Source of the DNA: Ignavibacteriales bacterium
Lineage (GTDB): Bacteria; Bacteroidota; Ignavibacteria; Ignavibacteriales; Melioribacteraceae
Direction of reading: 5' to 3'
Length of the DNA stretch: 64,000 bases
Assembly: GCA_020635285.1 (NCBI GenBank)
Contig: JACKAB010000007.1
Location: forward strand, 385,120-449,119
A program made the translations under genes and the position numbers. Of the stretch, positions 1-64,000 are shown one piece after another. Numbering within the stretch: position 1 is the first letter of the stretch; each line of letters begins with the position of its first letter. The notes under the pieces are model-generated. The model was not told the origin of the DNA, searched no databases, and saw only the letters and a list, made by a program, of their open reading frames with translations.

Positions 1-253
1 TTACAGTGCCTGAAATGGAACTATGAATTGGAGCGGAAACAAAACCTTCTTCAACGGCAACAAGACTTCCGGTTTTAACTAAATCTTTTTTAGTAACCAA
101 GGCTTTTGCCGATTTACCAATGTGTTGAGATAGTGGAAGAATAATTTGTTTTGGGGAAGGCATTGTTTCAAATGCGAGATTTTCGGTTAGATATTTGTAT
201 TCATTGGGATGAACACCGCCACTGAATGACCTTATTTTATTTAATACTTTCAT
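1..253 (-). CDS. rnfC: RnfC/RsxC-type electron-transport complex subunit C, N-terminal fragment (rest of the gene lies beyond the window start)
   Basis: Own reverse-strand translation from ATG at 253..251: MKVLNKIRSFSGGVHPNEYKYLTENLAFETMPSPKQIILPLSQHIGKSAKALVTKKDLVKTGSLVAVEEGFVSAPIHSSISGTV. The pattern GG(V/I)HP ... PL.QHIG ... SAP(I/V)H(S/A)S.SGTV is the conserved RnfC N-terminal region. It is absent from the ORF track because it runs off the window. Confidence 0.65.
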   Translation of the reverse strand, partial: MKVLNKIRSFSGGVHPNEYKYLTENLAFETMPSPKQIILPLSQHIGKSAKALVTKKDLVKTGSLVAVEEGFVSAPIHSSISGTV

Positions 254-521
254 TTGGTCGGAATATTTGTGTAACCTATGAACCTAATGATGGCTCATAA
301 AATATGCCAATACTTATAAACACGCAGAAAATAAAAAAAATGGGTTTAAGATAGATAGGATAAGTCTTTTCAAAACAGTTTTTATTTAGATTATTATTAT
401 TTCTCAATTTATAAAATGAATTCAGTTATTTGAGAAAATTAAGATATCAAGGGTTTGATTCGTATCTTATTACTCTCCTAAAAAATTAAAACTTAGATGC
501 AAATAAAATATAATTGCAATT

Positions 522-1283
522 TTAAAATCTAAGTGAAAGGCAGCTCAATCCACCATCTAACTTCCTAAATTCAGAAACATCCACTTCAATTATTGAGTAG
601 CCGGCATCAACAATTTTATCTCTTGTTTTAGGAAATCCCTTTGGTACAATAACGTAATTATTAACCCAAATACAATTTGCAGCATAACTTTCATCGTCAT
701 CAATCTCAATAATATTAAAATTCTTAAATTCATCTTCATGTAAAAATTCACCAAAGGCTAGTAAATTATTATTCTCAAGATAAGCAACACCAGTTTTTAA
801 GTGAAGCATATCTTTCATAAATATTGCGGAACCGCTATAACCATATTTATTTAAAATGGAAATCATTTGAGCGGCACCATCTTCATTAGTTCTTTTTGAA
901 AGTCCAATATAAAAGTGATCGCCAACCATCATTATATCTCCAGGTTCAACAGTTCCAGGAGATTCAACTTTTTCAATTGTTGAGTAATATGATTTAAGAA
1001 CTTGTTTCATTTCTTTTATTTCACCTTTTCTTGTTGGCGCGCCAGGATTTGAAATTATTGCACATTTTTTAGTCAGAAGTGCTGTATCCTCAACAAAGGT
1101 TGAGTCGGGATATTCTTCATCAGCAGGTAATACTTTTACTTTTAAGCCGCACATAATTAATGCATTTATATAATCTTGGTGCTGCTTAATGGCAAGATTG
1201 TAATCTGGCAAGCCTAAATTCGCTGTTGTTATTCCATTTACAAAACTTTTTGAGGGAGTTCGGACAATTGCGTTTGTGAACAT
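522..1283 (-). CDS. dimethylarginine dimethylaminohydrolase-like (amidinotransferase / guanidino-group-modifying superfamily) enzyme
   Basis: 253-aa ORF. The C-terminal LDGGLSCLSLRF carries the catalytic-Cys motif of this superfamily. Length and overall pattern (STFVEDTA, GDHFYIGLSKRTN) are DDAH-like. Confidence 0.7.
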   Translation of the reverse strand: MFTNAIVRTPSKSFVNGITTANLGLPDYNLAIKQHQDYINALIMCGLKVKVLPADEEYPDSTFVEDTALLTKKCAIISNPGAPTRKGEIKEMKQVLKSYYSTIEKVESPGTVEPGDIMMVGDHFYIGLSKRTNEDGAAQMISILNKYGYSGSAIFMKDMLHLKTGVAYLENNNLLAFGEFLHEDEFKNFNIIEIDDDESYAANCIWVNNYVIVPKGFPKTRDKIVDAGYSIIEVDVSEFRKLDGGLSCLSLRF

Positions 1284-1379
1284 TTATAATTCCCAAATTA
1301 CGAATGATTAGATATGTTAAAATAGCATAAAGATTTGAAAATAATGTTTAAGAACTTAGATTGGTGTTTAAAAATATTT

Positions 1380-1444
1380 GTCATTGCGAGTGAATGCGAA
1401 GCAATCTTTTGAGATTACTTCGTCACTCCATTCCTAGTAATGAC
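1380..1444. repeat. bipartite hairpin (REP/MITE-like) intergenic repeat, copy 1
   Basis: The sequence is gtcattgcgagtgaatgcgaagcaatc-ttttgagattacttcgtcactccattcctagtaatgac. Termini are inverted (gtcatt / aatgac). The first module, GTCATTGCGAG..CGAAGCAATC, is a hairpin. The architecture matches the copies at 6251, 34902, 42453 and 61646. Confidence 0.55.
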
Positions 1445-1499
1445 TAATTAAAATCTTCTATTTGGTGAATATTCCAATGGGGAAATTTCAGAAAAAGCC

Positions 1500-2594
1500 T
1501 TAGTTAAACAAATACACATAATCCTCATAGCCGTTTTCTTTCAATTCATCGTATTTGATAAATTTTAGCGAAGCAGAATTAACACAATATCTTAAGTTTG
1601 TTGGTTGGGGTCCATCGTTGAATACATGACCAAGATGAGAGTCACCACTTTTACTTCTAACTTCTACTCTTGCCATTCCCATTGAGTCATCTACAACTTT
1701 CTTAACATTTCTGATATCAACTGGTTTAGTAAAACTAGGCCAACCTGTTCCTGACTTAAATTTATCAGTTGATGAAAACAATACTTCTCCGGAAACCACA
1801 TCAACATAGATCCCCTTTTCATTATTGTCCCAATATTCATTTTGAAAAGCTCTTTCAGTTCCGTTTTCCTGAGTCACATAATACTGCAATTCAGTTAACT
1901 TTTCTTTGAGATCAGCTTTATTTTTCGACGTACGAGCTTTATCAGATTCCCAAACAGAGGCAATAAACGCATCTCTTCCCGAACCTTCTCTATATTTTTT
2001 ATAATGAGTCGGCTCTTTCAGATAGTAATCTTGATGATATTCTTCCGCTTTATAGAAATTTTTAAACTCTTCAACACGAGTAACAATGTTTTTACTAAAC
2101 ATACCAGACTTTTCTAATTCAGTTTTTGATGCTTCTGCAATTTCTTTTTGATAATTATCATGATAAAAAATCGCTGAACTGTACTGATATCCTCTATCGT
2201 AAAACGATCCGCCTTCATCAGTTGGATCAAATTGTTTCCAATATAAATCTAAAATTTCAGTATAGCTAACTATGTCTGGATCAAAATAAACTTGTACACT
2301 TTCTACATGTTTGGTTTTGCCGCTTGAAACTTGTTGATATGTAGGATTTTCTTCTGTTCCACCGGAATACCCGGAAATTACTGCTGCAACTCCATCCAAA
2401 TTTTCAAATGGGGTCTCAATGCACCAGAAACAACCGCCTGCTAATGTTGCAACTGAATATTTATCTGAATTTATTATTTCTTCTTCATTTTTCATCTCTG
2501 AGCTGTTCATTTTTGAACAACCCAGAAATATTATTAAAGGAATGAGTACTAATGCTATTTTTTTCATTTTTATCTCAATCTTATTGAACTTCAA
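1500..2594 (-). CDS. msrAB: fused peptide-methionine sulfoxide reductase MsrA/MsrB, lipoprotein
   Basis: GGCFWC (MsrA active site) lies in the N-terminal half and [11 protein letters not shown] (MsrB) in the C-terminal half. The signal/lipobox [17 protein letters not shown] begins at the 10th codon, so the true start is probably 2567. Confidence 0.9.
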
Positions 2595-2618
2595 ATTTGA
2601 TCTGTTTCATATACAACT

Positions 2619-3500
2619 CTATTTTGATGCGGTTCCAGTTGGAAACGAACCCAAATTTTTATCCATATCGTATGTTACGTGATCTGCTGCATCAGTTGGA
2701 ATCATTTTTACTAAGGGTTTTAATGTAAATGGGTTTGGACTGTTATCAGGATCTGGTTCAATTGAAATTACTGCTGTTCCTCCAGATAAATCTGTTGGGA
2801 ATGTTAATCCACTCGGAGCATTTACTAAATAATCCTCACCTGGAAATGGAGGACCTGGCTGAGTGCTGCTGAATGGATCAGCATCATCAACTTCAGTAAC
2901 ACTTGTGAATGTACCAGAAGTTACAGGAACACCATTAATTACTGTCCAACCTTCATATTTCCATCCTGCTGGTAATGTTGGTAAATCTAATCCAACTGCA
3001 GGAGTGCCGCTTGATAAATCTAAAAACCAAATACCGCTTTTTTCATCTGTATCAGCACCATTTGTTGGGGTTGCCAAAATATATTTGCCTGAAATCGAGG
3101 AAAAGTCATCTCCTAATGCTGCGCCGTGACCAACTGAAAGGGAAGCCGAACTTCCGTTAAAGTCACCTGCAATTATGTGCACATCACTTGGATTTGGACT
3201 TGGATCCGGATTTGGTTCAATAGTTAAAATAAATGCAGTTGCAGAACTTAAATCATCGGCATCAATTTCAAATGATGATTTACTGAGGTTTCCAGAAGCA
3301 TCAACTGTAAATGTACCTGTAGTTTTTGGTACTCCATCTACCATAATCCAGCCTTCATACATTGCAGAACTGCCAAGGTCTTCTAATCCAGAGATATTTA
3401 ATGTCATGGAAGATGTTGTGGGCTCGACTGAATTGTCATCATCGCTACAGCTAATAATTAAGAATGATAACGCAGCTAATAATAAAAATACTTTTTTCAT
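2619..3500 (-). CDS. secreted lipoprotein with two tandem RskA-C-like modules, function unknown
   Basis: Signal plus lipobox (LSFLIISC). There is an internal duplication: YEGWIMVDGVPKTTGTF ... LTIEPNPDPSPNPS versus YEGWTVINGVPVTSGTF ... ISIEPDPDNSPNP. The YE.W...G.P...GTF pattern recalls the extracytoplasmic domain of anti-sigma-K factor RskA; this similarity is weak and from memory only. Confidence 0.5.
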   Translation of the reverse strand: MKKVFLLLAALSFLIISCSDDDNSVEPTTSSMTLNISGLEDLGSSAMYEGWIMVDGVPKTTGTFTVDASGNLSKSSFEIDADDLSSATAFILTIEPNPDPSPNPSDVHIIAGDFNGSSASLSVGHGAALGDDFSSISGKYILATPTNGADTDEKSGIWFLDLSSGTPAVGLDLPTLPAGWKYEGWTVINGVPVTSGTFTSVTEVDDADPFSSTQPGPPFPGEDYLVNAPSGLTFPTDLSGGTAVISIEPDPDNSPNPFTLKPLVKMIPTDAADHVTYDMDKNLGSFPTGTASK

Positions 3501-3557
3501 AATGGTACTCCTTTTGTTAATTGGTAAATAATTTTATTAACTCAAAAGTACCCCCTT

Positions 3558-3580
3558 TTATCACGAAATTATCACAGGGT
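3558..3580 (-). promoter_or_regulatory. TATCAC-N5-TATCACAG(G)GGT direct-repeat motif upstream of the lipoprotein gene
   Basis: The plus strand reads ttatcacgaaattatcacagggt, 59-80 nt upstream of the start at 3500. A near-identical motif lies at 7075-7099 upstream of the response-regulator gene. The 11-bp periodicity is typical of winged-helix (OmpR/PhoB) tandem sites. It may overlap a TAnnTTTG-like -7 promoter box on the minus strand. Confidence 0.35.
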
Positions 3581-3784
3581 TTTAAACTATTCTGAATAGT
3601 GTATAACATATCTGAATTGGGTAAGATAGGTGACAAAAATGTAGGGAAATATATTTTTTTGTAACTTCTGAGTAAATCATTATAATAAATTTAAAAAACA
3701 GATTTGAAAATTTGGACAAATATTTTTTTGCTTAGACTCACGAGTTTAATTTTTGTTTTTCACATAATTGAAGGATCATCCATA

Positions 3785-4765
3785 TGGATTTTGTATTTAT
3801 TATTATTCTAATTGCATTTGTTGGCTTTTTTATTATTTAGGAAAGTGTACAAAGGTAGGTTTAGTTGGATTGAGCCAAATGATCCATTTCCCGTGCAATG
3901 GAGAGCTATATTAACTGGCAAAGTAGCTTATTATAATGCTTTATCGAAAGAAGAGAAAAGTTTATTTGAATATAAAGTTCAAGAGTTTCTCTTAAATTGT
4001 AGAATTACAGGAATAAAAACACAAATTGATACCACAGACAAACTGCTCGTAGCATCAAGTGCAATAATACCAATACTGAAGTTTAGTGAATGGAAATATA
4101 CAAACATTCGTGAAGTCTTAGTTTACCCAGCACTTTTCAATGAAGAATTTAAAACTGAAGGTTCGGGTAGACGAATTGCTGGAATGGTGGGAAATGGCTA
4201 TATGGAAGGCATGATGATTCTTTCTAAACATGCACTGAGGCTTGGCTTTGCAAATGAATCTGATAAGAAGAATACCGCAATTCATGAGTTTGTACACCTC
4301 ATAGATAAAACTGATGGATCAATAGATGGAATTCCAGAACTACTATTGGAAAAGCAATACACAATACCGTGGATAGATCTTATCAATAAAAAATTGATGA
4401 AATTTATAAGAATAAATCAGATATCAACCCTTATGGCGGTACAAATAAAGCAGAGTTCTTTTCAGTTGTGAGCGAATATTTTTTGAACGACCAAAGTTAC
4501 TAGCTAAGAAACATCCAGAATTGTATGACTTACTTGAAAAAAATATTTAAACAAGAAATGAAATCAAAAAGCTTGAACCTAAAAAAAAATAAGAATATCA
4601 AGAAATACACCTTGTCCTTGTAATAGTGGTCTTAAATTCAAAAAATGCTGTGGAATGTACATTACAATTGACAACAAATCTTATAAAAAGAATGCTGCCA
4701 ATTATTATAGAGTTAAATATTTAGAATCAAGCAAATTGATTGATTTTTGGTTTTTTGACTTATAA
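3785..4765 (+). pseudogene. MtfA-like (M90) zinc peptidase with N-terminal TM helix and C-terminal SEC-C motif; frame broken at least 3 times, 3' end uncertain
   Basis: ATG at 3785 gives MDFVFIIILIAFVGFFII, then a frame change into ORF 3812..4471, which carries HEFVHLID (HExxH). The protein continues in another frame as [55 protein letters not shown] (SEC-C metal-binding motif) lies at 4610..4654 in a third frame. Confidence 0.55.
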
Positions 4766-6220
4766 ACCGGAATATCAAATGAAAAAGTTGTTCCTTTGTT
4801 AGGTGCACTTGTTGTTGAAATTTCAACTTCATGAACTTCCAATATTTTCTTTACAATTGCCAAACCTAAACCCAAGCCCTTGGTCTTTTTTTTTCACTTC
4901 CTTGGTTAAATCTGTCATAAATGTGTGCAATTTCTTCCTCGCTTATTCCAACACCGCTATCAGAAACTTTAACCTTTATGCAGTCATTCTCATTTTTGAG
5001 TTGAACTAAAATCGATCCCCCTTCTGGAGTAAACTTTATTGCATTATCAATTAAATTTTGGAAAACCCGTTCAATCATTGCAATATCTGCAAAAGCTAAA
5101 GGTAAATCTTGTGGAGAATCTAACGTAAGATTAATATTTTTTTTAGATTCAGCTAAAATTAGGGTTCTTGTGTCTTATATCTTGTGCAAGTTCTGAAAGC
5201 TGAAAAGCTTCCAAATTTGGCTTTGTTTCTCTGGCTTCAAGTTTAGAAAGTTCAAATAGTTCCTCAACTAATTTTTTAAGCCGCTCTGTACTATTAAGTA
5301 TAGTTGTCAGATGTACCTTTCGTTCTTCTTCTGTCATAGTTTCACTTTTCATAAGAATAGTTTCGCTATAACCATGAATTGTGGCAAGGGGAGTTCTTAG
5401 ATCATGAGAAACATTTGCAACCAGTTCACGCCTTAAATTATCCATTGTTTTTAGATCTTGCATATTCTGAACAATTGTATCAGCCATTTCATTAAATGAG
5501 TTTGCAAATTCTTTTAGCTCTCCGGTTTGTTTTAAAGTTTATTCTGGCTTCTAAATCACCATTTTTAAATTGACGGATAACTCCAATCATTTTTCTAATG
5601 TTTTTTGTAATTAAAACTAAGGCAATGAAAGTAATAATTATAGCTGCAATAAGTGTAATAGCCGTTGACCGTAATGCCAGTCGGAGCATAAAACTACCGA
5701 ATAAAAATTGTGCAGCACTTTCAAATTCCTCACCGCTAATTATAATATATAAATAACCCCGCAATAAATTTCCTTCGTAAACTTCAGAAGCAGTAAATGT
5801 TGAATGTGCTTTTGGATCTCTGGGATTATTACCCATTACAAATTCTTTGCCTTCCTCAGCAACAAATTTTTTGTATGGGCTCAAGGTCAACGGATTCCAT
5901 TATTATTTTTTTCAGGAGCAAAATAAGTGATAATATTGCCGGTCGTATCCAATAAATAGACTTCCAAACTTGGATTTATAACCATTATTTCATGGAATAA
6001 TTTGTGTAATACTTCTTCATCTATTTCACCATTTGTGAAAAATTTATTTTCATCCACAATATGCGGAGCAATTTGAGATCCCATTTTTTGAACAGCTTCC
6101 TGGTAATACATTTCAGCAGTCCAAACTGCAATATAGAGGTAGACTGCTGACAATATCATTAGAATTGATAGGAAGGTAGATCCAATTTTCCAAGTAAGGG
6201 GTGTTAAAGAAATTCTTCAT
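4705..6220 (-). pseudogene. sensor histidine kinase (TM-sensor-HAMP-HisKA-HATPase), frame broken at least 5 times
   Basis: Fragments 5887..6159 (sensor), 5492..5890 (TM plus HAMP-like), 5149..5487 (HisKA: VSHDLRTPL) and 4866..5078 (HATPase: NLIDNAIKFTPEGG, DSGVGI). Own translation continues to [40 protein letters not shown] with a stop at 4705. ATG at 6220 gives MKNFFNTP, then shifts at a CCCC run into the TM helix. Confidence 0.8.
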
Positions 6221-6250
6221 AATTTATTCATTTTTTTCGTTTTTATTTTG

Positions 6251-6320
6251 TCTTCCTCGCTTATGCGTGGATTTAGTAATCTCATAATAGATTCTCGATA
6301 AAAACATTCGGGAATGACAG
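6251..6320. repeat. bipartite hairpin repeat, copy 2 (inverted orientation), between kinase and regulator genes
   Basis: The minus strand reads ctgtcattcccgaatgtttttatcgagaatc...gattactaaatccacgcataagcgagg. It has the same GTCATTCC..GA(A)TC first module and gattact second module as copy 1. Confidence 0.5.
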
Positions 6321-6334
6321 GATAGTTCTAAACT

Positions 6335-7036
6335 TTAATTCTCTAAAGAATCATTAAACCAATAACCTACACCCCAAGAGGTTCTAATAAATTTGGGATT
6401 TGAAAGGTCATCTTCAATTTTTGTCCTTAACCTATTTATATGAGAATTTACTGTGTGTTCATATCCATTATACTGGTAACCCCAAACAGTATTTAATAGC
6501 TGCTCTCTTGTATATGTTCTTCCGGGATGAGTTGCCATTAGCAGCAGTAAATCAAACTCTTTTTGAGTTAATTCAACTCTTTCACCATTCAAGATTACTC
6601 TTCTTTTTTGTACATCAATTTTAAGATCGCCTACATTAATAATTGTGTTATCAATGTCTGTTTTTTGAACGGCATCCACTCTGCGGAAGATTGCTTTTAC
6701 CCTGGCAATAAATTCTCTGATGCTAAATGGTTTTGTTAAGTAATCATCTGCCCCAATTTCTAATCCAAGAACCTTATCAAATTCCTCAGATTTAGCTGTT
6801 AACATCAAAATTGGCACGTAAATTTCTCTTTTCCTGACTTCTTTGCAGATTTCAATTCCATCTAAATTCGGCAGCATAATGTCTAATACTATTAAATCAA
6901 ATTGCTCATTAATTGCCAAATCTAATCCAACTTTTCCATCATTAGCCTTGGTAACTTGACAATTGAGATCAGTTAAATGAATTTCTAGAAGATCGGAAAT
7001 TTCTTTCTCGTCTTCAATTACTAATACTTTTCGCAT
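6335..7036 (-). CDS. OmpR/PhoB-family response regulator (receiver plus winged-helix)
   Basis: 233 aa. Receiver motifs DLIVLDIMLP and LMLTAK are present, and the C-terminal winged helix ends in TSWGVGYWF. Confidence 0.9.
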   Translation of the reverse strand: MRKVLVIEDEKEISDLLEIHLTDLNCQVTKANDGKVGLDLAINEQFDLIVLDIMLPNLDGIEICKEVRKREIYVPILMLTAKSEEFDKVLGLEIGADDYLTKPFSIREFIARVKAIFRRVDAVQKTDIDNTIINVGDLKIDVQKRRVILNGERVELTQKEFDLLLLMATHPGRTYTREQLLNTVWGYQYNGYEHTVNSHINRLRTKIEDDLSNPKFIRTSWGVGYWFNDSLEN

Positions 7037-7074
7037 TCTGGTATTCCAATTTTTAATGCAAAGTTAAGATAAAA

Positions 7075-7099
7075 TTATCACATAAATATCACAGAGGGT
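7075..7099 (-). promoter_or_regulatory. TATCAC-N5-TATCACAGAGGGT direct-repeat motif upstream of the response-regulator gene
   Basis: The plus strand reads ttatcacataaatatcacagagggt, 40-62 nt upstream of the start at 7036. It matches the motif at 3558-3580 at nearly every position. Confidence 0.35.
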
Positions 7100-7199
7100 A
7101 AACAAAAATTAATTGAATGAAATAAGGATTTTAGAGAAATATAGAAAATTAGTTAGTGGTGAGTTTATTTAAAAGAGTTGCCTTAGTTACCATTTAAAA

Positions 7200-7236
7200 T
7201 AAAAAATGCGGACATAAAAATAATCCGCATTTTTAT
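7200..7236 (-). terminator. rho-independent terminator downstream of the giant coiled-coil gene
   Basis: The stem atgcgga (7206-7212) pairs with tccgcat (7224-7230). A/T runs flank both sides, so the minus strand reads hairpin then TTTTTT. It lies 22 nt after the stop at 7258. Confidence 0.7.
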
Positions 7237-7257
7237 AATCTGTTTATTCAAAAATTC

Positions 7258-10200
7258 TTAATCTAAGTAACTTTGAATCGCGTCTTCTATGTTATCAAAA
7301 AGTTTAAATACTTTATCCATTCTAGTTATATAGAACATTGATGATTCGGTATTATCACCCCAAACAATTCTTAAATCGCCACCGAGACTCATTGTTTTTT
7401 TCAAAGAGCTAACTAAAACTCCAAGTACTGTTGAATCAACAAATTCGCATTGAGCTAAATCAATAATCAATTTTGAGTTATGATTCTCAAATAATGCGTT
7501 TAAATATTCTTTAAACTTAGAAGCAATTTCCATTGTTGCTCTTGGCAAGTTAACATTTACAACGCTCACATCTCCATAAAGCAAATGTGAAAATTGAGAG
7601 AATTGAGGCAAGTCTGAATCAAAAGAAGTAAGCTCACTAACAATTGAATTTTTATCAATTTTGTTATTTTCCTTAGTTAATTCTTCTAATTCGAGATCAT
7701 CGTTTTCAGAATGTTCAAAGTCAACTATTTCATCACTATCTGTAATTGGATTTCCAAAAGAGAATGTTGGGATATTTTCTTTTTCATCTGTAAGTTCTTC
7801 AAACTGTTCTTCAGTTGTTATTTCAACTTTAGTTTCTTGGTCAAACGGATTTGTATAAACTTGCATTGGTTCATTATCAACAGTAATATTCTCTGAAACA
7901 TTATTATTTGTGCTGTTATTCTGCGCTTTTAATAGATCAAGCTGCTCTTGAAGCTCAGCAATTTTTACAACTTGGTTTTCAATGATTAAGTTTAATCTTT
8001 CTTCATCAGATTCATTATCTAATGATTGATTGTTAATCATTTCAAGTCTTTGTGAAATAAGTTCAAGCTCTTCATTTTTCTTATTTGCTTCTGTCTTAAA
8101 ATGATTTTTTGCTTCATTTAATTTTTCAATTTCATTTTTAAAATCTTCAATCTGTTCTTTAAGTTTTATGAACTCAATTTCTCTATCAGTTTTTTGAAGT
8201 TTAACTTGTGAAAGCCTTCTTCCTTGCTCTTCTATTATTGAGTTTTTTTCTTCTATTACAGATTCAAAACTTCCTTTTGATTCATTAAGTTTTTCTAGCT
8301 CACTTTGTAATTCTTGTAATTTATCTTCATACTGTTTAGCAACTTCACTGGCAGTATCATCGCCATTAAAATTATTTACACTTGATTGAAGTTCAGCAAT
8401 CAACTCGGATTTATTATTAATCTCAGCTTCAAAAGATTCTTTAACTTCATTAAGTTCTACAACCGTTAATTCAAGAGCTTCGATTTTTTTCTTTAATAAA
8501 ATTGTCGTTTCACTGTCTCCATTTTTTTCTGCATTTAGTTCTTCTTCTAAAGTATCTAGCTTTCTATCTTTTTCAACTAACAGATTTTGTGCTTGCTCTA
8601 ATTGATGTTTTAATTTTTCAACTTCTTCAGAAATTGATTGTATTTGTTCGCTATCTGAATTATTAGAGTTATGAACATCATTTAGTTGATTTTTAAGATT
8701 TTCAATTTGTTCTACAAGCACTGCATTTTCTTCGTGAACATTTTTATTTTCTTCAATTACTACAGAATGTTCTAAAGTTAAATTTTGTAATTTTTCATTA
8801 AAATGTTCATATTGATTGTCAGCTAATTTTTCATTTTCTAATTCTTTTTCAATCTCAGAAATAGTTTGATTTTGTTCTTCAATGATCCTTTTGTTTTTTT
8901 CTAAAGCTTCCTCTTTCTCATTTAATTTTTCTTCAAACTGTTTTATCGTTTCAGCAAGTAAATCTATCTTCTGATCTTTTTCAGAAACATTAGAATTATA
9001 ATTAGAAAGTTTTTGATTTAATTCGGCAATTTGATTTTGAAGTTGTTCTTCAATAGAATTAAATTCTTCAGCTTTTAATTTATAATCATTAAGTTCTGTT
9101 TTAACTTGATTAAATTCATAATAATTATTTGAAATTTGTTTTTGATAAGCTTTTAAGTCTTCGTTTAGATTCTCTATTTCGGAATTAAGTTCTTTCAATT
9201 CAGAATTTTTAGAATCTAAATTATTTCTTAACTCATTTTCAACTGATTCAAATGACTCTAATCTATTATTTCCTTCAGCCAGTTGATTTTTTGCTTCAGT
9301 AACTTTTTCACTTAGCTCATTTATTTGCTGATTTAATTGAGCTTCCCGTGATTTATTTTCTTCAATCGCATTTTTGAATTCTTGAATTTGATTTTCTTTC
9401 TCAACCAGACTATTTTTTAATCTGCTTTCAGATTCTTTCCACAATTCAGAATTATTGCTTGTCTCTTCAAGTTCTTTTTCAACTTCTGAAATATTTTCAC
9501 TTAGTTCATTTATCTGCTGATTTAATTGAGCTTCCCGTGATTTGTTCTCTTCAATAGCATTTTGAAACTCTTGAATTTGATTTTCTTTTTCAGCCAGACT
9601 GTTTTTTAATTCATTTTCTGTTTCAATCCATGATTCTAAATTACTTTTACTTTCTTCAAGCTCATCTTTAACTGCAGCAATTTTTTCATTTAGTTCTTTA
9701 ATTTGTTGATTTAATAATAATTCAACTGAATTTTTATCTTCAAGTTTAATTTTGTAATTATTTAAGTCTGCTTTCAGTGATTCAACTTCTTCAGATTTTC
9801 CTTCAGCTTGATTTTTATAGATATCCAGATCGCTGCTTAAAAATTCAATTTCGGAAAAAACTTTATTATACTCTTTTTCTTTTTCTGATAAACTATTTCT
9901 TAATTCATTTTCAATTTGGTTTAGTCTTTCAATCTCAGCATTCTTTTCTTCAATTTGTTCTTCTTGAAAAGACTCAACTTCATTATGTCCTTTCTGTACT
10001 ATTTCCAGTTGTTCTTCAAGGTATAGAACAGATTTTTGTAATTCTTCAGCTTGACGTGTTTTATCAATAAGGCGCTTTTCAATTTCTGTAGTTTCTATTT
10101 TTAGTTCAGAACTTAATTCTTCGAGAGCTCGTTCTCTTTCCTCTATTGTCTTTTCTAAGATAGATATATGTTTTTTAAGATGAGTTAATTCTGATTCGGT

Positions 10201-13200
10201 CTCTTTTATTATTGATGAAAGATTTTCTTTGTCATCGGAAAGTTCTTCAATTTTAGAACTCAAATTATTTACTATTTCTTTATGCTTTTCAGAGTTTAAT
10301 TGAATTGCTTGGGTTGCTTCATTTAATTTATCGTTTAAATCAATAACTAAATTTTCTTTTTCACTTACTTGATCATGCAGAGTGTTAACTACATTAGAAA
10401 GCTCTTCTGCTTTATTCTTAATTATTTCATTAAGTTCAATTTGTTTGCTAATTTCAGCTTTTTGATTTGAATTAAACTCTACTTGAACTTTTATTTTTGC
10501 TTCAAGGTTCTTTTTCTCATCAGCAATTGATTCAATTTTTGCGCTTAAGTTGTTTATAATTTCTTTGCTCTTTTCTTTACTTTCTTTTAACTCAACTAAA
10601 TTAGATTCCCTTTCACGAATTTGTGTGTTCAAATCTTCAACCAAATTATTTGAGTAATCAACAGTTTCTTTTAACTTATTGATTTCTGTATCACGATTGG
10701 AAATATCTTCTCTTAATTTATCAATTGTGTTTTGGCTACCATCAACAATGATTTTGGTTTGGTTTATTTCATTGTTCAGTTCAGCAATTGAGTTTGTTAA
10801 TGAATTAATGTTTTCATCTTTCAAATCTAATTCAACAGTTAGCCCGTTAATTTGAGTTTGTTTTTCTTTTACATCATTGTTTAATTCATCAATTTGTTTT
10901 TGGTTAATTTCTATTTCAGATTTGAATGAATCGATCAAATTGCTTTTTTCATAAATAATATTATTAAGGCTTTCTACCTTTTCACTTAATGAACTAAGTT
11001 CGTTTTCTTGATCATAATTTTGTTGAGATAAATCATTTATGCGATTGTTTGAATCTTCAATATTTATTTTTAGAGATTCAATTTCAGAAACTTTTTCTTC
11101 AACGCTTAAAATTAATTTTTGTTCTGATTTGGTTCTTTCCAAGAGATCATTTTCCAGTTCAGTGTTTCTTTCAAAAGCCTTTTGATACTCAACTTTGATT
11201 TCTTCTAATTGTTTACTTGTGCCATCTAACTCAACATTTAATGAGTTAATGTTTTGATTTTGATTATTAACTACTTCTTTTAATTCATTTTCAGATGCTC
11301 TTAAGTTTGCAATTTTTAGTTCATCATCCTCTACAGTTTTGCTTAAATCGTTATTTATATTTATTAGTTCGTTAATTTGATTTTCTTTTTGATCTATGTT
11401 TTGTTTATAATTATCAACATCTTGATTAAGCTCTTCAATAACTTGTACTTTTTTAGTTAGTGAATCTATAGTTTCTGAAAGTTTAGTGTTTATGTTTTCT
11501 TTTTCATTATTACTAGCTTCCAACTCTTCTTTAAGTGATGAATTTAATTGTTCAAATTCATTTTTAGTCTTATTTAACTGGTTAATATCATTTTGAAGAG
11601 AATTTATATATTCATCTTTTTGTTCTAGATTTCTTCTTAATTCAAGTTCTTTGCCTTTAGCTTTTTCCAATTCTACGCCAACAGCTTCAACTTTGTTTTC
11701 TAAAGCCGCTATTAAATCTGCATTTTCTGCAAACTTTTGTTCATTTGATTTAAGTTTTTCTAGTAAGTTGTTGATTGAAGAATCTTTTTCAGTTATAAGT
11801 TTAATTTTCTCATCAAGCTGATCTGATAATGGTTTTAGTGCTTCTTCGGCCTCTTTTACCTTCTCGTTTAGATAATAAATATTTTTATTTAATTCGTTAT
11901 TTTCATCTTTAGTAATGGAGAGGTTGTCATTCAATTCAGTAATAAGGTGATCAGCTTCAGTAATTTTATGACTCTGTTTTACTATGATTTCGTCTTTGTC
12001 TTTTGCTGCTTTTTCTAACTCGTTTTTCTTATCTTCTATTACTTTAAAAGCTTGAGTTTGGTCTTCAATTATTTCATTTTTCTTATTAATAGAGTTGTTT
12101 AGTTTTGCCACTTGTGTCGAAAGACTTGAATTTTGCTCCTTTGCTTCTTTGATATTATTCTCATATCTACTTACATCAGCCTTTAGACTTTCAATTAGGT
12201 TACTTTTCGTGTTAATTTCAGCTTCATACTTCGCAACTTGCGTAGTTGCCTCAATTAGTTTAAAATTAAATATTTCCTTTTCTTCATTTAATTTTTCAAT
12301 TAAAGCTTTCGAATCATTTATAATTGCTTCATTCTCTTTGATCTTATCAAATTGTCTATCTATAATATCTTGTTTTTTTGAATCAGATTCTTTTAGGAAG
12401 TTTTCTTTTGCTTTTAATTCATCTAAGTGACTTGATTGTTTTGTAATTATTTCATTTTTATTTGCTTCAGAAATTTTCAATGATTCACTATATTCTTTTA
12501 ATTTTGTGATTTCATCATTCTTTAGCTCTAACTTTGCTCTCACCTCATAATTTTTATTTTCAAGAGATTTTTGAGCATTTAATGCGTTATTATAATTATC
12601 TTTAAGTGTATTTAATTGAGTTTCATAATTAGATACAACATCCTTAAATTTATTTAATTCATTGGTTGATTTTGAATATGAATCTTTCAATTGAGCAAGT
12701 TTATATGATTGTTCCCCAATCAACTCACTTTTATATTTATCTGCTTCTGAAATACTCTTTAATTCATCTTGTAGTTTTTGTAACTCTTTTGATTGTTCGT
12801 CTATTTTATTTTGTTTGATCTTATCATATTTTCCAATACTTTCAAATTTTTCTTCACTTTCACTCAATTTTTTATTTAGTATATTAATAGTTTTGTTCTT
12901 TTCCTCTTCTAGGGTTGAGTAAGAATTCTTAATATAATTTAATTCTTCAAGTTTGGCTTCATTTTGATTAAAATTATTTCGCAACGAACGCAATTCTTCT
13001 TGAAGTATTTTGTTGTTTTTAGAAAGCTCATCTTCTACAAGTTTGCTATTTTTTATCTGTTCTTCATATTCAAATAATTCCTCGGTAGATTTTTTCAAAC
13101 TTTCTTTTAAATTAATTAGTTCAGCTGAATTATTTTCATAATCTTGTTTTAAGTTATTGAATGATTTTTCCTTTGCTCTAAGATGTTCAATTTCATTTGA

Positions 13201-14226
13201 TAATTTTTTAATTTCTACTTTTATTTTTTCATCATCTGCTTTACTAAGATTTGAAGCAGATTTGAGATCATTTATTTGATCTCTAAAATTCTCAATTTCT
13301 ACTTCTGCTATACTTAACTTTTCCTTAAGGTCTTTCTCGCGTGTATTAAGTTCTTCTAATTTATTTTTTAGTGTTTTTATCTCAATTTCTTTTTCTTCAA
13401 AAATGCTCTCATCAATATTCTGAGAACTGTCAATACTTGAAATGGATTGTTCTAATTCAATAATTCTATTATTATGGTTGGTTATTTGTAATTTATAGCT
13501 TTTCTCGGCATCTAATAACCTAGAAAGCTGTTCATTTTGATTGTCAATTACATTATTCATTTGTCTAGTTGTGCTTTGGTATTCTTCAACTCTATTATAA
13601 AGGGAAGTGATCTGCTCTTCTTTTTTTCTGATTAAATCATTGTATCTGACTATTCTATCGTTTAATTCATCAATTACTTTTTCTTTCTTTTTAAGCTCGT
13701 TAAACGAAACTAAATCATCAGCATTTTGATTATTGAGATCAAATATTGATACTTTTTTTTGTCCAGATTCAAATTTAACATTTGCCTCTTTTAGTAATTT
13801 TTCAAGATTTGCCATTATGGTTTCATCAACATTTTCCATTGAGTTTTTTAAATTGCTTAGTATAGAATTGTATTGAACTAGAAGAATATCCATATTTTCT
13901 TTAGAAATTTCAGCAAGTTTTGAGTCCATAATTGATAAAGCAGTAGATTTGCGTTTAGAATTTGCAAAAAATTCTTCTTGTCCAAAAAACTCATTTGGAG
14001 AAATAATAGAAGTAGTGGTTTTAGAAAAGCTGTGTTTTTTTAATAAATTTATTTCACCTTCAATCACTAAATATATTGAATTTGAAGGATCACCATTTTT
14101 GAATAAGATTTCTCCTTCATCCAATTCAATTATTTCTAAATCCAAATCCTCAAGTGTAATATTTGAAATGTTAGTATTTTTAAATAAATCATTACTTTTT
14201 AACACAGTGCTAATGTTGTTTTGCAT
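7258..14226 (-). CDS. giant 2322-aa protein: N-terminal cyclic-nucleotide-binding domain, ~2000-aa coiled coil, C-terminal STAS (anti-sigma-antagonist-like) domain
   Basis: The single ORF is uninterrupted. The N-terminus LFKNGDPSNSIYLVIEGEINLLKK...FFGQEEFF...RKSTALS fits the cNMP-binding beta-roll pattern. About 2000 residues are E/K/N/L/I-rich with heptad character. The C-terminus LIIDLAQCEFVDSTVLGVLVSSLKKTMSLGGDLRIV...ITRMDKVFKLFDNIEDA fits SpoIIAA/STAS, with the DS(T) position conserved. Confidence 0.85.
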   Translation of the reverse strand: MQNNISTVLKSNDLFKNTNISNITLEDLDLEIIELDEGEILFKNGDPSNSIYLVIEGEINLLKKHSFSKTTTSIISPNEFFGQEEFFANSKRKSTALSIMDSKLAEISKENMDILLVQYNSILSNLKNSMENVDETIMANLEKLLKEANVKFESGQKKVSIFDLNNQNADDLVSFNELKKKEKVIDELNDRIVRYNDLIRKKEEQITSLYNRVEEYQSTTRQMNNVIDNQNEQLSRLLDAEKSYKLQITNHNNRIIELEQSISSIDSSQNIDESIFEEKEIEIKTLKNKLEELNTREKDLKEKLSIAEVEIENFRDQINDLKSASNLSKADDEKIKVEIKKLSNEIEHLRAKEKSFNNLKQDYENNSAELINLKESLKKSTEELFEYEEQIKNSKLVEDELSKNNKILQEELRSLRNNFNQNEAKLEELNYIKNSYSTLEEEKNKTINILNKKLSESEEKFESIGKYDKIKQNKIDEQSKELQKLQDELKSISEADKYKSELIGEQSYKLAQLKDSYSKSTNELNKFKDVVSNYETQLNTLKDNYNNALNAQKSLENKNYEVRAKLELKNDEITKLKEYSESLKISEANKNEIITKQSSHLDELKAKENFLKESDSKKQDIIDRQFDKIKENEAIINDSKALIEKLNEEKEIFNFKLIEATTQVAKYEAEINTKSNLIESLKADVSRYENNIKEAKEQNSSLSTQVAKLNNSINKKNEIIEDQTQAFKVIEDKKNELEKAAKDKDEIIVKQSHKITEADHLITELNDNLSITKDENNELNKNIYYLNEKVKEAEEALKPLSDQLDEKIKLITEKDSSINNLLEKLKSNEQKFAENADLIAALENKVEAVGVELEKAKGKELELRRNLEQKDEYINSLQNDINQLNKTKNEFEQLNSSLKEELEASNNEKENINTKLSETIDSLTKKVQVIEELNQDVDNYKQNIDQKENQINELININNDLSKTVEDDELKIANLRASENELKEVVNNQNQNINSLNVELDGTSKQLEEIKVEYQKAFERNTELENDLLERTKSEQKLILSVEEKVSEIESLKINIEDSNNRINDLSQQNYDQENELSSLSEKVESLNNIIYEKSNLIDSFKSEIEINQKQIDELNNDVKEKQTQINGLTVELDLKDENINSLTNSIAELNNEINQTKIIVDGSQNTIDKLREDISNRDTEINKLKETVDYSNNLVEDLNTQIRERESNLVELKESKEKSKEIINNLSAKIESIADEKKNLEAKIKVQVEFNSNQKAEISKQIELNEIIKNKAEELSNVVNTLHDQVSEKENLVIDLNDKLNEATQAIQLNSEKHKEIVNNLSSKIEELSDDKENLSSIIKETESELTHLKKHISILEKTIEERERALEELSSELKIETTEIEKRLIDKTRQAEELQKSVLYLEEQLEIVQKGHNEVESFQEEQIEEKNAEIERLNQIENELRNSLSEKEKEYNKVFSEIEFLSSDLDIYKNQAEGKSEEVESLKADLNNYKIKLEDKNSVELLLNQQIKELNEKIAAVKDELEESKSNLESWIETENELKNSLAEKENQIQEFQNAIEENKSREAQLNQQINELSENISEVEKELEETSNNSELWKESESRLKNSLVEKENQIQEFKNAIEENKSREAQLNQQINELSEKVTEAKNQLAEGNNRLESFESVENELRNNLDSKNSELKELNSEIENLNEDLKAYQKQISNNYYEFNQVKTELNDYKLKAEEFNSIEEQLQNQIAELNQKLSNYNSNVSEKDQKIDLLAETIKQFEEKLNEKEEALEKNKRIIEEQNQTISEIEKELENEKLADNQYEHFNEKLQNLTLEHSVVIEENKNVHEENAVLVEQIENLKNQLNDVHNSNNSDSEQIQSISEEVEKLKHQLEQAQNLLVEKDRKLDTLEEELNAEKNGDSETTILLKKKIEALELTVVELNEVKESFEAEINNKSELIAELQSSVNNFNGDDTASEVAKQYEDKLQELQSELEKLNESKGSFESVIEEKNSIIEEQGRRLSQVKLQKTDREIEFIKLKEQIEDFKNEIEKLNEAKNHFKTEANKKNEELELISQRLEMINNQSLDNESDEERLNLIIENQVVKIAELQEQLDLLKAQNNSTNNNVSENITVDNEPMQVYTNPFDQETKVEITTEEQFEELTDEKENIPTFSFGNPITDSDEIVDFEHSENDDLELEELTKENNKIDKNSIVSELTSFDSDLPQFSQFSHLLYGDVSVVNVNLPRATMEIASKFKEYLNALFENHNSKLIIDLAQCEFVDSTVLGVLVSSLKKTMSLGGDLRIVWGDNTESSMFYITRMDKVFKLFDNIEDAIQSYLD
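9240..9720 (-). repeat. in-gene 189-bp (63-aa) tandem repeat within the coiled-coil gene
   Basis: The stretch ttttcacttag(c/t)tcatttat(t/c)tgctgatttaattgagcttcccgtgattt... recurs with a 189-nt offset (9309 versus 9498). The protein units are NSLAEKENQIQEFQNAIEENKSREAQLNQQINELSE... and NSLVEKENQIQEFKNAIEENKSREAQLNQQINELSE..., with diverged flanking copies. Confidence 0.8.
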
Positions 14227-14524
14227 TTCCTCGTCCTCTTGAACTTTCTAGATTAAATTATTATCGAGCAGTTTAGATTTTTTTTTAATTTTGTTTAAAT
14301 TTCCTCACTGATACTTTTAATTTCAAATATTGTGCCGTAAAACGTAAAAAGTGGTAATTTTTACTTGCTGTTTTTGTAGATTTTCATTCACAACCTTGAT
14401 GCTTAAAAACTGTTAGATTTGCAATGAAAATCAATTTGGTAATATAAAAATCCATATAGATGCAAATACAACTATATCTGGTGGTTTTATAATTCCCGAT
14501 TAATGTAACAATATGATACAGAAC

Positions 14525-14538
14525 GTGATCTGTGTCAC
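14525..14538. promoter_or_regulatory. CRP/FNR-like palindrome GTGA-N6-TCAC in the divergent intergenic region
   Basis: cGTGAtctgtgTCACt lies at 14525-14538. It overlaps a second palindrome, ACAGAacgtgaTCTGT (14516-14531). The site sits between the cNMP-domain giant gene and the cytochrome cluster. Confidence 0.25.
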
Positions 14539-14686
14539 TATTATAAGAATTCCTTATTTGTAACTCTGGCTAAAAATAGCCAAATAGGTGTTGAGGCATT
14601 TTGTTGTTATAATAAAATACTTTTGCTAATTTACACTAAGCTTTATAGCCTAAATTATTTTTTCAACTAAAATTGAGAAATTTGCT

Positions 14687-15576
14687 ATGAATAAACTTGT
14701 GCATAAATTTTATATTGGTTTTTTTATAGTTGTTACCATTTCTGTTTTGGTTTTGTTAATTATAAACGGATACTCTTATTATACTTCGCCATTTGAAGAA
14801 CGCTTTTTTTACCTAACCACAATTCATTAAAACCAAGTGGATTTATTGGTCATGGAATAGGAATTATAGGTTCATTTGTTAATGATTTTTGGAGTTTTAA
14901 TTTATATGATTAGAAAAAGAGTTAAATTTTTATGCGCTTAGGAATTTTAAACATTGGCTTGAACTGCATATTTTTTTTGCACTGTTGGACCAATTTTAGT
15001 TCTATTTCACACTGCTTTTTTAAGTTTGGTGGAATTGTTTCTGTTAGTTTTTGGAGTATGGTTGCAGTTTTTTTAGTGGAATTATTGGAAGATTTATTTA
15101 TGTTCGCATCCCTCGTACAATTGAAGGAAATGAAATGAATATGCAGCAAATAAATAATCTCAATGATAATCTTACAATAAATCTGGCTACAAATTATAAT
15201 TTACAAAAATACAACTTTAGAAAAAATTGCTGAACTATCTGATATTAAAAGTAAAGGAAGAGGTTCATTTAAATGAATTGTTTTTATCTCTGATTCCAAA
15301 TTATTTTGAAAAAGGAAAAAAATAAATACTATCAATTTCAGCATTAAAATTAAAAGCAAATAATATTTCTAAAACAAATAGAAAAGAAATTATTAAGATT
15401 ATAAAAAAAAAATCAGTACTTCAAATAAAATACATTATCTTCGTTTGATGCAAAGTTTGTTTAAATATTGGCATGTCGCACATTTACCGTTTGCTTTAAT
15501 TATGCTTATAATAATGTTTATTCACATTGTTGTTACTATTACTTTTGGTTATAGGTGGGATTTTTTAAATGCTTAA
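14687..15576 (+). pseudogene. polytopic membrane protein with conserved His residues (possible b-haem or ferric-reductase-like anchor), heavily frameshifted
   Basis: Stitched from several frames: MNKLVHKFYIGFFIVVTISVLVLLIINGYSYY ... KPSGFIGHGIGIIGSFVMIFGVLIYMIRKR ... LGILKHWLELHIFLCTVGPILVLFHTAFKFGGIVSVSFWSMVAVF..GIIGRFIYVRIPRT ... YWHVAHLPFALIMLIIMFIHIVVTITFGYRWDF. At least 5 frame changes, mostly at A/T runs. Confidence 0.45.
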
Positions 15577-15734
15577 AAATGAGAATAATTGTTCGATATT
15601 TTAATACTACATGTATTAATTACATGTAATATTGTGATACTATATTATAAATTGTGTTTATAGACCAAGTACTATCAATATTTTTAGTTTGGTATATAAA
15701 TTGATGGACTATCTTATTAATTATTTTTAGGTAA

Positions 15735-17091
15735 ATGGATTGGAAGTATTAATTGAATATATTTTTTACAGTTTTAGTAGTTATTATCTTAATTGCAATA
15801 GTCCTTTTTGCTTACTACAGTAAACATAAAAAGCAATCTCAAGTATAACTACCCGTAAAATTGATAAAGCAAAAGAATTTGGATTTCATGAACCAGTTTC
15901 ACTTCACCCTGTGATTAATGAAGATATTTGCATTGGAAGTGCTGCATGTGTAGCAGCTTGTCCAGAAAATGATATTTTAGGTCTTAGTTGGTGGAAAAGG
16001 TAGACTTGATTAATGCTTCACATTGTATATAGGGCATGGCGCTTGTTTTCATGCATGTCCTGTTGAGGCTATAACATTAGTAATGGGAACAGAAAAACGT
16101 GGTGTTGAATTACCTCATGTTAGTCAAGATTATGAAACAAACGTTAAAGGTATTTACATTGCTGGAGAATTAGGCGGAATGGGTCTAATTAAAAATGCTG
16201 TTGAACAAGGCACAAAAGCAATGGAAAAGCATTCTCAAAAATCCTTCCCAAAAAATAAAAAAGTAAATATGATGTAATTATAATTGGTGCAGGTCCAGCT
16301 GGAATTGCTGCATACTTTAACTGCGGCAAAAAACAATCTAAAATTTTTAACACTTGAACAAGATAGCTTGGGAGGAACTGTTTTTACATTTCCAAGAGCT
16401 AAAAAATTGTTATGACTTCACCAATGGAATTGCCATTATACGGCAAAAGTAAAACTACAAGAAACTTCAAAATCTGAATTACTTGATTTATGGAATGAAG
16501 TTTTATCAAAGAATAATATTACAATAAATCAAAATTTGAAAAAGTTTTGGAGATAATTAAATACCAAGATTATTTTGAGATAATTACAAATCAAGAAAAA
16601 TATACTTGTTCTAAAGTTTTACTCTCTATCGGTAGAAGAGGTTCTCCAAGAAAATTAGGAGTTCCAGGCGAAGATACAGAGAAAGTTGCCTATCGTCTAT
16701 TAGAGCCAGAATTAATTAAAAATAAAAAGGTAATTGTTGTTGGTGGTGGAGATTCAGCAATAGAATCAGCCCTATTATTGGCTGAGGATGAAACAAATCA
16801 AGTTACACTTTCGTATAGATCTAATTCATTTTTTAATAGAATAAAACCAAAGAATCTAGAAAAAATTGAACTAGCAAAAAATCAAAATAAGATAAATGTT
16901 AATTTATGAATCGAACTTAGTTGAAATAAATGAAAGTTGATGTAAAAATGAAATTAAAAAATGGAAGTATTGTTCCAATAGAAAATGATTTAGTTTACAT
17001 TTTTGCTGGAGGAGAACTACCAAATAAATTTCTTGATAAAATTGGCATTAAGATTACGAAGAAATATGGAGAGGTGGTATTAAAACATTAA
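15735..17091 (+). pseudogene. TM-anchored 4Fe-4S ferredoxin domain plus FAD/NAD(P)-dependent (thioredoxin-reductase-like) oxidoreductase, heavily frameshifted
   Basis: Stitched translation: CIGSAACVAACPENDIL ... CIGHGACFHACPVEAI (two CxxxCP-containing Fe-S motifs, each preceded by an upstream Cys), YDVIIIGAGPAGIAA (dinucleotide fold), KVIVVGGGDSAIESALLL (second fold), FAGGELPNKFL. ORFs 16023..16277 and 16547..16909 are fragments. At least 6 frame changes. Confidence 0.6.
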
Positions 17092-18665
17092 TCAAAATAT
17101 TATTTCTGTCATTAATATTTATAGATGTTTTAAAAGCTCAAATTTCACCCGGCGATTTGAGTAATGCTCATGCAGAATTTGAAGGAATTAGTAATTGTAC
17201 AAAATGTCATGACTTAGGGAAATCAGTTTCAAAAGCAAAATGCTTAAACTGCCATACAGAAATAATTGATTTAATAAACGAAAATAGAGGTTATCACCTA
17301 CAAAAAGAAGTAATTCAAAAAGATTGCTGGGTTTGTCACGGGGAACATTTTGGAAGAAATTTTCAAATAGTAAAATTTGATGAAAAGAATTTTGATCATG
17401 ATAAAAGTGGATTTGAACTAAAAGGAAGTCATAAAAAGTTAGAATGTAATAAATGTCATAAAGCCGAATTTATCACAATAGAAAAATTTAAGAAAAAAGA
17501 AAAAACATTTATAGGCTTAACTCCGCAATGCAAAACCTGTCACGAAGATGTTCATCAAGGAACTCTTGATGACAATTGTGCAACTTGCCACAATGAAGAA
17601 AAATTTAAACCCGCAATTAATTTTAAACATGATAACACACAGTTCAAGCTTACGGGAACTCACTTAAAAGTAGATTGTGAAAAATGTCATGTTAAGGAGA
17701 ATAGAAATAACAAAACGTTTCAAAAATTTGCTGATGTAAAATTTAATAGTTGCAATTCGTGTCATAAAGATTTTCACCAGGGTAAATTTGGTAATGAATG
17801 TGAAACTTGTCACAATACAAATTCATTTAATGAAGTAAATGTTTTAAATGGATTTGATCATTCCAAAACTAATTTTCCCTTATTGGGTAAGCACAATAGA
17901 GTTAAATGCGAAAATTGTCATAAAGAAAGTTTAACAAGTAAACCTAAATTTGCTAAATGTTATGATTGTCATGAAGATTTTCATAAAGGTGAATTTATTA
18001 AAAATAATATTCAGACAGACTGCAAAGAATGCCATAATGAAAAAGGCTTTTCACCTTCTCAGTTTACAATTGAAATGCATAACAAAACCAGTTTTGAATT
18101 GATAAATTCCCATGCAGCAATTCCTTGTATATCGTGTCACTTAAAAGAAGAAAGTTGGAAATTTAGAATCAGTGGCGAAAAATGTATCTCATGCCATTCA
18201 AACATCCATGAAAGTGAAATTGGCGCAGATTTTTTTGATGAAAATAATTGTCAATTTTGTCACTCAACATTATCTTGGAAAAATGTAAAGTTTGATCATA
18301 CCACGACCGAGTTTGAGTTAATAGGCAAACATAAATCAACGGAATGCAGAGATTGTCATTTCACTTTTGATGGATCAAAAATAATTGCTCAAAAATTTAA
18401 GCAACTAAATAGTAATTGTACACAATGTCACAATGATATTCATATTGGACAATTTATTGAGGATGGAAAAGAGCTTTGCAAAAACTGTCATACTTCATTT
18501 AATTGGCAGCCAAGTTTATTCGATCATAGTAAAACAAGATTTGCATTAGCTGGTGCACATCTAAATGTAAAATGTGAACAATGCCATAAACAAATTGTTG
18601 AAAATGATATTACTTTTATCAAATATAAAATTGAGGATGTAAGATGCATAAGTTGTCATTCTTAA
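17079..18665 (+). CDS. multihaem c-type cytochrome, 20 CxxCH motifs
   Basis: I counted 20 CxxCH motifs in ORF 17157..18665 (CTKCH, CLNCH, CWVCH ... CEQCH, CISCH), with recurring F.H......L.G.H....C..CH units. A signal-like segment KTLIKILFLSLIFIDVLKAQ is in frame upstream back to 17079 with no in-frame ATG. An ATG at 17066 is one base out of frame, so the true start is uncertain. Confidence 0.85.
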   Translation: MKTLIKILFLSLIFIDVLKAQISPGDLSNAHAEFEGISNCTKCHDLGKSVSKAKCLNCHTEIIDLINENRGYHLQKEVIQKDCWVCHGEHFGRNFQIVKFDEKNFDHDKSGFELKGSHKKLECNKCHKAEFITIEKFKKKEKTFIGLTPQCKTCHEDVHQGTLDDNCATCHNEEKFKPAINFKHDNTQFKLTGTHLKVDCEKCHVKENRNNKTFQKFADVKFNSCNSCHKDFHQGKFGNECETCHNTNSFNEVNVLNGFDHSKTNFPLLGKHNRVKCENCHKESLTSKPKFAKCYDCHEDFHKGEFIKNNIQTDCKECHNEKGFSPSQFTIEMHNKTSFELINSHAAIPCISCHLKEESWKFRISGEKCISCHSNIHESEIGADFFDENNCQFCHSTLSWKNVKFDHTTTEFELIGKHKSTECRDCHFTFDGSKIIAQKFKQLNSNCTQCHNDIHIGQFIEDGKELCKNCHTSFNWQPSLFDHSKTRFALAGAHLNVKCEQCHKQIVENDITFIKYKIEDVRCISCHS

Positions 18666-21600
18666 TATTTACATTTTTCATATCCTCATTGATATTTTCT
18701 CAATCTCCCCATGGAGATAACTTTAACTTTGATTGCGAGGAATGTCATTCAACTGAAAACTGGAAAATAGATTTTAAAACTTTAGATTTTGATCATTCCG
18801 AAACTAACTTTGAATTAATTGGTCAACATAAAATATTAGATTGTCAATCATGCCACCAAACATTAAAGTTTTCAGAAACAAAAAATAATTGTCTTGATTG
18901 TCACAGTAATGTTCATCAAAATACAGTTGAACCTAATTGCCAGCAATGTCATAACTCAAACTCTTGGGTTGTTACTAATATTGATGAAATGCATGATATG
19001 AGCAGATTTCCTTTGCTGGGTGAACACAAACGTGCTGATTGCAAACAATGCCATGCATCTGTTAATAATTTGTTGTTTCCCACTATTGGGGTTCAATGTA
19101 TTGATTGTCATTTGAGTGATTATCAGTCAGCACAAAATCCAAATCATATTTCTGCCGGTTTTTCAAAAGAGTGCGAAGATTGTCATCAAGTAACTGATTT
19201 AGAATGGAATAAGGCAAATGTTACTCACGACTTTTTCCCTTTAAACGGTGGTCATAAAATCAGCAATTGTTTTGATTGTCATTCACAAAATACTTTTGAG
19301 GGATTAACTCAAGAATGTGTAACGTGTCATCAGAAAGATTTTAATTCCACCAGTGATCCAAATCATGTTAGCGCTGGATTTACAACTAATTGTATTGAAT
19401 GCCACACAACTAATCCGGGTTGGCAGCCTGCATCATTTAAGGAACATGATAATTTCTTCGCTCTAATTGGCGCGCATAAAGTAATTGAAAATGATTGTGC
19501 AAAATGTCATACAACCGGCTATTCTAATACACCGGATCAATGCTATGATTGTCATCAATCAAATTATAATAGCACAAAAGATCCTGCACATCAAGCAGCG
19601 GGATTTGGAACTGATTGTGAGAGTTGTCATAATACAGTAGCTTGGGAGCCAGCAAGTTTTGACCACGATAATCAATTTTTCCCAATTTATTCTGGCAAAC
19701 ATAATAACCAATGGAATGATTGTGCAGATTGCCATACTAATTCAGCAAACTTCCAAGTTTTTGCGTGTGTTACGTGTCATGAACATAATCAGTCAGATAT
19801 GGATAAAGAGCATAGTGGAATTGGAGGATATACTTATGAAAGCACAGCTTGCCTTGCTTGTCATCCAACCGGAAATAAAGAAGATGGATTTAATCATTCA
19901 ACAACTAATTTCCCATTGCTTGGTGCTCATACAACTATTCAATGTTCTGATTGTCATTCTGCTGGATATCAAGGAACATCAATGGAATGTAGTTCTTGCC
20001 ATTTAGCTGATTTTCAAAGTTCTACCAATCCAAATCACCAACAAATTGGTTTAGATCAAAATTGTGAACAGTGCCATACAACTAATCCAGATTGGCAGCC
20101 GGCAACTTTTCCAGTTCATAATGATTTTTATTTATTAGAAGGCGCTCATGCAAGTATAGCCAGCGATTGTAATAGTTGTCATTCAGGTGATTACGTGAAT
20201 ACAGGTAATCTTTGTATTGATTGCCATACCAATGATTATAACAATACCAGCAATCCCAACCATCAATCAACTGGTTTTGGAACAGATTGTGAAACTTGTC
20301 ATTCTCAAAATGCTTGGCAGCCTGCAACCTTTGATCATGATAATCAGTTCTTCCCAATATACTCGGGCAAGCACAATAATGAATGGAATGAATGTTCAGA
20401 CTGCCATACTGCATCAACAAATTTTCAAGTTTTTGAGTGTATTAACTGTCATGAACATAATAAAACAGATACAGATGATAAGCATAAAGAAGTTCAAGGT
20501 TATCAATATATCAGCACAGAATGTTTAGCATGTCACCCAACAGGAACATCAGATGGCGCTTTTAATCATGCTACTTCGGCTTTCCCATTAACAGGCGCGC
20601 ACACAACTCAAGAATGTTCAGATTGTCATCAAGGTGGATATTCTAATGTCTCATCGGAGTGTTCTGAATGCCATCAGCAAGATTTTAATAGTTCTCTTGA
20701 ACCAAACCATGTTGAAGCAGGAATTGAAATTGCTTGTGTAGATTGTCACAATACTGTGGCTTGGAAACCTTCAACATTCAATCATGAAACAACCGGCTTT
20801 GAATTGATTGGAGGACACAATTTGAATCAATGTTCTAATTGTCACTCAGGAAGCACATCAAATGCTACATCAATTTGTTATGATTGTCATCAAAGCGATT
20901 ATACAACGGCACCTGAACATACTGCACAAAGTTATCCGCAAACTTGTCAGGATTGTCATAATACAACAAATTGGAATCAAACAACTTTTGATCATAATAA
21001 CACTAACTTTGCATTAACAGGAGCTCATTTAAATACAACTTGCGCTTCTTGTCATACATCTGGATATGCTGGAACTTCTACAGAATGCAATACTTGTCAT
21101 CAGACAGATTTTACAAGCGCGGTTAATCCAAATCATTCGGAAGCTGGAATTTCAAATAAGTGTGAAGATTGCCATTCTACAAATGCTTGGAATCCATCTG
21201 AATTTAATCATTCAGCGACCGGATTTGAGTTAATTGGAGGACATAATTTATCTCAATGTTCAAGCTGTCACAATGTAAGCACAGCAAATGCAACTCCAGA
21301 ATGTTACTCTTGTCATTCTGCAAATTATAGCAACGCACCAGATCATGTTTCACAGAATTATCCAAAGACATGTCAAGATTGTCATAACACCACAAATTGG
21401 AATGACACAAACTTTGATCATAACAATACAAATTTTGCATTAACCGGTTCTCACACTAACGTGAATTGCAATGATTGTCATTCAGCTGGATACTCTGGTA
21501 CTTCTACTGTTTGTGCTGATTGCCACCTTACTGATTTTAACAATTCATCAAATCCAAATCATAGCAGTTTAAGTCTATCAACAAATTGTGAAACTTGTCA

Positions 21601-22123
21601 TACAACAAATCCAAATTGGCAACCAGCGACTTTTGCTGTACATAATGATTTTTACGTTTTGGAAGGTGCGCATGCATCAATATCAAATGATTGTGCAACT
21701 TGTCATAATAGTAATTATAACAATACTTCAAATACATGCTACGGTTGTCATCAAAGCGATTATAATGCCACAACAAATCCAACTCATTCAAGCTCGGGTT
21801 TTGGAACTGCATGTGAAGATTGCCATTCACAAAATGCTTGGCAACCTGCAACTTTTGATCATGATGGGCAGTACTTTCCAATATATTCTGGTAAGCATAG
21901 GCAAGAATGGAATGCCTGCACAGATTGTCATACAAATCAATCTGACTATTCCATATTCTCTTGTTTAGAATGTCATGAACACAACAAGACAAAAATGGAT
22001 GATAAGCATAAAGAGGAAAATGGATATTCTTATACTAGTGCTGCTTGTTATGATTGTCATCCACAAGGGAAATCTAACGCTCAACTTGAAAGATTCTTTC
22101 GAATAGAGAGTATTCAGAGATGA
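18644..22123 (+). CDS. giant multihaem c-type cytochrome, 1159 aa, 46 CxxCH motifs, modular
   Basis: Signal peptide MHKLSFLIFTFFISSLIFSQ. I counted 46 CxxCH motifs. Modules of ~150-165 aa recur (NP.H...GF...C..CH, FDHD.QFFPIYSGKH, CHEHN). The start overlaps the upstream cytochrome by 22 nt. Confidence 0.9.
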   Translation: MHKLSFLIFTFFISSLIFSQSPHGDNFNFDCEECHSTENWKIDFKTLDFDHSETNFELIGQHKILDCQSCHQTLKFSETKNNCLDCHSNVHQNTVEPNCQQCHNSNSWVVTNIDEMHDMSRFPLLGEHKRADCKQCHASVNNLLFPTIGVQCIDCHLSDYQSAQNPNHISAGFSKECEDCHQVTDLEWNKANVTHDFFPLNGGHKISNCFDCHSQNTFEGLTQECVTCHQKDFNSTSDPNHVSAGFTTNCIECHTTNPGWQPASFKEHDNFFALIGAHKVIENDCAKCHTTGYSNTPDQCYDCHQSNYNSTKDPAHQAAGFGTDCESCHNTVAWEPASFDHDNQFFPIYSGKHNNQWNDCADCHTNSANFQVFACVTCHEHNQSDMDKEHSGIGGYTYESTACLACHPTGNKEDGFNHSTTNFPLLGAHTTIQCSDCHSAGYQGTSMECSSCHLADFQSSTNPNHQQIGLDQNCEQCHTTNPDWQPATFPVHNDFYLLEGAHASIASDCNSCHSGDYVNTGNLCIDCHTNDYNNTSNPNHQSTGFGTDCETCHSQNAWQPATFDHDNQFFPIYSGKHNNEWNECSDCHTASTNFQVFECINCHEHNKTDTDDKHKEVQGYQYISTECLACHPTGTSDGAFNHATSAFPLTGAHTTQECSDCHQGGYSNVSSECSECHQQDFNSSLEPNHVEAGIEIACVDCHNTVAWKPSTFNHETTGFELIGGHNLNQCSNCHSGSTSNATSICYDCHQSDYTTAPEHTAQSYPQTCQDCHNTTNWNQTTFDHNNTNFALTGAHLNTTCASCHTSGYAGTSTECNTCHQTDFTSAVNPNHSEAGISNKCEDCHSTNAWNPSEFNHSATGFELIGGHNLSQCSSCHNVSTANATPECYSCHSANYSNAPDHVSQNYPKTCQDCHNTTNWNDTNFDHNNTNFALTGSHTNVNCNDCHSAGYSGTSTVCADCHLTDFNNSSNPNHSSLSLSTNCETCHTTNPNWQPATFAVHNDFYVLEGAHASISNDCATCHNSNYNNTSNTCYGCHQSDYNATTNPTHSSSGFGTACEDCHSQNAWQPATFDHDGQYFPIYSGKHRQEWNACTDCHTNQSDYSIFSCLECHEHNKTKMDDKHKEENGYSYTSAACYDCHPQGKSNAQLERFFRIESIQR

Positions 22124-23737
22124 TAAAAAAAATAATCATATTACTTCTATTTATTGTCGGTGCTTTATCAGGTCAACAAAATGATGATAATAAAAATTTT
22201 AACAGGTAAAGTCGAATATATTTCTTCTCAATTTATTTACGTAAATTTTGAAAATACTGATGGAATAAATATTGGCGATACTCTCATTATATCAGAAAAC
22301 GAAAAAATGATTCCCAAATTAATAGTCCAAACAAAATCTTCGCGTTCTTGTGCAACTTTTCCAATTAAAGAAAAATTAAAAAAAGGAGATGAAGTTTTTG
22401 CAATTATAATAAATCAAATCGATACAAATTTAATTTTAGCAGAGGAGAAAAAAAACGAAATTGCAGTTATTGAATCAGAAGAAGTAAAACCAATAACAAA
22501 AAGTAGTTATGGAAAGTTTAATACTTCGAAAGATAATATTTATGGAAGGTTTAGTGCGACCGGCTATTCAAATCTATCAAATGAAAATAGTAATGAGAAT
22601 TATCAAAAGTGGCGATATTCTTTATCCTTTAATGCCGATAAAATTAATAACTCTAAATTTTCTTTTTCAAATTATATTACTTTTAGATATAGAGCCGATG
22701 AATGGAATTACACCACTTCGCACATAGGTGATGCAGTTAAAATTTATGATCTCGCATTAACTTATGAATTAATTGAGAAAACAAATTTTATTCTGGGTAG
22801 AAAAATTAACCCTAAAACTGCAAATATTGGTGCTGTAGATGGTTTGCAATTTGAAACTAATTTTAATAAATATTCACTTGGAGCTATAATAGGTTCTAGA
22901 CCAAACTTTAATGATTATGGTTATAACATAAATCTTTTCCAAATGGGTGGATATGTAAGTTGGGATGATTCTATTGGAGTTGGAGCAATGCAGAATACAT
23001 TTTCAATTTTTCAGCAAATGAATCATGGCAGTACGGACAGAAGATTTTTTTATTTACAGCACACCAATAACATTGTTAGTAATGTATATTTATTTTTATC
23101 CTCGGAAGTTGACTTATTTAAAAAAGAAAACAATAAAAATAGCAATGATTTTAGACTCACAAGTTTTTATACTTCGCTAAGATATTCTCCAGTCAGATGG
23201 CTTTCCGCAAATGCAAGTTATGATGCAAGGAAAAATGTTATTTATTACGAAACATTTAAGAATTATGCTGACCAACTAATAGAATCAGCACTTAGGCAAG
23301 GGTTTAGATTAAGATTAAATCTGCGACCAATAAATTATGTATTTGTAAGTTTATATTCCGGTTATAGATTTAGGGATTCAGATATCAGACCATCAAGGAA
23401 TTTTGGAGGTTCTATAACCCATTCAAGAATTCCATATTTAAGACTTTCTGCAAACCTTAATTTCATTGGGCTTAACACAAGTTATTTAGATGGAAATATA
23501 ATTGGATTACGTTTAACAAAAGATTTATTTGATGGTTTAGTAAATACCACTTTAGGTTATAGAAAAGTCAATTACACTTTTATCAGTACGGATAGTAAAT
23601 TACTGCAAGATATTTTTCAAATGGATTTATCATTAAGAGTTAATAAAAGTCTTTCATTTTCTCTAAGTTTTGAAGGAACTTATGAAGACAAATCAAGTTA
23701 TTCAAATATTTATACAAGCTTCTCATGGAGGTTCTAA
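22120..23737 (+). CDS. outer-membrane beta-barrel protein (putative porin partner of the cytochromes); one frameshift after the signal peptide
   Basis: ATG at 22120 overlaps the cytochrome TGA (ATGA) and gives MIKKIIILLLFIVGALSGQQNDDNK. A frame change at an A/T run near 22190 leads into ORF 22154..23737. The protein has alternating hydrophobic and Y/R/S/N-rich strands throughout and ends in SFSWRF, an aromatic OMP terminus. Confidence 0.65.
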
Positions 23738-24512
23738 ATACTTATTTCACCTTCCAAATAAAGAGCTGCATTGCCGGAAATTTTTACTCTTTTATCCAAA
23801 TATTCACAGAACAATTCACCGCCTCTTTTAGAAACTTGTAAAGCATTGAGTTTTGTTTTATTCAATCTTTTAGCCCAATAAGGAATTAACAAAGTGTGAG
23901 CATAGCCGGTAACTGGGTCTTCATCAATACCAACATCTGGTGCAAAAAATCGTGAAACAAAATCTACATCATTTCCTTGTGATGTAATTATTACTCCATG
24001 TGTGTTTAGTTTTAAAAAATCTTTTATTTGAGGTTTTAATTTCCTAACAATTTCTTCATTCTCAAAAACACAAATAGTTGATTTGTCGAATAAAATTTCA
24101 CTTGGTTTAACTCCTAATGCTGCGATTAAAATCTCATCAAACTCAATTGGCTTGGGATTTCTTGCCGGAAAATTTAAACTGATTAATTCATTTTCCTTCG
24201 TTACAATTAATTTGCCGCTTCTTGAGTTAAACTCAATTTTGTTTTCTGTAAAATTCAAAATATTGAATAATACAAATGAAGATGCCAGCGTGGCATGACC
24301 ACATAAATCAACTTCGCTGGTTGGCGTGAACCATCTAATTCTATAACCAGAGTCTTCCAAAACAAAAAAGCAGTTTCGGCTAAATTATTTTCTGCAGCAA
24401 TGTTTTGCATCACCAAATCATTCAACCAATTTTCTAAAGGAACAACTGCTGCGGGATTTCCGTTAAAAATATTTTTTGTAAATGCATCTACTTGGTAAAG
24501 TTTTAATTTCAT
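23734..24512 (-). pseudogene. PhzF-family isomerase-like protein, one frameshift
   Basis: ORF 24255..24512 (MKLKLYQVDAFT..FNGNPAAVV...AAENNLAETAF) and ORF 23734..24360 (IRWFTPTSEVDLCGHATLAS...) together make a full-length PhzF-like protein. The frames overlap around 24300. Confidence 0.75.
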
Positions 24513-24601
24513 TGCTTACCCATTTATTTATAATTTTGAAAAACTATATTTATCAAATTACAAAAAATAATTGAGATTCTTATAATGACAAAACAAAAGA
24601 T

Positions 24602-26011
24602 ATGCCAATTTCTGAATTTAGAAAATATGGCCACGAGATGATTGATTTTATTGCAGACTATATTGATAATGTTGAATCAAAACCCGTATTAGCAAAAGTT
24701 AATCCCGGTGAAATAAAGGAAAACTTCCCCAAAGTCCGCCAGTAAAAAGTGAAAGTATGGAAGATGTTTTTAATGATATCAACAAAATTATTATGCCGGA
24801 ATTACTCATTGGAATCACCCAAACTTTATGGCGTATTTCAACTCAACTGCATCAATGCCGGGTATATTAGGAGAAATTTTAAGCGGAGCGTTTAACACAA
24901 ACGGAATGATTTGGAAAACGGCCCCTGCTTCAACTGAATTAGAAGAAGTTGTATTAGTTGGTTCCGGCAAATGCTTCAACTTCCACAAAAGTTTTTTGGG
25001 ATTATATATGACTTAGCTTCTGTAAGCTCAATGCATGCAATTGCCGCAGCTAGAGAAGAGGCAAAACAAAAATACCATAACTTTGATATTATAAAACTTA
25101 GACTTTATTGCTCCGAGCAAGCACATTCATCAATAGAGAAGGGAGCAATTACGTTGGGTTTACCATTATCATCAGTTGTGAAAATTAAAACTGATGAACA
25201 ATTTAGAATGATTCCTTCTGAGCTGAATAATGCAATTAGAGAGGATATTGAAAAAGAACTTCAGCCATTTTGTGTTGTTGCAACTGTTGGAACTACATCA
25301 ACAACTAGCATAGATCCAGTTGATGAAATTGTAAAAGTTTCTAAACAATATAATTTGTGGTTGCATGTGGATGCCGCTCATGCCGGCTCTGCAGCAATAG
25401 TTCCGGAAGTTAGACAAATTTTAAGCGGAGTTGAAGATGCGGATTCATTAGTTGTTAATCCGCACAAATGGCTTTTTGTTCCTATAGATTTAAGCGTTTT
25501 ATTTACGAGTAAACCTGAGGTAATAAAAAAAGCTTTTTCTATTGTGCCGGAATATTTGAAAACCGATGAAGAAGAAAAAGTTATTAATTACATGGATTAT
25601 GGAATTCAACTTGGCAGAAGATTTCGTTCGCTAAAATTGTGGTTTGTATTTCGTTATTTTGGAGTTGAAGGATTGCAAAATATTATTCGTGAACATTTGC
25701 GAATAGGAGAATTATTTGCTGATTTTATTGATCGAAACCCAAACTTTGAAAGATTGGCTCCAACTCCATTAAGTACAATATGTTTTAGAGCATTGCCAAA
25801 TAAGAAGATGAGCGAAAATCAGCTAAATGAATTCAATAAAAGATTAATGGATGAAATAAATAATTCTGGTAAATTATTATTAAGTCACACAAAATTAAAC
25901 GACAAATTTACAATTAGATTAACAATCTCGGGAATAAGAACAGAAGAAAAACACATTCTTCAAGCGTGGGAATTGATAAAAGAAAAGTTTAATATGTTAA
26001 TCCAAAACTAG
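24602..26011 (+). pseudogene. pyridoxal-dependent aromatic-amino-acid (DDC/TyrDC group II) decarboxylase, at least 3 frameshifts in the 5' third
   Basis: Stitched translation: MPISEFRKYGHEMIDFIADYIDNVESKPV ... GITHWNHPNFMAYFNSTAS ... then ORF 24971..26011 with NPHKWLFVPIDLS (PLP-Lys motif). Confidence 0.8.
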
Positions 26012-26020
26012 GATTTTAAT

Positions 26021-26659
26021 ATGAATAACTTGTTGGAGTTTGTTGTATTAGCTTTTACCTCTTTATTTACTATGATAAATCCGCTTGGGGTGATCCCTGT
26101 TTACATTTCTTTAACATCCAAGCTTACACCTAAAGAAGCCAAAAAAGTAGCTTACAAAGCCGTTCTAACCGGATTTTTGATACTTGTACTATTTGCCGTT
26201 ACGGGTAATTTTATATTTGATTTTTTTGCTATTTCAATTCATAGTTTAAAAGTTGTTGGCGGCATAATATTTTTTATTGCTGGTTATGATATGCTGCAAG
26301 CCAGATTGAATAGAACAAAATCAAGTGAAGATGATAGTTTTGATGAAACAAAGGATGTGGCAATCAGCCCTTTAGGAATTCCATTAATTACCGGACCAGG
26401 TGCAATTACTGTTTCTATTGTTCTCTATAATGATGCTGTTGATATTTCACAAAAGCTAGTTTTGTTTATAGTAATTATTCTGATAATGACAATAATGTTG
26501 GCGGGATTATTAACCGGCAGAAGGGTAATGAGATTTTTGGGTGAGACTGGGAATAAAGTATTGATGAGAATTATGGGATTAATTGTCATGGTAATTGCTG
26601 TTGAATTTATGTTTAGTGGATTGACCCCATTGGTTAGAAAAATGTTAATATTAGAATAA
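26021..26659 (+). CDS. MarC-family (UPF0056) integral membrane protein
   Basis: 212 aa, ~6 TM helices. The MarC-like N-terminal motif FTMINPLGVIPVYISL is present. Confidence 0.75.
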   Translation: MNNLLEFVVLAFTSLFTMINPLGVIPVYISLTSKLTPKEAKKVAYKAVLTGFLILVLFAVTGNFIFDFFAISIHSLKVVGGIIFFIAGYDMLQARLNRTKSSEDDSFDETKDVAISPLGIPLITGPGAITVSIVLYNDAVDISQKLVLFIVIILIMTIMLAGLLTGRRVMRFLGETGNKVLMRIMGLIVMVIAVEFMFSGLTPLVRKMLILE

Positions 26660-26674
26660 ATATTAAGGATTAAA

Positions 26675-26708
26675 AATCCTTCCACATTTATATTAATGTG
26701 GAAGGATT
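26675..26708. terminator. bidirectional hairpin terminator between convergent genes
   Basis: aatccttccacat (26675-26687) pairs perfectly with atgtggaaggatt (26696-26708), a 13-bp stem in an AT-rich context. It lies between the stop at 26659 (+) and the stop at 26716 (-). Confidence 0.7.
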
Positions 26709-26715
26709 TAGATTA

Positions 26716-29700
26716 TTATTTTTTTGAGGATTTCTTTTCAGTAGAATTATTTCTCTTTACAACTGCAAATTTAGCAGCAGCTAAAGTTTCCCTATTAACT
26801 TTTTCCGTAATTTTCCCTCTGGTTATATCTTCAATATTTAAGTAACCATTCATCAATAATAACTGAAGAATCATATTATTTTCAATTGTCTCTCTACTAT
26901 AACCTTCTGCAATGTACAGCTTTTCACAATCTTTATAAAACTCATCAGCAAAATCTTGATTATTTGGCAAATCCATTAGCTGTTCATAGGTTTCTGTAAA
27001 TCCACTTAACTCAACATTTATATTAGGAGTAACAAGCAAGGGACTGAATCCGTGTTCTTTTTTAATTGGACAAAAACCTTTTATTGAACTCAAATCAACT
27101 TTTGCTTTTTCATCATCAATTCTAACAAATTCAGCTTTTCTCATTTGCTCTAATTGGAACAAGAAAAAATTATATCTGTTGACTTCTGAATTTTGTTTTA
27201 CTCCATTAAAAATATTCGGATATTTTTCTTTAACAATGTTTCTGATGAAGTTTTTATTCTTGTTAATTTCCGGTTTAGAAATTCTTACTTCCTGAATCAT
27301 CTTAACCATATCTTTTGCAGCGGCTTGTGGACCAGTAATTTCTTTTCCTTCCCTTCCTAAATCAGTTGAGAGTAATCCAAATTGTATATGTCTTCCAGCT
27401 CCTTTTTCTTTCACTCCGCCTTTCAAAATATTAACAAGATGTTTCATCTGTTCATATTGATTTTCTTCAGCAATAAATGGTTGTCCGGCTGGTGTGCTTG
27501 CCAATGAATTGAATAAATTGCTAAAAATGGCTCTGTCCAAAATAATATCTTTAGCTGAAACAGTTTCATCATTAGTTTTTGTGCAGCTGGCAATAAATCT
27601 ATTTTTTATGATGTCAAACTTTACAGAATCTATTGAATAATTATTGCCATCTGAATGTTTAAAAGTTTTTTTATCGAACAATTTATTTACTACATCTTCA
27701 ATATCAATTTTATCAATCAATTTATAAGACGAACACAAATAAAATTTGCCTGTAAATTCATCTTTTTCCCAATCGAGTACATCATCAAGGTAATTGCCGT
27801 GTTTATCCATAACTTCAACAACATTTTTATCATTTGTGTAACGCAATAACGTTCTTTGAAAATTAGGATTATCCGAACTGGTTGCTTTTTCTTTCCGTTC
27901 ACCATGTGAATGTCTGTAAAGCAAAAAGTTTTCCGGATTTTTGAAAACCGTAATTCCAGCTTCTTGCCGGCCGAAGTTACTTGCAGTCAACATTATATCA
28001 ATTTTATAGGGCATTCTGATATCACATAATCCGCTTATTGTACTGCGACTGTTTAAGTCTTCAACGTTGCTGTCTGCGGCACTTTGAAATAACGAATTGT
28101 AATACTTAATAAATTCCGGATCAAAATCTGTCACTCTTGAAAAGTCGCCTTGTTCAGTTCCAATTCCATATAAATTTCCTTCAGAATCAGGAAAGACGTA
28201 AAACATATCGCCGGCAATTAATTTGATAGAACGAATTCCCGGTAAATCTTTTTTAAGCCACTTTAACATCATTGCTGCCAGCATTTCAGATTTTCCAACA
28301 CCACTATCACCATCAACTTGAATTACGAAAATACTTCCGTCTTCTTCTTCAACAGCAAACAAAGAACCGTGAACTGGCATTCCCCCCATTTCCTTAACTT
28401 TTTCATTCATCATGGTAAGCCAAGGTTTTTTGATGTTACCGAAATAATCAGTCTTCGATTTGAGAGGAGTAACTAAAGTTTTAATATTTCCGTTTGGTCC
28501 TTTAATATTGAAGTAACCAATTTGCGGGTAAGAAATTACTTTTTCCGGAGCTCCATAAAATAAAATTACATCTGGCACAAAATCTTTTAAGTCATTTAAT
28601 CCAACTTCGTCCGCAGTAATTAATCGGTGGTTATCTGTCAAATATTTTATATACGATTTTTGAATTATATATAAAACTTTTACCAAACCATGCTTAATAA
28701 TTTTGCATCTGTAATCATTGGCATCCATATTATCAACAAATTTTGCCAAACGCTTCTTGAAGAAAACCGCAGTAGGTTTAGTATCTAAATTTTTAATGTA
28801 TTGATTAACGTCATCATAATTTCTTTCTAAAGTTTTGTCATCTTCTCTGTCAATTCTGTGCATTGCATATTCACGTTTCTTTGCGTCTGTGGCAATTCTT
28901 GTATGGCTTTGCACAGGTTGCTCAGATGCAATTACACCGCATTTTTTCATCACATCTTCAATCCATTTTAACGAACCATTGTCATAAGAATCAAGTGCAT
29001 TGCTGCTAAAATCATAATTTCTGTGCAGAGTAATTCCATGTTGAATCATCTCGTTAATAGAAGAGTTTTGCTGTATGTAAGAAGTTTCAACAAACTTTAT
29101 TAAAGAATGTGTGTATTTATCGTAGTATTCAGTTGAACGAGTTTTGTTGATAATTCTAACAAATAGTAAAATTATATCACGTGTAGTTTGATGTAATTTA
29201 TCTTGTGTGATTTTTTCATTTTTATACCGGAAAATTTCACCAAAGACTCCATCAATTTCTGTTTGGATAATTTCAAAAATAAATTCTTCAGTAAATAATT
29301 TTACTTCGCCATTTTCTTTTTCAGATAATTTATTTGATAGAAGTTGAACCTTCTTATTCAGCATATTTAAAAAGTTATCTTCCTTGTTTAACAAGTAAAA
29401 ATTAAGAAGCTGATTTGAAGTTGTTAAATTTTTACTAAAAATATTATTCATTAATGATTGATGAACAATTCCATCTAACTTAGCTGATAATAAATTTGGT
29501 TCTAATTTTTTAAGAATTTTATCAAGAAAAATATTTGCATACTGTTTTAAGTTAAATTCGTTTACAGAAAATCCAACAACTTCTTTAAACTTCTCAACGG
29601 AAGTATTAACAAGCTGTTCATAACTTGGTTCAATAATTTCTTGTTCAAAAGGAAGATTAAAATGAAGTAATAATTCTTTAACAAATTTTCTTAAAATTAT

Positions 29701-30954
29701 ATTTGTTCCTTCAAGCTTAGCAATATCAGCTGAGAAATTTTGAGAAGCATCTAGAGCCATAATTTTTACTTTTGAATCTGAAAAAAGAATCTTTTCCATT
29801 TCAATAAGTATTTCGGTCATTATAATTCTTTCTTCGGGATCATCAAGTACATGGTCGTTGGGCTTGTAATCCATTTTGTTATTAATATATTTTTGGATGG
29901 TAGGCTTGCCAAATTTATTAATAACTGTATTGAAATCTAAATTTTTAATTAGTGGAATTGATTTATAAATCTGAGGCAACAAATTTTCATAGATTTTTGA
30001 GAAAGCCTTACTTCGAATAAAACTTTCCAAATCTCTGCACTCACCAATATTTTCATAAAATTCAATAACAGCATTGGGTGATTTATTAATTGCATTAATT
30101 GTAACTCCGCAATCTTTTGGGAATGCATTGTAAAGCGACATAATATTGCTGATAGTTAAACTATTCTTTTTTTGCTTCTTAATATTTTTTATAATATTAA
30201 AATCACTAAGAATGTTTTTAATGAATTCCTTATCGGTTTGGTAAGAAAAAATTTCATCTAAAATATCATCCGAACGTTTTTCGCTATTATCGCAATTGGT
30301 TTTTTCAGTTTTAAATTTATCCCAATATTTCAAAACTATTCTTAAGGCATTTTCAAATTCTTTTTTGAAAACGTCATAACTTTTATCAGAGCCATGAATA
30401 TAATCGCCAATAGAAAATCGTAAAAATCCGGATTGATAAGGAATAACAGCTATTCCGCGCTCAGCAGCTAACTTTTTTGTAAACTTTTCTAAATCTTGAT
30501 AGAAGAAAAAGTCTTTTAATTTTAGATTAAAAAGGAATGAGCCATCAGATGGAAGAACCTCAATATTATCATTATTATTTTCACTAAGTATTGAAGCTGC
30601 AACTTCTTTAGCAAGTTTTAATCTCTTTAAAGATTCAGCGCCAAAATTTTTATTAACTCTAAATTTGTTTATTTCGGAAACCAAATGTTTTTGATAATAA
30701 CTAAAAAACGGTTCGCTTTTATACTTAAAATCATCTGGCAAATCTAGAACATCAAGTTTATCAAGAGAAGTCAGTTCGTCCAATAAAAATAAATGGAGCG
30801 GACTTCCTTCAAACGGAGAAAATCTTTTTATTGCTTTACCTTGTTTTACTATGGCTTTCTTATCGTTAAAACTTTCTATCTCATCAATAATATATTTCTC
30901 AATTCTTGCTTTTATTTTATAACGAGATGCTTCTTTTGGAAGTTCCCGTTCCAT
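26716..30954 (-). CDS. 1412-aa multidomain protein: aminotransferase C-terminal subdomain, long helical region, PEPCK/HprK-like P-loop phosphotransferase domain, C-terminal region; probably the 3' part of a ~1940-aa gene
   Basis: Near the N-terminus, ERGIAVIPYQSGFLRFSIGDY matches the small-domain pattern of class I/II aminotransferases. Mid-protein, TDYFGNIKKPWLTMMNEKVKEMGGMPVHGSLFAV...VIQVDGDSGVGKSEMLAAMM...IKLIAGDMF...GIGTEQGDFSRV...DPEFIKYY...ADSNV...KIDIMLTASNFG runs parallel, segment for segment, to ATP-dependent PEP carboxykinase as recalled (YGGEMKK..F.MMN...G...MHCS...GLSGTGKTT...LIGDDEH...EGGCYAK...EPEIY...ENV...VIFLTADAFG). Confidence 0.6.
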   Translation of the reverse strand: MERELPKEASRYKIKARIEKYIIDEIESFNDKKAIVKQGKAIKRFSPFEGSPLHLFLLDELTSLDKLDVLDLPDDFKYKSEPFFSYYQKHLVSEINKFRVNKNFGAESLKRLKLAKEVAASILSENNNDNIEVLPSDGSFLFNLKLKDFFFYQDLEKFTKKLAAERGIAVIPYQSGFLRFSIGDYIHGSDKSYDVFKKEFENALRIVLKYWDKFKTEKTNCDNSEKRSDDILDEIFSYQTDKEFIKNILSDFNIIKNIKKQKKNSLTISNIMSLYNAFPKDCGVTINAINKSPNAVIEFYENIGECRDLESFIRSKAFSKIYENLLPQIYKSIPLIKNLDFNTVINKFGKPTIQKYINNKMDYKPNDHVLDDPEERIIMTEILIEMEKILFSDSKVKIMALDASQNFSADIAKLEGTNIILRKFVKELLLHFNLPFEQEIIEPSYEQLVNTSVEKFKEVVGFSVNEFNLKQYANIFLDKILKKLEPNLLSAKLDGIVHQSLMNNIFSKNLTTSNQLLNFYLLNKEDNFLNMLNKKVQLLSNKLSEKENGEVKLFTEEFIFEIIQTEIDGVFGEIFRYKNEKITQDKLHQTTRDIILLFVRIINKTRSTEYYDKYTHSLIKFVETSYIQQNSSINEMIQHGITLHRNYDFSSNALDSYDNGSLKWIEDVMKKCGVIASEQPVQSHTRIATDAKKREYAMHRIDREDDKTLERNYDDVNQYIKNLDTKPTAVFFKKRLAKFVDNMDANDYRCKIIKHGLVKVLYIIQKSYIKYLTDNHRLITADEVGLNDLKDFVPDVILFYGAPEKVISYPQIGYFNIKGPNGNIKTLVTPLKSKTDYFGNIKKPWLTMMNEKVKEMGGMPVHGSLFAVEEEDGSIFVIQVDGDSGVGKSEMLAAMMLKWLKKDLPGIRSIKLIAGDMFYVFPDSEGNLYGIGTEQGDFSRVTDFDPEFIKYYNSLFQSAADSNVEDLNSRSTISGLCDIRMPYKIDIMLTASNFGRQEAGITVFKNPENFLLYRHSHGERKEKATSSDNPNFQRTLLRYTNDKNVVEVMDKHGNYLDDVLDWEKDEFTGKFYLCSSYKLIDKIDIEDVVNKLFDKKTFKHSDGNNYSIDSVKFDIIKNRFIASCTKTNDETVSAKDIILDRAIFSNLFNSLASTPAGQPFIAEENQYEQMKHLVNILKGGVKEKGAGRHIQFGLLSTDLGREGKEITGPQAAAKDMVKMIQEVRISKPEINKNKNFIRNIVKEKYPNIFNGVKQNSEVNRYNFFLFQLEQMRKAEFVRIDDEKAKVDLSSIKGFCPIKKEHGFSPLLVTPNINVELSGFTETYEQLMDLPNNQDFADEFYKDCEKLYIAEGYSRETIENNMILQLLLMNGYLNIEDITRGKITEKVNRETLAAAKFAVVKRNNSTEKKSSKK

Positions 30955-30962
30955 TCTGTCTT

Positions 30963-32546
30963 TTATCTTTTTGCAAGCTGAGCGGTTTCCAAAGTATTAA
31001 CAAGCATATAAAGAGAATTGGTATTTCCTTTTTCAATTCCATTCTGCTGTTTAGCAAAATCGATAACATCTTTTTTTGCCGGTGTTGCAACCAATGATCC
31101 TAAACGACTTCCCGTTGCCCCGAGATTTTTTGTTGTGGAAAGTGACGACACCGCACTGATATTGCTCAATGAAGAAATGTTATTCATTATGTAGCGAGAA
31201 ATTGTTCTCCACTTTGGCTCTTGCGGATTTTCAATTTTAACTGCGTCGCTGTAAGCTTCATCCAACAATAAAGTAATTTTGCTATTGTTTAAAAATTTGA
31301 GAAACTTAATTAATGAAACATTATTAAAGTCAGTATAGCCCGAAGGATTTGAAGGATCATTAATTATTATTGTTAAGTTTTCGCAGAATTTATCCCACAA
31401 ATTTCCTGTATCATCAAATAGTTGAAAATTAATTTTCATTCTATTTAATCGTTGGTGTAGTCTTTCAAAATCTATTCTTCCAGTTTCATCCAGACCAATT
31501 TCCAAATCAAAAGGATTTATATCAAAGCGGTCCTCGGGAAATAAATCTTTATATTCCCATGAAGCTTCTTGGTTAAATAAAATATAGGGCATTAGAACGT
31601 TATCAGAAAGTATATCTCTAATAATCATCTGAACATCATCTGCAATAGTGGTGATTTCCAAATTGGCTAAATTGCTTACAAACTCTTTAATTATTTCTTT
31701 TTCTTCTGCTGTTCTTATTTCATACGAATCTTTTATTCCCAAATCAATGAGCAGATTGTTAAATCGCCCAGTATTATCAGACTCATTCTGCACTTTTGTA
31801 ATAAACTCTTTATACTTTTCTAAGAATAAATTAATCCCAAAGTTTTTATGAAAATGGTTTTTTAAAGTTCGCTGATAATTATCCGGAATAATATCAATAA
31901 CAGTTTTACACTTTTTAATAATTTTGGAGTTAAGCGGTTTTAATTTTCTTTGAAGTAAATAACTTCCGTAAGTTCTAATTTGTCCGCGCCCACCGCCTTC
32001 GACAATTGTTGCAATTTGCACTTGCTCAATGTTCGAATAAATATATGCTTTTGTTCTTGTTTCAAACTCAGAAATTAATGCTTTGTTTGTTTTTTGAAGT
32101 GACTTTGGATTTTTACAATTTTGAACAAGTACAATAAAATCGTGCAATTTTGTAATCGCGTACTTATCCTTAATAATTTGCTTAACAAAATGGTTAAACT
32201 TATACAGATTGAGATTCTTTAAATTATTCTCTGTTTCGCCAAGTTGCTCAAGCTCAAACTGTTTTAGCTCTTCTTCATAATCTGCAATTTTTTGTTCTGC
32301 GCAACTTCTAAAAGTTTCTAAGTTTTTGTCATTCACTTTATCTAAAATTAAGCGGAGGTTTAATTGACTATTAGCTAGAGCGCCTAATTTTTTTGTGTGA
32401 ACTTTATTTAATGTGTTTACAATTTTATTATGAAAACAAAAAACCAATGAAGTGTTTGTGCTTTTCGATTCTGGAGAATCATCAACCAACACAATTCTGG
32501 TTAAGTATGGAAACCATTTTTTATCATTGAAAATATTCTTTCTCAT
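30963..32546 (-). CDS. 527-aa protein: unknown N-terminal region plus class I/II PLP aminotransferase large domain with an insertion; probably the 5' part of the same gene as 26716..30954
   Basis: Motifs appear in the canonical order: IVEGGGRGQI, INDPSNPSG (N-P-x-N-P-x-G), LLLDEAYSD (DEAY), SLSTTKNLGATGSRLG (S-x-S-K...G-x-R-x-G, PLP lysine retained). The ORF stops 8 nt before the next ATG, inside an A5 run. Confidence 0.6.
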   Translation of the reverse strand: MRKNIFNDKKWFPYLTRIVLVDDSPESKSTNTSLVFCFHNKIVNTLNKVHTKKLGALANSQLNLRLILDKVNDKNLETFRSCAEQKIADYEEELKQFELEQLGETENNLKNLNLYKFNHFVKQIIKDKYAITKLHDFIVLVQNCKNPKSLQKTNKALISEFETRTKAYIYSNIEQVQIATIVEGGGRGQIRTYGSYLLQRKLKPLNSKIIKKCKTVIDIIPDNYQRTLKNHFHKNFGINLFLEKYKEFITKVQNESDNTGRFNNLLIDLGIKDSYEIRTAEEKEIIKEFVSNLANLEITTIADDVQMIIRDILSDNVLMPYILFNQEASWEYKDLFPEDRFDINPFDLEIGLDETGRIDFERLHQRLNRMKINFQLFDDTGNLWDKFCENLTIIINDPSNPSGYTDFNNVSLIKFLKFLNNSKITLLLDEAYSDAVKIENPQEPKWRTISRYIMNNISSLSNISAVSSLSTTKNLGATGSRLGSLVATPAKKDVIDFAKQQNGIEKGNTNSLYMLVNTLETAQLAKR

Positions 32547-32587
32547 ATTTTCAATTTTTACTATAAAGATACTTGTTGTATCTGATT

Positions 32588-33364
32588 CTATTTGTTTAAA
32601 TAGGTCATCGGCATTTTAAAATCAATTACTTTTACATCTTTGTTGTTAAAAATTTCTTCAGAAAGTAATTCCACAACTGTGTTTGAGCCACCGCCAACAA
32701 CTGTTTTTATGAAACCATCTAAACCTTTAAAATTTACCGTTAAGAAAGTTCTATTTAGAAAATCTTGTTTTTCGGCATTGGTCGTGTAATGAGAACTTTG
32801 AATTATCATTTGCTCAAGCACATCCATAAAATAATTCCATTGTGCTTCCTCAATATCGCCGTTTACCCCAATTACATCTCTGAATTTTCTTAATTCAGTT
32901 ACATCATCACCCAAAACCATTTTGTACATTAGGTCTAAATGAGCTTCTGTAACCGGCGGAGTTCCCACAGAATAATCATGTGAATTAAGAATGTTAAGTG
33001 TTTGCTCTTTTGTTTGTGAATCAACAGCTTCAGTATCAATAAAATATTTTAGTTTATTTTCAAAACTTTGTTTTTGTGTTCTATATTGAAACGCTTTCGA
33101 ATCTTCATGCGGGAAGATCATTAAAGAAACATCGGTATATCCAGGAATGGATTCTTTTAGTTCTAATATGTATTTATCTATTTCTGCTAATTGTTTTGAG
33201 GGATCAATTGGTTCTTCATAACAAATCCTTACAAAGTTTTTAAGCAGATTAAGCGTATCATTGGGCATAAAATTTTCAGCCCGTTCGCCCAGTAATAAGA
33301 ATAAATTTATATAATCATGTGCTTCAGATCGCAATTTTATTTTTGGTTTTCCAGTTATTTGCAT
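32588..33364 (-). CDS. hypothetical 258-aa protein, first gene of the aminotransferase/PEPCK-like operon
   Basis: Clean ORF on the same strand, 41 nt upstream of the next gene. I recognise no motif. Confidence 0.5.
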   Translation of the reverse strand: MQITGKPKIKLRSEAHDYINLFLLLGERAENFMPNDTLNLLKNFVRICYEEPIDPSKQLAEIDKYILELKESIPGYTDVSLMIFPHEDSKAFQYRTQKQSFENKLKYFIDTEAVDSQTKEQTLNILNSHDYSVGTPPVTEAHLDLMYKMVLGDDVTELRKFRDVIGVNGDIEEAQWNYFMDVLEQMIIQSSHYTTNAEKQDFLNRTFLTVNFKGLDGFIKTVVGGGSNTVVELLSEEIFNNKDVKVIDFKMPMTYLNK

Positions 33365-33671
33365 AATTCTTTCAAAATTAGTTGAACAAAATTAAATTTA
33401 GGTTGTAAAAGGCAGATAATTGTAAATTTTTATGTATTGACTTTCTAAAAATATTCAGTTTATTATATGCCGTAAAGTGAAGGTGAAAATGTAACTAAAA
33501 CATAAGTTTCAAATATACTTAACTTTTTTATTTTTTTGTCGATTATGGGGGATAAATTAAAAAATTGTGCTTTTAGTTTAAATCGAAAAAGAAAATAATT
33601 ATAAGAACCCCTCAAATTTATTGTTTCTTTTGCATCTAAATGTATAAAAACTAAATAATTTAAAATAACTA

Positions 33672-33700
33672 TTGACTTTAAGTTCAAAAAGCCTTATATA
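33672..33700 (+). promoter_or_regulatory. candidate sigma-70-type promoter for rpoD
   Basis: TTGACT (33672-33677), a 17-nt spacer, then TATATA (33695-33700), about 70 nt upstream of the TTG start at 33773. Confidence 0.35.
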
Positions 33701-33772
33701 CCTAAGATTTTTTAGACAAATAAGTTTATGTGTCTTAATATGAGAATTTTCTAAACACAAGGGAGTATCTAC

Positions 33773-34633
33773 TTGAAAATCACTAAACAAATAACCAACA
33801 GAGAAAGCCAATCGTTGGACAAATATTTCCAAGAAATTGGTAAAGTTGATCTTATAACACCAGAAGAAGAGATCACTTTAGCAATTCAAATCCGTGAGGG
33901 AAATAAAGCCGCCTTGGATAAGCTTACAAAAGCTAATTTAAGGTTTGTGGTAAGTGTTGCTAAACAATACCAGCACCAAGGACTGCCACTAAGTGACTTA
34001 ATTAACGAAGGAAATCTTGGTTTGATTAAAGCTGCAAAGAAATTTGACGAGACAAGAGGATTTAAATTTATATCCTATGCCGTATGGTGGATCCGTCAAT
34101 CAATTATGCAAGCAATAGCAGATCAATCAAGAATGGTTCGTTTACCCTTAAACAGAGTTGGAGAATTGTCCAAAATTTCTAAAGCTGCAAGCTCACTTGA
34201 GCAAGAACTTGAACGCAAACCTAGCGTTGAAGAAATTGCAGAAGTTTTAGAAATGAATGTTGATGATGTAGCTTATACATTGCGCCATTCTGGCAGACAA
34301 GTTTCTGTTGATGCTCCATTTTCACAAAGCGAAGATAGTAAAAGCAGTCTTTTGGATATTATGCCAAATGACGATCAACCGACACCAGATCATTCTTTAA
34401 TGAGTGAATCATTAAGAAATGAAATCGAGCGAGTGCTTTCTACTTTATCTGATAAAGAGGCAACTGTAATTAAATTGTACTTTGGATTTAATACAGAATA
34501 TACTGCAACTTTAGAAGAAATTGGTGAAATATTAAATCTTACTCGCGAAAGAGTTAGACAAATTAAAGAGCAAGCTTTAAGAAAATTGCGTCACGCTTCA
34601 AGAAGCAAAAAACTTAAAGTCTATCTTGGTTAA
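33773..34633 (+). CDS. rpoD: primary RNA polymerase sigma factor (short, FCB-type RpoD/SigA)
   Basis: 286 aa. The N-terminus [23 protein letters not shown] is typical of Bacteroidota-type SigA. Region 2 reads [32 protein letters not shown]...[16 protein letters not shown] and region 4 reads [24 protein letters not shown]. Confidence 0.9.
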
Positions 34634-34650
34634 TAATACCAATTGATATT

Positions 34651-34683
34651 AAAGCGGTTAAGGAAACTTGACCGCTTTTTTTA
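34651..34683 (+). terminator. rho-independent terminator of rpoD
   Basis: aagcggt (34652-34658) pairs with accgctt (34671-34677), followed by a T-run, 18 nt after the stop. Confidence 0.7.
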
Positions 34684-34703
34684 TGTCCGCGAAAAAAAAG
34701 TTA

Positions 34704-34733
34704 TTGACATTTACTATCAAATTAAATTATCTT
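34704..34733 (+). promoter_or_regulatory. candidate promoter of the trp operon
   Basis: TTGACA at 34704-34709, a 17-18-nt spacer, then TTATCT or TATCTT at 34727-34733. It lies immediately upstream of the leader ORF. Confidence 0.3.
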
Positions 34734-34743
34734 GCAACATAAA

Positions 34744-34812
34744 ATGAAAAAGACAAATACAACATATAATTTTAACTGGCAATGGTGGTGGAGAAAATCC
34801 AAGCAGCATTAG
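34744..34812 (+). CDS. trpL: tryptophan-operon leader peptide (22 aa, 4 Trp codons)
   Basis: ATG AAA AAG ACA AAT ACA ACA TAT AAT TTT AAC TGG CAA TGG TGG TGG AGA AAA TCC AAG CAG CAT TAG encodes MKKTNTTYNFNWQWWWRKSKQH. A terminator hairpin follows, and the ORF lies directly upstream of trpE. Confidence 0.7.
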   Translation: MKKTNTTYNFNWQWWWRKSKQH

Positions 34813-34841
34813 TCAGTGAATTATATCTTTTAAAAATTTAA

Positions 34842-34877
34842 ACCCTTCAAAGTAATTCGCTGCGAAGGGTTTTTTGT
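34842..34877 (+). terminator. attenuator terminator of the trp leader
   Basis: acccttc (34842-34848) pairs with gaagggt (34864-34870), followed by TTTTTTG, 30 nt after the leader stop. Confidence 0.6.
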
Positions 34878-34901
34878 TATATATGCTCATATTTTATTAA
34901 T

Positions 34902-34968
34902 GTTATTCCAAACTCCATCCGGAATCAAATTAATAATAATAAAGATGCTGAAATGAATTCAGCATGAC
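34902..34968. repeat. bipartite hairpin repeat, copy 3, between the trp attenuator and trpE
   Basis: The sequence is gttattccaaactccatccggaatc-aaattaataataataaag-atgctgaaatgaattcagcatgac. The 24-nt second module is identical to 61703-61726. Confidence 0.6.
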
Positions 34969-34990
34969 AAACAAATGGATTAAGACTAAA

Positions 34991-36469
34991 ATGAACAAAG
35001 ACGAATTTAAAAAATATGCTGAAGAATATAACGTAATCCCAATTTATGAAACAATTACTGCGGATTTACTTACGCCCGTTTTAGCTTACTTACGAATTAG
35101 GGAAAAAGGAAAGTATAGTTTCCTTCTTGAATCGGTTGAAGGTATTGGAAGATTAGCGAGATATTCGTTTATTGGCCATTCGCCATCCTCAATAATTGTT
35201 TCAGATAAAAATAAAATTGTCATCTCTGATGAAAAGAAAAATGAGGAAGTAAAATCAAAACTTTTAGATTATTTAAGTAATAAAGTGGATTCATACAAAC
35301 ATCCTAAAATTGACGGACTTCCCGATTTTACCGGCGGTATTGTTGGTTATTTAGGATTTGAAATAATGAGAGAAATTGAAAACACAATTATTTTTAATAA
35401 TAAAAAAGATGATGAATTTCCCGAAGCAATACTTGGATTATTTGATTCCATAATTGCTTTTGATCACTTTAAACACCGTATAATTCTTATTCAAAATGTG
35501 TTTGTTGAAGAAACTTCTAATCTTGAAGAATTATACGCAACTGCAAAAAATAAAATGGAAATCTTAAAAACCACAATTCAAAAACCAGTTGAATTACCTG
35601 AAACATTTATATTGACAGGGAAAATTCAAGATGAAATTAATAAAGAATTATTTAATCAGAAAATTGAGAAGAGTAAAAAGAATATTTATGATGGCGATGT
35701 TTTCCAATTGGTTCTTTCAGAAAGATTCAGCTCTGAGTATAAAGGCGATTTGCTCAATGTTTATAGGGCTTTGCGGATTATCAATCCTTCTCCATATATG
35801 TACATAATGGAGTTTGAGAATGATTTATCAATAATTGGAACTTCACCAGAGGACTTGTTAAAAGTCAATAAAAAGAAAGCAACTATTTTGCCAATTGCCG
35901 GAACAAGAAGGCGCGGCAAAACTTTTGAAGAAGACTTAGAATTGGAAAAAGAATTGCTTGCAGATAAAAAAGAAATTGCTGAACATACCATGTTAGTTGA
36001 TTTAGCCAGAAATGATTTGGGAAGAGTCTGCAAACACAACACCGTTAAAGTTACAGAAATGATGAATGTTCACCGCTTTTCTCATGTGATGCATATTGTC
36101 TCCAGAGTTGAAGGTGAATTGAAAGACGATCAAAATTGTATTGATGCTTTGAAAGCTAGCTTTCCGGCAGGAACAGTTTCAGGTGCTCCAAAAATTAGAG
36201 CAATTCAATTAATTGAAGATTATGAAGAAATTAGTCGTGGACCTTATGCAGGCTCGGTTGGCTACATTGATTTTAAAGGTAATTTAGATATGTGCATAGC
36301 AATAAGAACATTATTTGCAGATAGCAAAAAAATTTACTGGCAAGCCGGAGCTGGAATTGTGGCAGATAGTAAAGCAGAATTAGAGTTGAAAGAAATTAAA
36401 AATAAATCGGCTGTTTTAGAAAGTGCATTAAAATTTGCAGAGGTTATTGATGAAAATTTTAGTAATTGA
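34991..36469 (+). CDS. trpE: anthranilate synthase component I
   Basis: Motifs LESVEG, TSPE.LLKV, PIAGTRRRG and FPAGTVSGAPK are present. The ORF-track ATG at 34964 lies inside the hairpin repeat. MNKDEFKKYAEEYNVIPIY from 34991 matches typical TrpE N-termini. Confidence 0.9.
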   Translation: MNKDEFKKYAEEYNVIPIYETITADLLTPVLAYLRIREKGKYSFLLESVEGIGRLARYSFIGHSPSSIIVSDKNKIVISDEKKNEEVKSKLLDYLSNKVDSYKHPKIDGLPDFTGGIVGYLGFEIMREIENTIIFNNKKDDEFPEAILGLFDSIIAFDHFKHRIILIQNVFVEETSNLEELYATAKNKMEILKTTIQKPVELPETFILTGKIQDEINKELFNQKIEKSKKNIYDGDVFQLVLSERFSSEYKGDLLNVYRALRIINPSPYMYIMEFENDLSIIGTSPEDLLKVNKKKATILPIAGTRRRGKTFEEDLELEKELLADKKEIAEHTMLVDLARNDLGRVCKHNTVKVTEMMNVHRFSHVMHIVSRVEGELKDDQNCIDALKASFPAGTVSGAPKIRAIQLIEDYEEISRGPYAGSVGYIDFKGNLDMCIAIRTLFADSKKIYWQAGAGIVADSKAELELKEIKNKSAVLESALKFAEVIDENFSN

Positions 36470-37016
36470 TAATTATGATTCATTTACGTTTAATCTTGTG
36501 CAACTTGTCGGAAAATTTACATCCGATATAATTGTAAAAAGAAATGATAAAATAAATTTAGATGAAATTAAAAAGTTAGCTCCGGATAAAATAATTATTT
36601 CTCCGGGACCGGGCAGACCGGAAGATTCTAAAATTTCACTAGATATAATCAAAGAACTTGGAAAAACCATACCAGTATTAGGCGTGTGTTTGGGTCATCA
36701 AGGAATTGGAATTTGTTTTGGAGCAAACATAATAAATACACCAATTTTAATGCACGGAAAAACTTCAAAAGTTACGCATGATAATAAAACAATATTTAAA
36801 GATGTTCCACAAAATTTTGAAGCAGGAAGATATCACTCACTGATCATTGATAGAACAAGTTTAAATGGCGAACTGGAAATAACATCAGAAACTGCTGATA
36901 ATATTATTATGGGGGTAAGACATAAAAAATATCCAATTGAAGGAATTCAATTTCATCCCGAATCAATTTTAACGCCGCAAGGTGAAAACATAATTAAAAA
37001 CTGGCTGGCATTATGA
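36450..37016 (+). CDS. trpG: anthranilate synthase component II (glutamine amidotransferase)
   Basis: Motifs MKILVIDNYDSFTFNLVQ, GVCLGHQ and IQFHPES are present. The start overlaps the end of trpE. Confidence 0.9.
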   Translation: MKILVIDNYDSFTFNLVQLVGKFTSDIIVKRNDKINLDEIKKLAPDKIIISPGPGRPEDSKISLDIIKELGKTIPVLGVCLGHQGIGICFGANIINTPILMHGKTSKVTHDNKTIFKDVPQNFEAGRYHSLIIDRTSLNGELEITSETADNIIMGVRHKKYPIEGIQFHPESILTPQGENIIKNWLAL

Positions 37017-38032
37017 AAGAGCAATTAGAAAAAGTAATAATAGGTGAGAGCTTAACCTTTGATGAAGCATACAAAATTATGCACTCGATAATGAGTGGTG
37101 AAGAAAACAATTCTAAAATTGCTTCGCTGCTAACAGCACTAAAAATTAAAGGTGAAACCGCTGAAGAAGTTGCAGGCTTTGTAAAAGCGATGAGAGAAAA
37201 AGTTATAAATATTAAATGCGAGAATGAAAGGGTTATTGATGTTTGTGGAACGGGCGGAGATGGTTCGGGCACGTTTAATATTTCTACAGCTGTTTCTTTT
37301 GTTGTTGCGGGAGCTGGTATAAGCGTTGCTAAGCATGGTAACAGATCAATCTCAAGCAGAAGTGGAAGTTCTGATGTTCTGCACGAATTGGGAGTTGATG
37401 TACAGTTAAATCCTGAGTTATCTGAAAAAGCATTAAACGAAATTGGTATTGCATTTTTGTTTGCACCACTCTATCACCCAGCAATGAAGCATGTTGCACC
37501 TATTAGGAAGGAATTAGAGTTTCGATCAATATTTAATATTCTTGGTCCTCTTACAAATCCGGCCGGAGTAAAAAGACAATTAATTGGCACTTTTAGTGAT
37601 AAGACAGCTAAACTAATGAGTGAAGCTATAAAATTATTGGAGATGCAAAAAGTAGCTTTTCTATGTACCAATAATGCTTATGATGAAATCACTTTAACCG
37701 ATACAACAAAAGTATTTGAAGTCAATCACGATCATTCGATGTATTTATATTCATTAACCAATGAAAATTTCAACTTTCCTAAAATTACATTAGATCAACT
37801 TCATGGCGGTTCCGCAAAAGAAAATGCAGAAATAATTTATAATATATTTTCAGGCAAAACATCAGGACCAACATACGAGGTCGTTATTGCTAATGCAGCA
37901 ATGGCCTTGAAGACTTCTGGAATTTCTGATGATCTACTGGAGTGTAAAAACATTGCAGAAGAATCAATAAAATCTGGTGCTACGTTAAAAAAACTAAATG
38001 AACTAAAAGACTTTGGTGATAAATACAAATGA
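37013..38032 (+). CDS. trpD: anthranilate phosphoribosyltransferase
   Basis: Motifs [31 protein letters not shown] and [10 protein letters not shown] are present. The start overlaps the end of trpG by 4 nt. Confidence 0.9.
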
Positions 38033-38824
38033 CAATTCTTGAAGAAATAAATGAAGTAAAAAAAGAAGAAGTAAAAAAACTTAGAAAAGAATATACCCTT
38101 TCACGATTCACTGATTCAGAAAATTTTAATAAGAAGAGATTAGAATTTGGAAAAGCTATATCCAATCAAGGTAAAATATCAATTATCGCAGAGATTAAAA
38201 AAGCCAGTCCATCAAAAGGAATTATAAAGGAAGATTTTAATCATCTTAAAATAGCAGAAACCTATATGAAATATGGTGCTGATGCAATTTCTATTTTAAC
38301 TGATGTAAACTTTTTTTAAGGGAAGCATAAAATTCTTAAATGATATTGCTAAATACAAATCTGTGCCGCTGTTAAGAAAGGATTTTATAATTGATGAATT
38401 TCAAATTTATGAAGCCAAAGCTAACGGAGCGGATGTAATCTTTTTAATTGCTGAATCCCTTTCTGCAAATCAAATAAATGAATTAACTGCTGCAGCAATT
38501 GAAACAGATTTAGAAGTCTTATTGGAATTACATTCGGTGGATCAAATTGAGAAAATTAATTTTAAACAGAATAGAATAATTGGAATTAATAATCGTGATC
38601 TAAAATCCTTCAAAGTTGATTTGAACACTGTGAATATAATTTCAGAATTCATTCCAAAAGAAAATATTTTAGTCGCAGAAAGCGGAATTAAAACCAAAGA
38701 AGACATTGATTTTATTAAACAAACTAGAGCAAACTCAATTTTAGTCGGTGAACATTTAATGTCATCAAATAATACAGCGGATTCATTACGACAACTTGTT
38801 GATTGGTGCAGACATGAGAGTTAA
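38029..38824 (+). CDS. trpC: indole-3-glycerol-phosphate synthase, one frameshift at a T7 run (38311-38317)
   Basis: ORFs 38029..38319 and 38363..38824 join if one T is removed: ...[41 protein letters not shown]... Canonical motifs are [12 protein letters not shown] and LRKDFI. Confidence 0.85.
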
Positions 38825-39411
38825 AGTTTGCGGAATTACAAATATTGAAGATGCTATACTTTGCTATAATCTCGGAGCGGATGCTATCGGATTTATATTT
38901 TACGAAAAAAGTAAAAGATATATCAAACCTGAAGAGGCCAAAATAATTATTAGTGAATTACCCGCATTTATTTTAAAAGTTGGAGTATTTGTAAATGAAA
39001 CTCCACAACTAATAAATGAAGTGGCAAAAGACATAAAACTAAATGCAGTTCAATTACACGGTGATGAAACACCTCAAGATATTGATAATATTGATTTGCC
39101 CGTAATTAAAGCTTTTAGAGTTGAGTTGATGATGAATTTGATTATGATGTTCTAACTCAATATAAAAATGTACTTTTCTCTTAGATACTTTTAATAAGAA
39201 TGAATTTGGCGGCACCGGAGAAAAATTTAATTGGAATAAAATTCCCAAAGAAATAAAAAGTAAAATAATTCTTGCTGGCGGAGTATCAATTGAAAACTTA
39301 GAAAATATTTACAAGCAGATTAATCCAGCTGCTATTGATGTTTCTTCATCATTAGAAATAATACCCGGTAAAAAAGACAAAAAGAAAGTTGAATTATTTT
39401 TAAAAAATTAA
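38814..39411 (+). CDS. trpF: phosphoribosylanthranilate isomerase, about 2 frameshifts (39125-39180)
   Basis: [10 protein letters not shown]...GADAIGFIF...KSKRYI...VQLHGDE, then after frame changes LLDTFNKNEFGGTGEKFNWNKIP...ILAGGVSIENL...IDVSSSLE. Confidence 0.8.
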
Positions 39412-39430
39412 ACGAGTTAAGGAAACTTTA

Positions 39431-40447
39431 ATGTTAATTCTGATGAATTTAAACGCACCACGACAAGATGTGGAAGATATAAAAAATAAAATCAAATCAC
39501 ATAATTGCCAAGCCCATGAAATCCCAGGTGAAATAAATCTAGCAATTGGAATTACTGGACCCTCGGAATTATTATATGAAGATGACTTTAGACTTATGAA
39601 ATCAGTTGTTGACGTAGTTCGCGTGAGCAAAAAGTATAAACTCGTTAGTCGCCAAATGAAAAATAATGATACAATTATTAACACAAAATATGGAAAGATT
39701 GGCGGAAAAGAATTAACAATTATTGCCGGACCTTGCTCGGTGGAAAATAGAGACCAGATATTTAGGATTGCGGAAATTCTTAAAAATGCTGGAGTAAAAT
39801 TCTTAAGAGGTGGTGCTTATAAACCGAGAAGCAGTCCATATGCGTTTCGTGGATTGAAAGAAGAAGGCTTAAAACTTTTGGATGAAGTTAAAAAAGAATT
39901 TGAGTTGGGAATTGTGACAGAAGTTCTTAGTCCGGATACGATTCATTTAGTTGAAGAAGTTGCAGATATAATTCAAATTGGTGCGCGCAATATGCAGAAT
40001 TTTATTTTGCTAGACGAAGTGGGTAAAACAAAAACCCCAATTTTACTTAAGCGTGGACTCTCAGCTACTGTTGAGGATTTATTATTGAGTGCTGAATATA
40101 TTATGGCTCAAGGCAACTTTGACGTAATACTTTGTGAAAGAGGAATTCGAACTTTTGAAACTGCAACAAGAAATACTTTGGACTTAAATGCTGTTCCGGT
40201 AATTAAAAAAAATACACATTTACCAATACTAGTTGATCCATCGCATGGAATTGGAATTAGAGATAAAGTGCAACCAATGGCTTTGGCAGGTGTTGCCGCC
40301 GGCGCAGATGGATTAATAATTGAAGTTCATCACGATCCGGATAATGCTTTGTCAGATGGAAGTCAGTCTTTAACACCCGAACAATTTCAAAAATTATATG
40401 ATAAACTCAAATCTTTAGCGCCAATAGTTGATAAGGAATTATTATAA
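39431..40447 (+). CDS. 3-deoxy-7-phosphoheptulonate (DAHP) synthase, type I-beta, with N-terminal ferredoxin-like regulatory domain
   Basis: Motifs [31 protein letters not shown] and VDPSH are present. An ~75-aa N-terminal extension precedes the barrel, as in Thermotoga-type regulated DAHPS. Confidence 0.85.
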
Positions 40448-40449
40448 AT

Positions 40450-41658
40450 ATGAAAGAAGAAATCAAATATAACTTTCCAACCAAAGAAGGAAAGTATGGA
40501 AAATATGGCGGAAAGTTTGTGCCCGAAACTCTAATTACAGCTTTGAATGAATTAGAAGAAGCATATACAAAACTTCGATCGGATCAAACTTTCATTAATG
40601 AATTAGACGATCTCCAATCAACTTATAATGGAAGACCAACGCCGCTTACTTTTTCTAAAAGATTAACCGAACATTATGGCGGCGCAAAAATTTATTTGAA
40701 GAGGGAAGATCTTTGTCATACTGGTGCGCATAAATTAAATAATGCATTGGGACAAATATTAATCGCAAAGTATTTAGGCAAAAAAAGAATTATAGCGGAA
40801 ACCGGAGCCGGTCAACACGGAGTGGCAACTGCAACAGTTTGTGCAAAGTTTGGTTTAGAATGTTTAGTTTATATGGGCGAAGAAGATATTGAGCGTCAAA
40901 AACTAAATGTTTTTAGAATGAGATTATTAGGCGCAAAAGTAATTCCAGTTAGCTCAGGAAGCAAAACATTAAAAGATGCAACTAATGAAGCCATTCGTGA
41001 TTGGATAGCAAATGTTAGAGACACACATTATATAATTGGTTCCGTTGTTGGTCCGCATCCTTATCCAATGTTGGTCAGAGATTTTCAGTCAATTATTGGC
41101 AAAGAAACAAAAGAACAAATTATTAAAGTCGAACAGAAATTACCTAATTATGTTTTAGCTTGTGTTGGCGGGGGCTCTAATGCTATTGGAATTTTTCATG
41201 AATTTATCAAAAATGAAGAAGTGAACTTAATTGGAATTGAAGCAGCCGGTCTTGGAATTGATACAAATCTACATTGTGCAACTTTGACACTTGGCAGCGA
41301 GGGAATTTTTCACGGAATGAAAACCTATCTTCTTCAAAATGAAGATGGACAAATATTGCCTGTTCATTCAATATCTGCAGGACTCGATTATCCGGGAGTT
41401 GGTCCGGAACACAGCTTGCTTAAAGATTTAGAAAGAGTAAATTATCAATCAATTACAGATGGTGAATCACTTGACGCAATTATGAAGGTCTCAAAACTGG
41501 AAGGAATTTTAGTGGCTTTGGAAACAGCACACGCATTTGCATATTTAGAAAAGTTAATGCCAAATACTAAGAAAGATGAAATTGTTGTTGTAAATGTAAG
41601 CGGCAGAGGCGATAAAGACTTAAACACAATTATAGAAAAACTTGGGGATAAAATTTAA
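40450..41658 (+). CDS. trpB: tryptophan synthase beta chain
   Basis: Motifs [21 protein letters not shown] and GGGSNAIG are present. Confidence 0.95.
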
Positions 41659-42446
41659 TGAGTAAAATTAAAACACATTTAGAATCCCTTAATAATAAAG
41701 GCGAAAAAGCGCTCACCATATTTTTAACAGCTGGTTATCCTAACATTAATAGCTTTACTGAATTGGCAGTTAAAGTTATAGAAGCTGGTGCAGATATTTT
41801 GGAAATTGGATTACCTTTTGCAGATTCACTTGCAGATGGACCAGTTATTCAGTCATCTTATACAGAAGCTCTGAAGCAAAATGTAAACTTAAAACTCACT
41901 TTAAAACTAATTAGTGAAATAAGGGAGAAGACAAATATTCCAATAGTATTAATGAGCGCTAGTAATCCTATATTAAATTATGGAATTAGTAAATTTAGGG
42001 ATGATGCAATTGAATTGGGAGTAAATGGAGTAATTATTCCTGACATTCCGCTTGAAGAATACGATAATTTTTTCCAAAATAGTTTTGATGGACTAGATAC
42101 AATTATTCTCACAACTCCAACATCATCTGAAGAAAGAATTAAATCGATTGATAAGCGAAGCAGCGGTTTTTTATACTGTGTAAGTGTTGTGGGTACAACC
42201 GGCATAAGAAATAAATTTGACGATTATGTATTAGAAAATTTAGAAAGAACTTATAAACTTGTTGAAAATAATAAAATGCAAATTGGTTTTGGAATTTCAT
42301 CGGGCGATGACGTGAAAAGATTCTCACCTTTTTGTGATGGAGTAATAGTTGGCAGCGCAATTATAAAATCCTTATCAAATGATGATTCGAATTTTACAAA
42401 TACAATCAAATTGGTTAAAGAATTAAAATCAGCTTGTAAGAATTAA
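41658..42446 (+). CDS. trpA: tryptophan synthase alpha chain
   Basis: Motifs GADILEIGLPF.DSLADGPVIQ and GFGIS are present. The ATG overlaps the trpB stop. Confidence 0.9.
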   Translation: MSKIKTHLESLNNKGEKALTIFLTAGYPNINSFTELAVKVIEAGADILEIGLPFADSLADGPVIQSSYTEALKQNVNLKLTLKLISEIREKTNIPIVLMSASNPILNYGISKFRDDAIELGVNGVIIPDIPLEEYDNFFQNSFDGLDTIILTTPTSSEERIKSIDKRSSGFLYCVSVVGTTGIRNKFDDYVLENLERTYKLVENNKMQIGFGISSGDDVKRFSPFCDGVIVGSAIIKSLSNDDSNFTNTIKLVKELKSACKN

Positions 42447-42452
42447 ATCTAT

Positions 42453-42525
42453 CTGTCATTCCCACGAAAGTGGGAATCTAGGAAAATGAAATTGATTCCC
42501 GATCGATGCATTTGGGATTGATACA
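42453..42525. repeat. bipartite hairpin repeat, copy 4, downstream of trpA
   Basis: The sequence is ctgtcattcccacgaaagtgggaatc-taggaaaatgaaattgattcccgatcgatgcatttgggattgatac. The first module is a ttcccac/gtgggaa hairpin. Confidence 0.55.
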
Positions 42526-42532
42526 TAATAAG

Positions 42533-43546
42533 TTATTCACTAAACTCAATCCAAATTGATTTTGTAATTTCTGGTTTTAGAATTATAGTGTTTACTTTCC
42601 CTCTGTTCTGTTCAATAAAATCAGTACTCAAATTAGATTTTACAGTATTCTTAATTATTTTAATGTCTTCAACAAGAATTGTAATCCCGCTAATTTCATA
42701 TTTATCTGATTCAATTAGAATAATTTCGAAATTATTGTTTTTAAATCGTATCACTTTTCCTGTTGCTTCTGGAATTTTATAATTGTCAATAGCATCAAAT
42801 CCAAAATTGACTAACTCTTTTGCAGTTTGCTTAATATCTTTCGTAGAAATCCAAATTGCCGAAATTCTTTTAGCTTTATTTTTATGATTTGTTAAAACGT
42901 TATTATTTTCACTATTGTATTGAATGAAAAATATTGGTAATTCAGAATTAATATTTTTTAAGGAAAGAGTATTATAAGTATTGTTTACGCTTAGTTCTGT
43001 AAAGCCTTTGTTTAATTGAGAGAAACTGGATTTTAATTTATTAATTTCATCAACTCTAACTGCGAATTGCAATCCGTATTTGTTTGCGTTTATAAGATTT
43101 CCATATTCTTTAGAAAGTTCATCGGTTGGATTATCAACTTCCATTAATTCAATTTCACTTCCATCAATAAATTCAACAAAGCTATTCGTTATTCCATTTT
43201 TGTGCTTATTACCCTCTTTAACTAAAAATCCTAAATTGGTAAATAATGTTGAGCTTTTATTTAAATTATTTGTTCCGATAATAACATGATCAAAAAATGA
43301 GTTTTTAACTATTGAGAAAACCTCAGATTCTGCTGTTTTTTTTTCAATTAAACTTTTTTGTTCTTTTAATTGTCCAATTGTGTCGGAAAGTGCCTCGATT
43401 CTTATTTTATTAGAATCTTTTTGTGCTTCTAATTGCTGAGCTTCATTTTGAGTAATTTTTTTTGATTCTTCAACATTTGACTGATTGTTGCAATTATAAG
43501 CTAATAGAGAAAAAATAACTAAGATAAATATTAATTGAACTTTCAA
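42533..43546 (-). CDS. lipoprotein with N-terminal coiled coil and glyoxalase-like (VOC) domain
   Basis: Signal/lipobox LLAYNC. FDHVIIGTNNLNKSSTLFTNLGFLVKEGNKHKNGITNSFVEFIDGSEIELMEV matches the glyoxalase-like domain pattern (DH..l...dL......f..lGF.v..Gg.H...Gt.N....f.dg.yiEl). Confidence 0.55.
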   Translation of the reverse strand: MKVQLIFILVIFSLLAYNCNNQSNVEESKKITQNEAQQLEAQKDSNKIRIEALSDTIGQLKEQKSLIEKKTAESEVFSIVKNSFFDHVIIGTNNLNKSSTLFTNLGFLVKEGNKHKNGITNSFVEFIDGSEIELMEVDNPTDELSKEYGNLINANKYGLQFAVRVDEINKLKSSFSQLNKGFTELSVNNTYNTLSLKNINSELPIFFIQYNSENNNVLTNHKNKAKRISAIWISTKDIKQTAKELVNFGFDAIDNYKIPEATGKVIRFKNNNFEIILIESDKYEISGITILVEDIKIIKNTVKSNLSTDFIEQNRGKVNTIILKPEITKSIWIEFSE

Positions 43547-43628
43547 AATTTGTCCTATTTTTTTGGGTACTACAATAAATTGTAAAATTGTATTTTTGTT
43601 ACATTAAAAATAACATAATAATAATTCA

Positions 43629-46600
43629 ATGACTCTTAAACTTATAACTTATAGTTACATATTGCTACTTTGCTTAAACCCACTTTTTGCACAGAACAAG
43701 ATTTTAATAAACGAATTATTATCATCAAATATTAACGGATTAGTTGATAATGAATCTGGCGAATATTCTGATTGGATTGAACTTTATAATCCAAATGATT
43801 CATTGGTTGATATTTCTGGTTTTTACCTTTCTGATAAACATGAAGACCCATTTTTGTGGAGATTTCCTAATAATACTTTTATTGATTCAAACTCGTTTTT
43901 AATTGTTTGGGCTGATGATAAAAATTATGAACTGCATACTAACTTTAAACTTAGTAATGATGGCGAAAAATTATTTCTATATTCTAAAGATTCAGTTTTA
44001 GTTGACTCAATAACTTATGGTAAACAACGCGATGATGTTTCTGTTGGCAGAGATACAAGTAATTTCGAATGGTTATTTTTTGATGAACCAACACCTGGGA
44101 AAATGAATTTGACAAAAAGGGTAAGACCAATAACAAACTTTCTGATAAACCAATATTTTCAATTGAAAGCGGATTTTATTCATCAAGTGTAATTCTAGAA
44201 ATCACCTCCGAAGATAGTAGTGAAATTTATTATACCTTAGATGGCTCGACTCCTTTCAAATCATCAGCACAATTATATACAGAACCAATTAATATTGATT
44301 CAACTTCAATAGTATCCGCAATTTCTATTGAACAAAACAAACTTTCCAGCAACGTAGTTTCAAAATCATTTTTTATTGATGTGGATACAGAACTGCCCGT
44401 AATTTCTATAACAACCGACCCGAAAAATCTTTGGGATGATAATATCGGAATTTATACAAAGGGAACTAATGGCATAAGTTTTTGGAGTGTAAAGGCTAAT
44501 TATTGGCAAGAATGGGAACGACCGGCAAAAGTTGAATTTTTTGAAGATGACAAAACAATAGCATTTGAATTAAATGCCGGAATATCTATAAATGGAGCTA
44601 GAAGAAATATGCTCCAAAAGTCATTAAGAATTTTTGCTAGAGATAAATACGGAGCCCCTTCAATTAATTATAAAATATTTCCGGATAAAGAAATAAGAAA
44701 TTTCACTTCACTTGTTTTAAGGAATGGCGGCTACCCCGAATTTATTTCAACATTGTTTAGAGATGGATTTATCCAAACATTAATTTCAAATGAAATGGAT
44801 ATTGATTATCAAGCTTACAGACCGAGCATTCTTTATTTAAATGGCAAGTATTGGGGAATTTATAATATTCGCGAAAAACAAAATGAAGAATACTTAAAAG
44901 AAAATAATGGAGTGGATCCAGATAATTTAGATATTCTTGAAAACAATATGGTAGTTGTTGAAGGTGATAGTAACCATTACCAAAATATGATTGATTTTAT
45001 TTCAGCAAATGATTTATCTATTCAAGAAAATTATGATTCAGTGAAAAATTTTATGGAGATTGATAATTTTATTAATTATCAAATTGCACAATTATATATA
45101 GCAAATGCTGATTGGCCTGGAAATAATATTAAATTTTGGCGACCCAAAACTAACGATGGGAAATGGAGATGGCTAATATTTGATCTTGATGGAGGTTTTG
45201 GATTATGGCACAATTATGATTTTAATTCAATAGAATTTGCAACTGAAGAAAACAGTTCAGAATGGAATAACGCTCCTTGGTCAACATTCCTTTTTAGAAA
45301 TTTATTAAAGAATCAAGAATTTGCAGATGAATTTGTTCAAAGGTTTGCCGCATATTTAAGCTATAGTTTTAACAGAGAAGATGTAATAGAGTTAATGACT
45401 TCATTCCAAAATAGAATAGAAAAAGAGATTCCCAATCACATAAATAGATGGGCTCCTAACTGTTCAATTACTAATCCGGAATCTAAAGATGGCTGCATGT
45501 TTGAAGATATTTCAACATGGTACGAAAATATAAATATAGTTAAAGAATTTGCAGTCAAAAGACCAAATTATGTAATGGAACATTTGATGAATTACTTTTC
45601 CATTTCTGATACAATAAAAGTTTTAGTTTCTTCAAATAGTACTGAAGGTGGAAATGTTTTTGTTAATGAAGTTAATTCCAAGTTTGGTGTTGAGGCTAAA
45701 CTTTTTAGCGAGAAAAAAATAACATTTCTTGCTAAACCAAAAGCCGGATATAGATTCGTTGGATGGAAGGGCGATATTACTGCAAAAATTCCAACTTTAG
45801 AAATATTACGACAAGATGATTTTTCTATTGAAGCAGTTTTTCAACCGATAAATAATTCAGTAGTTCCTTCAATTATAAATAGTGATTTGGTTCTAACTGC
45901 AGGTAATAGTCCGTATTATACAGAGGATGATATTTATATTTATGAAGATGCAACTCTTACAATTGAACCTGGAGTTGAATTAAATTTATCAGCAGAAAAA
46001 AGTATTTATGTTTATGGTAATATAGAAATGTTTGGTATCGAAGAAGATCCTATCTTAATAAAATCCTCAGTAACTGGCATTAATTGGGGGTCAATTAATT
46101 TTGTTAATGCAAAGAAAAAATCAAAAATATTCCATACAAAAATAAGTGGTACTAGTAATGGTAAAGATAAAATTGATCAAATCGGGGGGATATCCAGTTT
46201 CAATTCTGATTTAGAATTGAACTATGTTGAAATGGATAATGTACAATTCCCAATTTTTATACAGTATGGAAATTTCGTAATGAGAAACAGTAAAATTCAC
46301 ACGGAAGTCACTTCCGATTTTGTGAATGTTAAATATGGCAAAGCTGTAATTGAAAATTGCGAGTTTATTGGAAACCTTGCTCCGGATACTGATGCTATTG
46401 ATTATGATGATGTTAATGCTGGGATAATAAGAAGAAATAAAATTCATAGTTTTTATGGTGATAATAGTGATGCTATTGATATTGGAGAAGGAGCTAAAGA
46501 TATTTTAATAGAAGAAAACTTAATCTATAATTGTTCAGATAAAGGTGTCTCTATTGGCCAAGAATCAACCGCAATTATAAAAGGTAACGTAATTGCTAAT

Positions 46601-47773
46601 TGTAATCTGGGAGTTGGAATTAAAGATGACAAATCATATGGTTTTATTGACCATAATACGTTTTACAATAATAATATTGCAGTTTCTTGTTTTGAAAAAA
46701 ATATTGGAAGAGGCGGGGGTAAAGCAGATATAACCAATTCAATTTTATCAAACTCAACAGAATCAGATATTTTTGCCGATCAATTTTCTGAAATTAATAT
46801 TTCATATTCTCTATCCGATAAAAACAACATTGAGGGAGTAGGAAATTTATTTGGAGAACCAAATTTCTTAAATCCAGATTCATTAGATTTTAGAATTAGC
46901 GAAAGCTCTCTTGCTTTTAATAGTGGCGACCCAAATTATAAACTAGATGCTGATGGCAGCAGAACCAATATGGGTGCTTCTTTTTATAATTTTGTAAACT
47001 TTAATAAAATTGTAATTACAGAAATAAATTATCACTCAAGTGTTAATTTTAATACAAAAGATTGGATTGAATTTTATAATCCAAATAAAAACTCGGTTGA
47101 TCTTTCCGGTTGGATTTTTAAAGATAGCGAAGATGCACATATCTATACCTTTCCTTCAAATGCAATTTTAGGAGCGGAAAAATATTTAATTCTATCTGAA
47201 GATATCACAGAGTTTAAAACATTTTATCCAACCACAAAAAATGTGATTGGTAATTTTGATTTTGGTTTGAATAACTCTGGAGAGACCGTAAGGTTATTTG
47301 ATAATTATGGAAACATAATTGATTCATTAACATATGATGATAAAGATCCTTGGCCCATTGATGCTGATGGGAATGGTTATACATTGCAGTTAATAAATCA
47401 CGAACTTGATAATTCGCTTGCAGAAAATTGGGCTTCCCCAATAATTTATGGTACACCTGGAAATCTTAATATTGTTTCTGATATTGAAAATGATGAAGTA
47501 AAAATACCTAAAGAATATTCATTATCACAAAATTATCCAAATCCGTTTAATCCAAGCACATCAATTAAATTTGAAATTCCTAAGAACGCAAATGTGACAT
47601 TGAAAGTATTTGATGTACTGGGAAGAGAATTAAGAACTATTGTGGATAAAAATATGAAAGCCGGTTCTTATATTTTCCAGTTCAATGCAATTTATCTTTC
47701 AAGTGGTATTTATTTTTATCAGTTAATTGCAAATGATTTTCATAAAACTTATAAAATGATTTTATTAAAGTAA
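43629..47773 (+). CDS. secreted multidomain CotH-kinase-family protein: LTD, chitobiase-C-like domain, CotH, beta-helix, LTD, T9SS C-terminal domain; one frameshift near 44110
   Basis: LTD: ILINELLSSN...GEYSDWIELYNPNDSLVDISGFYLSD. CotH-like core: LPVISITTDPKNLWD...AKVEFFED...SLRIFARDKYG...LVLRNGG...FRDGFIQ...YRPSILYLNGKYWGIYNIREK. Parallel beta-helix repeats follow (NCSDKGVSIG, NCNLGVGI). A second LTD reads IVITEINYHS...KDWIEFYNPNKNSVDLSGW. The protein ends NYPNPFNPSTSIKFEIP...VTLKVFDVLGRE...GIYFYQL...KMILLK. ORFs 43629..44192 and 44381..47773 join through the frame encoding SDKPIFSIESGFYSSSVILEITSED. Confidence 0.8.
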
Positions 47774-47884
47774 AATCATTTTATAAAAAATAGTGTCAAA
47801 CGTAATCAAATCTCTATTATTTATTTAAAGTATATCTTTATCTGCTTTTTATTATTTTTAAATTTTAAAATTTTACAATAACGT

Positions 47885-48946
47885 ATGCTAAAAAATCGAA
47901 ATATAATCTTTGCAATTATCATTTTAATATTGATAATCTTTCTAATTCTTCCAATTGAATATCCTAGAACAATAAAATCCAAAGGGAAGCTTCTCCCTTA
48001 TAAAACTTGGACTTTAGCAAAAGGAACAGATGGCAGACTTATAACATCTCTAAATGATAACTTGACGGGCATTAATGATGGTTTTACAGTGACTCAATTT
48101 GAGCGGGGCGATGCAGTTCAGTTTAAATTAAAAACCGAAGTAATTTCTAAAGACTTTATAAGTAAAGGCGATACAATTGGTTATGTAATTTCAAACATTA
48201 TTGAAAAAGATATTGAAAAATTAAAAGGTGAACTTGAAACTGCGAAAGCCTCGCTCAACATTCAAACAAGCAGCGAAAAAGAATCTGTAATTGATGCTGA
48301 AAAAAGTAAATTAGTTTTTGCAGAAAAAGAATTGGAAGAACAGACAAAAGTGTTTGATAGAAAAAAACTATTGTTTGAACGTCAGTTAATATCGCAGCAA
48401 GAATATGAGGCAGATGAGGCTAAGTTTGAGCTAGCTAAAATAAATGTTAACATTGCAAAAGAAAGATTACGAACAGTACAAAGCGGAGCAAAAAAAGAAG
48501 AAATAAATTTTGCTGCATCACAAATAAGTGCTTTAGAGAATGAAATTAGAATTCTGCAAAAAAGATATGAAAGTAATAATATAGTTACGCCAATTGGAGG
48601 AAATGTTAATAAAACTTTTTCTTCCGATACCTTATTGGTGATTAATGATACAAGTAAAAATGTAATTTTAATTCCAGTTAAATGGAGTGATATTAACAAA
48701 ATACAGGTCAATCAAAGCGTAATTATTTCTTCTGCCGAAGTTGATGAAGTGATAAATGGTAAAATTATATCAATTGGAAATAATGTAAAAACTGCTAATA
48801 ACTTTCAATATGTTTTAGTAACTGTTATCTCCGAGGACAGGATGAAGCAGCTAAAATCTGGGTTGTACGTTGATTGCAAAATAGAATGCGGCTCTGAAAC
48901 AGCTCTTGATATTCTATCCGATTTTTTAAAACCAATCTTCAAATAG
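47885..48946 (+). CDS. HlyD-family membrane-fusion (periplasmic adaptor)-like protein, no adjacent pump
   Basis: An N-terminal TM anchor, a lipoyl-like segment (KGDTIGYV), a long alpha-hairpin coiled coil (~aa 110-230), IVTPIGGNV, and a C-terminal beta-domain. Confidence 0.55.
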   Translation: MLKNRNIIFAIIILILIIFLILPIEYPRTIKSKGKLLPYKTWTLAKGTDGRLITSLNDNLTGINDGFTVTQFERGDAVQFKLKTEVISKDFISKGDTIGYVISNIIEKDIEKLKGELETAKASLNIQTSSEKESVIDAEKSKLVFAEKELEEQTKVFDRKKLLFERQLISQQEYEADEAKFELAKINVNIAKERLRTVQSGAKKEEINFAASQISALENEIRILQKRYESNNIVTPIGGNVNKTFSSDTLLVINDTSKNVILIPVKWSDINKIQVNQSVIISSAEVDEVINGKIISIGNNVKTANNFQYVLVTVISEDRMKQLKSGLYVDCKIECGSETALDILSDFLKPIFK

Positions 48947-48952
48947 AATATC

Positions 48953-49744
48953 ATGAGATTAGAATATAAATTTTTAGTAAATAATTATGATTTAGAACGG
49001 TTAAGAAAAAAACTATTACCTTTTGTTGAGTTAGATCAATTTGTAAAAGAAAGTAACGGAAATGAGTATACAGTAAGAAGCATATATTTTGATTCATCCA
49101 ATTTTGATTATTATCATGAAAAAATAGATGGAATTAAAATTAGAAAAAAATTAAGAATAAGAAGTTACGATACTAAAGCAGATAACAATTTGGTTTTTTT
49201 AGAAATTAAAAATAAGTATGATAATTTTATTGGTAAAAATAGGGCACCTATTTTATTTCATAATCTAAAAAATTTATTAAATACAAATGAAATTGAAACT
49301 TACGCCTTAACGAATAACGGGTATTCAAATTCTTTGCAAGATGGCGAAAAATTTATGCACCATATTTATAAAAGCGGAATGAAACCAACAATTTTAATTG
49401 TATATGAGCGCGAAGCTTTTTTCTCAAAGTTTGATAATAGTTTAAGAATCACTTTTGATAAAAATATTAGATTTTACGATAATCCTAATATTGATAGTCT
49501 TTATAGAGATTCTGATTTAGAAATCGCAACTCCAAACCATTTTGTATTAGAGCTTAAATTTAATAACGGTTATCCAAAGTGGCTGCAGGATATCGTTCAA
49601 GAGTTTGGATTAATTAGAAGATCGGTTTCTAAGTATACAATTTGTATTGATTCATCAAAAAGAATTAATCCGATGCGAAAGAATTTAAGTACATCAAATT
49701 ACTCATTATTCTATGACCAGAATAATGAAGAAGGAATATTTTAA
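48953..49744 (+). CDS. VTC-domain protein (CYTH-like triphosphate-tunnel, polyphosphate-polymerase-type domain)
   Basis: RLEYKFLV...YTVRSIYFDSSNFDYYHEKIDGIKIRKKLRIRSY...VFLEIKNKYDNFIGKNR fits the bacterial VTC-domain pattern (E.KY.v...Y.v.SlYfD......y.....g...R.KlRiR.Y....vflEiK.K). It begins 6 nt after the upstream gene. Confidence 0.75.
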   Translation: MRLEYKFLVNNYDLERLRKKLLPFVELDQFVKESNGNEYTVRSIYFDSSNFDYYHEKIDGIKIRKKLRIRSYDTKADNNLVFLEIKNKYDNFIGKNRAPILFHNLKNLLNTNEIETYALTNNGYSNSLQDGEKFMHHIYKSGMKPTILIVYEREAFFSKFDNSLRITFDKNIRFYDNPNIDSLYRDSDLEIATPNHFVLELKFNNGYPKWLQDIVQEFGLIRRSVSKYTICIDSSKRINPMRKNLSTSNYSLFYDQNNEEGIF

Positions 49745-49746
49745 AT

Positions 49747-50421
49747 ATGCTGCAAGATATTAATAATATTTTTAATGTTGGAATTACACCCCAAGAAATG
49801 TTTCTAAATTTATTAGTCGGTTTAGTTGCGGGAATAATCATTTCAATTTTTTATCGTAAATCATATAATGGTCCGGGTTACCAGGCATCATTTGTAAACT
49901 CGTTGATTTTATTGGTTATAATCACATCAATTGTAATAATGGTGATTGGAAATAATCTTGCGCGTGCATTTGGTTTAGTCGGTGCCATGTCAATTATTAG
50001 ATTTAGAACCGCTGTTAAAGAAACTCAAGATATAATGTATATTTTCTTTGCCCTTGCAATTGGTATGGCTGTTGGAGTTGGACAGCACGGACTAGCAATT
50101 TTTAGTTCTTTCTTTATTGGAATAATTACTTATGTGCTTTCTAAATCAAAATTTTCCACACCAATTAAAAGTGACCTTTTGCTTCAGTTTACATATAATG
50201 CAAATGGAAATGGAGTTGCAGATTACACAAAATTGATTAATGATTATTGCAAAAATAGTAAGTTAATAAATGCCAAAGCTATTGGTTCAGAAGAAATGTT
50301 AGAACTCTCCTATTATGTTGGATTTAGGAATAAAGAAAAAACCACAGAATTTGTTCAAAAATTAAGAAAAATTGAAGGTGTGCTTAACGTAAACCTTTTT
50401 TATGATGAAGAATATTTTTAA
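49747..50421 (+). CDS. DUF4956-family membrane protein
   Basis: Several TM helices are present. The signature GLVGAMSIIRFRTAVKETQDIMYIFFALAIGMAVGVG is typical of DUF4956. It begins 2 nt after the VTC gene. Confidence 0.7.
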   Translation: MLQDINNIFNVGITPQEMFLNLLVGLVAGIIISIFYRKSYNGPGYQASFVNSLILLVIITSIVIMVIGNNLARAFGLVGAMSIIRFRTAVKETQDIMYIFFALAIGMAVGVGQHGLAIFSSFFIGIITYVLSKSKFSTPIKSDLLLQFTYNANGNGVADYTKLINDYCKNSKLINAKAIGSEEMLELSYYVGFRNKEKTTEFVQKLRKIEGVLNVNLFYDEEYF

Positions 50422-50488
50422 ACTAATTCTTACTTCCTAAAGACATTAAATCTTATTAAATTATCTTTTCAACTACGAAAGGTATGTT

Positions 50489-52803
50489 ATGAAAACAAAA
50501 TTTCTCATGCCTCTATTTTTATTTCTATTTTTTTCAATGATTTCACTTTCTCAAAATGATGAAAGCTGGAAAGTTTATGATGATTCTGAAGTCGCAGAAA
50601 TTAGAATCACTATGAATCCAGGTGATTTGCAATATCTGTACGACTATCCTGAGAAAGAAAATGATTCAATGATGGTTTCAAGTATTAATTTCAAAAATGC
50701 ATTAATTGATGAAACTATAGACTCAGTTGGAATAAGAATAAGAGGGAATACATCAAGGGAATCTGCAAAAAAATCTTTTAAGCTTTCTTTTAATACATTC
50801 ATAAAAGGCAGAAAATTTTATTCACTTGAAAAAATGAATTTAAATGGAGAACATAATGATCCTTCAATTATTAGGAGCAAATTATGTTGGGATTTTTTTA
50901 ACAATATAGGAATAGTTTCTTCCCGAGCATCTCACGCAGCAGTTTATATAAATGGGGATTATTACGGTCTTTACATTTCAGTTGAACATATTGATGAAAA
51001 CTTCATTAAAAAAAACTTCAAAGATGATTCTGGAAATTTATGGAAATGTTTATATGGAGCTAATTTAACTCCTCTAAATAACAATAATATTTCTGCGTAC
51101 ACATTAGAAACCAATACTGGAGCTAATGATTTTTCTGAGTTAGATACGCTGACAAAAATAATCAATAATACAACACTTAGTAATTTTGAAAATTCAATTG
51201 ATAAATATTTTAATGTAATGGAATATTTAAAAATACAGGCAGTTGATATTATTACCGGAAGTTGGGACGATTATTCAGTACTGAGTAATAACTTTTATTT
51301 ATATCATGATCCTTCAACCGATAGATTTCATTGGGTCCCATATGATTATGATAATACTTTTGGTATTGATTGGCTTGGATTTGATTGGGCAAATGAAAAT
51401 CCATACACTTTCGGGAAATTGCTTAACCAGCCACGCCCTTTAATAAATAGGCTCTTGGAAATTCCAAGGTATAAAAATATGCTTTCTCATTTTATGGAGT
51501 TTTATCTTGAAACATATATGCAAGCTGAAAAATTTAATGGACATGTGGATTCAATAAAGACAATAATTGAAGCATTTGCGTTGGTAGATGATTATAAATC
51601 ATATGATTGGGGTTTTACTAACGAAGATTTTCAAAATTCCTTTGATGCTGAAAATTTTACAATAGATCCGCATGTAAAGTATTCAATTAAAGAATACAAT
51701 TTGCTGCGAAAAAATTCTTTGAATTCACAAATAGATTACGTCGACTCGGAACCAATTATATATAATATTAGTTTATCAAACACAAAACCAGCTTATGATG
51801 AATCCATAAAAGTGAATGCTTCGGTCTTTTCAGTAAACCCAATTCAATTGGCATATGCAGAGTTAGAATATAAAGATGGGAGCAAAAGCAATATTCCTTT
51901 AACTTATACGCCCGTAAATAATACTAATAAAGTTGAATTGAATGATAATTGGGAAACGGAAATTCCTGTACTAGGAAAAAACCAAAATGTTAAAATAAGA
52001 ATATATGTTGAAGATAATCTTGGGACAAATGCATTTTATCCAGCCGATGGAATAAGTATTAAAACTGCAGGAGAAATAACAAAAGAAGTAGTATTTAGTG
52101 AGTTGATGAGTTCCAATGTTTCAACAATTCAAGATAATGTTGGGGAATATGATGATTGGCTGGAAATTTATAATCCGCAAGATACAACGGTAAATTTAAG
52201 TGGTAAATTTTTAACAGATAAAATAGATAAACTAATAAAATGGCAAATCCCAGCAAATGTAAAAATAGAACCAAAAGAACAAATCTTAATATGGTGCGAT
52301 GAGGATCAAGACCAATAAGGTCCACATATTAATTTTAAGTTAAGCTCAAACGGAGAATTTATTGCAATTGTAAATAATGATGGGACAACCATTTTGATTC
52401 AATAACAATTCCAGCATTAGGTGAAAATAATTTTTATTCAAAATTTGATAATGATATTTGGGAAATTACAAATAACCCAACACCTGGTGCCCCGAACATA
52501 ATTACGGATATTAACGAAATCAAGTTTAGATTTGAAAATAATTTATCGGCATTTCCAAATCCTTTAACCCAAAAAACAAATATTGAATTTTCAACGAATG
52601 TTATTACTGATATTAATCTAAGGATATTTAACATAATGGGGAAACAGTTTGGACTACAAAATTGAAAAAGCATCCCTAGGTAAGCATTTAATAGAATGGG
52701 ATAGTCTCAATAATTTTGGAAACAAATTACCAAGTGGCATTTATTTTTTTTACAAGCTATTGGCTCTAACTTTAATATAATTATTAAGTTAGTCTTATTG
52801 AAA
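50489..52803 (+). pseudogene. secreted CotH-family protein with C-terminal LTD and T9SS domain (copy A); in-frame stop at 52316 plus frameshifts in the 3' part, end approximate
   Basis: ORF 50489..52318 has a signal peptide and CotH-like core (IRIRGNTSRESAKKSFKLSFN...MNLNGEHNDPSIIRSKL...AVYINGDYYGLYISVEHIDENF) plus an LTD (EYDDWLEIYNPQDTTVNLSG). Copy A reads caa-taa-ggt where copy B has caa-gca-ggt. The protein continues as GPHINFKLSS...FPNPL...IEF...LRIFNIMGKQ...SGIYFF...KLVLLK with further frame changes. Confidence 0.75.
50552..52385 (+). repeat. tandem duplication, unit A (~1.83 kb, high identity to 52965..54800)
   Basis: Line-by-line comparison, for example caaaatgatgaaagctggaaagtttatgatgattctgaagtcgcagaaattagaatcactatgaat at both 50552 and 52965. 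Identity persists to ...ggtccacatattaattttaagttaagctcaaa. The offset is ~2413 nt. Confidence 0.9.
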
Positions 52804-52904
52804 GAAGTTATTTTAAAATATTTTCTTCTGAAAAAAAGTTTACAAATTTTCATTCAATCTTATTTCTGTTTATTTTATAAATATTTTAATATGAAGAGAA
52901 TTGT

Positions 52905-55229
52905 ATGAAAAATTGTAAATATATAATAATATTATTTTTTATCCTCGTTGTATCAAACCAAGCACAAAATGATGAAAGCTGGAAAGTTTATGATGATTCT
53001 GAAGTCGCAGAAATTAGAATCACTATGAATCAGGTGATTTGCAATATCTGTACGACTATCCTGAGAAAGAAAATGATTCAATGATGGGTTTCAAGTATTA
53101 ATTTCAAAAATGCATTAATTGATTGAAACTATAGACTCAGTTGGAATAAGAATAAGAGGGAATACATCAAGGGAATCTGCAAAAAAATCTTTTAAACTTT
53201 CTTTTAATACCTTCATAAAGGTCGTAAATTTTATTCACTTGAAAAATTGAATTTTAAATGGAGAACATAATGATCCTTCAATTATTAGGAGCAAATTATG
53301 TTGGGATTTTTTTAACAAATATAGGAATAGTTTCTTCCCGAGCATCTCACGCAGCAGTTTATATAAATGGGGATTATTACGGTCTTTACATTTCAGTTGA
53401 ACATATTGATGAAAACTTCATTAAAAAAACTTCAAAGATGATTCTGGAAATTTATGGAAATGTTTATATGGCGCTAATTTAACTCCTCTAAATAACAATA
53501 ATATTTCTGCGTACACATTAGAAACCAATACTGGAGCTAATGATTTTTCTGAGTTAGATACGCTGACAAAAATAATCAATAATACAACACTTAGTAATTT
53601 TGAAAATTCAATTGATAAATATTTTAATGTGATGGAATATTTAAAAATACAGGCAGTTGATATTATTACCGGAAGTTGGGACGATTATTCAGTACTGAGT
53701 AATAACTTTTATCTATATCATGATCCTTCAACCGATACGTTTCATTGGATCCCATATGATTATGACAATACATTTGGTATTGATTGGCTTGGATTTGATT
53801 GGGCAAATGAAAATCCATACACTTTTCGGAAATTGCTTAACCAGCCACGCCCCTTTAATAAATAGGCTCTTGGAAATTCCAAGGTATAAAAATATGCTTT
53901 TTCATTTTATGGAGTTTTATCTTGAAACATATATGCAAGCTGAAAAATTTAATGGGCATGTGGATTCAATAAAAACAATAATTGAACCATTTGCTTTGGT
54001 AGATGATTATAAATCATATGATTGGGGTTTTACTAATGAAGATTTTCAAAATTCCTTTGATGCTGAAAATTTTACAATAGATCCGCATGTAAAGTATTCA
54101 ATTAAAGAATACAATTTGCTGAGAAAAAATTCTTTGAATTCACAAATAGATTACGTCGACTCGGAACCAATTATATATAATATTAGTTTATCAAACACAA
54201 AACCAACTTATGATGAATCCATAAAAGTGAATGCTTCGGTCTTTTCAGTAAACCCAATTCAATTAGCATATGCAGAGTTAGAATATAAAGATGGGAGCAA
54301 AAGCAATGTTCCTTTAACTTATACGCCCGTAAATAATACTAATAAAGTTGAATTGAATGATAATTGGGAAACTCAACTTCCTGCACTAGGAAAAAACCAA
54401 AATGTTAAAATAAGAATATATGTTGAAGATAATATTGGGACAAATGCATTTTATCCTAACGATGGAATAAGTATTAAAACAGCAGGAGAAATAACAAAAA
54501 GAAGTAGTATTTAGTGAGTTGATGAGTTCCAATGTTTCAACAATTCAAGATAATGCTGGGGAATATGATGATTGGCTGGAAATTTATAATCCGCAAGATA
54601 CAACGGTAAATTTAAGTGGTAAATATTTAACAGATAAAATAGATAATTTAATAAAATGGCAATTCCCAGCAAATGTAAAAATAGAACCAAAGGAACAAAT
54701 TTTAATATGGTGCGATGAGGATCAAGACCAAGCAGGTCCACATATTAATTTTAAGTTAAGCTCAAAAGGAGAGTTTATTGCAATTGTAAATAATGATGGA
54801 ATTACAATAGTTGATTCAGTAACAATACCCGCGTTGAATGATAATGAATCTTTTGCGAGAGAAAATAATATCGGCGATTGGTTTCTCACAACTTCTAGCA
54901 CACCAGGTGCAAGCAACATTGTAACTAGCATTTCAGATCAATTAATTCCCAAATACTCTTATAAGCTGGAAGCATTCCCAAATCCTTTTAATCCTTCTAC
55001 CAATATTGAATATGAAATTGCCTCACCAATGAATGTAGAGTTAAAAATTTATGATATTTTAGGAAGGGAAGTTTGGAGTACAAGTAAGATTAAAAAAGAA
55101 GCTGGAATACATCAATTGCAATGGAATGGAAGTGATTACGCAAGTAATGAATTATCAAGTGGAATATATTTGCTTAATATTAATAGTGAAACTTATAATA
55201 AAACTATAAAGCTTATGTTGCTTCGGTAA
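52905..55229 (+). pseudogene. secreted CotH-family protein with LTD and T9SS domain (copy B); at least 8 single-base indels relative to copy A
   Basis: ATG at 52905 gives MKNCKYIIILFFILVVSNQAQNDESWKVYDD... Indels versus copy A include aatcaggtg versus aatccaggtg, gatgggtttc versus gatggtttc, attgattgaaac versus attgatgaaac, and ccacgcccctttaat versus ccacgccctttaat. The intact 3' ORF 54519..55229 has the LTD and FPNPFNPSTNIEYEI...ELKIYDILGRE...GIYLL...KLMLLR. Confidence 0.8.
52965..54800 (+). repeat. tandem duplication, unit B
   Basis: See unit A. It differs by scattered substitutions and at least 8 mostly homopolymer-associated indels. Confidence 0.9.
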
Positions 55230-55293
55230 ATAATCATAGTAATTTTCGATAATTATTTGTAATGTTTACAAAACTATTTAGTTGGAGATTGCA

Positions 55294-56139
55294 ATGTCTA
55301 AAAAAAAATCTGACACAAAAAAATCAGATAAGAATTCTAAAAGTGAACTAGAAGTTGATAAGAAAAAATTAGAAAAAAAATTTTATGAAAAGGAATTAAG
55401 TAAACTTCAAATTGAACTTGTAAAATTACAAGAATGGATTAAAGAGAAAAGACTAAAAGTAGTTGTAATATTTGAAGGAAGAGATGCTGCCGGCAAGGGT
55501 GGAGTAATAAAAAGAATTAACCAAAGTTTAAATCCTAGAATTTGCAGAGTAGTTGCATTAGGTACACCAACTGAAAGAGAAAAATCACAGTGGTATTTTC
55601 AAAGATATGTTACGCATCTACCAGCCGGTGGTGAAATGGTTCTGTTTGATAGAAGTTGGTATAATAGAGCTGGCGTTGAAAAAGTAATGGGCTTCTGTAC
55701 TGATGAGGAGCATAAAGAGTTTTTAAGATCTTGCCCCGAATTTGAACGTATGCTTGTCCGATCCGGCATAAAGGTAATTAAGTATTATTTTTCAGTTAGC
55801 GATGAAGAACAAGAAAAACGTTTTCAAGCGAGAATACATGATAGAACAAAGCGCTGGAAATTAAGCCCAATGGATTTAGAATCACGCTCAAAATGGGTTG
55901 AGTATTCAAAAGCCAAAGATGAGATGTTTGCATATACAGATATTAAACAAGCTCCATGGTATGTTGTAAATGCTGATGATAAAAAGAAAGCCAGATTAAA
56001 TTGCATGAGTCATTTATTAAGTCTTATTAATTATGAAGACTTGACACCCGAGCCAATTAAATTACCTCCGAGACAAAAAGATAAAGGTTACATTCGTCCG
56101 CCAATTACTGATCAAACCTTTGTCCCGGACAAATATTAA
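55294..56139 (+). CDS. ppk2: polyphosphate kinase 2 (PPK2 family)
   Basis: VVIFEGRDAAGKGGVIKRI (Walker A), RVVALGTPTEREKSQWYFQRYVTHLPAGGEMVLFDRSWYNRAGVE and ERMLVRSGIKVIKYYFSVS are present. The ATG at 55294 (MSKKKSD) is preferred over the TTG at 55282. Confidence 0.9.
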   Translation: MSKKKSDTKKSDKNSKSELEVDKKKLEKKFYEKELSKLQIELVKLQEWIKEKRLKVVVIFEGRDAAGKGGVIKRINQSLNPRICRVVALGTPTEREKSQWYFQRYVTHLPAGGEMVLFDRSWYNRAGVEKVMGFCTDEEHKEFLRSCPEFERMLVRSGIKVIKYYFSVSDEEQEKRFQARIHDRTKRWKLSPMDLESRSKWVEYSKAKDEMFAYTDIKQAPWYVVNADDKKKARLNCMSHLLSLINYEDLTPEPIKLPPRQKDKGYIRPPITDQTFVPDKY

Positions 56140-56141
56140 TT

Positions 56142-56903
56142 TTATATTTTTATTGATAATCCAATTTTAGTATATGTATCCAAATCTTTTACGGTATCTG
56201 GAGGTTTACTGTCGTATCTTAATCCAAGACTAACTGATATGGAAACTTTCTCATTCAAACCAACACTAAGATGATTTTCACTTAACATTCTTATATCTTT
56301 AAAATTATCAAATCTTGGCTGCGCATAAATGATAATAGAAAGAGTTGAATTATCAGTTAAAGAATTTGTATAACTTAAATAATTACTCCACCTATGATGA
56401 TCCGTTAATGATGGATGAAAATTATCTGGACTTAAATCTAATTTTTCATGCTCAAACATATAAGCCGTTCCAAATGTTAAATTACTATTCTCAGTGCTTA
56501 ATAAACCAGATCTAACTCCCACTCCAATTAGGCTGCGGAATAATATCAATTGTTTTTTGTTATAATTTATTTGGGCAAAAAATTCCGGAGATATAAAAGT
56601 TTCAGTTTCCTTAATCAATCTAAAATGTAATAAAGCATTGTTTGAATATTCTTTTCCATTGTTCCATCCATAATCACCAAGTGCAATTAAAAATGAATTA
56701 AAACTATCTTTGTGATAATTTATTCTTCCGTCAACTCCAAATTCTTGAATATCGGTATTACCGGTTTTTGCCGAAACATAAAAAGAAAGATTTCCAAACA
56801 ACCCATCCGATTGATTTACTTTATTGTACTTTTCGATGTTTACTTGTGCGTGTATTGTAATAGAAAATATACTGAGTAATAAAAGAAATTTTAAAGTGTT
56901 CAT
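56142..56903 (-). CDS. outer-membrane beta-barrel protein, DUF481 (YdiY)-like
   Basis: 253 aa with a signal peptide, beta-strand periodicity and AKTGNTD near the N-terminus. Size and pattern resemble DUF481; this is from memory only. Confidence 0.4.
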   Translation of the reverse strand: MNTLKFLLLLSIFSITIHAQVNIEKYNKVNQSDGLFGNLSFYVSAKTGNTDIQEFGVDGRINYHKDSFNSFLIALGDYGWNNGKEYSNNALLHFRLIKETETFISPEFFAQINYNKKQLILFRSLIGVGVRSGLLSTENSNLTFGTAYMFEHEKLDLSPDNFHPSLTDHHRWSNYLSYTNSLTDNSTLSIIIYAQPRFDNFKDIRMLSENHLSVGLNEKVSISVSLGLRYDSKPPDTVKDLDTYTKIGLSIKI

Positions 56904-57055
56904 ATTTTTAATTTTATTTGTGAAAAAATGAACCGTAAAAATAATAAAAATATTTTTCTTGATGGTTACAATAAAACCTCTTACTTTCGTAATATAATAT
57001 TGATTAAATTTAATTAAAGTATTTTTCTAGAAAATTTATTTTTAATTTTCATATT

Positions 57056-57874
57056 ATGACCAAAGAAAAAATAAAACCAACTTTAAAACACAAACTTCAC
57101 GAAATAATTTTTGAAGCAGATACTAAAGCAGGCAAGCTATTTGATGTTGTACTTATTGCGAGTATTGTAATAAGTGTAATTGTTGTAATGTTGGATAGTG
57201 TTAGAGCAATAAGCGATAAATACGGAGAATTTTTTTTCTACATCGAATGGTTCTTTACAATAATTTTTACAATTGAGTATTTATTAAGAACATACACAGT
57301 TGGAAAACCATTTAAATATGTTTTTAGTTTTTTTGGAGTTGTTGACTTCCTTGCAATAATTCCAACATATGTCGCATTTTTTTTCCCCGCCACAAGATAT
57401 TTTGCTGTAGTAAGAATTTTAAGGGTTCTAAGAATTTTTAGAGTTTTAAAATTTGTTCAATATCTTGGCGAAGCAAAAATTTTAATGTCAGCTTTAAAAT
57501 CAAGCAGAAGAAAAATTACAATATTCATTTTTACTGTTTTCACTCTAGTTGTAATTCTTGGTTCGTTAATGTATATAATTGAAGGTGAAGAGAACGGTTT
57601 CACCAGCATCCCACGTAGTATTTACTGGGCCATTGTTACGTTAACAACTGTTGGATATGGAGATATTTCACCTCAAACAAATTTAGGTCAAACTCTTGCT
57701 GCATTTATTATGATTTTAGGTTATGGAATTATTGCTGTACCAACGGGAATAGTTACATCCGAATTATCCAACAAAGAATATAAAGTTGTTTCAACACAAG
57801 TGTGTAAAGAGTGTAGTATGGAAGGACACGATGTAGATGCTAAGTATTGTAAATATTGCGGAGCAAAAATATAG
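57056..57874 (+). CDS. voltage-gated-type K+ channel (6TM, TVGYGD filter) with C-terminal zinc-ribbon tail
   Basis: The S4-like segment is VRILRVLRIFRVLKFVQ and the selectivity filter is TLTTVGYGD. The C-terminus VCKECSMEGHDVDAKYCKYCGAKI contains CxxC-N12-CxxC. Confidence 0.85.
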   Translation: MTKEKIKPTLKHKLHEIIFEADTKAGKLFDVVLIASIVISVIVVMLDSVRAISDKYGEFFFYIEWFFTIIFTIEYLLRTYTVGKPFKYVFSFFGVVDFLAIIPTYVAFFFPATRYFAVVRILRVLRIFRVLKFVQYLGEAKILMSALKSSRRKITIFIFTVFTLVVILGSLMYIIEGEENGFTSIPRSIYWAIVTLTTVGYGDISPQTNLGQTLAAFIMILGYGIIAVPTGIVTSELSNKEYKVVSTQVCKECSMEGHDVDAKYCKYCGAKI

Positions 57875-57942
57875 TTTTTATATAAATTATATTGTATTAC
57901 AATTATTGTCCTCATTTAATAATAAAGAAGGAGGAATACAAA

Positions 57943-58239
57943 ATGGCAACCTACATTTTATTAACAAAGTTATCCCCGGATGAATCCAAAAAAGTGCATA
58001 ATCGCGCAAAGCTAGGTCACGTTTGGTTAGAAGAGGTTAAAGCTAAATGCCCCGAAGTAAATTTTGTTTCACATTATGCCTTATTGGGCAGATATGATTT
58101 TATGGATATCTATGAAGCACCTAATGAAAAAGTTGCGGCAAAAGTCAGCATGATAAGTTTAGCAAATGGCGCTTATACATCAGAGAGTATTACAGCAATT
58201 CCTTATAAAGAATTTACTGAGCTGCTTTCTGAGTTATAA
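57943..58239 (+). CDS. GYD-domain protein
   Basis: MATYILLTKL... and LGRYDFMDIYEAPNEKVAAKVSMISLANGAYTSESITAIP. A Shine-Dalgarno-like aaggagga precedes the ATG at 57943, so the ORF-track start at 57892 is too early. Confidence 0.7.
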   Translation: MATYILLTKLSPDESKKVHNRAKLGHVWLEEVKAKCPEVNFVSHYALLGRYDFMDIYEAPNEKVAAKVSMISLANGAYTSESITAIPYKEFTELLSEL

Positions 58240-58328
58240 TTTTATGCAATTGAGCTTTGTACAAAATTGTGATTGTTCATGATTTACTATTTAGATTAGA
58301 TATGAAACCCCAAAAATAATATTATTAA

Positions 58329-58365
58329 ATTGCCCTGCTGTTTTAGCAGGGCATTAAAAATTTTT
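58329..58365. terminator. bidirectional hairpin terminator between convergent genes
   Basis: tgccctgct (58331-58339) pairs with agcagggca (58345-58353), flanked by A/T runs. Confidence 0.55.
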
Positions 58366-58387
58366 GTAGAATAAAAATAATCTATAT

Positions 58388-59449
58388 TTACTCTGCGTTC
58401 TTGCCAAGTCCAAAAATACCAACTGATACTTTCACAACTCCAGTGCCTGCCTGTGGTGGTTGTCCATATGGTAGATTTGCATTTGCAATATAGATACTTG
58501 TCCAATTTCCCCAACCCCTTCCAAATGCGAGACTTGTTGGAGTATCAAATAAGCTGTTATCTAAAACTATCGGAGTAACAATACCACTCCGCGTATCAAG
58601 TTTTACAACTGGAGGTAAGCCAAAACCAAGTGTACATCCAGGAAGGACACCGTAAATATTCTCATAAATATCAACGGCTATACCATCTATGGTTGTGAGC
58701 AATGGATCTTGTTTAACAAGTTCGATAATAGGATGATTTCTATTTTTTCCTATCGTTACCTGACATATAAGACCTTGAGAAGTATTAGCAATGTATAACT
58801 TGTTTGGCGGATAGAAGGCAATGCCATTGGCTCCTGGTATTTTGCCGAAAGCAGGATCAAGAGCGCCGTTAAGCAATTTATCTTTAATCAGAATGTTGAA
58901 CTTTCGATCTCGTGCGTTGTAACACCATACTGCACCTTCTAATTCGAGACCTTTGTAACTATCTGTGGCATATAGGTTTCCCTTCCAGTCAAATGTAAGT
59001 GAATTAGGCGAACCAATTTCTTCTGAGCCTTTTAAGCGAACGGGAATCCTACTGTGTCCAATACGATAGACACCTTTCATTTCGGGGTTATCTGCGAAAG
59101 CCGCATAAATATTTCCAAATAAATCGGCTACTAGTCCGCGTACTTGGCCGGCTCCTGGTAACGTAGCATAAACTTCCCAGTTTCCATTATTTGTGAATTT
59201 TAAAATCTCATTTATTGAGCGATTTTCACCTCGAGTGTTGCTCACATACATATTTCCTCTTAAGTCAATTGCAATGCCTTCAGTTGAATTTCCGGGCGCT
59301 AGTGATAAAATTGGTGTAACTTCTCCAATAGTTTTATTTAATACTTCTTCTTCAACAGGTGTTTCAGATACTAATGGTGGTTCATCAGCGCATTTCCAAA
59401 TGAATAGTGAAAGCAACGCGAAAATTAGGATTAAGATTTTGTTTTTCAT
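58388..59449 (-). CDS. secreted SMP-30/gluconolactonase/LRE-like six-bladed beta-propeller protein
   Basis: A signal peptide plus repeated blade motifs (EGIAIDLRGNMYVSN, GLVADLFGNIYAA, NSLTFDWKGNLYATD, NGIAFYPPNKLYIAN, DGIAVDIYENIYG). Confidence 0.55.
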   Translation of the reverse strand: MKNKILILIFALLSLFIWKCADEPPLVSETPVEEEVLNKTIGEVTPILSLAPGNSTEGIAIDLRGNMYVSNTRGENRSINEILKFTNNGNWEVYATLPGAGQVRGLVADLFGNIYAAFADNPEMKGVYRIGHSRIPVRLKGSEEIGSPNSLTFDWKGNLYATDSYKGLELEGAVWCYNARDRKFNILIKDKLLNGALDPAFGKIPGANGIAFYPPNKLYIANTSQGLICQVTIGKNRNHPIIELVKQDPLLTTIDGIAVDIYENIYGVLPGCTLGFGLPPVVKLDTRSGIVTPIVLDNSLFDTPTSLAFGRGWGNWTSIYIANANLPYGQPPQAGTGVVKVSVGIFGLGKNAE

Positions 59450-59669
59450 TTTTGCTTCTCCTTTTGTTAGTTGGATGGATTTATTTTCAGGAATGGATGA
59501 ATTTTACAGACTTAACAATTAAATGCGGATAGTTTTTTTAATCCTTCAAATTAATTCGGAGCTTTTATTTTTATTAATATAAGATTTGAAATTTTTATTT
59601 CATTGTATAAAAGGGACTTTAAACTGTATAGAAGGGACATTTTACAGCAGAATGAAAAAAATAATTCTT

Positions 59670-61133
59670 TTAGAATAATTTTATAATGTTACCAATATCA
59701 GAGTTATCAATATAATCTCCGTAAACGGGATCTGTTCCTTTAATATTTTCTATGAATAATTGACTACCCTTACCTTTTGCATAAAAAGGAACAAGCGAAT
59801 TAGTATGATGAGAACTGAACCATTCCACCTCAGGCATTTGACCTTTACCTTTTCCAATAAGGGGCTTCCATTTTTTATAATTATTCTGCGTATTCTGTCT
59901 GTTAGAATTTGGTCCAAGAAGATAGCCGGTTTCATGATCTGCCGTAACTATAATTAAAGTTTCATCCCAGCTGCTATTTTCTTCTACCCAATTACACGCA
60001 GCTTCTACAGCTAAATTAAAATCGATTTGTTCTTCAATTGTTCGGCTTAAATTATTATCATGTGCGGCCCAATCTACAGCACCTCCTTCAGACATCAGAA
60101 AAAAACCTTTTGGATTTTCATCAAGGACATTTATTGCAGCTAATGTCATTTCTTTTAATGTTGGAATTGTTTGAATGAAGGGGACTGAAAATGGAGTCCA
60201 TTTTTCATTGGTTGTATCTCTTTCTACTTGAGTGGCTTGACCACTTTTAAAAACTCCTATTAATCTTTTGGGAGTTTCCCCGTTCATAAATTCTTGAAAG
60301 GATTCTCTATCTTGGATTAATGTCCATTCATCAAATACACCATCACCGTCTGCATCATTTCCGGCAGTTCCTTTACTTAACATATCCCAAGTATCTTTTC
60401 CTCCAACATATCTGTATTTTGATTCTGGAAGTAATTTGCCTTCTTCATCGATTATAGGTTTACCACCATTATTCATGTCCCATATTTCTTTAGATCCTAT
60501 ATATCGCTCGCTAAATTCACTTACTAGTTTTCCAGCAGCAGTATAAAATGGATGTCCACCACCCATAATTACATCAACTTTACTTTTTAAAATCATCTCC
60601 TCAGCAATCTCTTTATAGTTTTGACGACTCTTATTATGTGCTACAAATGCAGCCGGAGTGGCATTGCTAAATGGCACCGTTGAAATTACACCTGTTGATT
60701 TTCCTTGTTTTTCAAACTTATCAATAATTGTTTCCATAGGATTATTTAAAGTATCGACTGATAAAACACCCTTATCAGTTTTTTTGCCTGTAGCAATTGC
60801 AGATCCTGAAGCCGCAGAATCAGTTGGTCTTTTAATCACCCAACTGAAATCTGTCCATGCAGAATCCGGATCATATTTCAAACCTTTTGTGTAATATGTT
60901 GACATTGCCAGTCTTACAGGAAATTTCTCATATATTTGTTCACCTGTTTTACCAAATTGGTAGTAACTTGCTATATCAACATGATTAAAACCGCATCCAT
61001 CACTGATAAATAAAATTACATTTTTGGGCTTTTGTTGTTTTGCTATTTGTTCTAATTCCTTTGAGGTGCAGCAGTTTTGTAAAACTACTGTGAGAAGTGC
61101 GAGTTTAATAACGATACTAAATTTCTTTTTCAA
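59670..61133 (-). CDS. alkaline phosphatase (PhoA family), secreted
   Basis: ILFISDGCGFNH (metal-binding Asp), TDSAASGSAIATGKKT (active-site Ser motif D-S-A-A-S), ADHETG and HT..LVPFYAKG are present. Confidence 0.85.
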   Translation of the reverse strand: MKKKFSIVIKLALLTVVLQNCCTSKELEQIAKQQKPKNVILFISDGCGFNHVDIASYYQFGKTGEQIYEKFPVRLAMSTYYTKGLKYDPDSAWTDFSWVIKRPTDSAASGSAIATGKKTDKGVLSVDTLNNPMETIIDKFEKQGKSTGVISTVPFSNATPAAFVAHNKSRQNYKEIAEEMILKSKVDVIMGGGHPFYTAAGKLVSEFSERYIGSKEIWDMNNGGKPIIDEEGKLLPESKYRYVGGKDTWDMLSKGTAGNDADGDGVFDEWTLIQDRESFQEFMNGETPKRLIGVFKSGQATQVERDTTNEKWTPFSVPFIQTIPTLKEMTLAAINVLDENPKGFFLMSEGGAVDWAAHDNNLSRTIEEQIDFNLAVEAACNWVEENSSWDETLIIVTADHETGYLLGPNSNRQNTQNNYKKWKPLIGKGKGQMPEVEWFSSHHTNSLVPFYAKGKGSQLFIENIKGTDPVYGDYIDNSDIGNIIKLF

Positions 61134-61458
61134 CTAATCTCTCCAAATGATTTAGCAAAATGAACAAATCTGGAAAGCACAGAAAGATTCTTTTTGTAGA
61201 TTACTGTGCAATAACCTAAATAGTATTCTTTTATAGATTTAAAATAGACAATATATATAAAGAAATAAAGATCGATATATCATATATAGTGTATGTATGG
61301 ACGTTGGTTTTATGATAGTTAAGTAGACTTAGTTTCAATTTATTGAATAGTTAGTTCTGTTAGGCTCTGCATAGCTATTGACAAATCGTTAAACATATCT
61401 ATTAGAATGTTTTTGGCAGAGCCCAATTGATATTCTATAATTCTTTATAGAGAAGAAT

Positions 61459-63486
61459 TTATTTTACAAGAACCATTTTTACAGTTTTATTAAATGTACC
61501 AGCAACCAATTTATAAAAATAAACTCCGCTAGGTTTAGTGCTTGAATCCCAAATAACTTCATAAGTCCTGGTTTTTGATTTTGGCTTACTAGTGTTTCAA
61601 CTTCGCCGCCAATAATATCGTAGACTTTAATGTTACATTCACATTGTCATCCCGAACCTGCCTGCCGGCAGGCATGGCTTGTTTCGGGATCTCATTATTT
61701 AAATGCTGAAATGAATTCAGCATGACTGATGGTGATGGTATTGAATATTTTATTGTTGTGCTTGGATTAAAGGGATTTGGATAATTTTGATGTAAAATAA
61801 AATCATCTGCAAGTGTTTCTTCATTATTAATATTTGTTGTTAAATTAAATGTAATGGGTACTTTAATTTCTTTTGAAAAAGTTGATTCTTTATTTTCCAA
61901 ATCATAAGAAGTTATTTTATAATAAGCGTAGCCGTAAGTATTCGCATTTGTTGCCATGCACTCAATTGAATCTGTATAAGAGCTGATTGAAACTGTATCA
62001 TATAATTTATAGTCTTGGTGATCAAATTTTTTATAGACTTTATAGTATTCAAAATCAGGCTCTAAGTTTTGTGACCAACTAAATTTTACTTGGCTACCTT
62101 TTATAAGTTCAATATTTCTGGGAGTTGATGGAGATGCATTCTCAGGATATTTTTGGTAAAAATCTACAACATAATGATCATCATTACATTCAACGATTTC
62201 AAGCCCGCAGTTACTGGTAGGCTTCGTATTTGGAACCCAATAATATCCGCATCTGGATTGTCTGCAATCCGACCAAGGATTTATTACTCTTATATTATTT
62301 TCACCGGGGAACATGAAGTGATTACAGTTGGAACAAAGGTTTCCGCATGAGTGCATCAGCATTACATAATTCCCGGTTAGTTTTCTCCAGATAAGAATCC
62401 CGTTATTTAATGAAACATTTTTTATGTGCGAATTATAATCCGGAATTAAATGATCTCCCAATTTCATTTTGGAATTGAAATTCCTATATTCAACTAAGAA
62501 AAAATCAAAAGAACAATTGTCCTGCAGTTTATAAATATCTGAATCGGTTAGGTTATATTTAATTTCTTTTTTAATCGATTCATTTATAATTTTCATAGAG
62601 TTCCAACCTAATACCCAACGGAAGTAAGGATTAATTGGGGCTGGGCATGATCCTTCAAGTCTAGGACCATTAAAACAACCCTTAGACATCAAACAAAAAT
62701 ATTCGTTATCGCAGCCATGTAAAAGATCTTTAAATCCTAAAAGATGGCAAAATTCATGTGCGTGAATACCTATATGTGAAAAATGTGAGACAGGATATGA
62801 AGAAGAATCATCTCGCTCTTCCAAATAAGGATAGCATGATGCAAATCTTTCGCCCATAATATACTCGTGTTCATCAGTGAATGCTTCCGGATTTAATGAA
62901 TTACTTTTTCCGCTGCGATATATATGTCCAGCATAAATTATAACAAGAAAAGTTTCATCATCTTTTGGATATCTAATCCTAATGATTTTGCTTTTTGTTT
63001 TGCTTCTGCTCTAAATTTTTTCCTCTCTCTGCATTGTAATATTCTTTTGTATTATCCAACATTATCCAATCCGGCACATTATCTTTATTTAAATCTTCAT
63101 TAAGAATATATCCGGTAAGCTCCAAATTTCCATCTGACATTATGCTGTAGTAATCTCTTAAGCTTCCAAATACTTCCTTTCCATCAGGTGAATACATGTT
63201 TGGTGAACAATATTTATTGACTGAAAAAACATATTATTAAAATCATTATAAGTATAAGCTGGTAAAGTAAGTGTAGATGGATATTGCGGATTTCTGTGTC
63301 TCACATCTTGGAATTCTACTAAGAGTACTTTTAAGGTAATGGTTTCATTTAAGATTTGTTTTATTTCGTTTGGATTTTTCTGATTTTTAACACCATTATC
63401 TTTGCTGTAGATATTATAATTTACAACAAGTGAGCAAAGAAAATGATGTTTAAAATTATTTTTAATTTATTATTTTGTTTCCTCAT
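61459..63486 (-). pseudogene. M6 (immune-inhibitor-A-like) metalloprotease with T9SS C-terminal domain; at least 4 frameshifts plus a repeat-element insertion
   Basis: ATG at 63486 gives MRKQNNKLKIILNIIFFAHLL. Fragments: FGSLRDYYSIMSDGNLELTG (62979..63197), AEAKQKAKSLGLDI in another frame, HAHEFCHLLGF (HExxH, 61589..62857), and NYPNPFNPSTTIKYSIPSPS. After the inserted element come NVTLKVYDIIGGEVETLVSQNQKPG.YEVIWDSSTKPSGVYFYKLVAGTFNKTVKMVLVK and a stop at 61459, which needs two more frame changes. Confidence 0.75.
61646..61727. repeat. bipartite hairpin repeat, copy 5, inserted inside the T9SS-domain coding region of the M6 protease gene
   Basis: The sequence is gtcatcccgaacctgcctgccggcaggcatggcttgtttcgggatc-tcattatttaa-atgctgaaatgaattcagcatgac. 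It is translated within the ORF as VMLNSFQHLNNEIPKQAMPAGRQVRDD, between ...YSIPSPS and NVTLK... Confidence 0.65.
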
Positions 63487-63572
63487 TTCCCCCTCCAAAT
63501 TTTTGTGGTATTTATTAATTAAAAAAGACGATCCCACCTTTGTGAAAAGTGGAACCGTCAGGGAGAGGGTAT

Positions 63573-64000
63573 TTATTTCCTAAAATCGCTTAACTTGTAG
63601 CCATTAAATTCTTTTTCTTCTGCAAGTTGAATTTCTTCAACCTCAACTTTACTTTTAATTTCATCAAGCATTATTCTGTTATAAAAAATTTGGCACATTC
63701 TACTTACTCTTTCGCTATCAGAAAATTTGATGGCTCTTTTTACTGCAAAGATTCCTCTGTCAGAATGAATTTTGCATAATGAGAGAGCAGCAATTATTTT
63801 CATTTCATCATTAGCACCGTTGTGGAATAAACTTAATAACGGAAGAATAGCTTTATCAGATTTGATCTCGCCAAGAAAGTATGCAGAACTAAATTTTAGA
63901 CCCTCATTGTCGGATGATAATCCGACTAAAAGATTTTCTTCAATTTGATCGTATGTGCATTTGGTATTTGTTTTTAGGGAATCTTCAGCGAATAAACTTG
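63573..64000 (-). CDS. HEAT-repeat (PBS-lyase HEAT-like) protein, C-terminal part; 5' end outside the window
   Basis: The reverse-strand frame is open from the window edge: ...SSAYFLGEIKSDKAILPLLSLFHNGANDEMKIIAALSLCKIHSDRGIFAVKRAI..., a HEAT_2-like repeat pattern. Confidence 0.5.
   Translation of the reverse strand, partial: SLFAEDSLKTNTKCTYDQIEENLLVGLSSDNEGLKFSSAYFLGEIKSDKAILPLLSLFHNGANDEMKIIAALSLCKIHSDRGIFAVKRAIKFSDSERVSRMCQIFYNRIMLDEIKSKVEVEEIQLAEEKEFNGYKLSDFRK

Follow-up and report, generated by a model that had tools for sequence, protein, structure and literature searches.

What is a gene for a predicted periplasmic adaptor doing in one operon with a predicted polyP polymerase and a membrane protein of the DUF4956 family, when no pump is encoded beside it? 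This question is raised by a 64-kb stretch of DNA from an Ignavibacteriales bacterium, analysed here and referred to as the window. Three genes follow one another on its + strand, with intergenic gaps of 6 nt and then 2 nt: ORF1 (47885-48946, 353 aa, MFP-like), ORF2 (48953-49744, 263 aa, VTC) and ORF3 (49747-50421, 224 aa, DUF4956). A first-pass annotation had described a tight co-directional trio, which the exact ORFs confirm, and every motif quoted there is present in the translations (EYKFLV, SIYFDS, KLRIRSY, FLEIKNK and SIIRFRTAVKETQDIMYIFFALAIGMAVG). The three family names that it proposed were also recovered by Pfam with significant scores (VTC PF09359, 160.7 bits vs cut-off 23; DUF4956 PF16316, 58.5 bits vs cut-off 30.6; HlyD_3, 27.6 bits vs cut-off 22.2). 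Moreover, its statement that no ABC, RND or MFS pump lies nearby holds. Pfam found neither these transporters nor TolC/OEP in the ORFs scanned, which were 34 of the 35 that reach 200 aa in the window (all but 23734-24360), and the same ORFs held no pel-type glycosyltransferase, PelG or DUF4832. Promoter and terminator scans were uninformative, as counts in this AT-rich DNA were no higher than in shuffles. The reading that we favour, and to which we give a little less than an even chance, is synthase-coupled export of polyP, with the MFP as a duct that leads to a channel in the outer membrane whose gene lies elsewhere.

The MFP-like adaptor

The product of the first gene (47885..48946, + strand) is an MFP-like periplasmic adaptor as judged from Pfam HlyD_3, an AF2 model and Foldseek. 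It scored far under the cut-off of every named NCBIfam MFP subfamily (CzcB, DevB, RND_mfp, EmrA, MdtN), and by these profiles it belongs to the HlyD-MFP superfamily only, in no named subfamily. The model (pLDDT 83.9; all AF2 models here are monomers) was searched against the PDB with Foldseek, which returned MacA (5.5e-15) followed by EmrA, AcrA and MexA, all with prob 1.00. The best 50 of 70 matches with E<=0.001 were all MFPs, ZneB and Spr0693 included. The predicted fold consists of lipoyl and beta-barrel domains with an antiparallel alpha-hairpin inserted, and the earlier impression that gene 1 looks like a membrane-fusion protein is thereby borne out. Approximately 83 close homologues were found, each of ~350 aa. 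A subfamily HMM scored members at 168-500 bits and the ordinary MFPs of the same loci at <50 bits, and on this sequence evidence the protein founds a distinct subfamily dedicated to VTC-DUF4956.

A helix in the AF2 model (residues 3-21, K3 and R5 before it; 47891..47947, + strand) forms a predicted N-terminal membrane anchor, and a hydrophobic 17-aa N-terminal segment is present in 63/66 family members. DSSP places the alpha-helical hairpin at residues 104-230 (48194..48574, + strand), with arms of 62 and 60 aa and a tip of 5 aa; of the 66 species representatives, 64 have a hairpin of precisely these 127 aa. The homologue alignment reveals an RLS motif, R159-x3-L163-x6-S170 (RKKLLFERQLIS; 48359..48394, + strand), which sits where the hairpin is predicted to turn, helix 131-165 ending before it and helix 171-200 following. 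Its residues are conserved both among 40 homologues (R 40/40, L 37/40, S 35/40) and among the 66 species representatives (R 65/66, L 59/66, S 56/66). Earlier work set out the RxxxLxxxxxxS motif and demonstrated that it binds the tip of TolC (PMC3391258), and the site is thus a candidate for docking to a TolC-family channel. The motif at the tip and the constant hairpin length are new support, beyond what the first-pass annotation had. On these results gene 1 is predicted to encode a periplasmic adaptor that has the MacA/EmrA fold and is anchored in the inner membrane.

The VTC-domain and DUF4956 proteins

The second gene (48953..49744, + strand) encodes a stand-alone VTC-domain (triphosphate tunnel) protein, a predicted polyP polymerase. 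Its Pfam match covers profile positions 2-233 of 235, and in a profile search of the PDB the only matches were Vtc4, Vtc2 and Vtc3. The protein has no signal peptide or TM segment and is therefore predicted to be cytoplasmic. The plan of eukaryotic Vtc4, with an N-terminal SPX and a C-terminal TM channel domain, is absent, the 263 aa holding the VTC domain alone. We looked for the loss of basic tunnel residues, which the first-pass annotation had named as a point that would refute its reading, and found all of them kept. Residues K6, R68, R70, K86, Y151, R153, E200, S226 and K227 correspond to K200, R264, R266, K281, Y359, R361, E426, S457 and K458 of Vtc4 and are invariant across 7 diverse relatives; the mapping of E426/S457/K458 comes from a sub-threshold local alignment which is consistent with the full-length Pfam match. 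In Vtc4 all nine bind Mn-triphosphate, polyP in vivo depends on them, and K458 is the only one of them to differ in the inactive Vtc2/Vtc3, where it is Ile/Leu (10.1101/2023.01.27.525886). A non-catalytic Vtc2/3-like protein was rejected, as the Lys at the K458 position (K227) is present and invariant. The protein can thus be classed by its residues as a Vtc4-type triphosphate-tunnel enzyme with a catalytic site that is predicted to be complete.

The third gene (49747..50421, + strand) encodes a DUF4956 membrane protein, with five TM helices and a C-terminal ACT domain according to Pfam and an AF2 model (pLDDT 75). Similarity to MgtC was found below threshold, both with Pfam (18.7 bits, under the cut-off of 31.4) and with the NCBIfam MgtC/SapB model PRK09977 (E 4.9e-4, far under the model cut-off). 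The C-terminal beta-alpha-beta-beta-alpha-beta domain of the model matched ACT domains, and these were the only Foldseek matches; PDB searches by single sequence and by profile gave no usable match. An invariant basic cluster, R73/R85/R87/K91, lies at the cytoplasmic end of TM3, and the family has an invariant motif of its own, NLARAFGLVGAMSIIRFRTAVK. From the model, the product of gene 3 is predicted to cross the inner membrane with its five TM helices and to have the ACT domain in the cytoplasm, on an MgtC-like plan. The earlier suggestion that DUF4956 is a channel found no support, as the TM domain has no solved counterpart and the nearest relatives, MgtC/SapB, are known as regulators. The family comprises 4,511 representative clusters at E<=1e-10. 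A broad homologue search gave the close clade only, and distant branches were reached through a representative search and context look-ups. Among the best 150 family representatives, no Rosetta-stone fusion of DUF4956 with VTC or MFP was found.

These proteins could also make up an energised exporter of some other cargo. The VTC protein would then be an NTP/tripolyphosphate hydrolase powering DUF4956, an activity likened to that of many CYTH/TTM enzymes, and the MFP-TolC route would carry something other than polyP, for example cations, small molecules or phosphorylated products. TTM enzymes take varied triphosphate substrates (PMC9582702). The adaptor fold and the RLS tip point to export but do not define the cargo, and the MgtC/SapB-like character of DUF4956 would also fit. 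However, the match to the VTC family is specific, at 160.7 bits, and K227 retains the Lys of K458 that separates the polymerase Vtc4 from its non-catalytic paralogues. We consider an exporter of this kind quite unlikely, and we know of no TTM-powered transporter.

Inheritance and neighbourhood of the trio

The order MFP-VTC-DUF4956 was found in 71 of the 76 informative species-representative genomes seeded with DUF4956. Taxa with this order include Ignavibacteriota, Calditrichota, Marinimicrobia, Zixibacteria, Latescibacteria, KSB1, Eisenbacteria, Rhodothermales and Bacteroidota. When metagenome loci were seeded with the MFP, those with room had VTC as the next gene in 21/21 cases and DUF4956 in 19/19, and the order was also kept in all 7 of the contexts sampled, down to 31% identity. 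The three-gene arrangement, which the first-pass annotation had proposed to look for in related genomes, is thus strongly conserved, and the three genes are inherited as one unit. Chance or an annotation artefact as the source of the trio was rejected by these counts. Across 80 loci no ABC, RND, MFS or OMF family recurs near the trio; ABC half-transporters occur in 6/80 and MacB-like proteins in 4/80. An ordinary efflux adaptor with a nearby pump was likewise rejected, the pump being absent from the window ORFs scanned and none recurring in the 80 loci. A TolC-like/OMF gene was found neither in the scanned ORFs of the window nor recurrently in the flanks of the 80 loci. OMF genes are often unlinked, as is tolC in E. 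coli.

More distant lineages keep VTC-DUF4956(-CotH) only, which makes the MFP something that the FCB-type clade has added. It is missing at the one Chloroflexi-labelled locus and in Gram-positive cassettes. It is also missing from some diderm-looking loci (L091, L092 with YhdP nearby, and several WOR-3/Stahlbacteria), all of which have VTC-DUF4956, so the MFP is not needed for the core function. These loci, together with the lack of a linked OMF gene, would fit the delivery of polyP to the periplasm or envelope only, where it could act as a cation buffer, a phosphate reserve or a matrix under the outer membrane, with the MFP as a chamber or scaffold. MFP-fold proteins do work without an outer membrane in monoderms, an example being Spr0693, one of the Foldseek matches. 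However, a conserved RLS tip and a 127-residue hairpin are features for OMF docking and for spanning the periplasm, and the most frequent operon companions of the trio are T9SS-secreted, i.e. extracellular. Delivery that stops in the periplasm or envelope is unlikely in our view.

The neighbours are as the first-pass annotation had them, with CotH/LTD/T9SS-tail genes on either side of the trio and PPK2 further downstream. Upstream lies a gene for a secreted protein with the Pfam architecture LTD-CotH-beta-helix-LTD-T9SS tail (43629..47773, + strand). A frameshift near 44117-44138 splits it into two ORFs, 43629-44192 and 44381-47773; tblastn with an intact homologue (L008) changes frame at this place. 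Downstream are two CotH genes on the + strand, a CotH-LTD protein with a signal peptide (copy 1, 50489..52318; Pfam CotH 213.9 bits) and its tandem duplicate with a T9SS tail (copy 2, 52905..55229; Pfam and alignment with copy 1). The copies are ~97% identical over their common part; copy 1 ends at a stop codon where copy 2 continues, and copy 2 is interrupted by several homopolymer frameshifts. These are followed by PPK2, a polyP-dependent nucleotide kinase (55282..56139, + strand; Pfam 360 bits; TIGR03707 384 bits, above cut-off). On the - strand there is then a DUF481 protein with a signal-peptide-like N-terminus (56142..56903; Pfam DUF481 73.2 bits), a family that we take to be outer-membrane beta-barrels. 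DUF481 as the outer-membrane partner was unsupported, since it was seen again at one locus only (L012).

The earlier association of the trio with CotH and PPK2 stands in part. CotH is frequent, at 36 of the 80 loci, but is not obligatory, whilst PPK2 was found near the trio in 4/80 loci, plus L001, and in close relatives only. PPK2 as an integral, general part of the system was rejected on this count. Proteins with T9SS tails and purple-acid-phosphatase and phytase-like proteins are also among the neighbours.

The position of PPK2 directly downstream, in this genome and in close relatives, would suit a system in which polyP stays in the cytoplasm under the control of a membrane protein. VTC would be an alternative to PPK1 that feeds the adjacent PPK2, DUF4956 an MgtC-like anchor or regulator sensing a metabolite through its ACT domain, and the MFP would serve in signalling or stabilisation. 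ACT is a ligand-sensing fold, MgtC is a regulator, and the authors of the S. intermedius study suggested that polyP may remain in the cytoplasm. However, this leaves unexplained why an adaptor that would span the periplasm and carries a TolC-docking motif is co-inherited (71/76 and 21/21 loci). Moreover, linkage to PPK2 is rare (4/80) and the recurrent partners of the trio are secreted proteins. We regard a cytoplasmic fate as very unlikely.

Proposed polyP export and comparison with known systems

Under our preferred reading of synthase-coupled polyP export, the trio would be one envelope machine resembling a tripartite efflux pump in which a polymer synthase replaces the transporter. The VTC enzyme would polymerise the gamma-phosphate of NTP into polyP at the membrane face, and an oligomer of DUF4956 would carry the growing chain over the inner membrane. 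The invariant Arg/Lys cluster, at the end of TM3 that faces the cytoplasm, is a candidate entry point for polyP, and the polymerase may be docked or regulated by the ACT domain. The adaptor, assembled into a ring, would then lead the chain across the periplasm and into a channel of the TolC family whose gene lies outside the operon. The drive would come from elongation of the chain, as it does in the VTC complex of yeast. PolyP would end at the surface or outside the cell, and there it may be bound or used by the T9SS-secreted proteins with a CotH kinase fold and the phosphoesterases that are often found beside the operon. Three elements of this scheme are what we infer: that the polymer is polyP, that DUF4956 serves as the conduit, and that there is a partner in the outer membrane.

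For the export reading speak the nine Vtc4 residues (9/9), the unity of the operon, the lack of an alternative pump partner, the RLS tip and the fixed hairpin. The absence of the MFP from the Chloroflexi-labelled locus and from Gram-positive cassettes suggests dependence on the envelope, and there is extracellular phospho-chemistry near the trio (CotH 36/80, T9SS tails, phosphatase and phytase-like neighbours). Against it are the absence of a TolC-like gene, both in the window and recurrently near the trio, and the regulatory role known for the nearest relatives of DUF4956 (MgtC/SapB/YhiD), which are not known as channels. The lack of VTC-DUF4956 or MFP fusions among the best 150 family representatives, the diderm-looking loci with VTC-DUF4956 and no MFP, and the S. 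intermedius data also count against it, since Pel/aggregation defects are given there for DUF4956 and CotH mutants and a VTC mutant is not named.

A bolder version would be synthase-dependent polyP secretion by the first duct of MFP-TolC type to have a VTC polymerase and a DUF4956 conduit as its inner-membrane engine, the exported polyP being phosphoryl donor or substrate for the co-inherited secreted CotH kinase-fold enzymes. We hold this to be doubtful. If true, it would settle how kinases outside the cell can be supplied where there is no ATP, and it would account for the linkage of CotH, VTC and DUF4956 across bacteria.

In the searchable literature, bacterial polyP synthesis is ascribed to PPK1/PPK2, and a 2026 paper still places VTC4 under Eukarya. 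Literature searches for a bacterial polyP export route or exporter found none, and searches for an MFP+VTC pairing or for bacterial VTC biochemistry found nothing. The trio is the first concrete gene candidate that we have found for the placement of polyP outside the cell by bacteria. It offers a three-gene candidate for a bacterial VTC-type polymerase with a route over the diderm envelope, and is small enough for heterologous expression. If export is correct, periplasmic adaptors would gain a new class of inner-membrane partner and DUF4956, with its thousands of members, a first mechanistic role. It would also put in a new light the cotH-VTC-DUF4956 cassette of streptococci, which influences Pel-dependent aggregation in a way not yet explained. 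The lineages that carry the trio, among them Ignavibacteria, Calditrichota, Marinimicrobia and Zixibacteria, abound in oceans and sediments, and any polyP that they secrete could therefore play a part in the phosphorus cycle.

Compared with the eukaryotic VTC complex (Vtc4/Vtc3/Vtc1), the trio shares the catalytic tunnel domain with all triphosphate/Mn ligands and the Vtc4-specific Lys and, as proposed, a cytoplasmic polymerase that would feed its chain straight into a membrane conduit. However, the stand-alone product of gene 2 has neither SPX nor a fused DUF202-type TM domain, and DUF4956 (5 TM + ACT) did not match the VTC membrane subunits in the PDB set searched. The eukaryotic complex targets the vacuole, whereas the trio would target the diderm envelope and adds a periplasmic adaptor.

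With tripartite efflux pumps and type I secretion, gene 1 shares the TM anchor, the lipoyl and beta-barrel domains, the long hairpin and the RxxxLxxxxxxS tip; the inner-membrane partner differs, being DUF4956 plus VTC in place of an ABC/RND/MFS/PET transporter. EmrA is the closest architectural analogue, as both proteins have a TM anchor and apparently no membrane-proximal domain. EmrA also works with an inner-membrane partner that has hardly any mass in the periplasm, as gene 1 would.

A cotH-PPP(VTC)-DUF4956(-DUF4832) accessory cassette has been described in Gram-positive pel loci (Whitfield et al. 2019/2020), and in S. intermedius (SIR_1592-1594) mutants in CotH and DUF4956 have Pel/aggregation defects, the VTC mutant not being named among them (mBio 2025). 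The first-pass annotation had held that the VTC + DUF4956 pairing has no experimentally defined function. This remains so for biochemistry, but the cassette beside pel was already published, with CotH/DUF4956 deletion phenotypes. Both settings have VTC and DUF4956 families adjacent to a secreted CotH-family protein. The trio locus, in contrast, has no pelDEADAFG operon or DUF4832 among the window ORFs scanned, its CotH proteins carry LTD domains and T9SS tails, and an MFP gene, mentioned in neither paper, precedes VTC-DUF4956. Synteny is said to be absent outside pel loci (mBio 2025); the FCB-type loci contradict that restriction.

Lastly, DUF4956 resembles MgtC/SapB/YhiD in its predicted plan, with five TM helices first and an ACT domain in the cytoplasm after them, and in its weak profile matches; JGI labels its homologues 'YhiD'. 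It differs from them in scoring below the family cut-offs (18.7 vs 31.4 bits), in having its own motif and in its obligatory pairing with VTC.

Organisation and conservation of the locus

The three tightly spaced, co-directional genes proposed in the first-pass annotation were confirmed as open reading frames (ORFs) on the plus strand: gene 1, encoding the adaptor (47885-48946, 353 aa), gene 2, encoding the VTC protein (48953-49744, 263 aa), and gene 3, encoding the DUF4956 protein (49747-50421, 224 aa), are separated by gaps of 6 and 2 nt. The host is an Ignavibacteriales MAG, the NCBI label Ignavibacteriales being borne by a protein with 100% identity across 96% of the query. All motifs quoted in that annotation were found in the translations, and the VTC and DUF4956 assignments were borne out by profile matches to Pfam PF09359 (160.7 bits, almost full length) and PF16316 (58.5 bits). 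The reading of gene 1 as a membrane fusion protein (MFP) also held; its match to HlyD_3 (27.6 bits) is barely over the cut-off, and the matches listed by Foldseek for its structural model were MFPs only, with MacA first (5.5e-15), then EmrA. When 34 of the 35 window ORFs that reach 200 aa were scanned with Pfam, no ABC, RND or MFS transporter was returned, in keeping with the reported lack of a nearby pump, and no TolC-like protein. The surroundings were likewise as described, with CotH, LTD and T9SS-tail genes flanking the triad on both sides and PPK2, together with a DUF481 protein, in the flank beyond the CotH genes. At 47754-47785 a 12-bp inverted repeat, perfect and AT-rich (AAAATGATTTTA ... 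TAAAATCATTTT), extends over the stop codon of the CotH gene upstream of the triad, and an A/T-rich tract comes after it. The repeat is possibly a terminator missed by a G+C-based scan, which suggests that the triad may have its own promoter within 47774-47884.

The order adaptor-VTC-DUF4956 was found in 7/7 contexts of adaptor homologues, at identities down to 31%. A DUF4956-seeded scan of species-representative genomes gave 80 loci, 76 with room for the full triad, and 71 of these 76 contain all three genes in the same order, in a biased sample, as the 80 are the best-scoring of at least 497 loci and their DUF4956 proteins share 46-87% identity with the query. By label, the carrier genomes belong to Ignavibacteriales and Melioribacteraceae, Calditrichota, Neomarinimicrobiota, Zixiibacteriota, Latescibacterota, KSB1, Eisenbacteria, WOR-3, Rhodothermales and other Bacteroidota. 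Moreover, in an independent adaptor-seeded metagenome scan, VTC was directly next in all 21 loci with room and was followed by DUF4956 in all 19 with room for it. When all neighbouring ORFs of the 80 loci were clustered, only one other family recurred widely, that of secreted CotH/LTD proteins (54/80 for the linked cluster, which may include LTD-only and T9SS-tail proteins; 36/80 for CotH itself), and no recurrent pump or outer-membrane factor (OMF) family was found. The three genes are co-inherited, and it is very likely that the three proteins act together.

The adaptor is absent from five loci, one labelled Anaerolineales, one Stahlbacteria, two WOR-3 and one a second copy in a Melioribacter genome. 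Three distant loci (L091, L092 and L094, 27-29% identity) have VTC-DUF4956 with CotH and no adaptor, and the Gram-positive cassettes next to pel contain cotH, a "poly-phosphate polymerase", DUF4956 and DUF4832, again without an adaptor (Whitfield et al. 2019/2020; mBio 2025, PMC12345266). These adaptor-less branches and cassettes indicate that VTC-DUF4956, in most cases accompanied by a secreted CotH, is the ancient core, to which one large clade of mostly FCB-type diderm lineages has added the adaptor. At a further locus (L093:1-8696) a polysaccharide export cluster of Wza (Poly_export)/Wzc (GNVR)/Bac_transf/Wzy_C type ends in a distant DUF4956 gene, whose product shares 28% identity with that of the window; two unannotated genes are found just upstream, and this locus has no recorded VTC match. 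This is a second link of DUF4956 to exopolysaccharide loci, besides pel.

Sequence and predicted structure of the three proteins

The VTC protein has no signal peptide and no TM segment, and the first strand of its tunnel starts at residue 2; it is therefore expected to be cytoplasmic. A profile built from seven diverse relatives matched only Vtc4, Vtc2 and Vtc3 in the PDB. Conservation of the tunnel and catalytic residues was apparent for nine Vtc4 residues (native numbering of chain 8i6v_E), each equivalent being an invariant column in the alignment of the seven relatives: K200 (K6), R264 (R68), R266 (R70), K281 (K86), Y359 (Y151), R361 (R153), E426 (E200), S457 (S226) and K458 (K227), the last three placed by a sub-threshold local match consistent with the full-length Pfam match. 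In Vtc4 these residues hold Mn-triphosphate and are needed for polyphosphate (polyP) in vivo, and K458 is the sole one to differ in inactive Vtc2 (Ile) and Vtc3 (Leu) (10.1101/2023.01.27.525886). As they are kept, the K458 equivalent included, the bacterial protein carries the polymerase signature, and the alignments show gene 2 to encode a cytoplasmic, catalytically complete Vtc4-type enzyme, its activity being predicted. A reading in which hydrolysis by VTC drives the movement of some other cargo is opposed by the polymerase-specific lysine, and we regard it as rather improbable.

The adaptor model (pLDDT 83.9) has an N-terminal TM helix (residues 3-21); further on, two helices (104-165 and 171-230) form a hairpin between segments of beta structure (25-103 and 232-339), and a short helix closes the C terminus. 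None of the named NCBIfam adaptor subfamilies fits; the proteins form a compact family of their own, with members of ~350 aa that score 168-500 bits against its HMM, compared with <50 bits for ordinary MFPs of the same loci. Exactly at the predicted hairpin turn lies the tip motif RKKLLFERQLIS (R159-x3-L163-x6-S170), with R conserved in 65, L in 59 and S in 56 of 66 species representatives. RxxxLxxxxxxS is the TolC-tip interface motif of MacA, AcrA and MexA (RLT in HlyD), and its mutation abolishes TolC binding (PMC3391258). The hairpin is exactly 127 residues long in 64/66 species, though identity drops to ~30%, and such constancy is the behaviour expected of a fixed-length spacer. Motif and length together point to a putative outer-membrane partner, and the model shows gene 1 to encode a predicted anchored periplasmic adaptor with a candidate TolC-docking motif and a fixed-length hairpin. 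Delivery of polyP to the periplasm only, which would match the absence of a linked OMF gene, is at odds with this tip motif and appears unlikely.

For the DUF4956 protein, the AlphaFold2 model (pLDDT 75) shows a predicted inner-membrane protein with five TM helices and, C-terminal to them, a beta-alpha-beta-beta-alpha-beta domain. Fold searches matched the C-terminal part to ACT domains only (PGDH, Rel, IlvN) and the TM part to nothing, and PDB sequence searches gave no match. Weak profile matches to MgtC/SapB, the JGI label "YhiD" for homologues and a published account of the homologue from streptococci (MgtC-TM plus ACT; mBio 2025, PMC12345266) agree on an MgtC-like plan. An N-out/C-in topology, which the charge distribution fits, would place the ACT domain in the cytoplasm. 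On the model, invariant R85, R87 and K91 of the most conserved stretch, NLARAFGLVGAMSIIRFRTAVK, map to the cytoplasmic end of TM3, with R73 inside this helix, and this basic cluster is a plausible candidate for a polyP entry site. The ACT domain and the adjacent PPK2 would also suit a polyP that stays cytoplasmic, with DUF4956 as an MgtC-like regulator. However, PPK2 is linked in only 4/80 loci and the obligatory adaptor would be left without explanation; we regard this reading as improbable.

CotH genes and other features of the window

All three CotH genes of the window are interrupted. Upstream, the LTD ORF at 43629-44192 (with signal peptide) and the CotH ORF at 44381-47773 (GTG start, lacking a signal peptide) belong to a single gene broken by a frameshift at ~44117-44138, as seen by tblastn with an intact 1181-aa homologue from locus L008. 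Downstream, a CotH-LTD(-T9SS tail) gene is tandemly duplicated (50489-55229, ~97% identical over the common part); in copy 1 a stop codon (TAA, GCA in copy 2) precedes the T9SS tail and copy 2 (from ~52905) is broken by several single-base homopolymer indels. These lesions are due either to pseudogenisation or to errors in the consensus where a repeat was collapsed. Around the duplicates, the triad, PPK2 and trp genes are intact.

In several genomes, genes related to phosphate are found no more than 10 kb away from the pair or triad, among them an alkaline phosphatase in the window (59670-61133, minus strand), PhoU plus a Na/Pi cotransporter (L001:785-2614) and an H+-pyrophosphatase at the Anaerolineales locus (L052:5842-7926). 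A ~260-aa SdiA-regulated/phytase-like beta-propeller protein (PF06977, 91.9 bits; PF13449), a further putatively phospho-ester-related neighbour, adjoins the triad in 11/80 loci and lies directly downstream of DUF4956 in L015, L018 (L018:10675-11472, minus strand) and nine more. T9SS-secreted proteins flanking the pair or triad (L050:3630-7178, L002:4650-7757, L056:5872-9092) include purple-acid-phosphatase/metallophosphoesterase, CotH fused to Pur_ac_phosph_N, arylsulfotransferase-like propeller and SBBP propeller types.

Elsewhere in the window, a 2322-aa minus-strand ORF (7258-14226) has an N-terminal cNMP-binding match, long coiled-coil-like matches and a C-terminal STAS match, in the region of lowest GC (0.26) and strong negative AT skew. 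Two adjoining multihaem cytochromes (17157-22123; 502 and 1159 aa) with cytochrome c7/c3 and MtrC/MtrF domain II/IV matches, possibly extracellular electron-transfer equipment, are followed by a 527-aa ORF without a Pfam match. No match at E<=1e-4 was obtained in Pfam for two long minus-strand ORFs, 26716-30954 (1412 aa) and 61589-62857 (422 aa).

A proposed polyphosphate export model and its known counterparts

The most likely reading, which we hold tentatively, is synthase-coupled polyP export through the adaptor to a TolC-family channel. At the membrane, VTC would make polyP from NTP; the chain would cross the inner membrane by way of a DUF4956 oligomer, and an adaptor ring would carry it to a channel encoded elsewhere; extrusion would be driven by polymerisation, for which yeast VTC is a precedent. 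The frequent neighbours, T9SS-secreted CotH kinase-fold proteins and purple-acid-phosphatase-like and phytase-like proteins, suggest that the product may be used outside the cell; use of polyP by CotH is speculation. In Streptococcus intermedius, phenotypes are reported for DUF4956 and CotH mutants and a VTC mutant is not named among them (PMC12345266), which counts against every polyP-centred reading.

The cotH-VTC-DUF4956 cassette has already been described, without biochemistry (Whitfield et al.; mBio 2025, PMC12345266). The latter study states that this synteny is absent outside pel loci; the same three families co-occur in FCB-type, KSB1 and other loci whose flanks have no called pel genes, contradicting that statement. 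Our literature search found nothing linking an MFP to VTC, nor any polyP exporter or biochemistry of a bacterial VTC enzyme, and a 2026 paper still places VTC4 under Eukarya. The triad would be a tripartite-type system whose inner-membrane engine is new, and in which the VTC polymerase has a new membrane partner. The best architectural analogy is EmrAB-TolC, where the adaptor is likewise anchored by a TM helix and lacks a membrane-proximal domain, and where the inner-membrane partner has little periplasmic mass.
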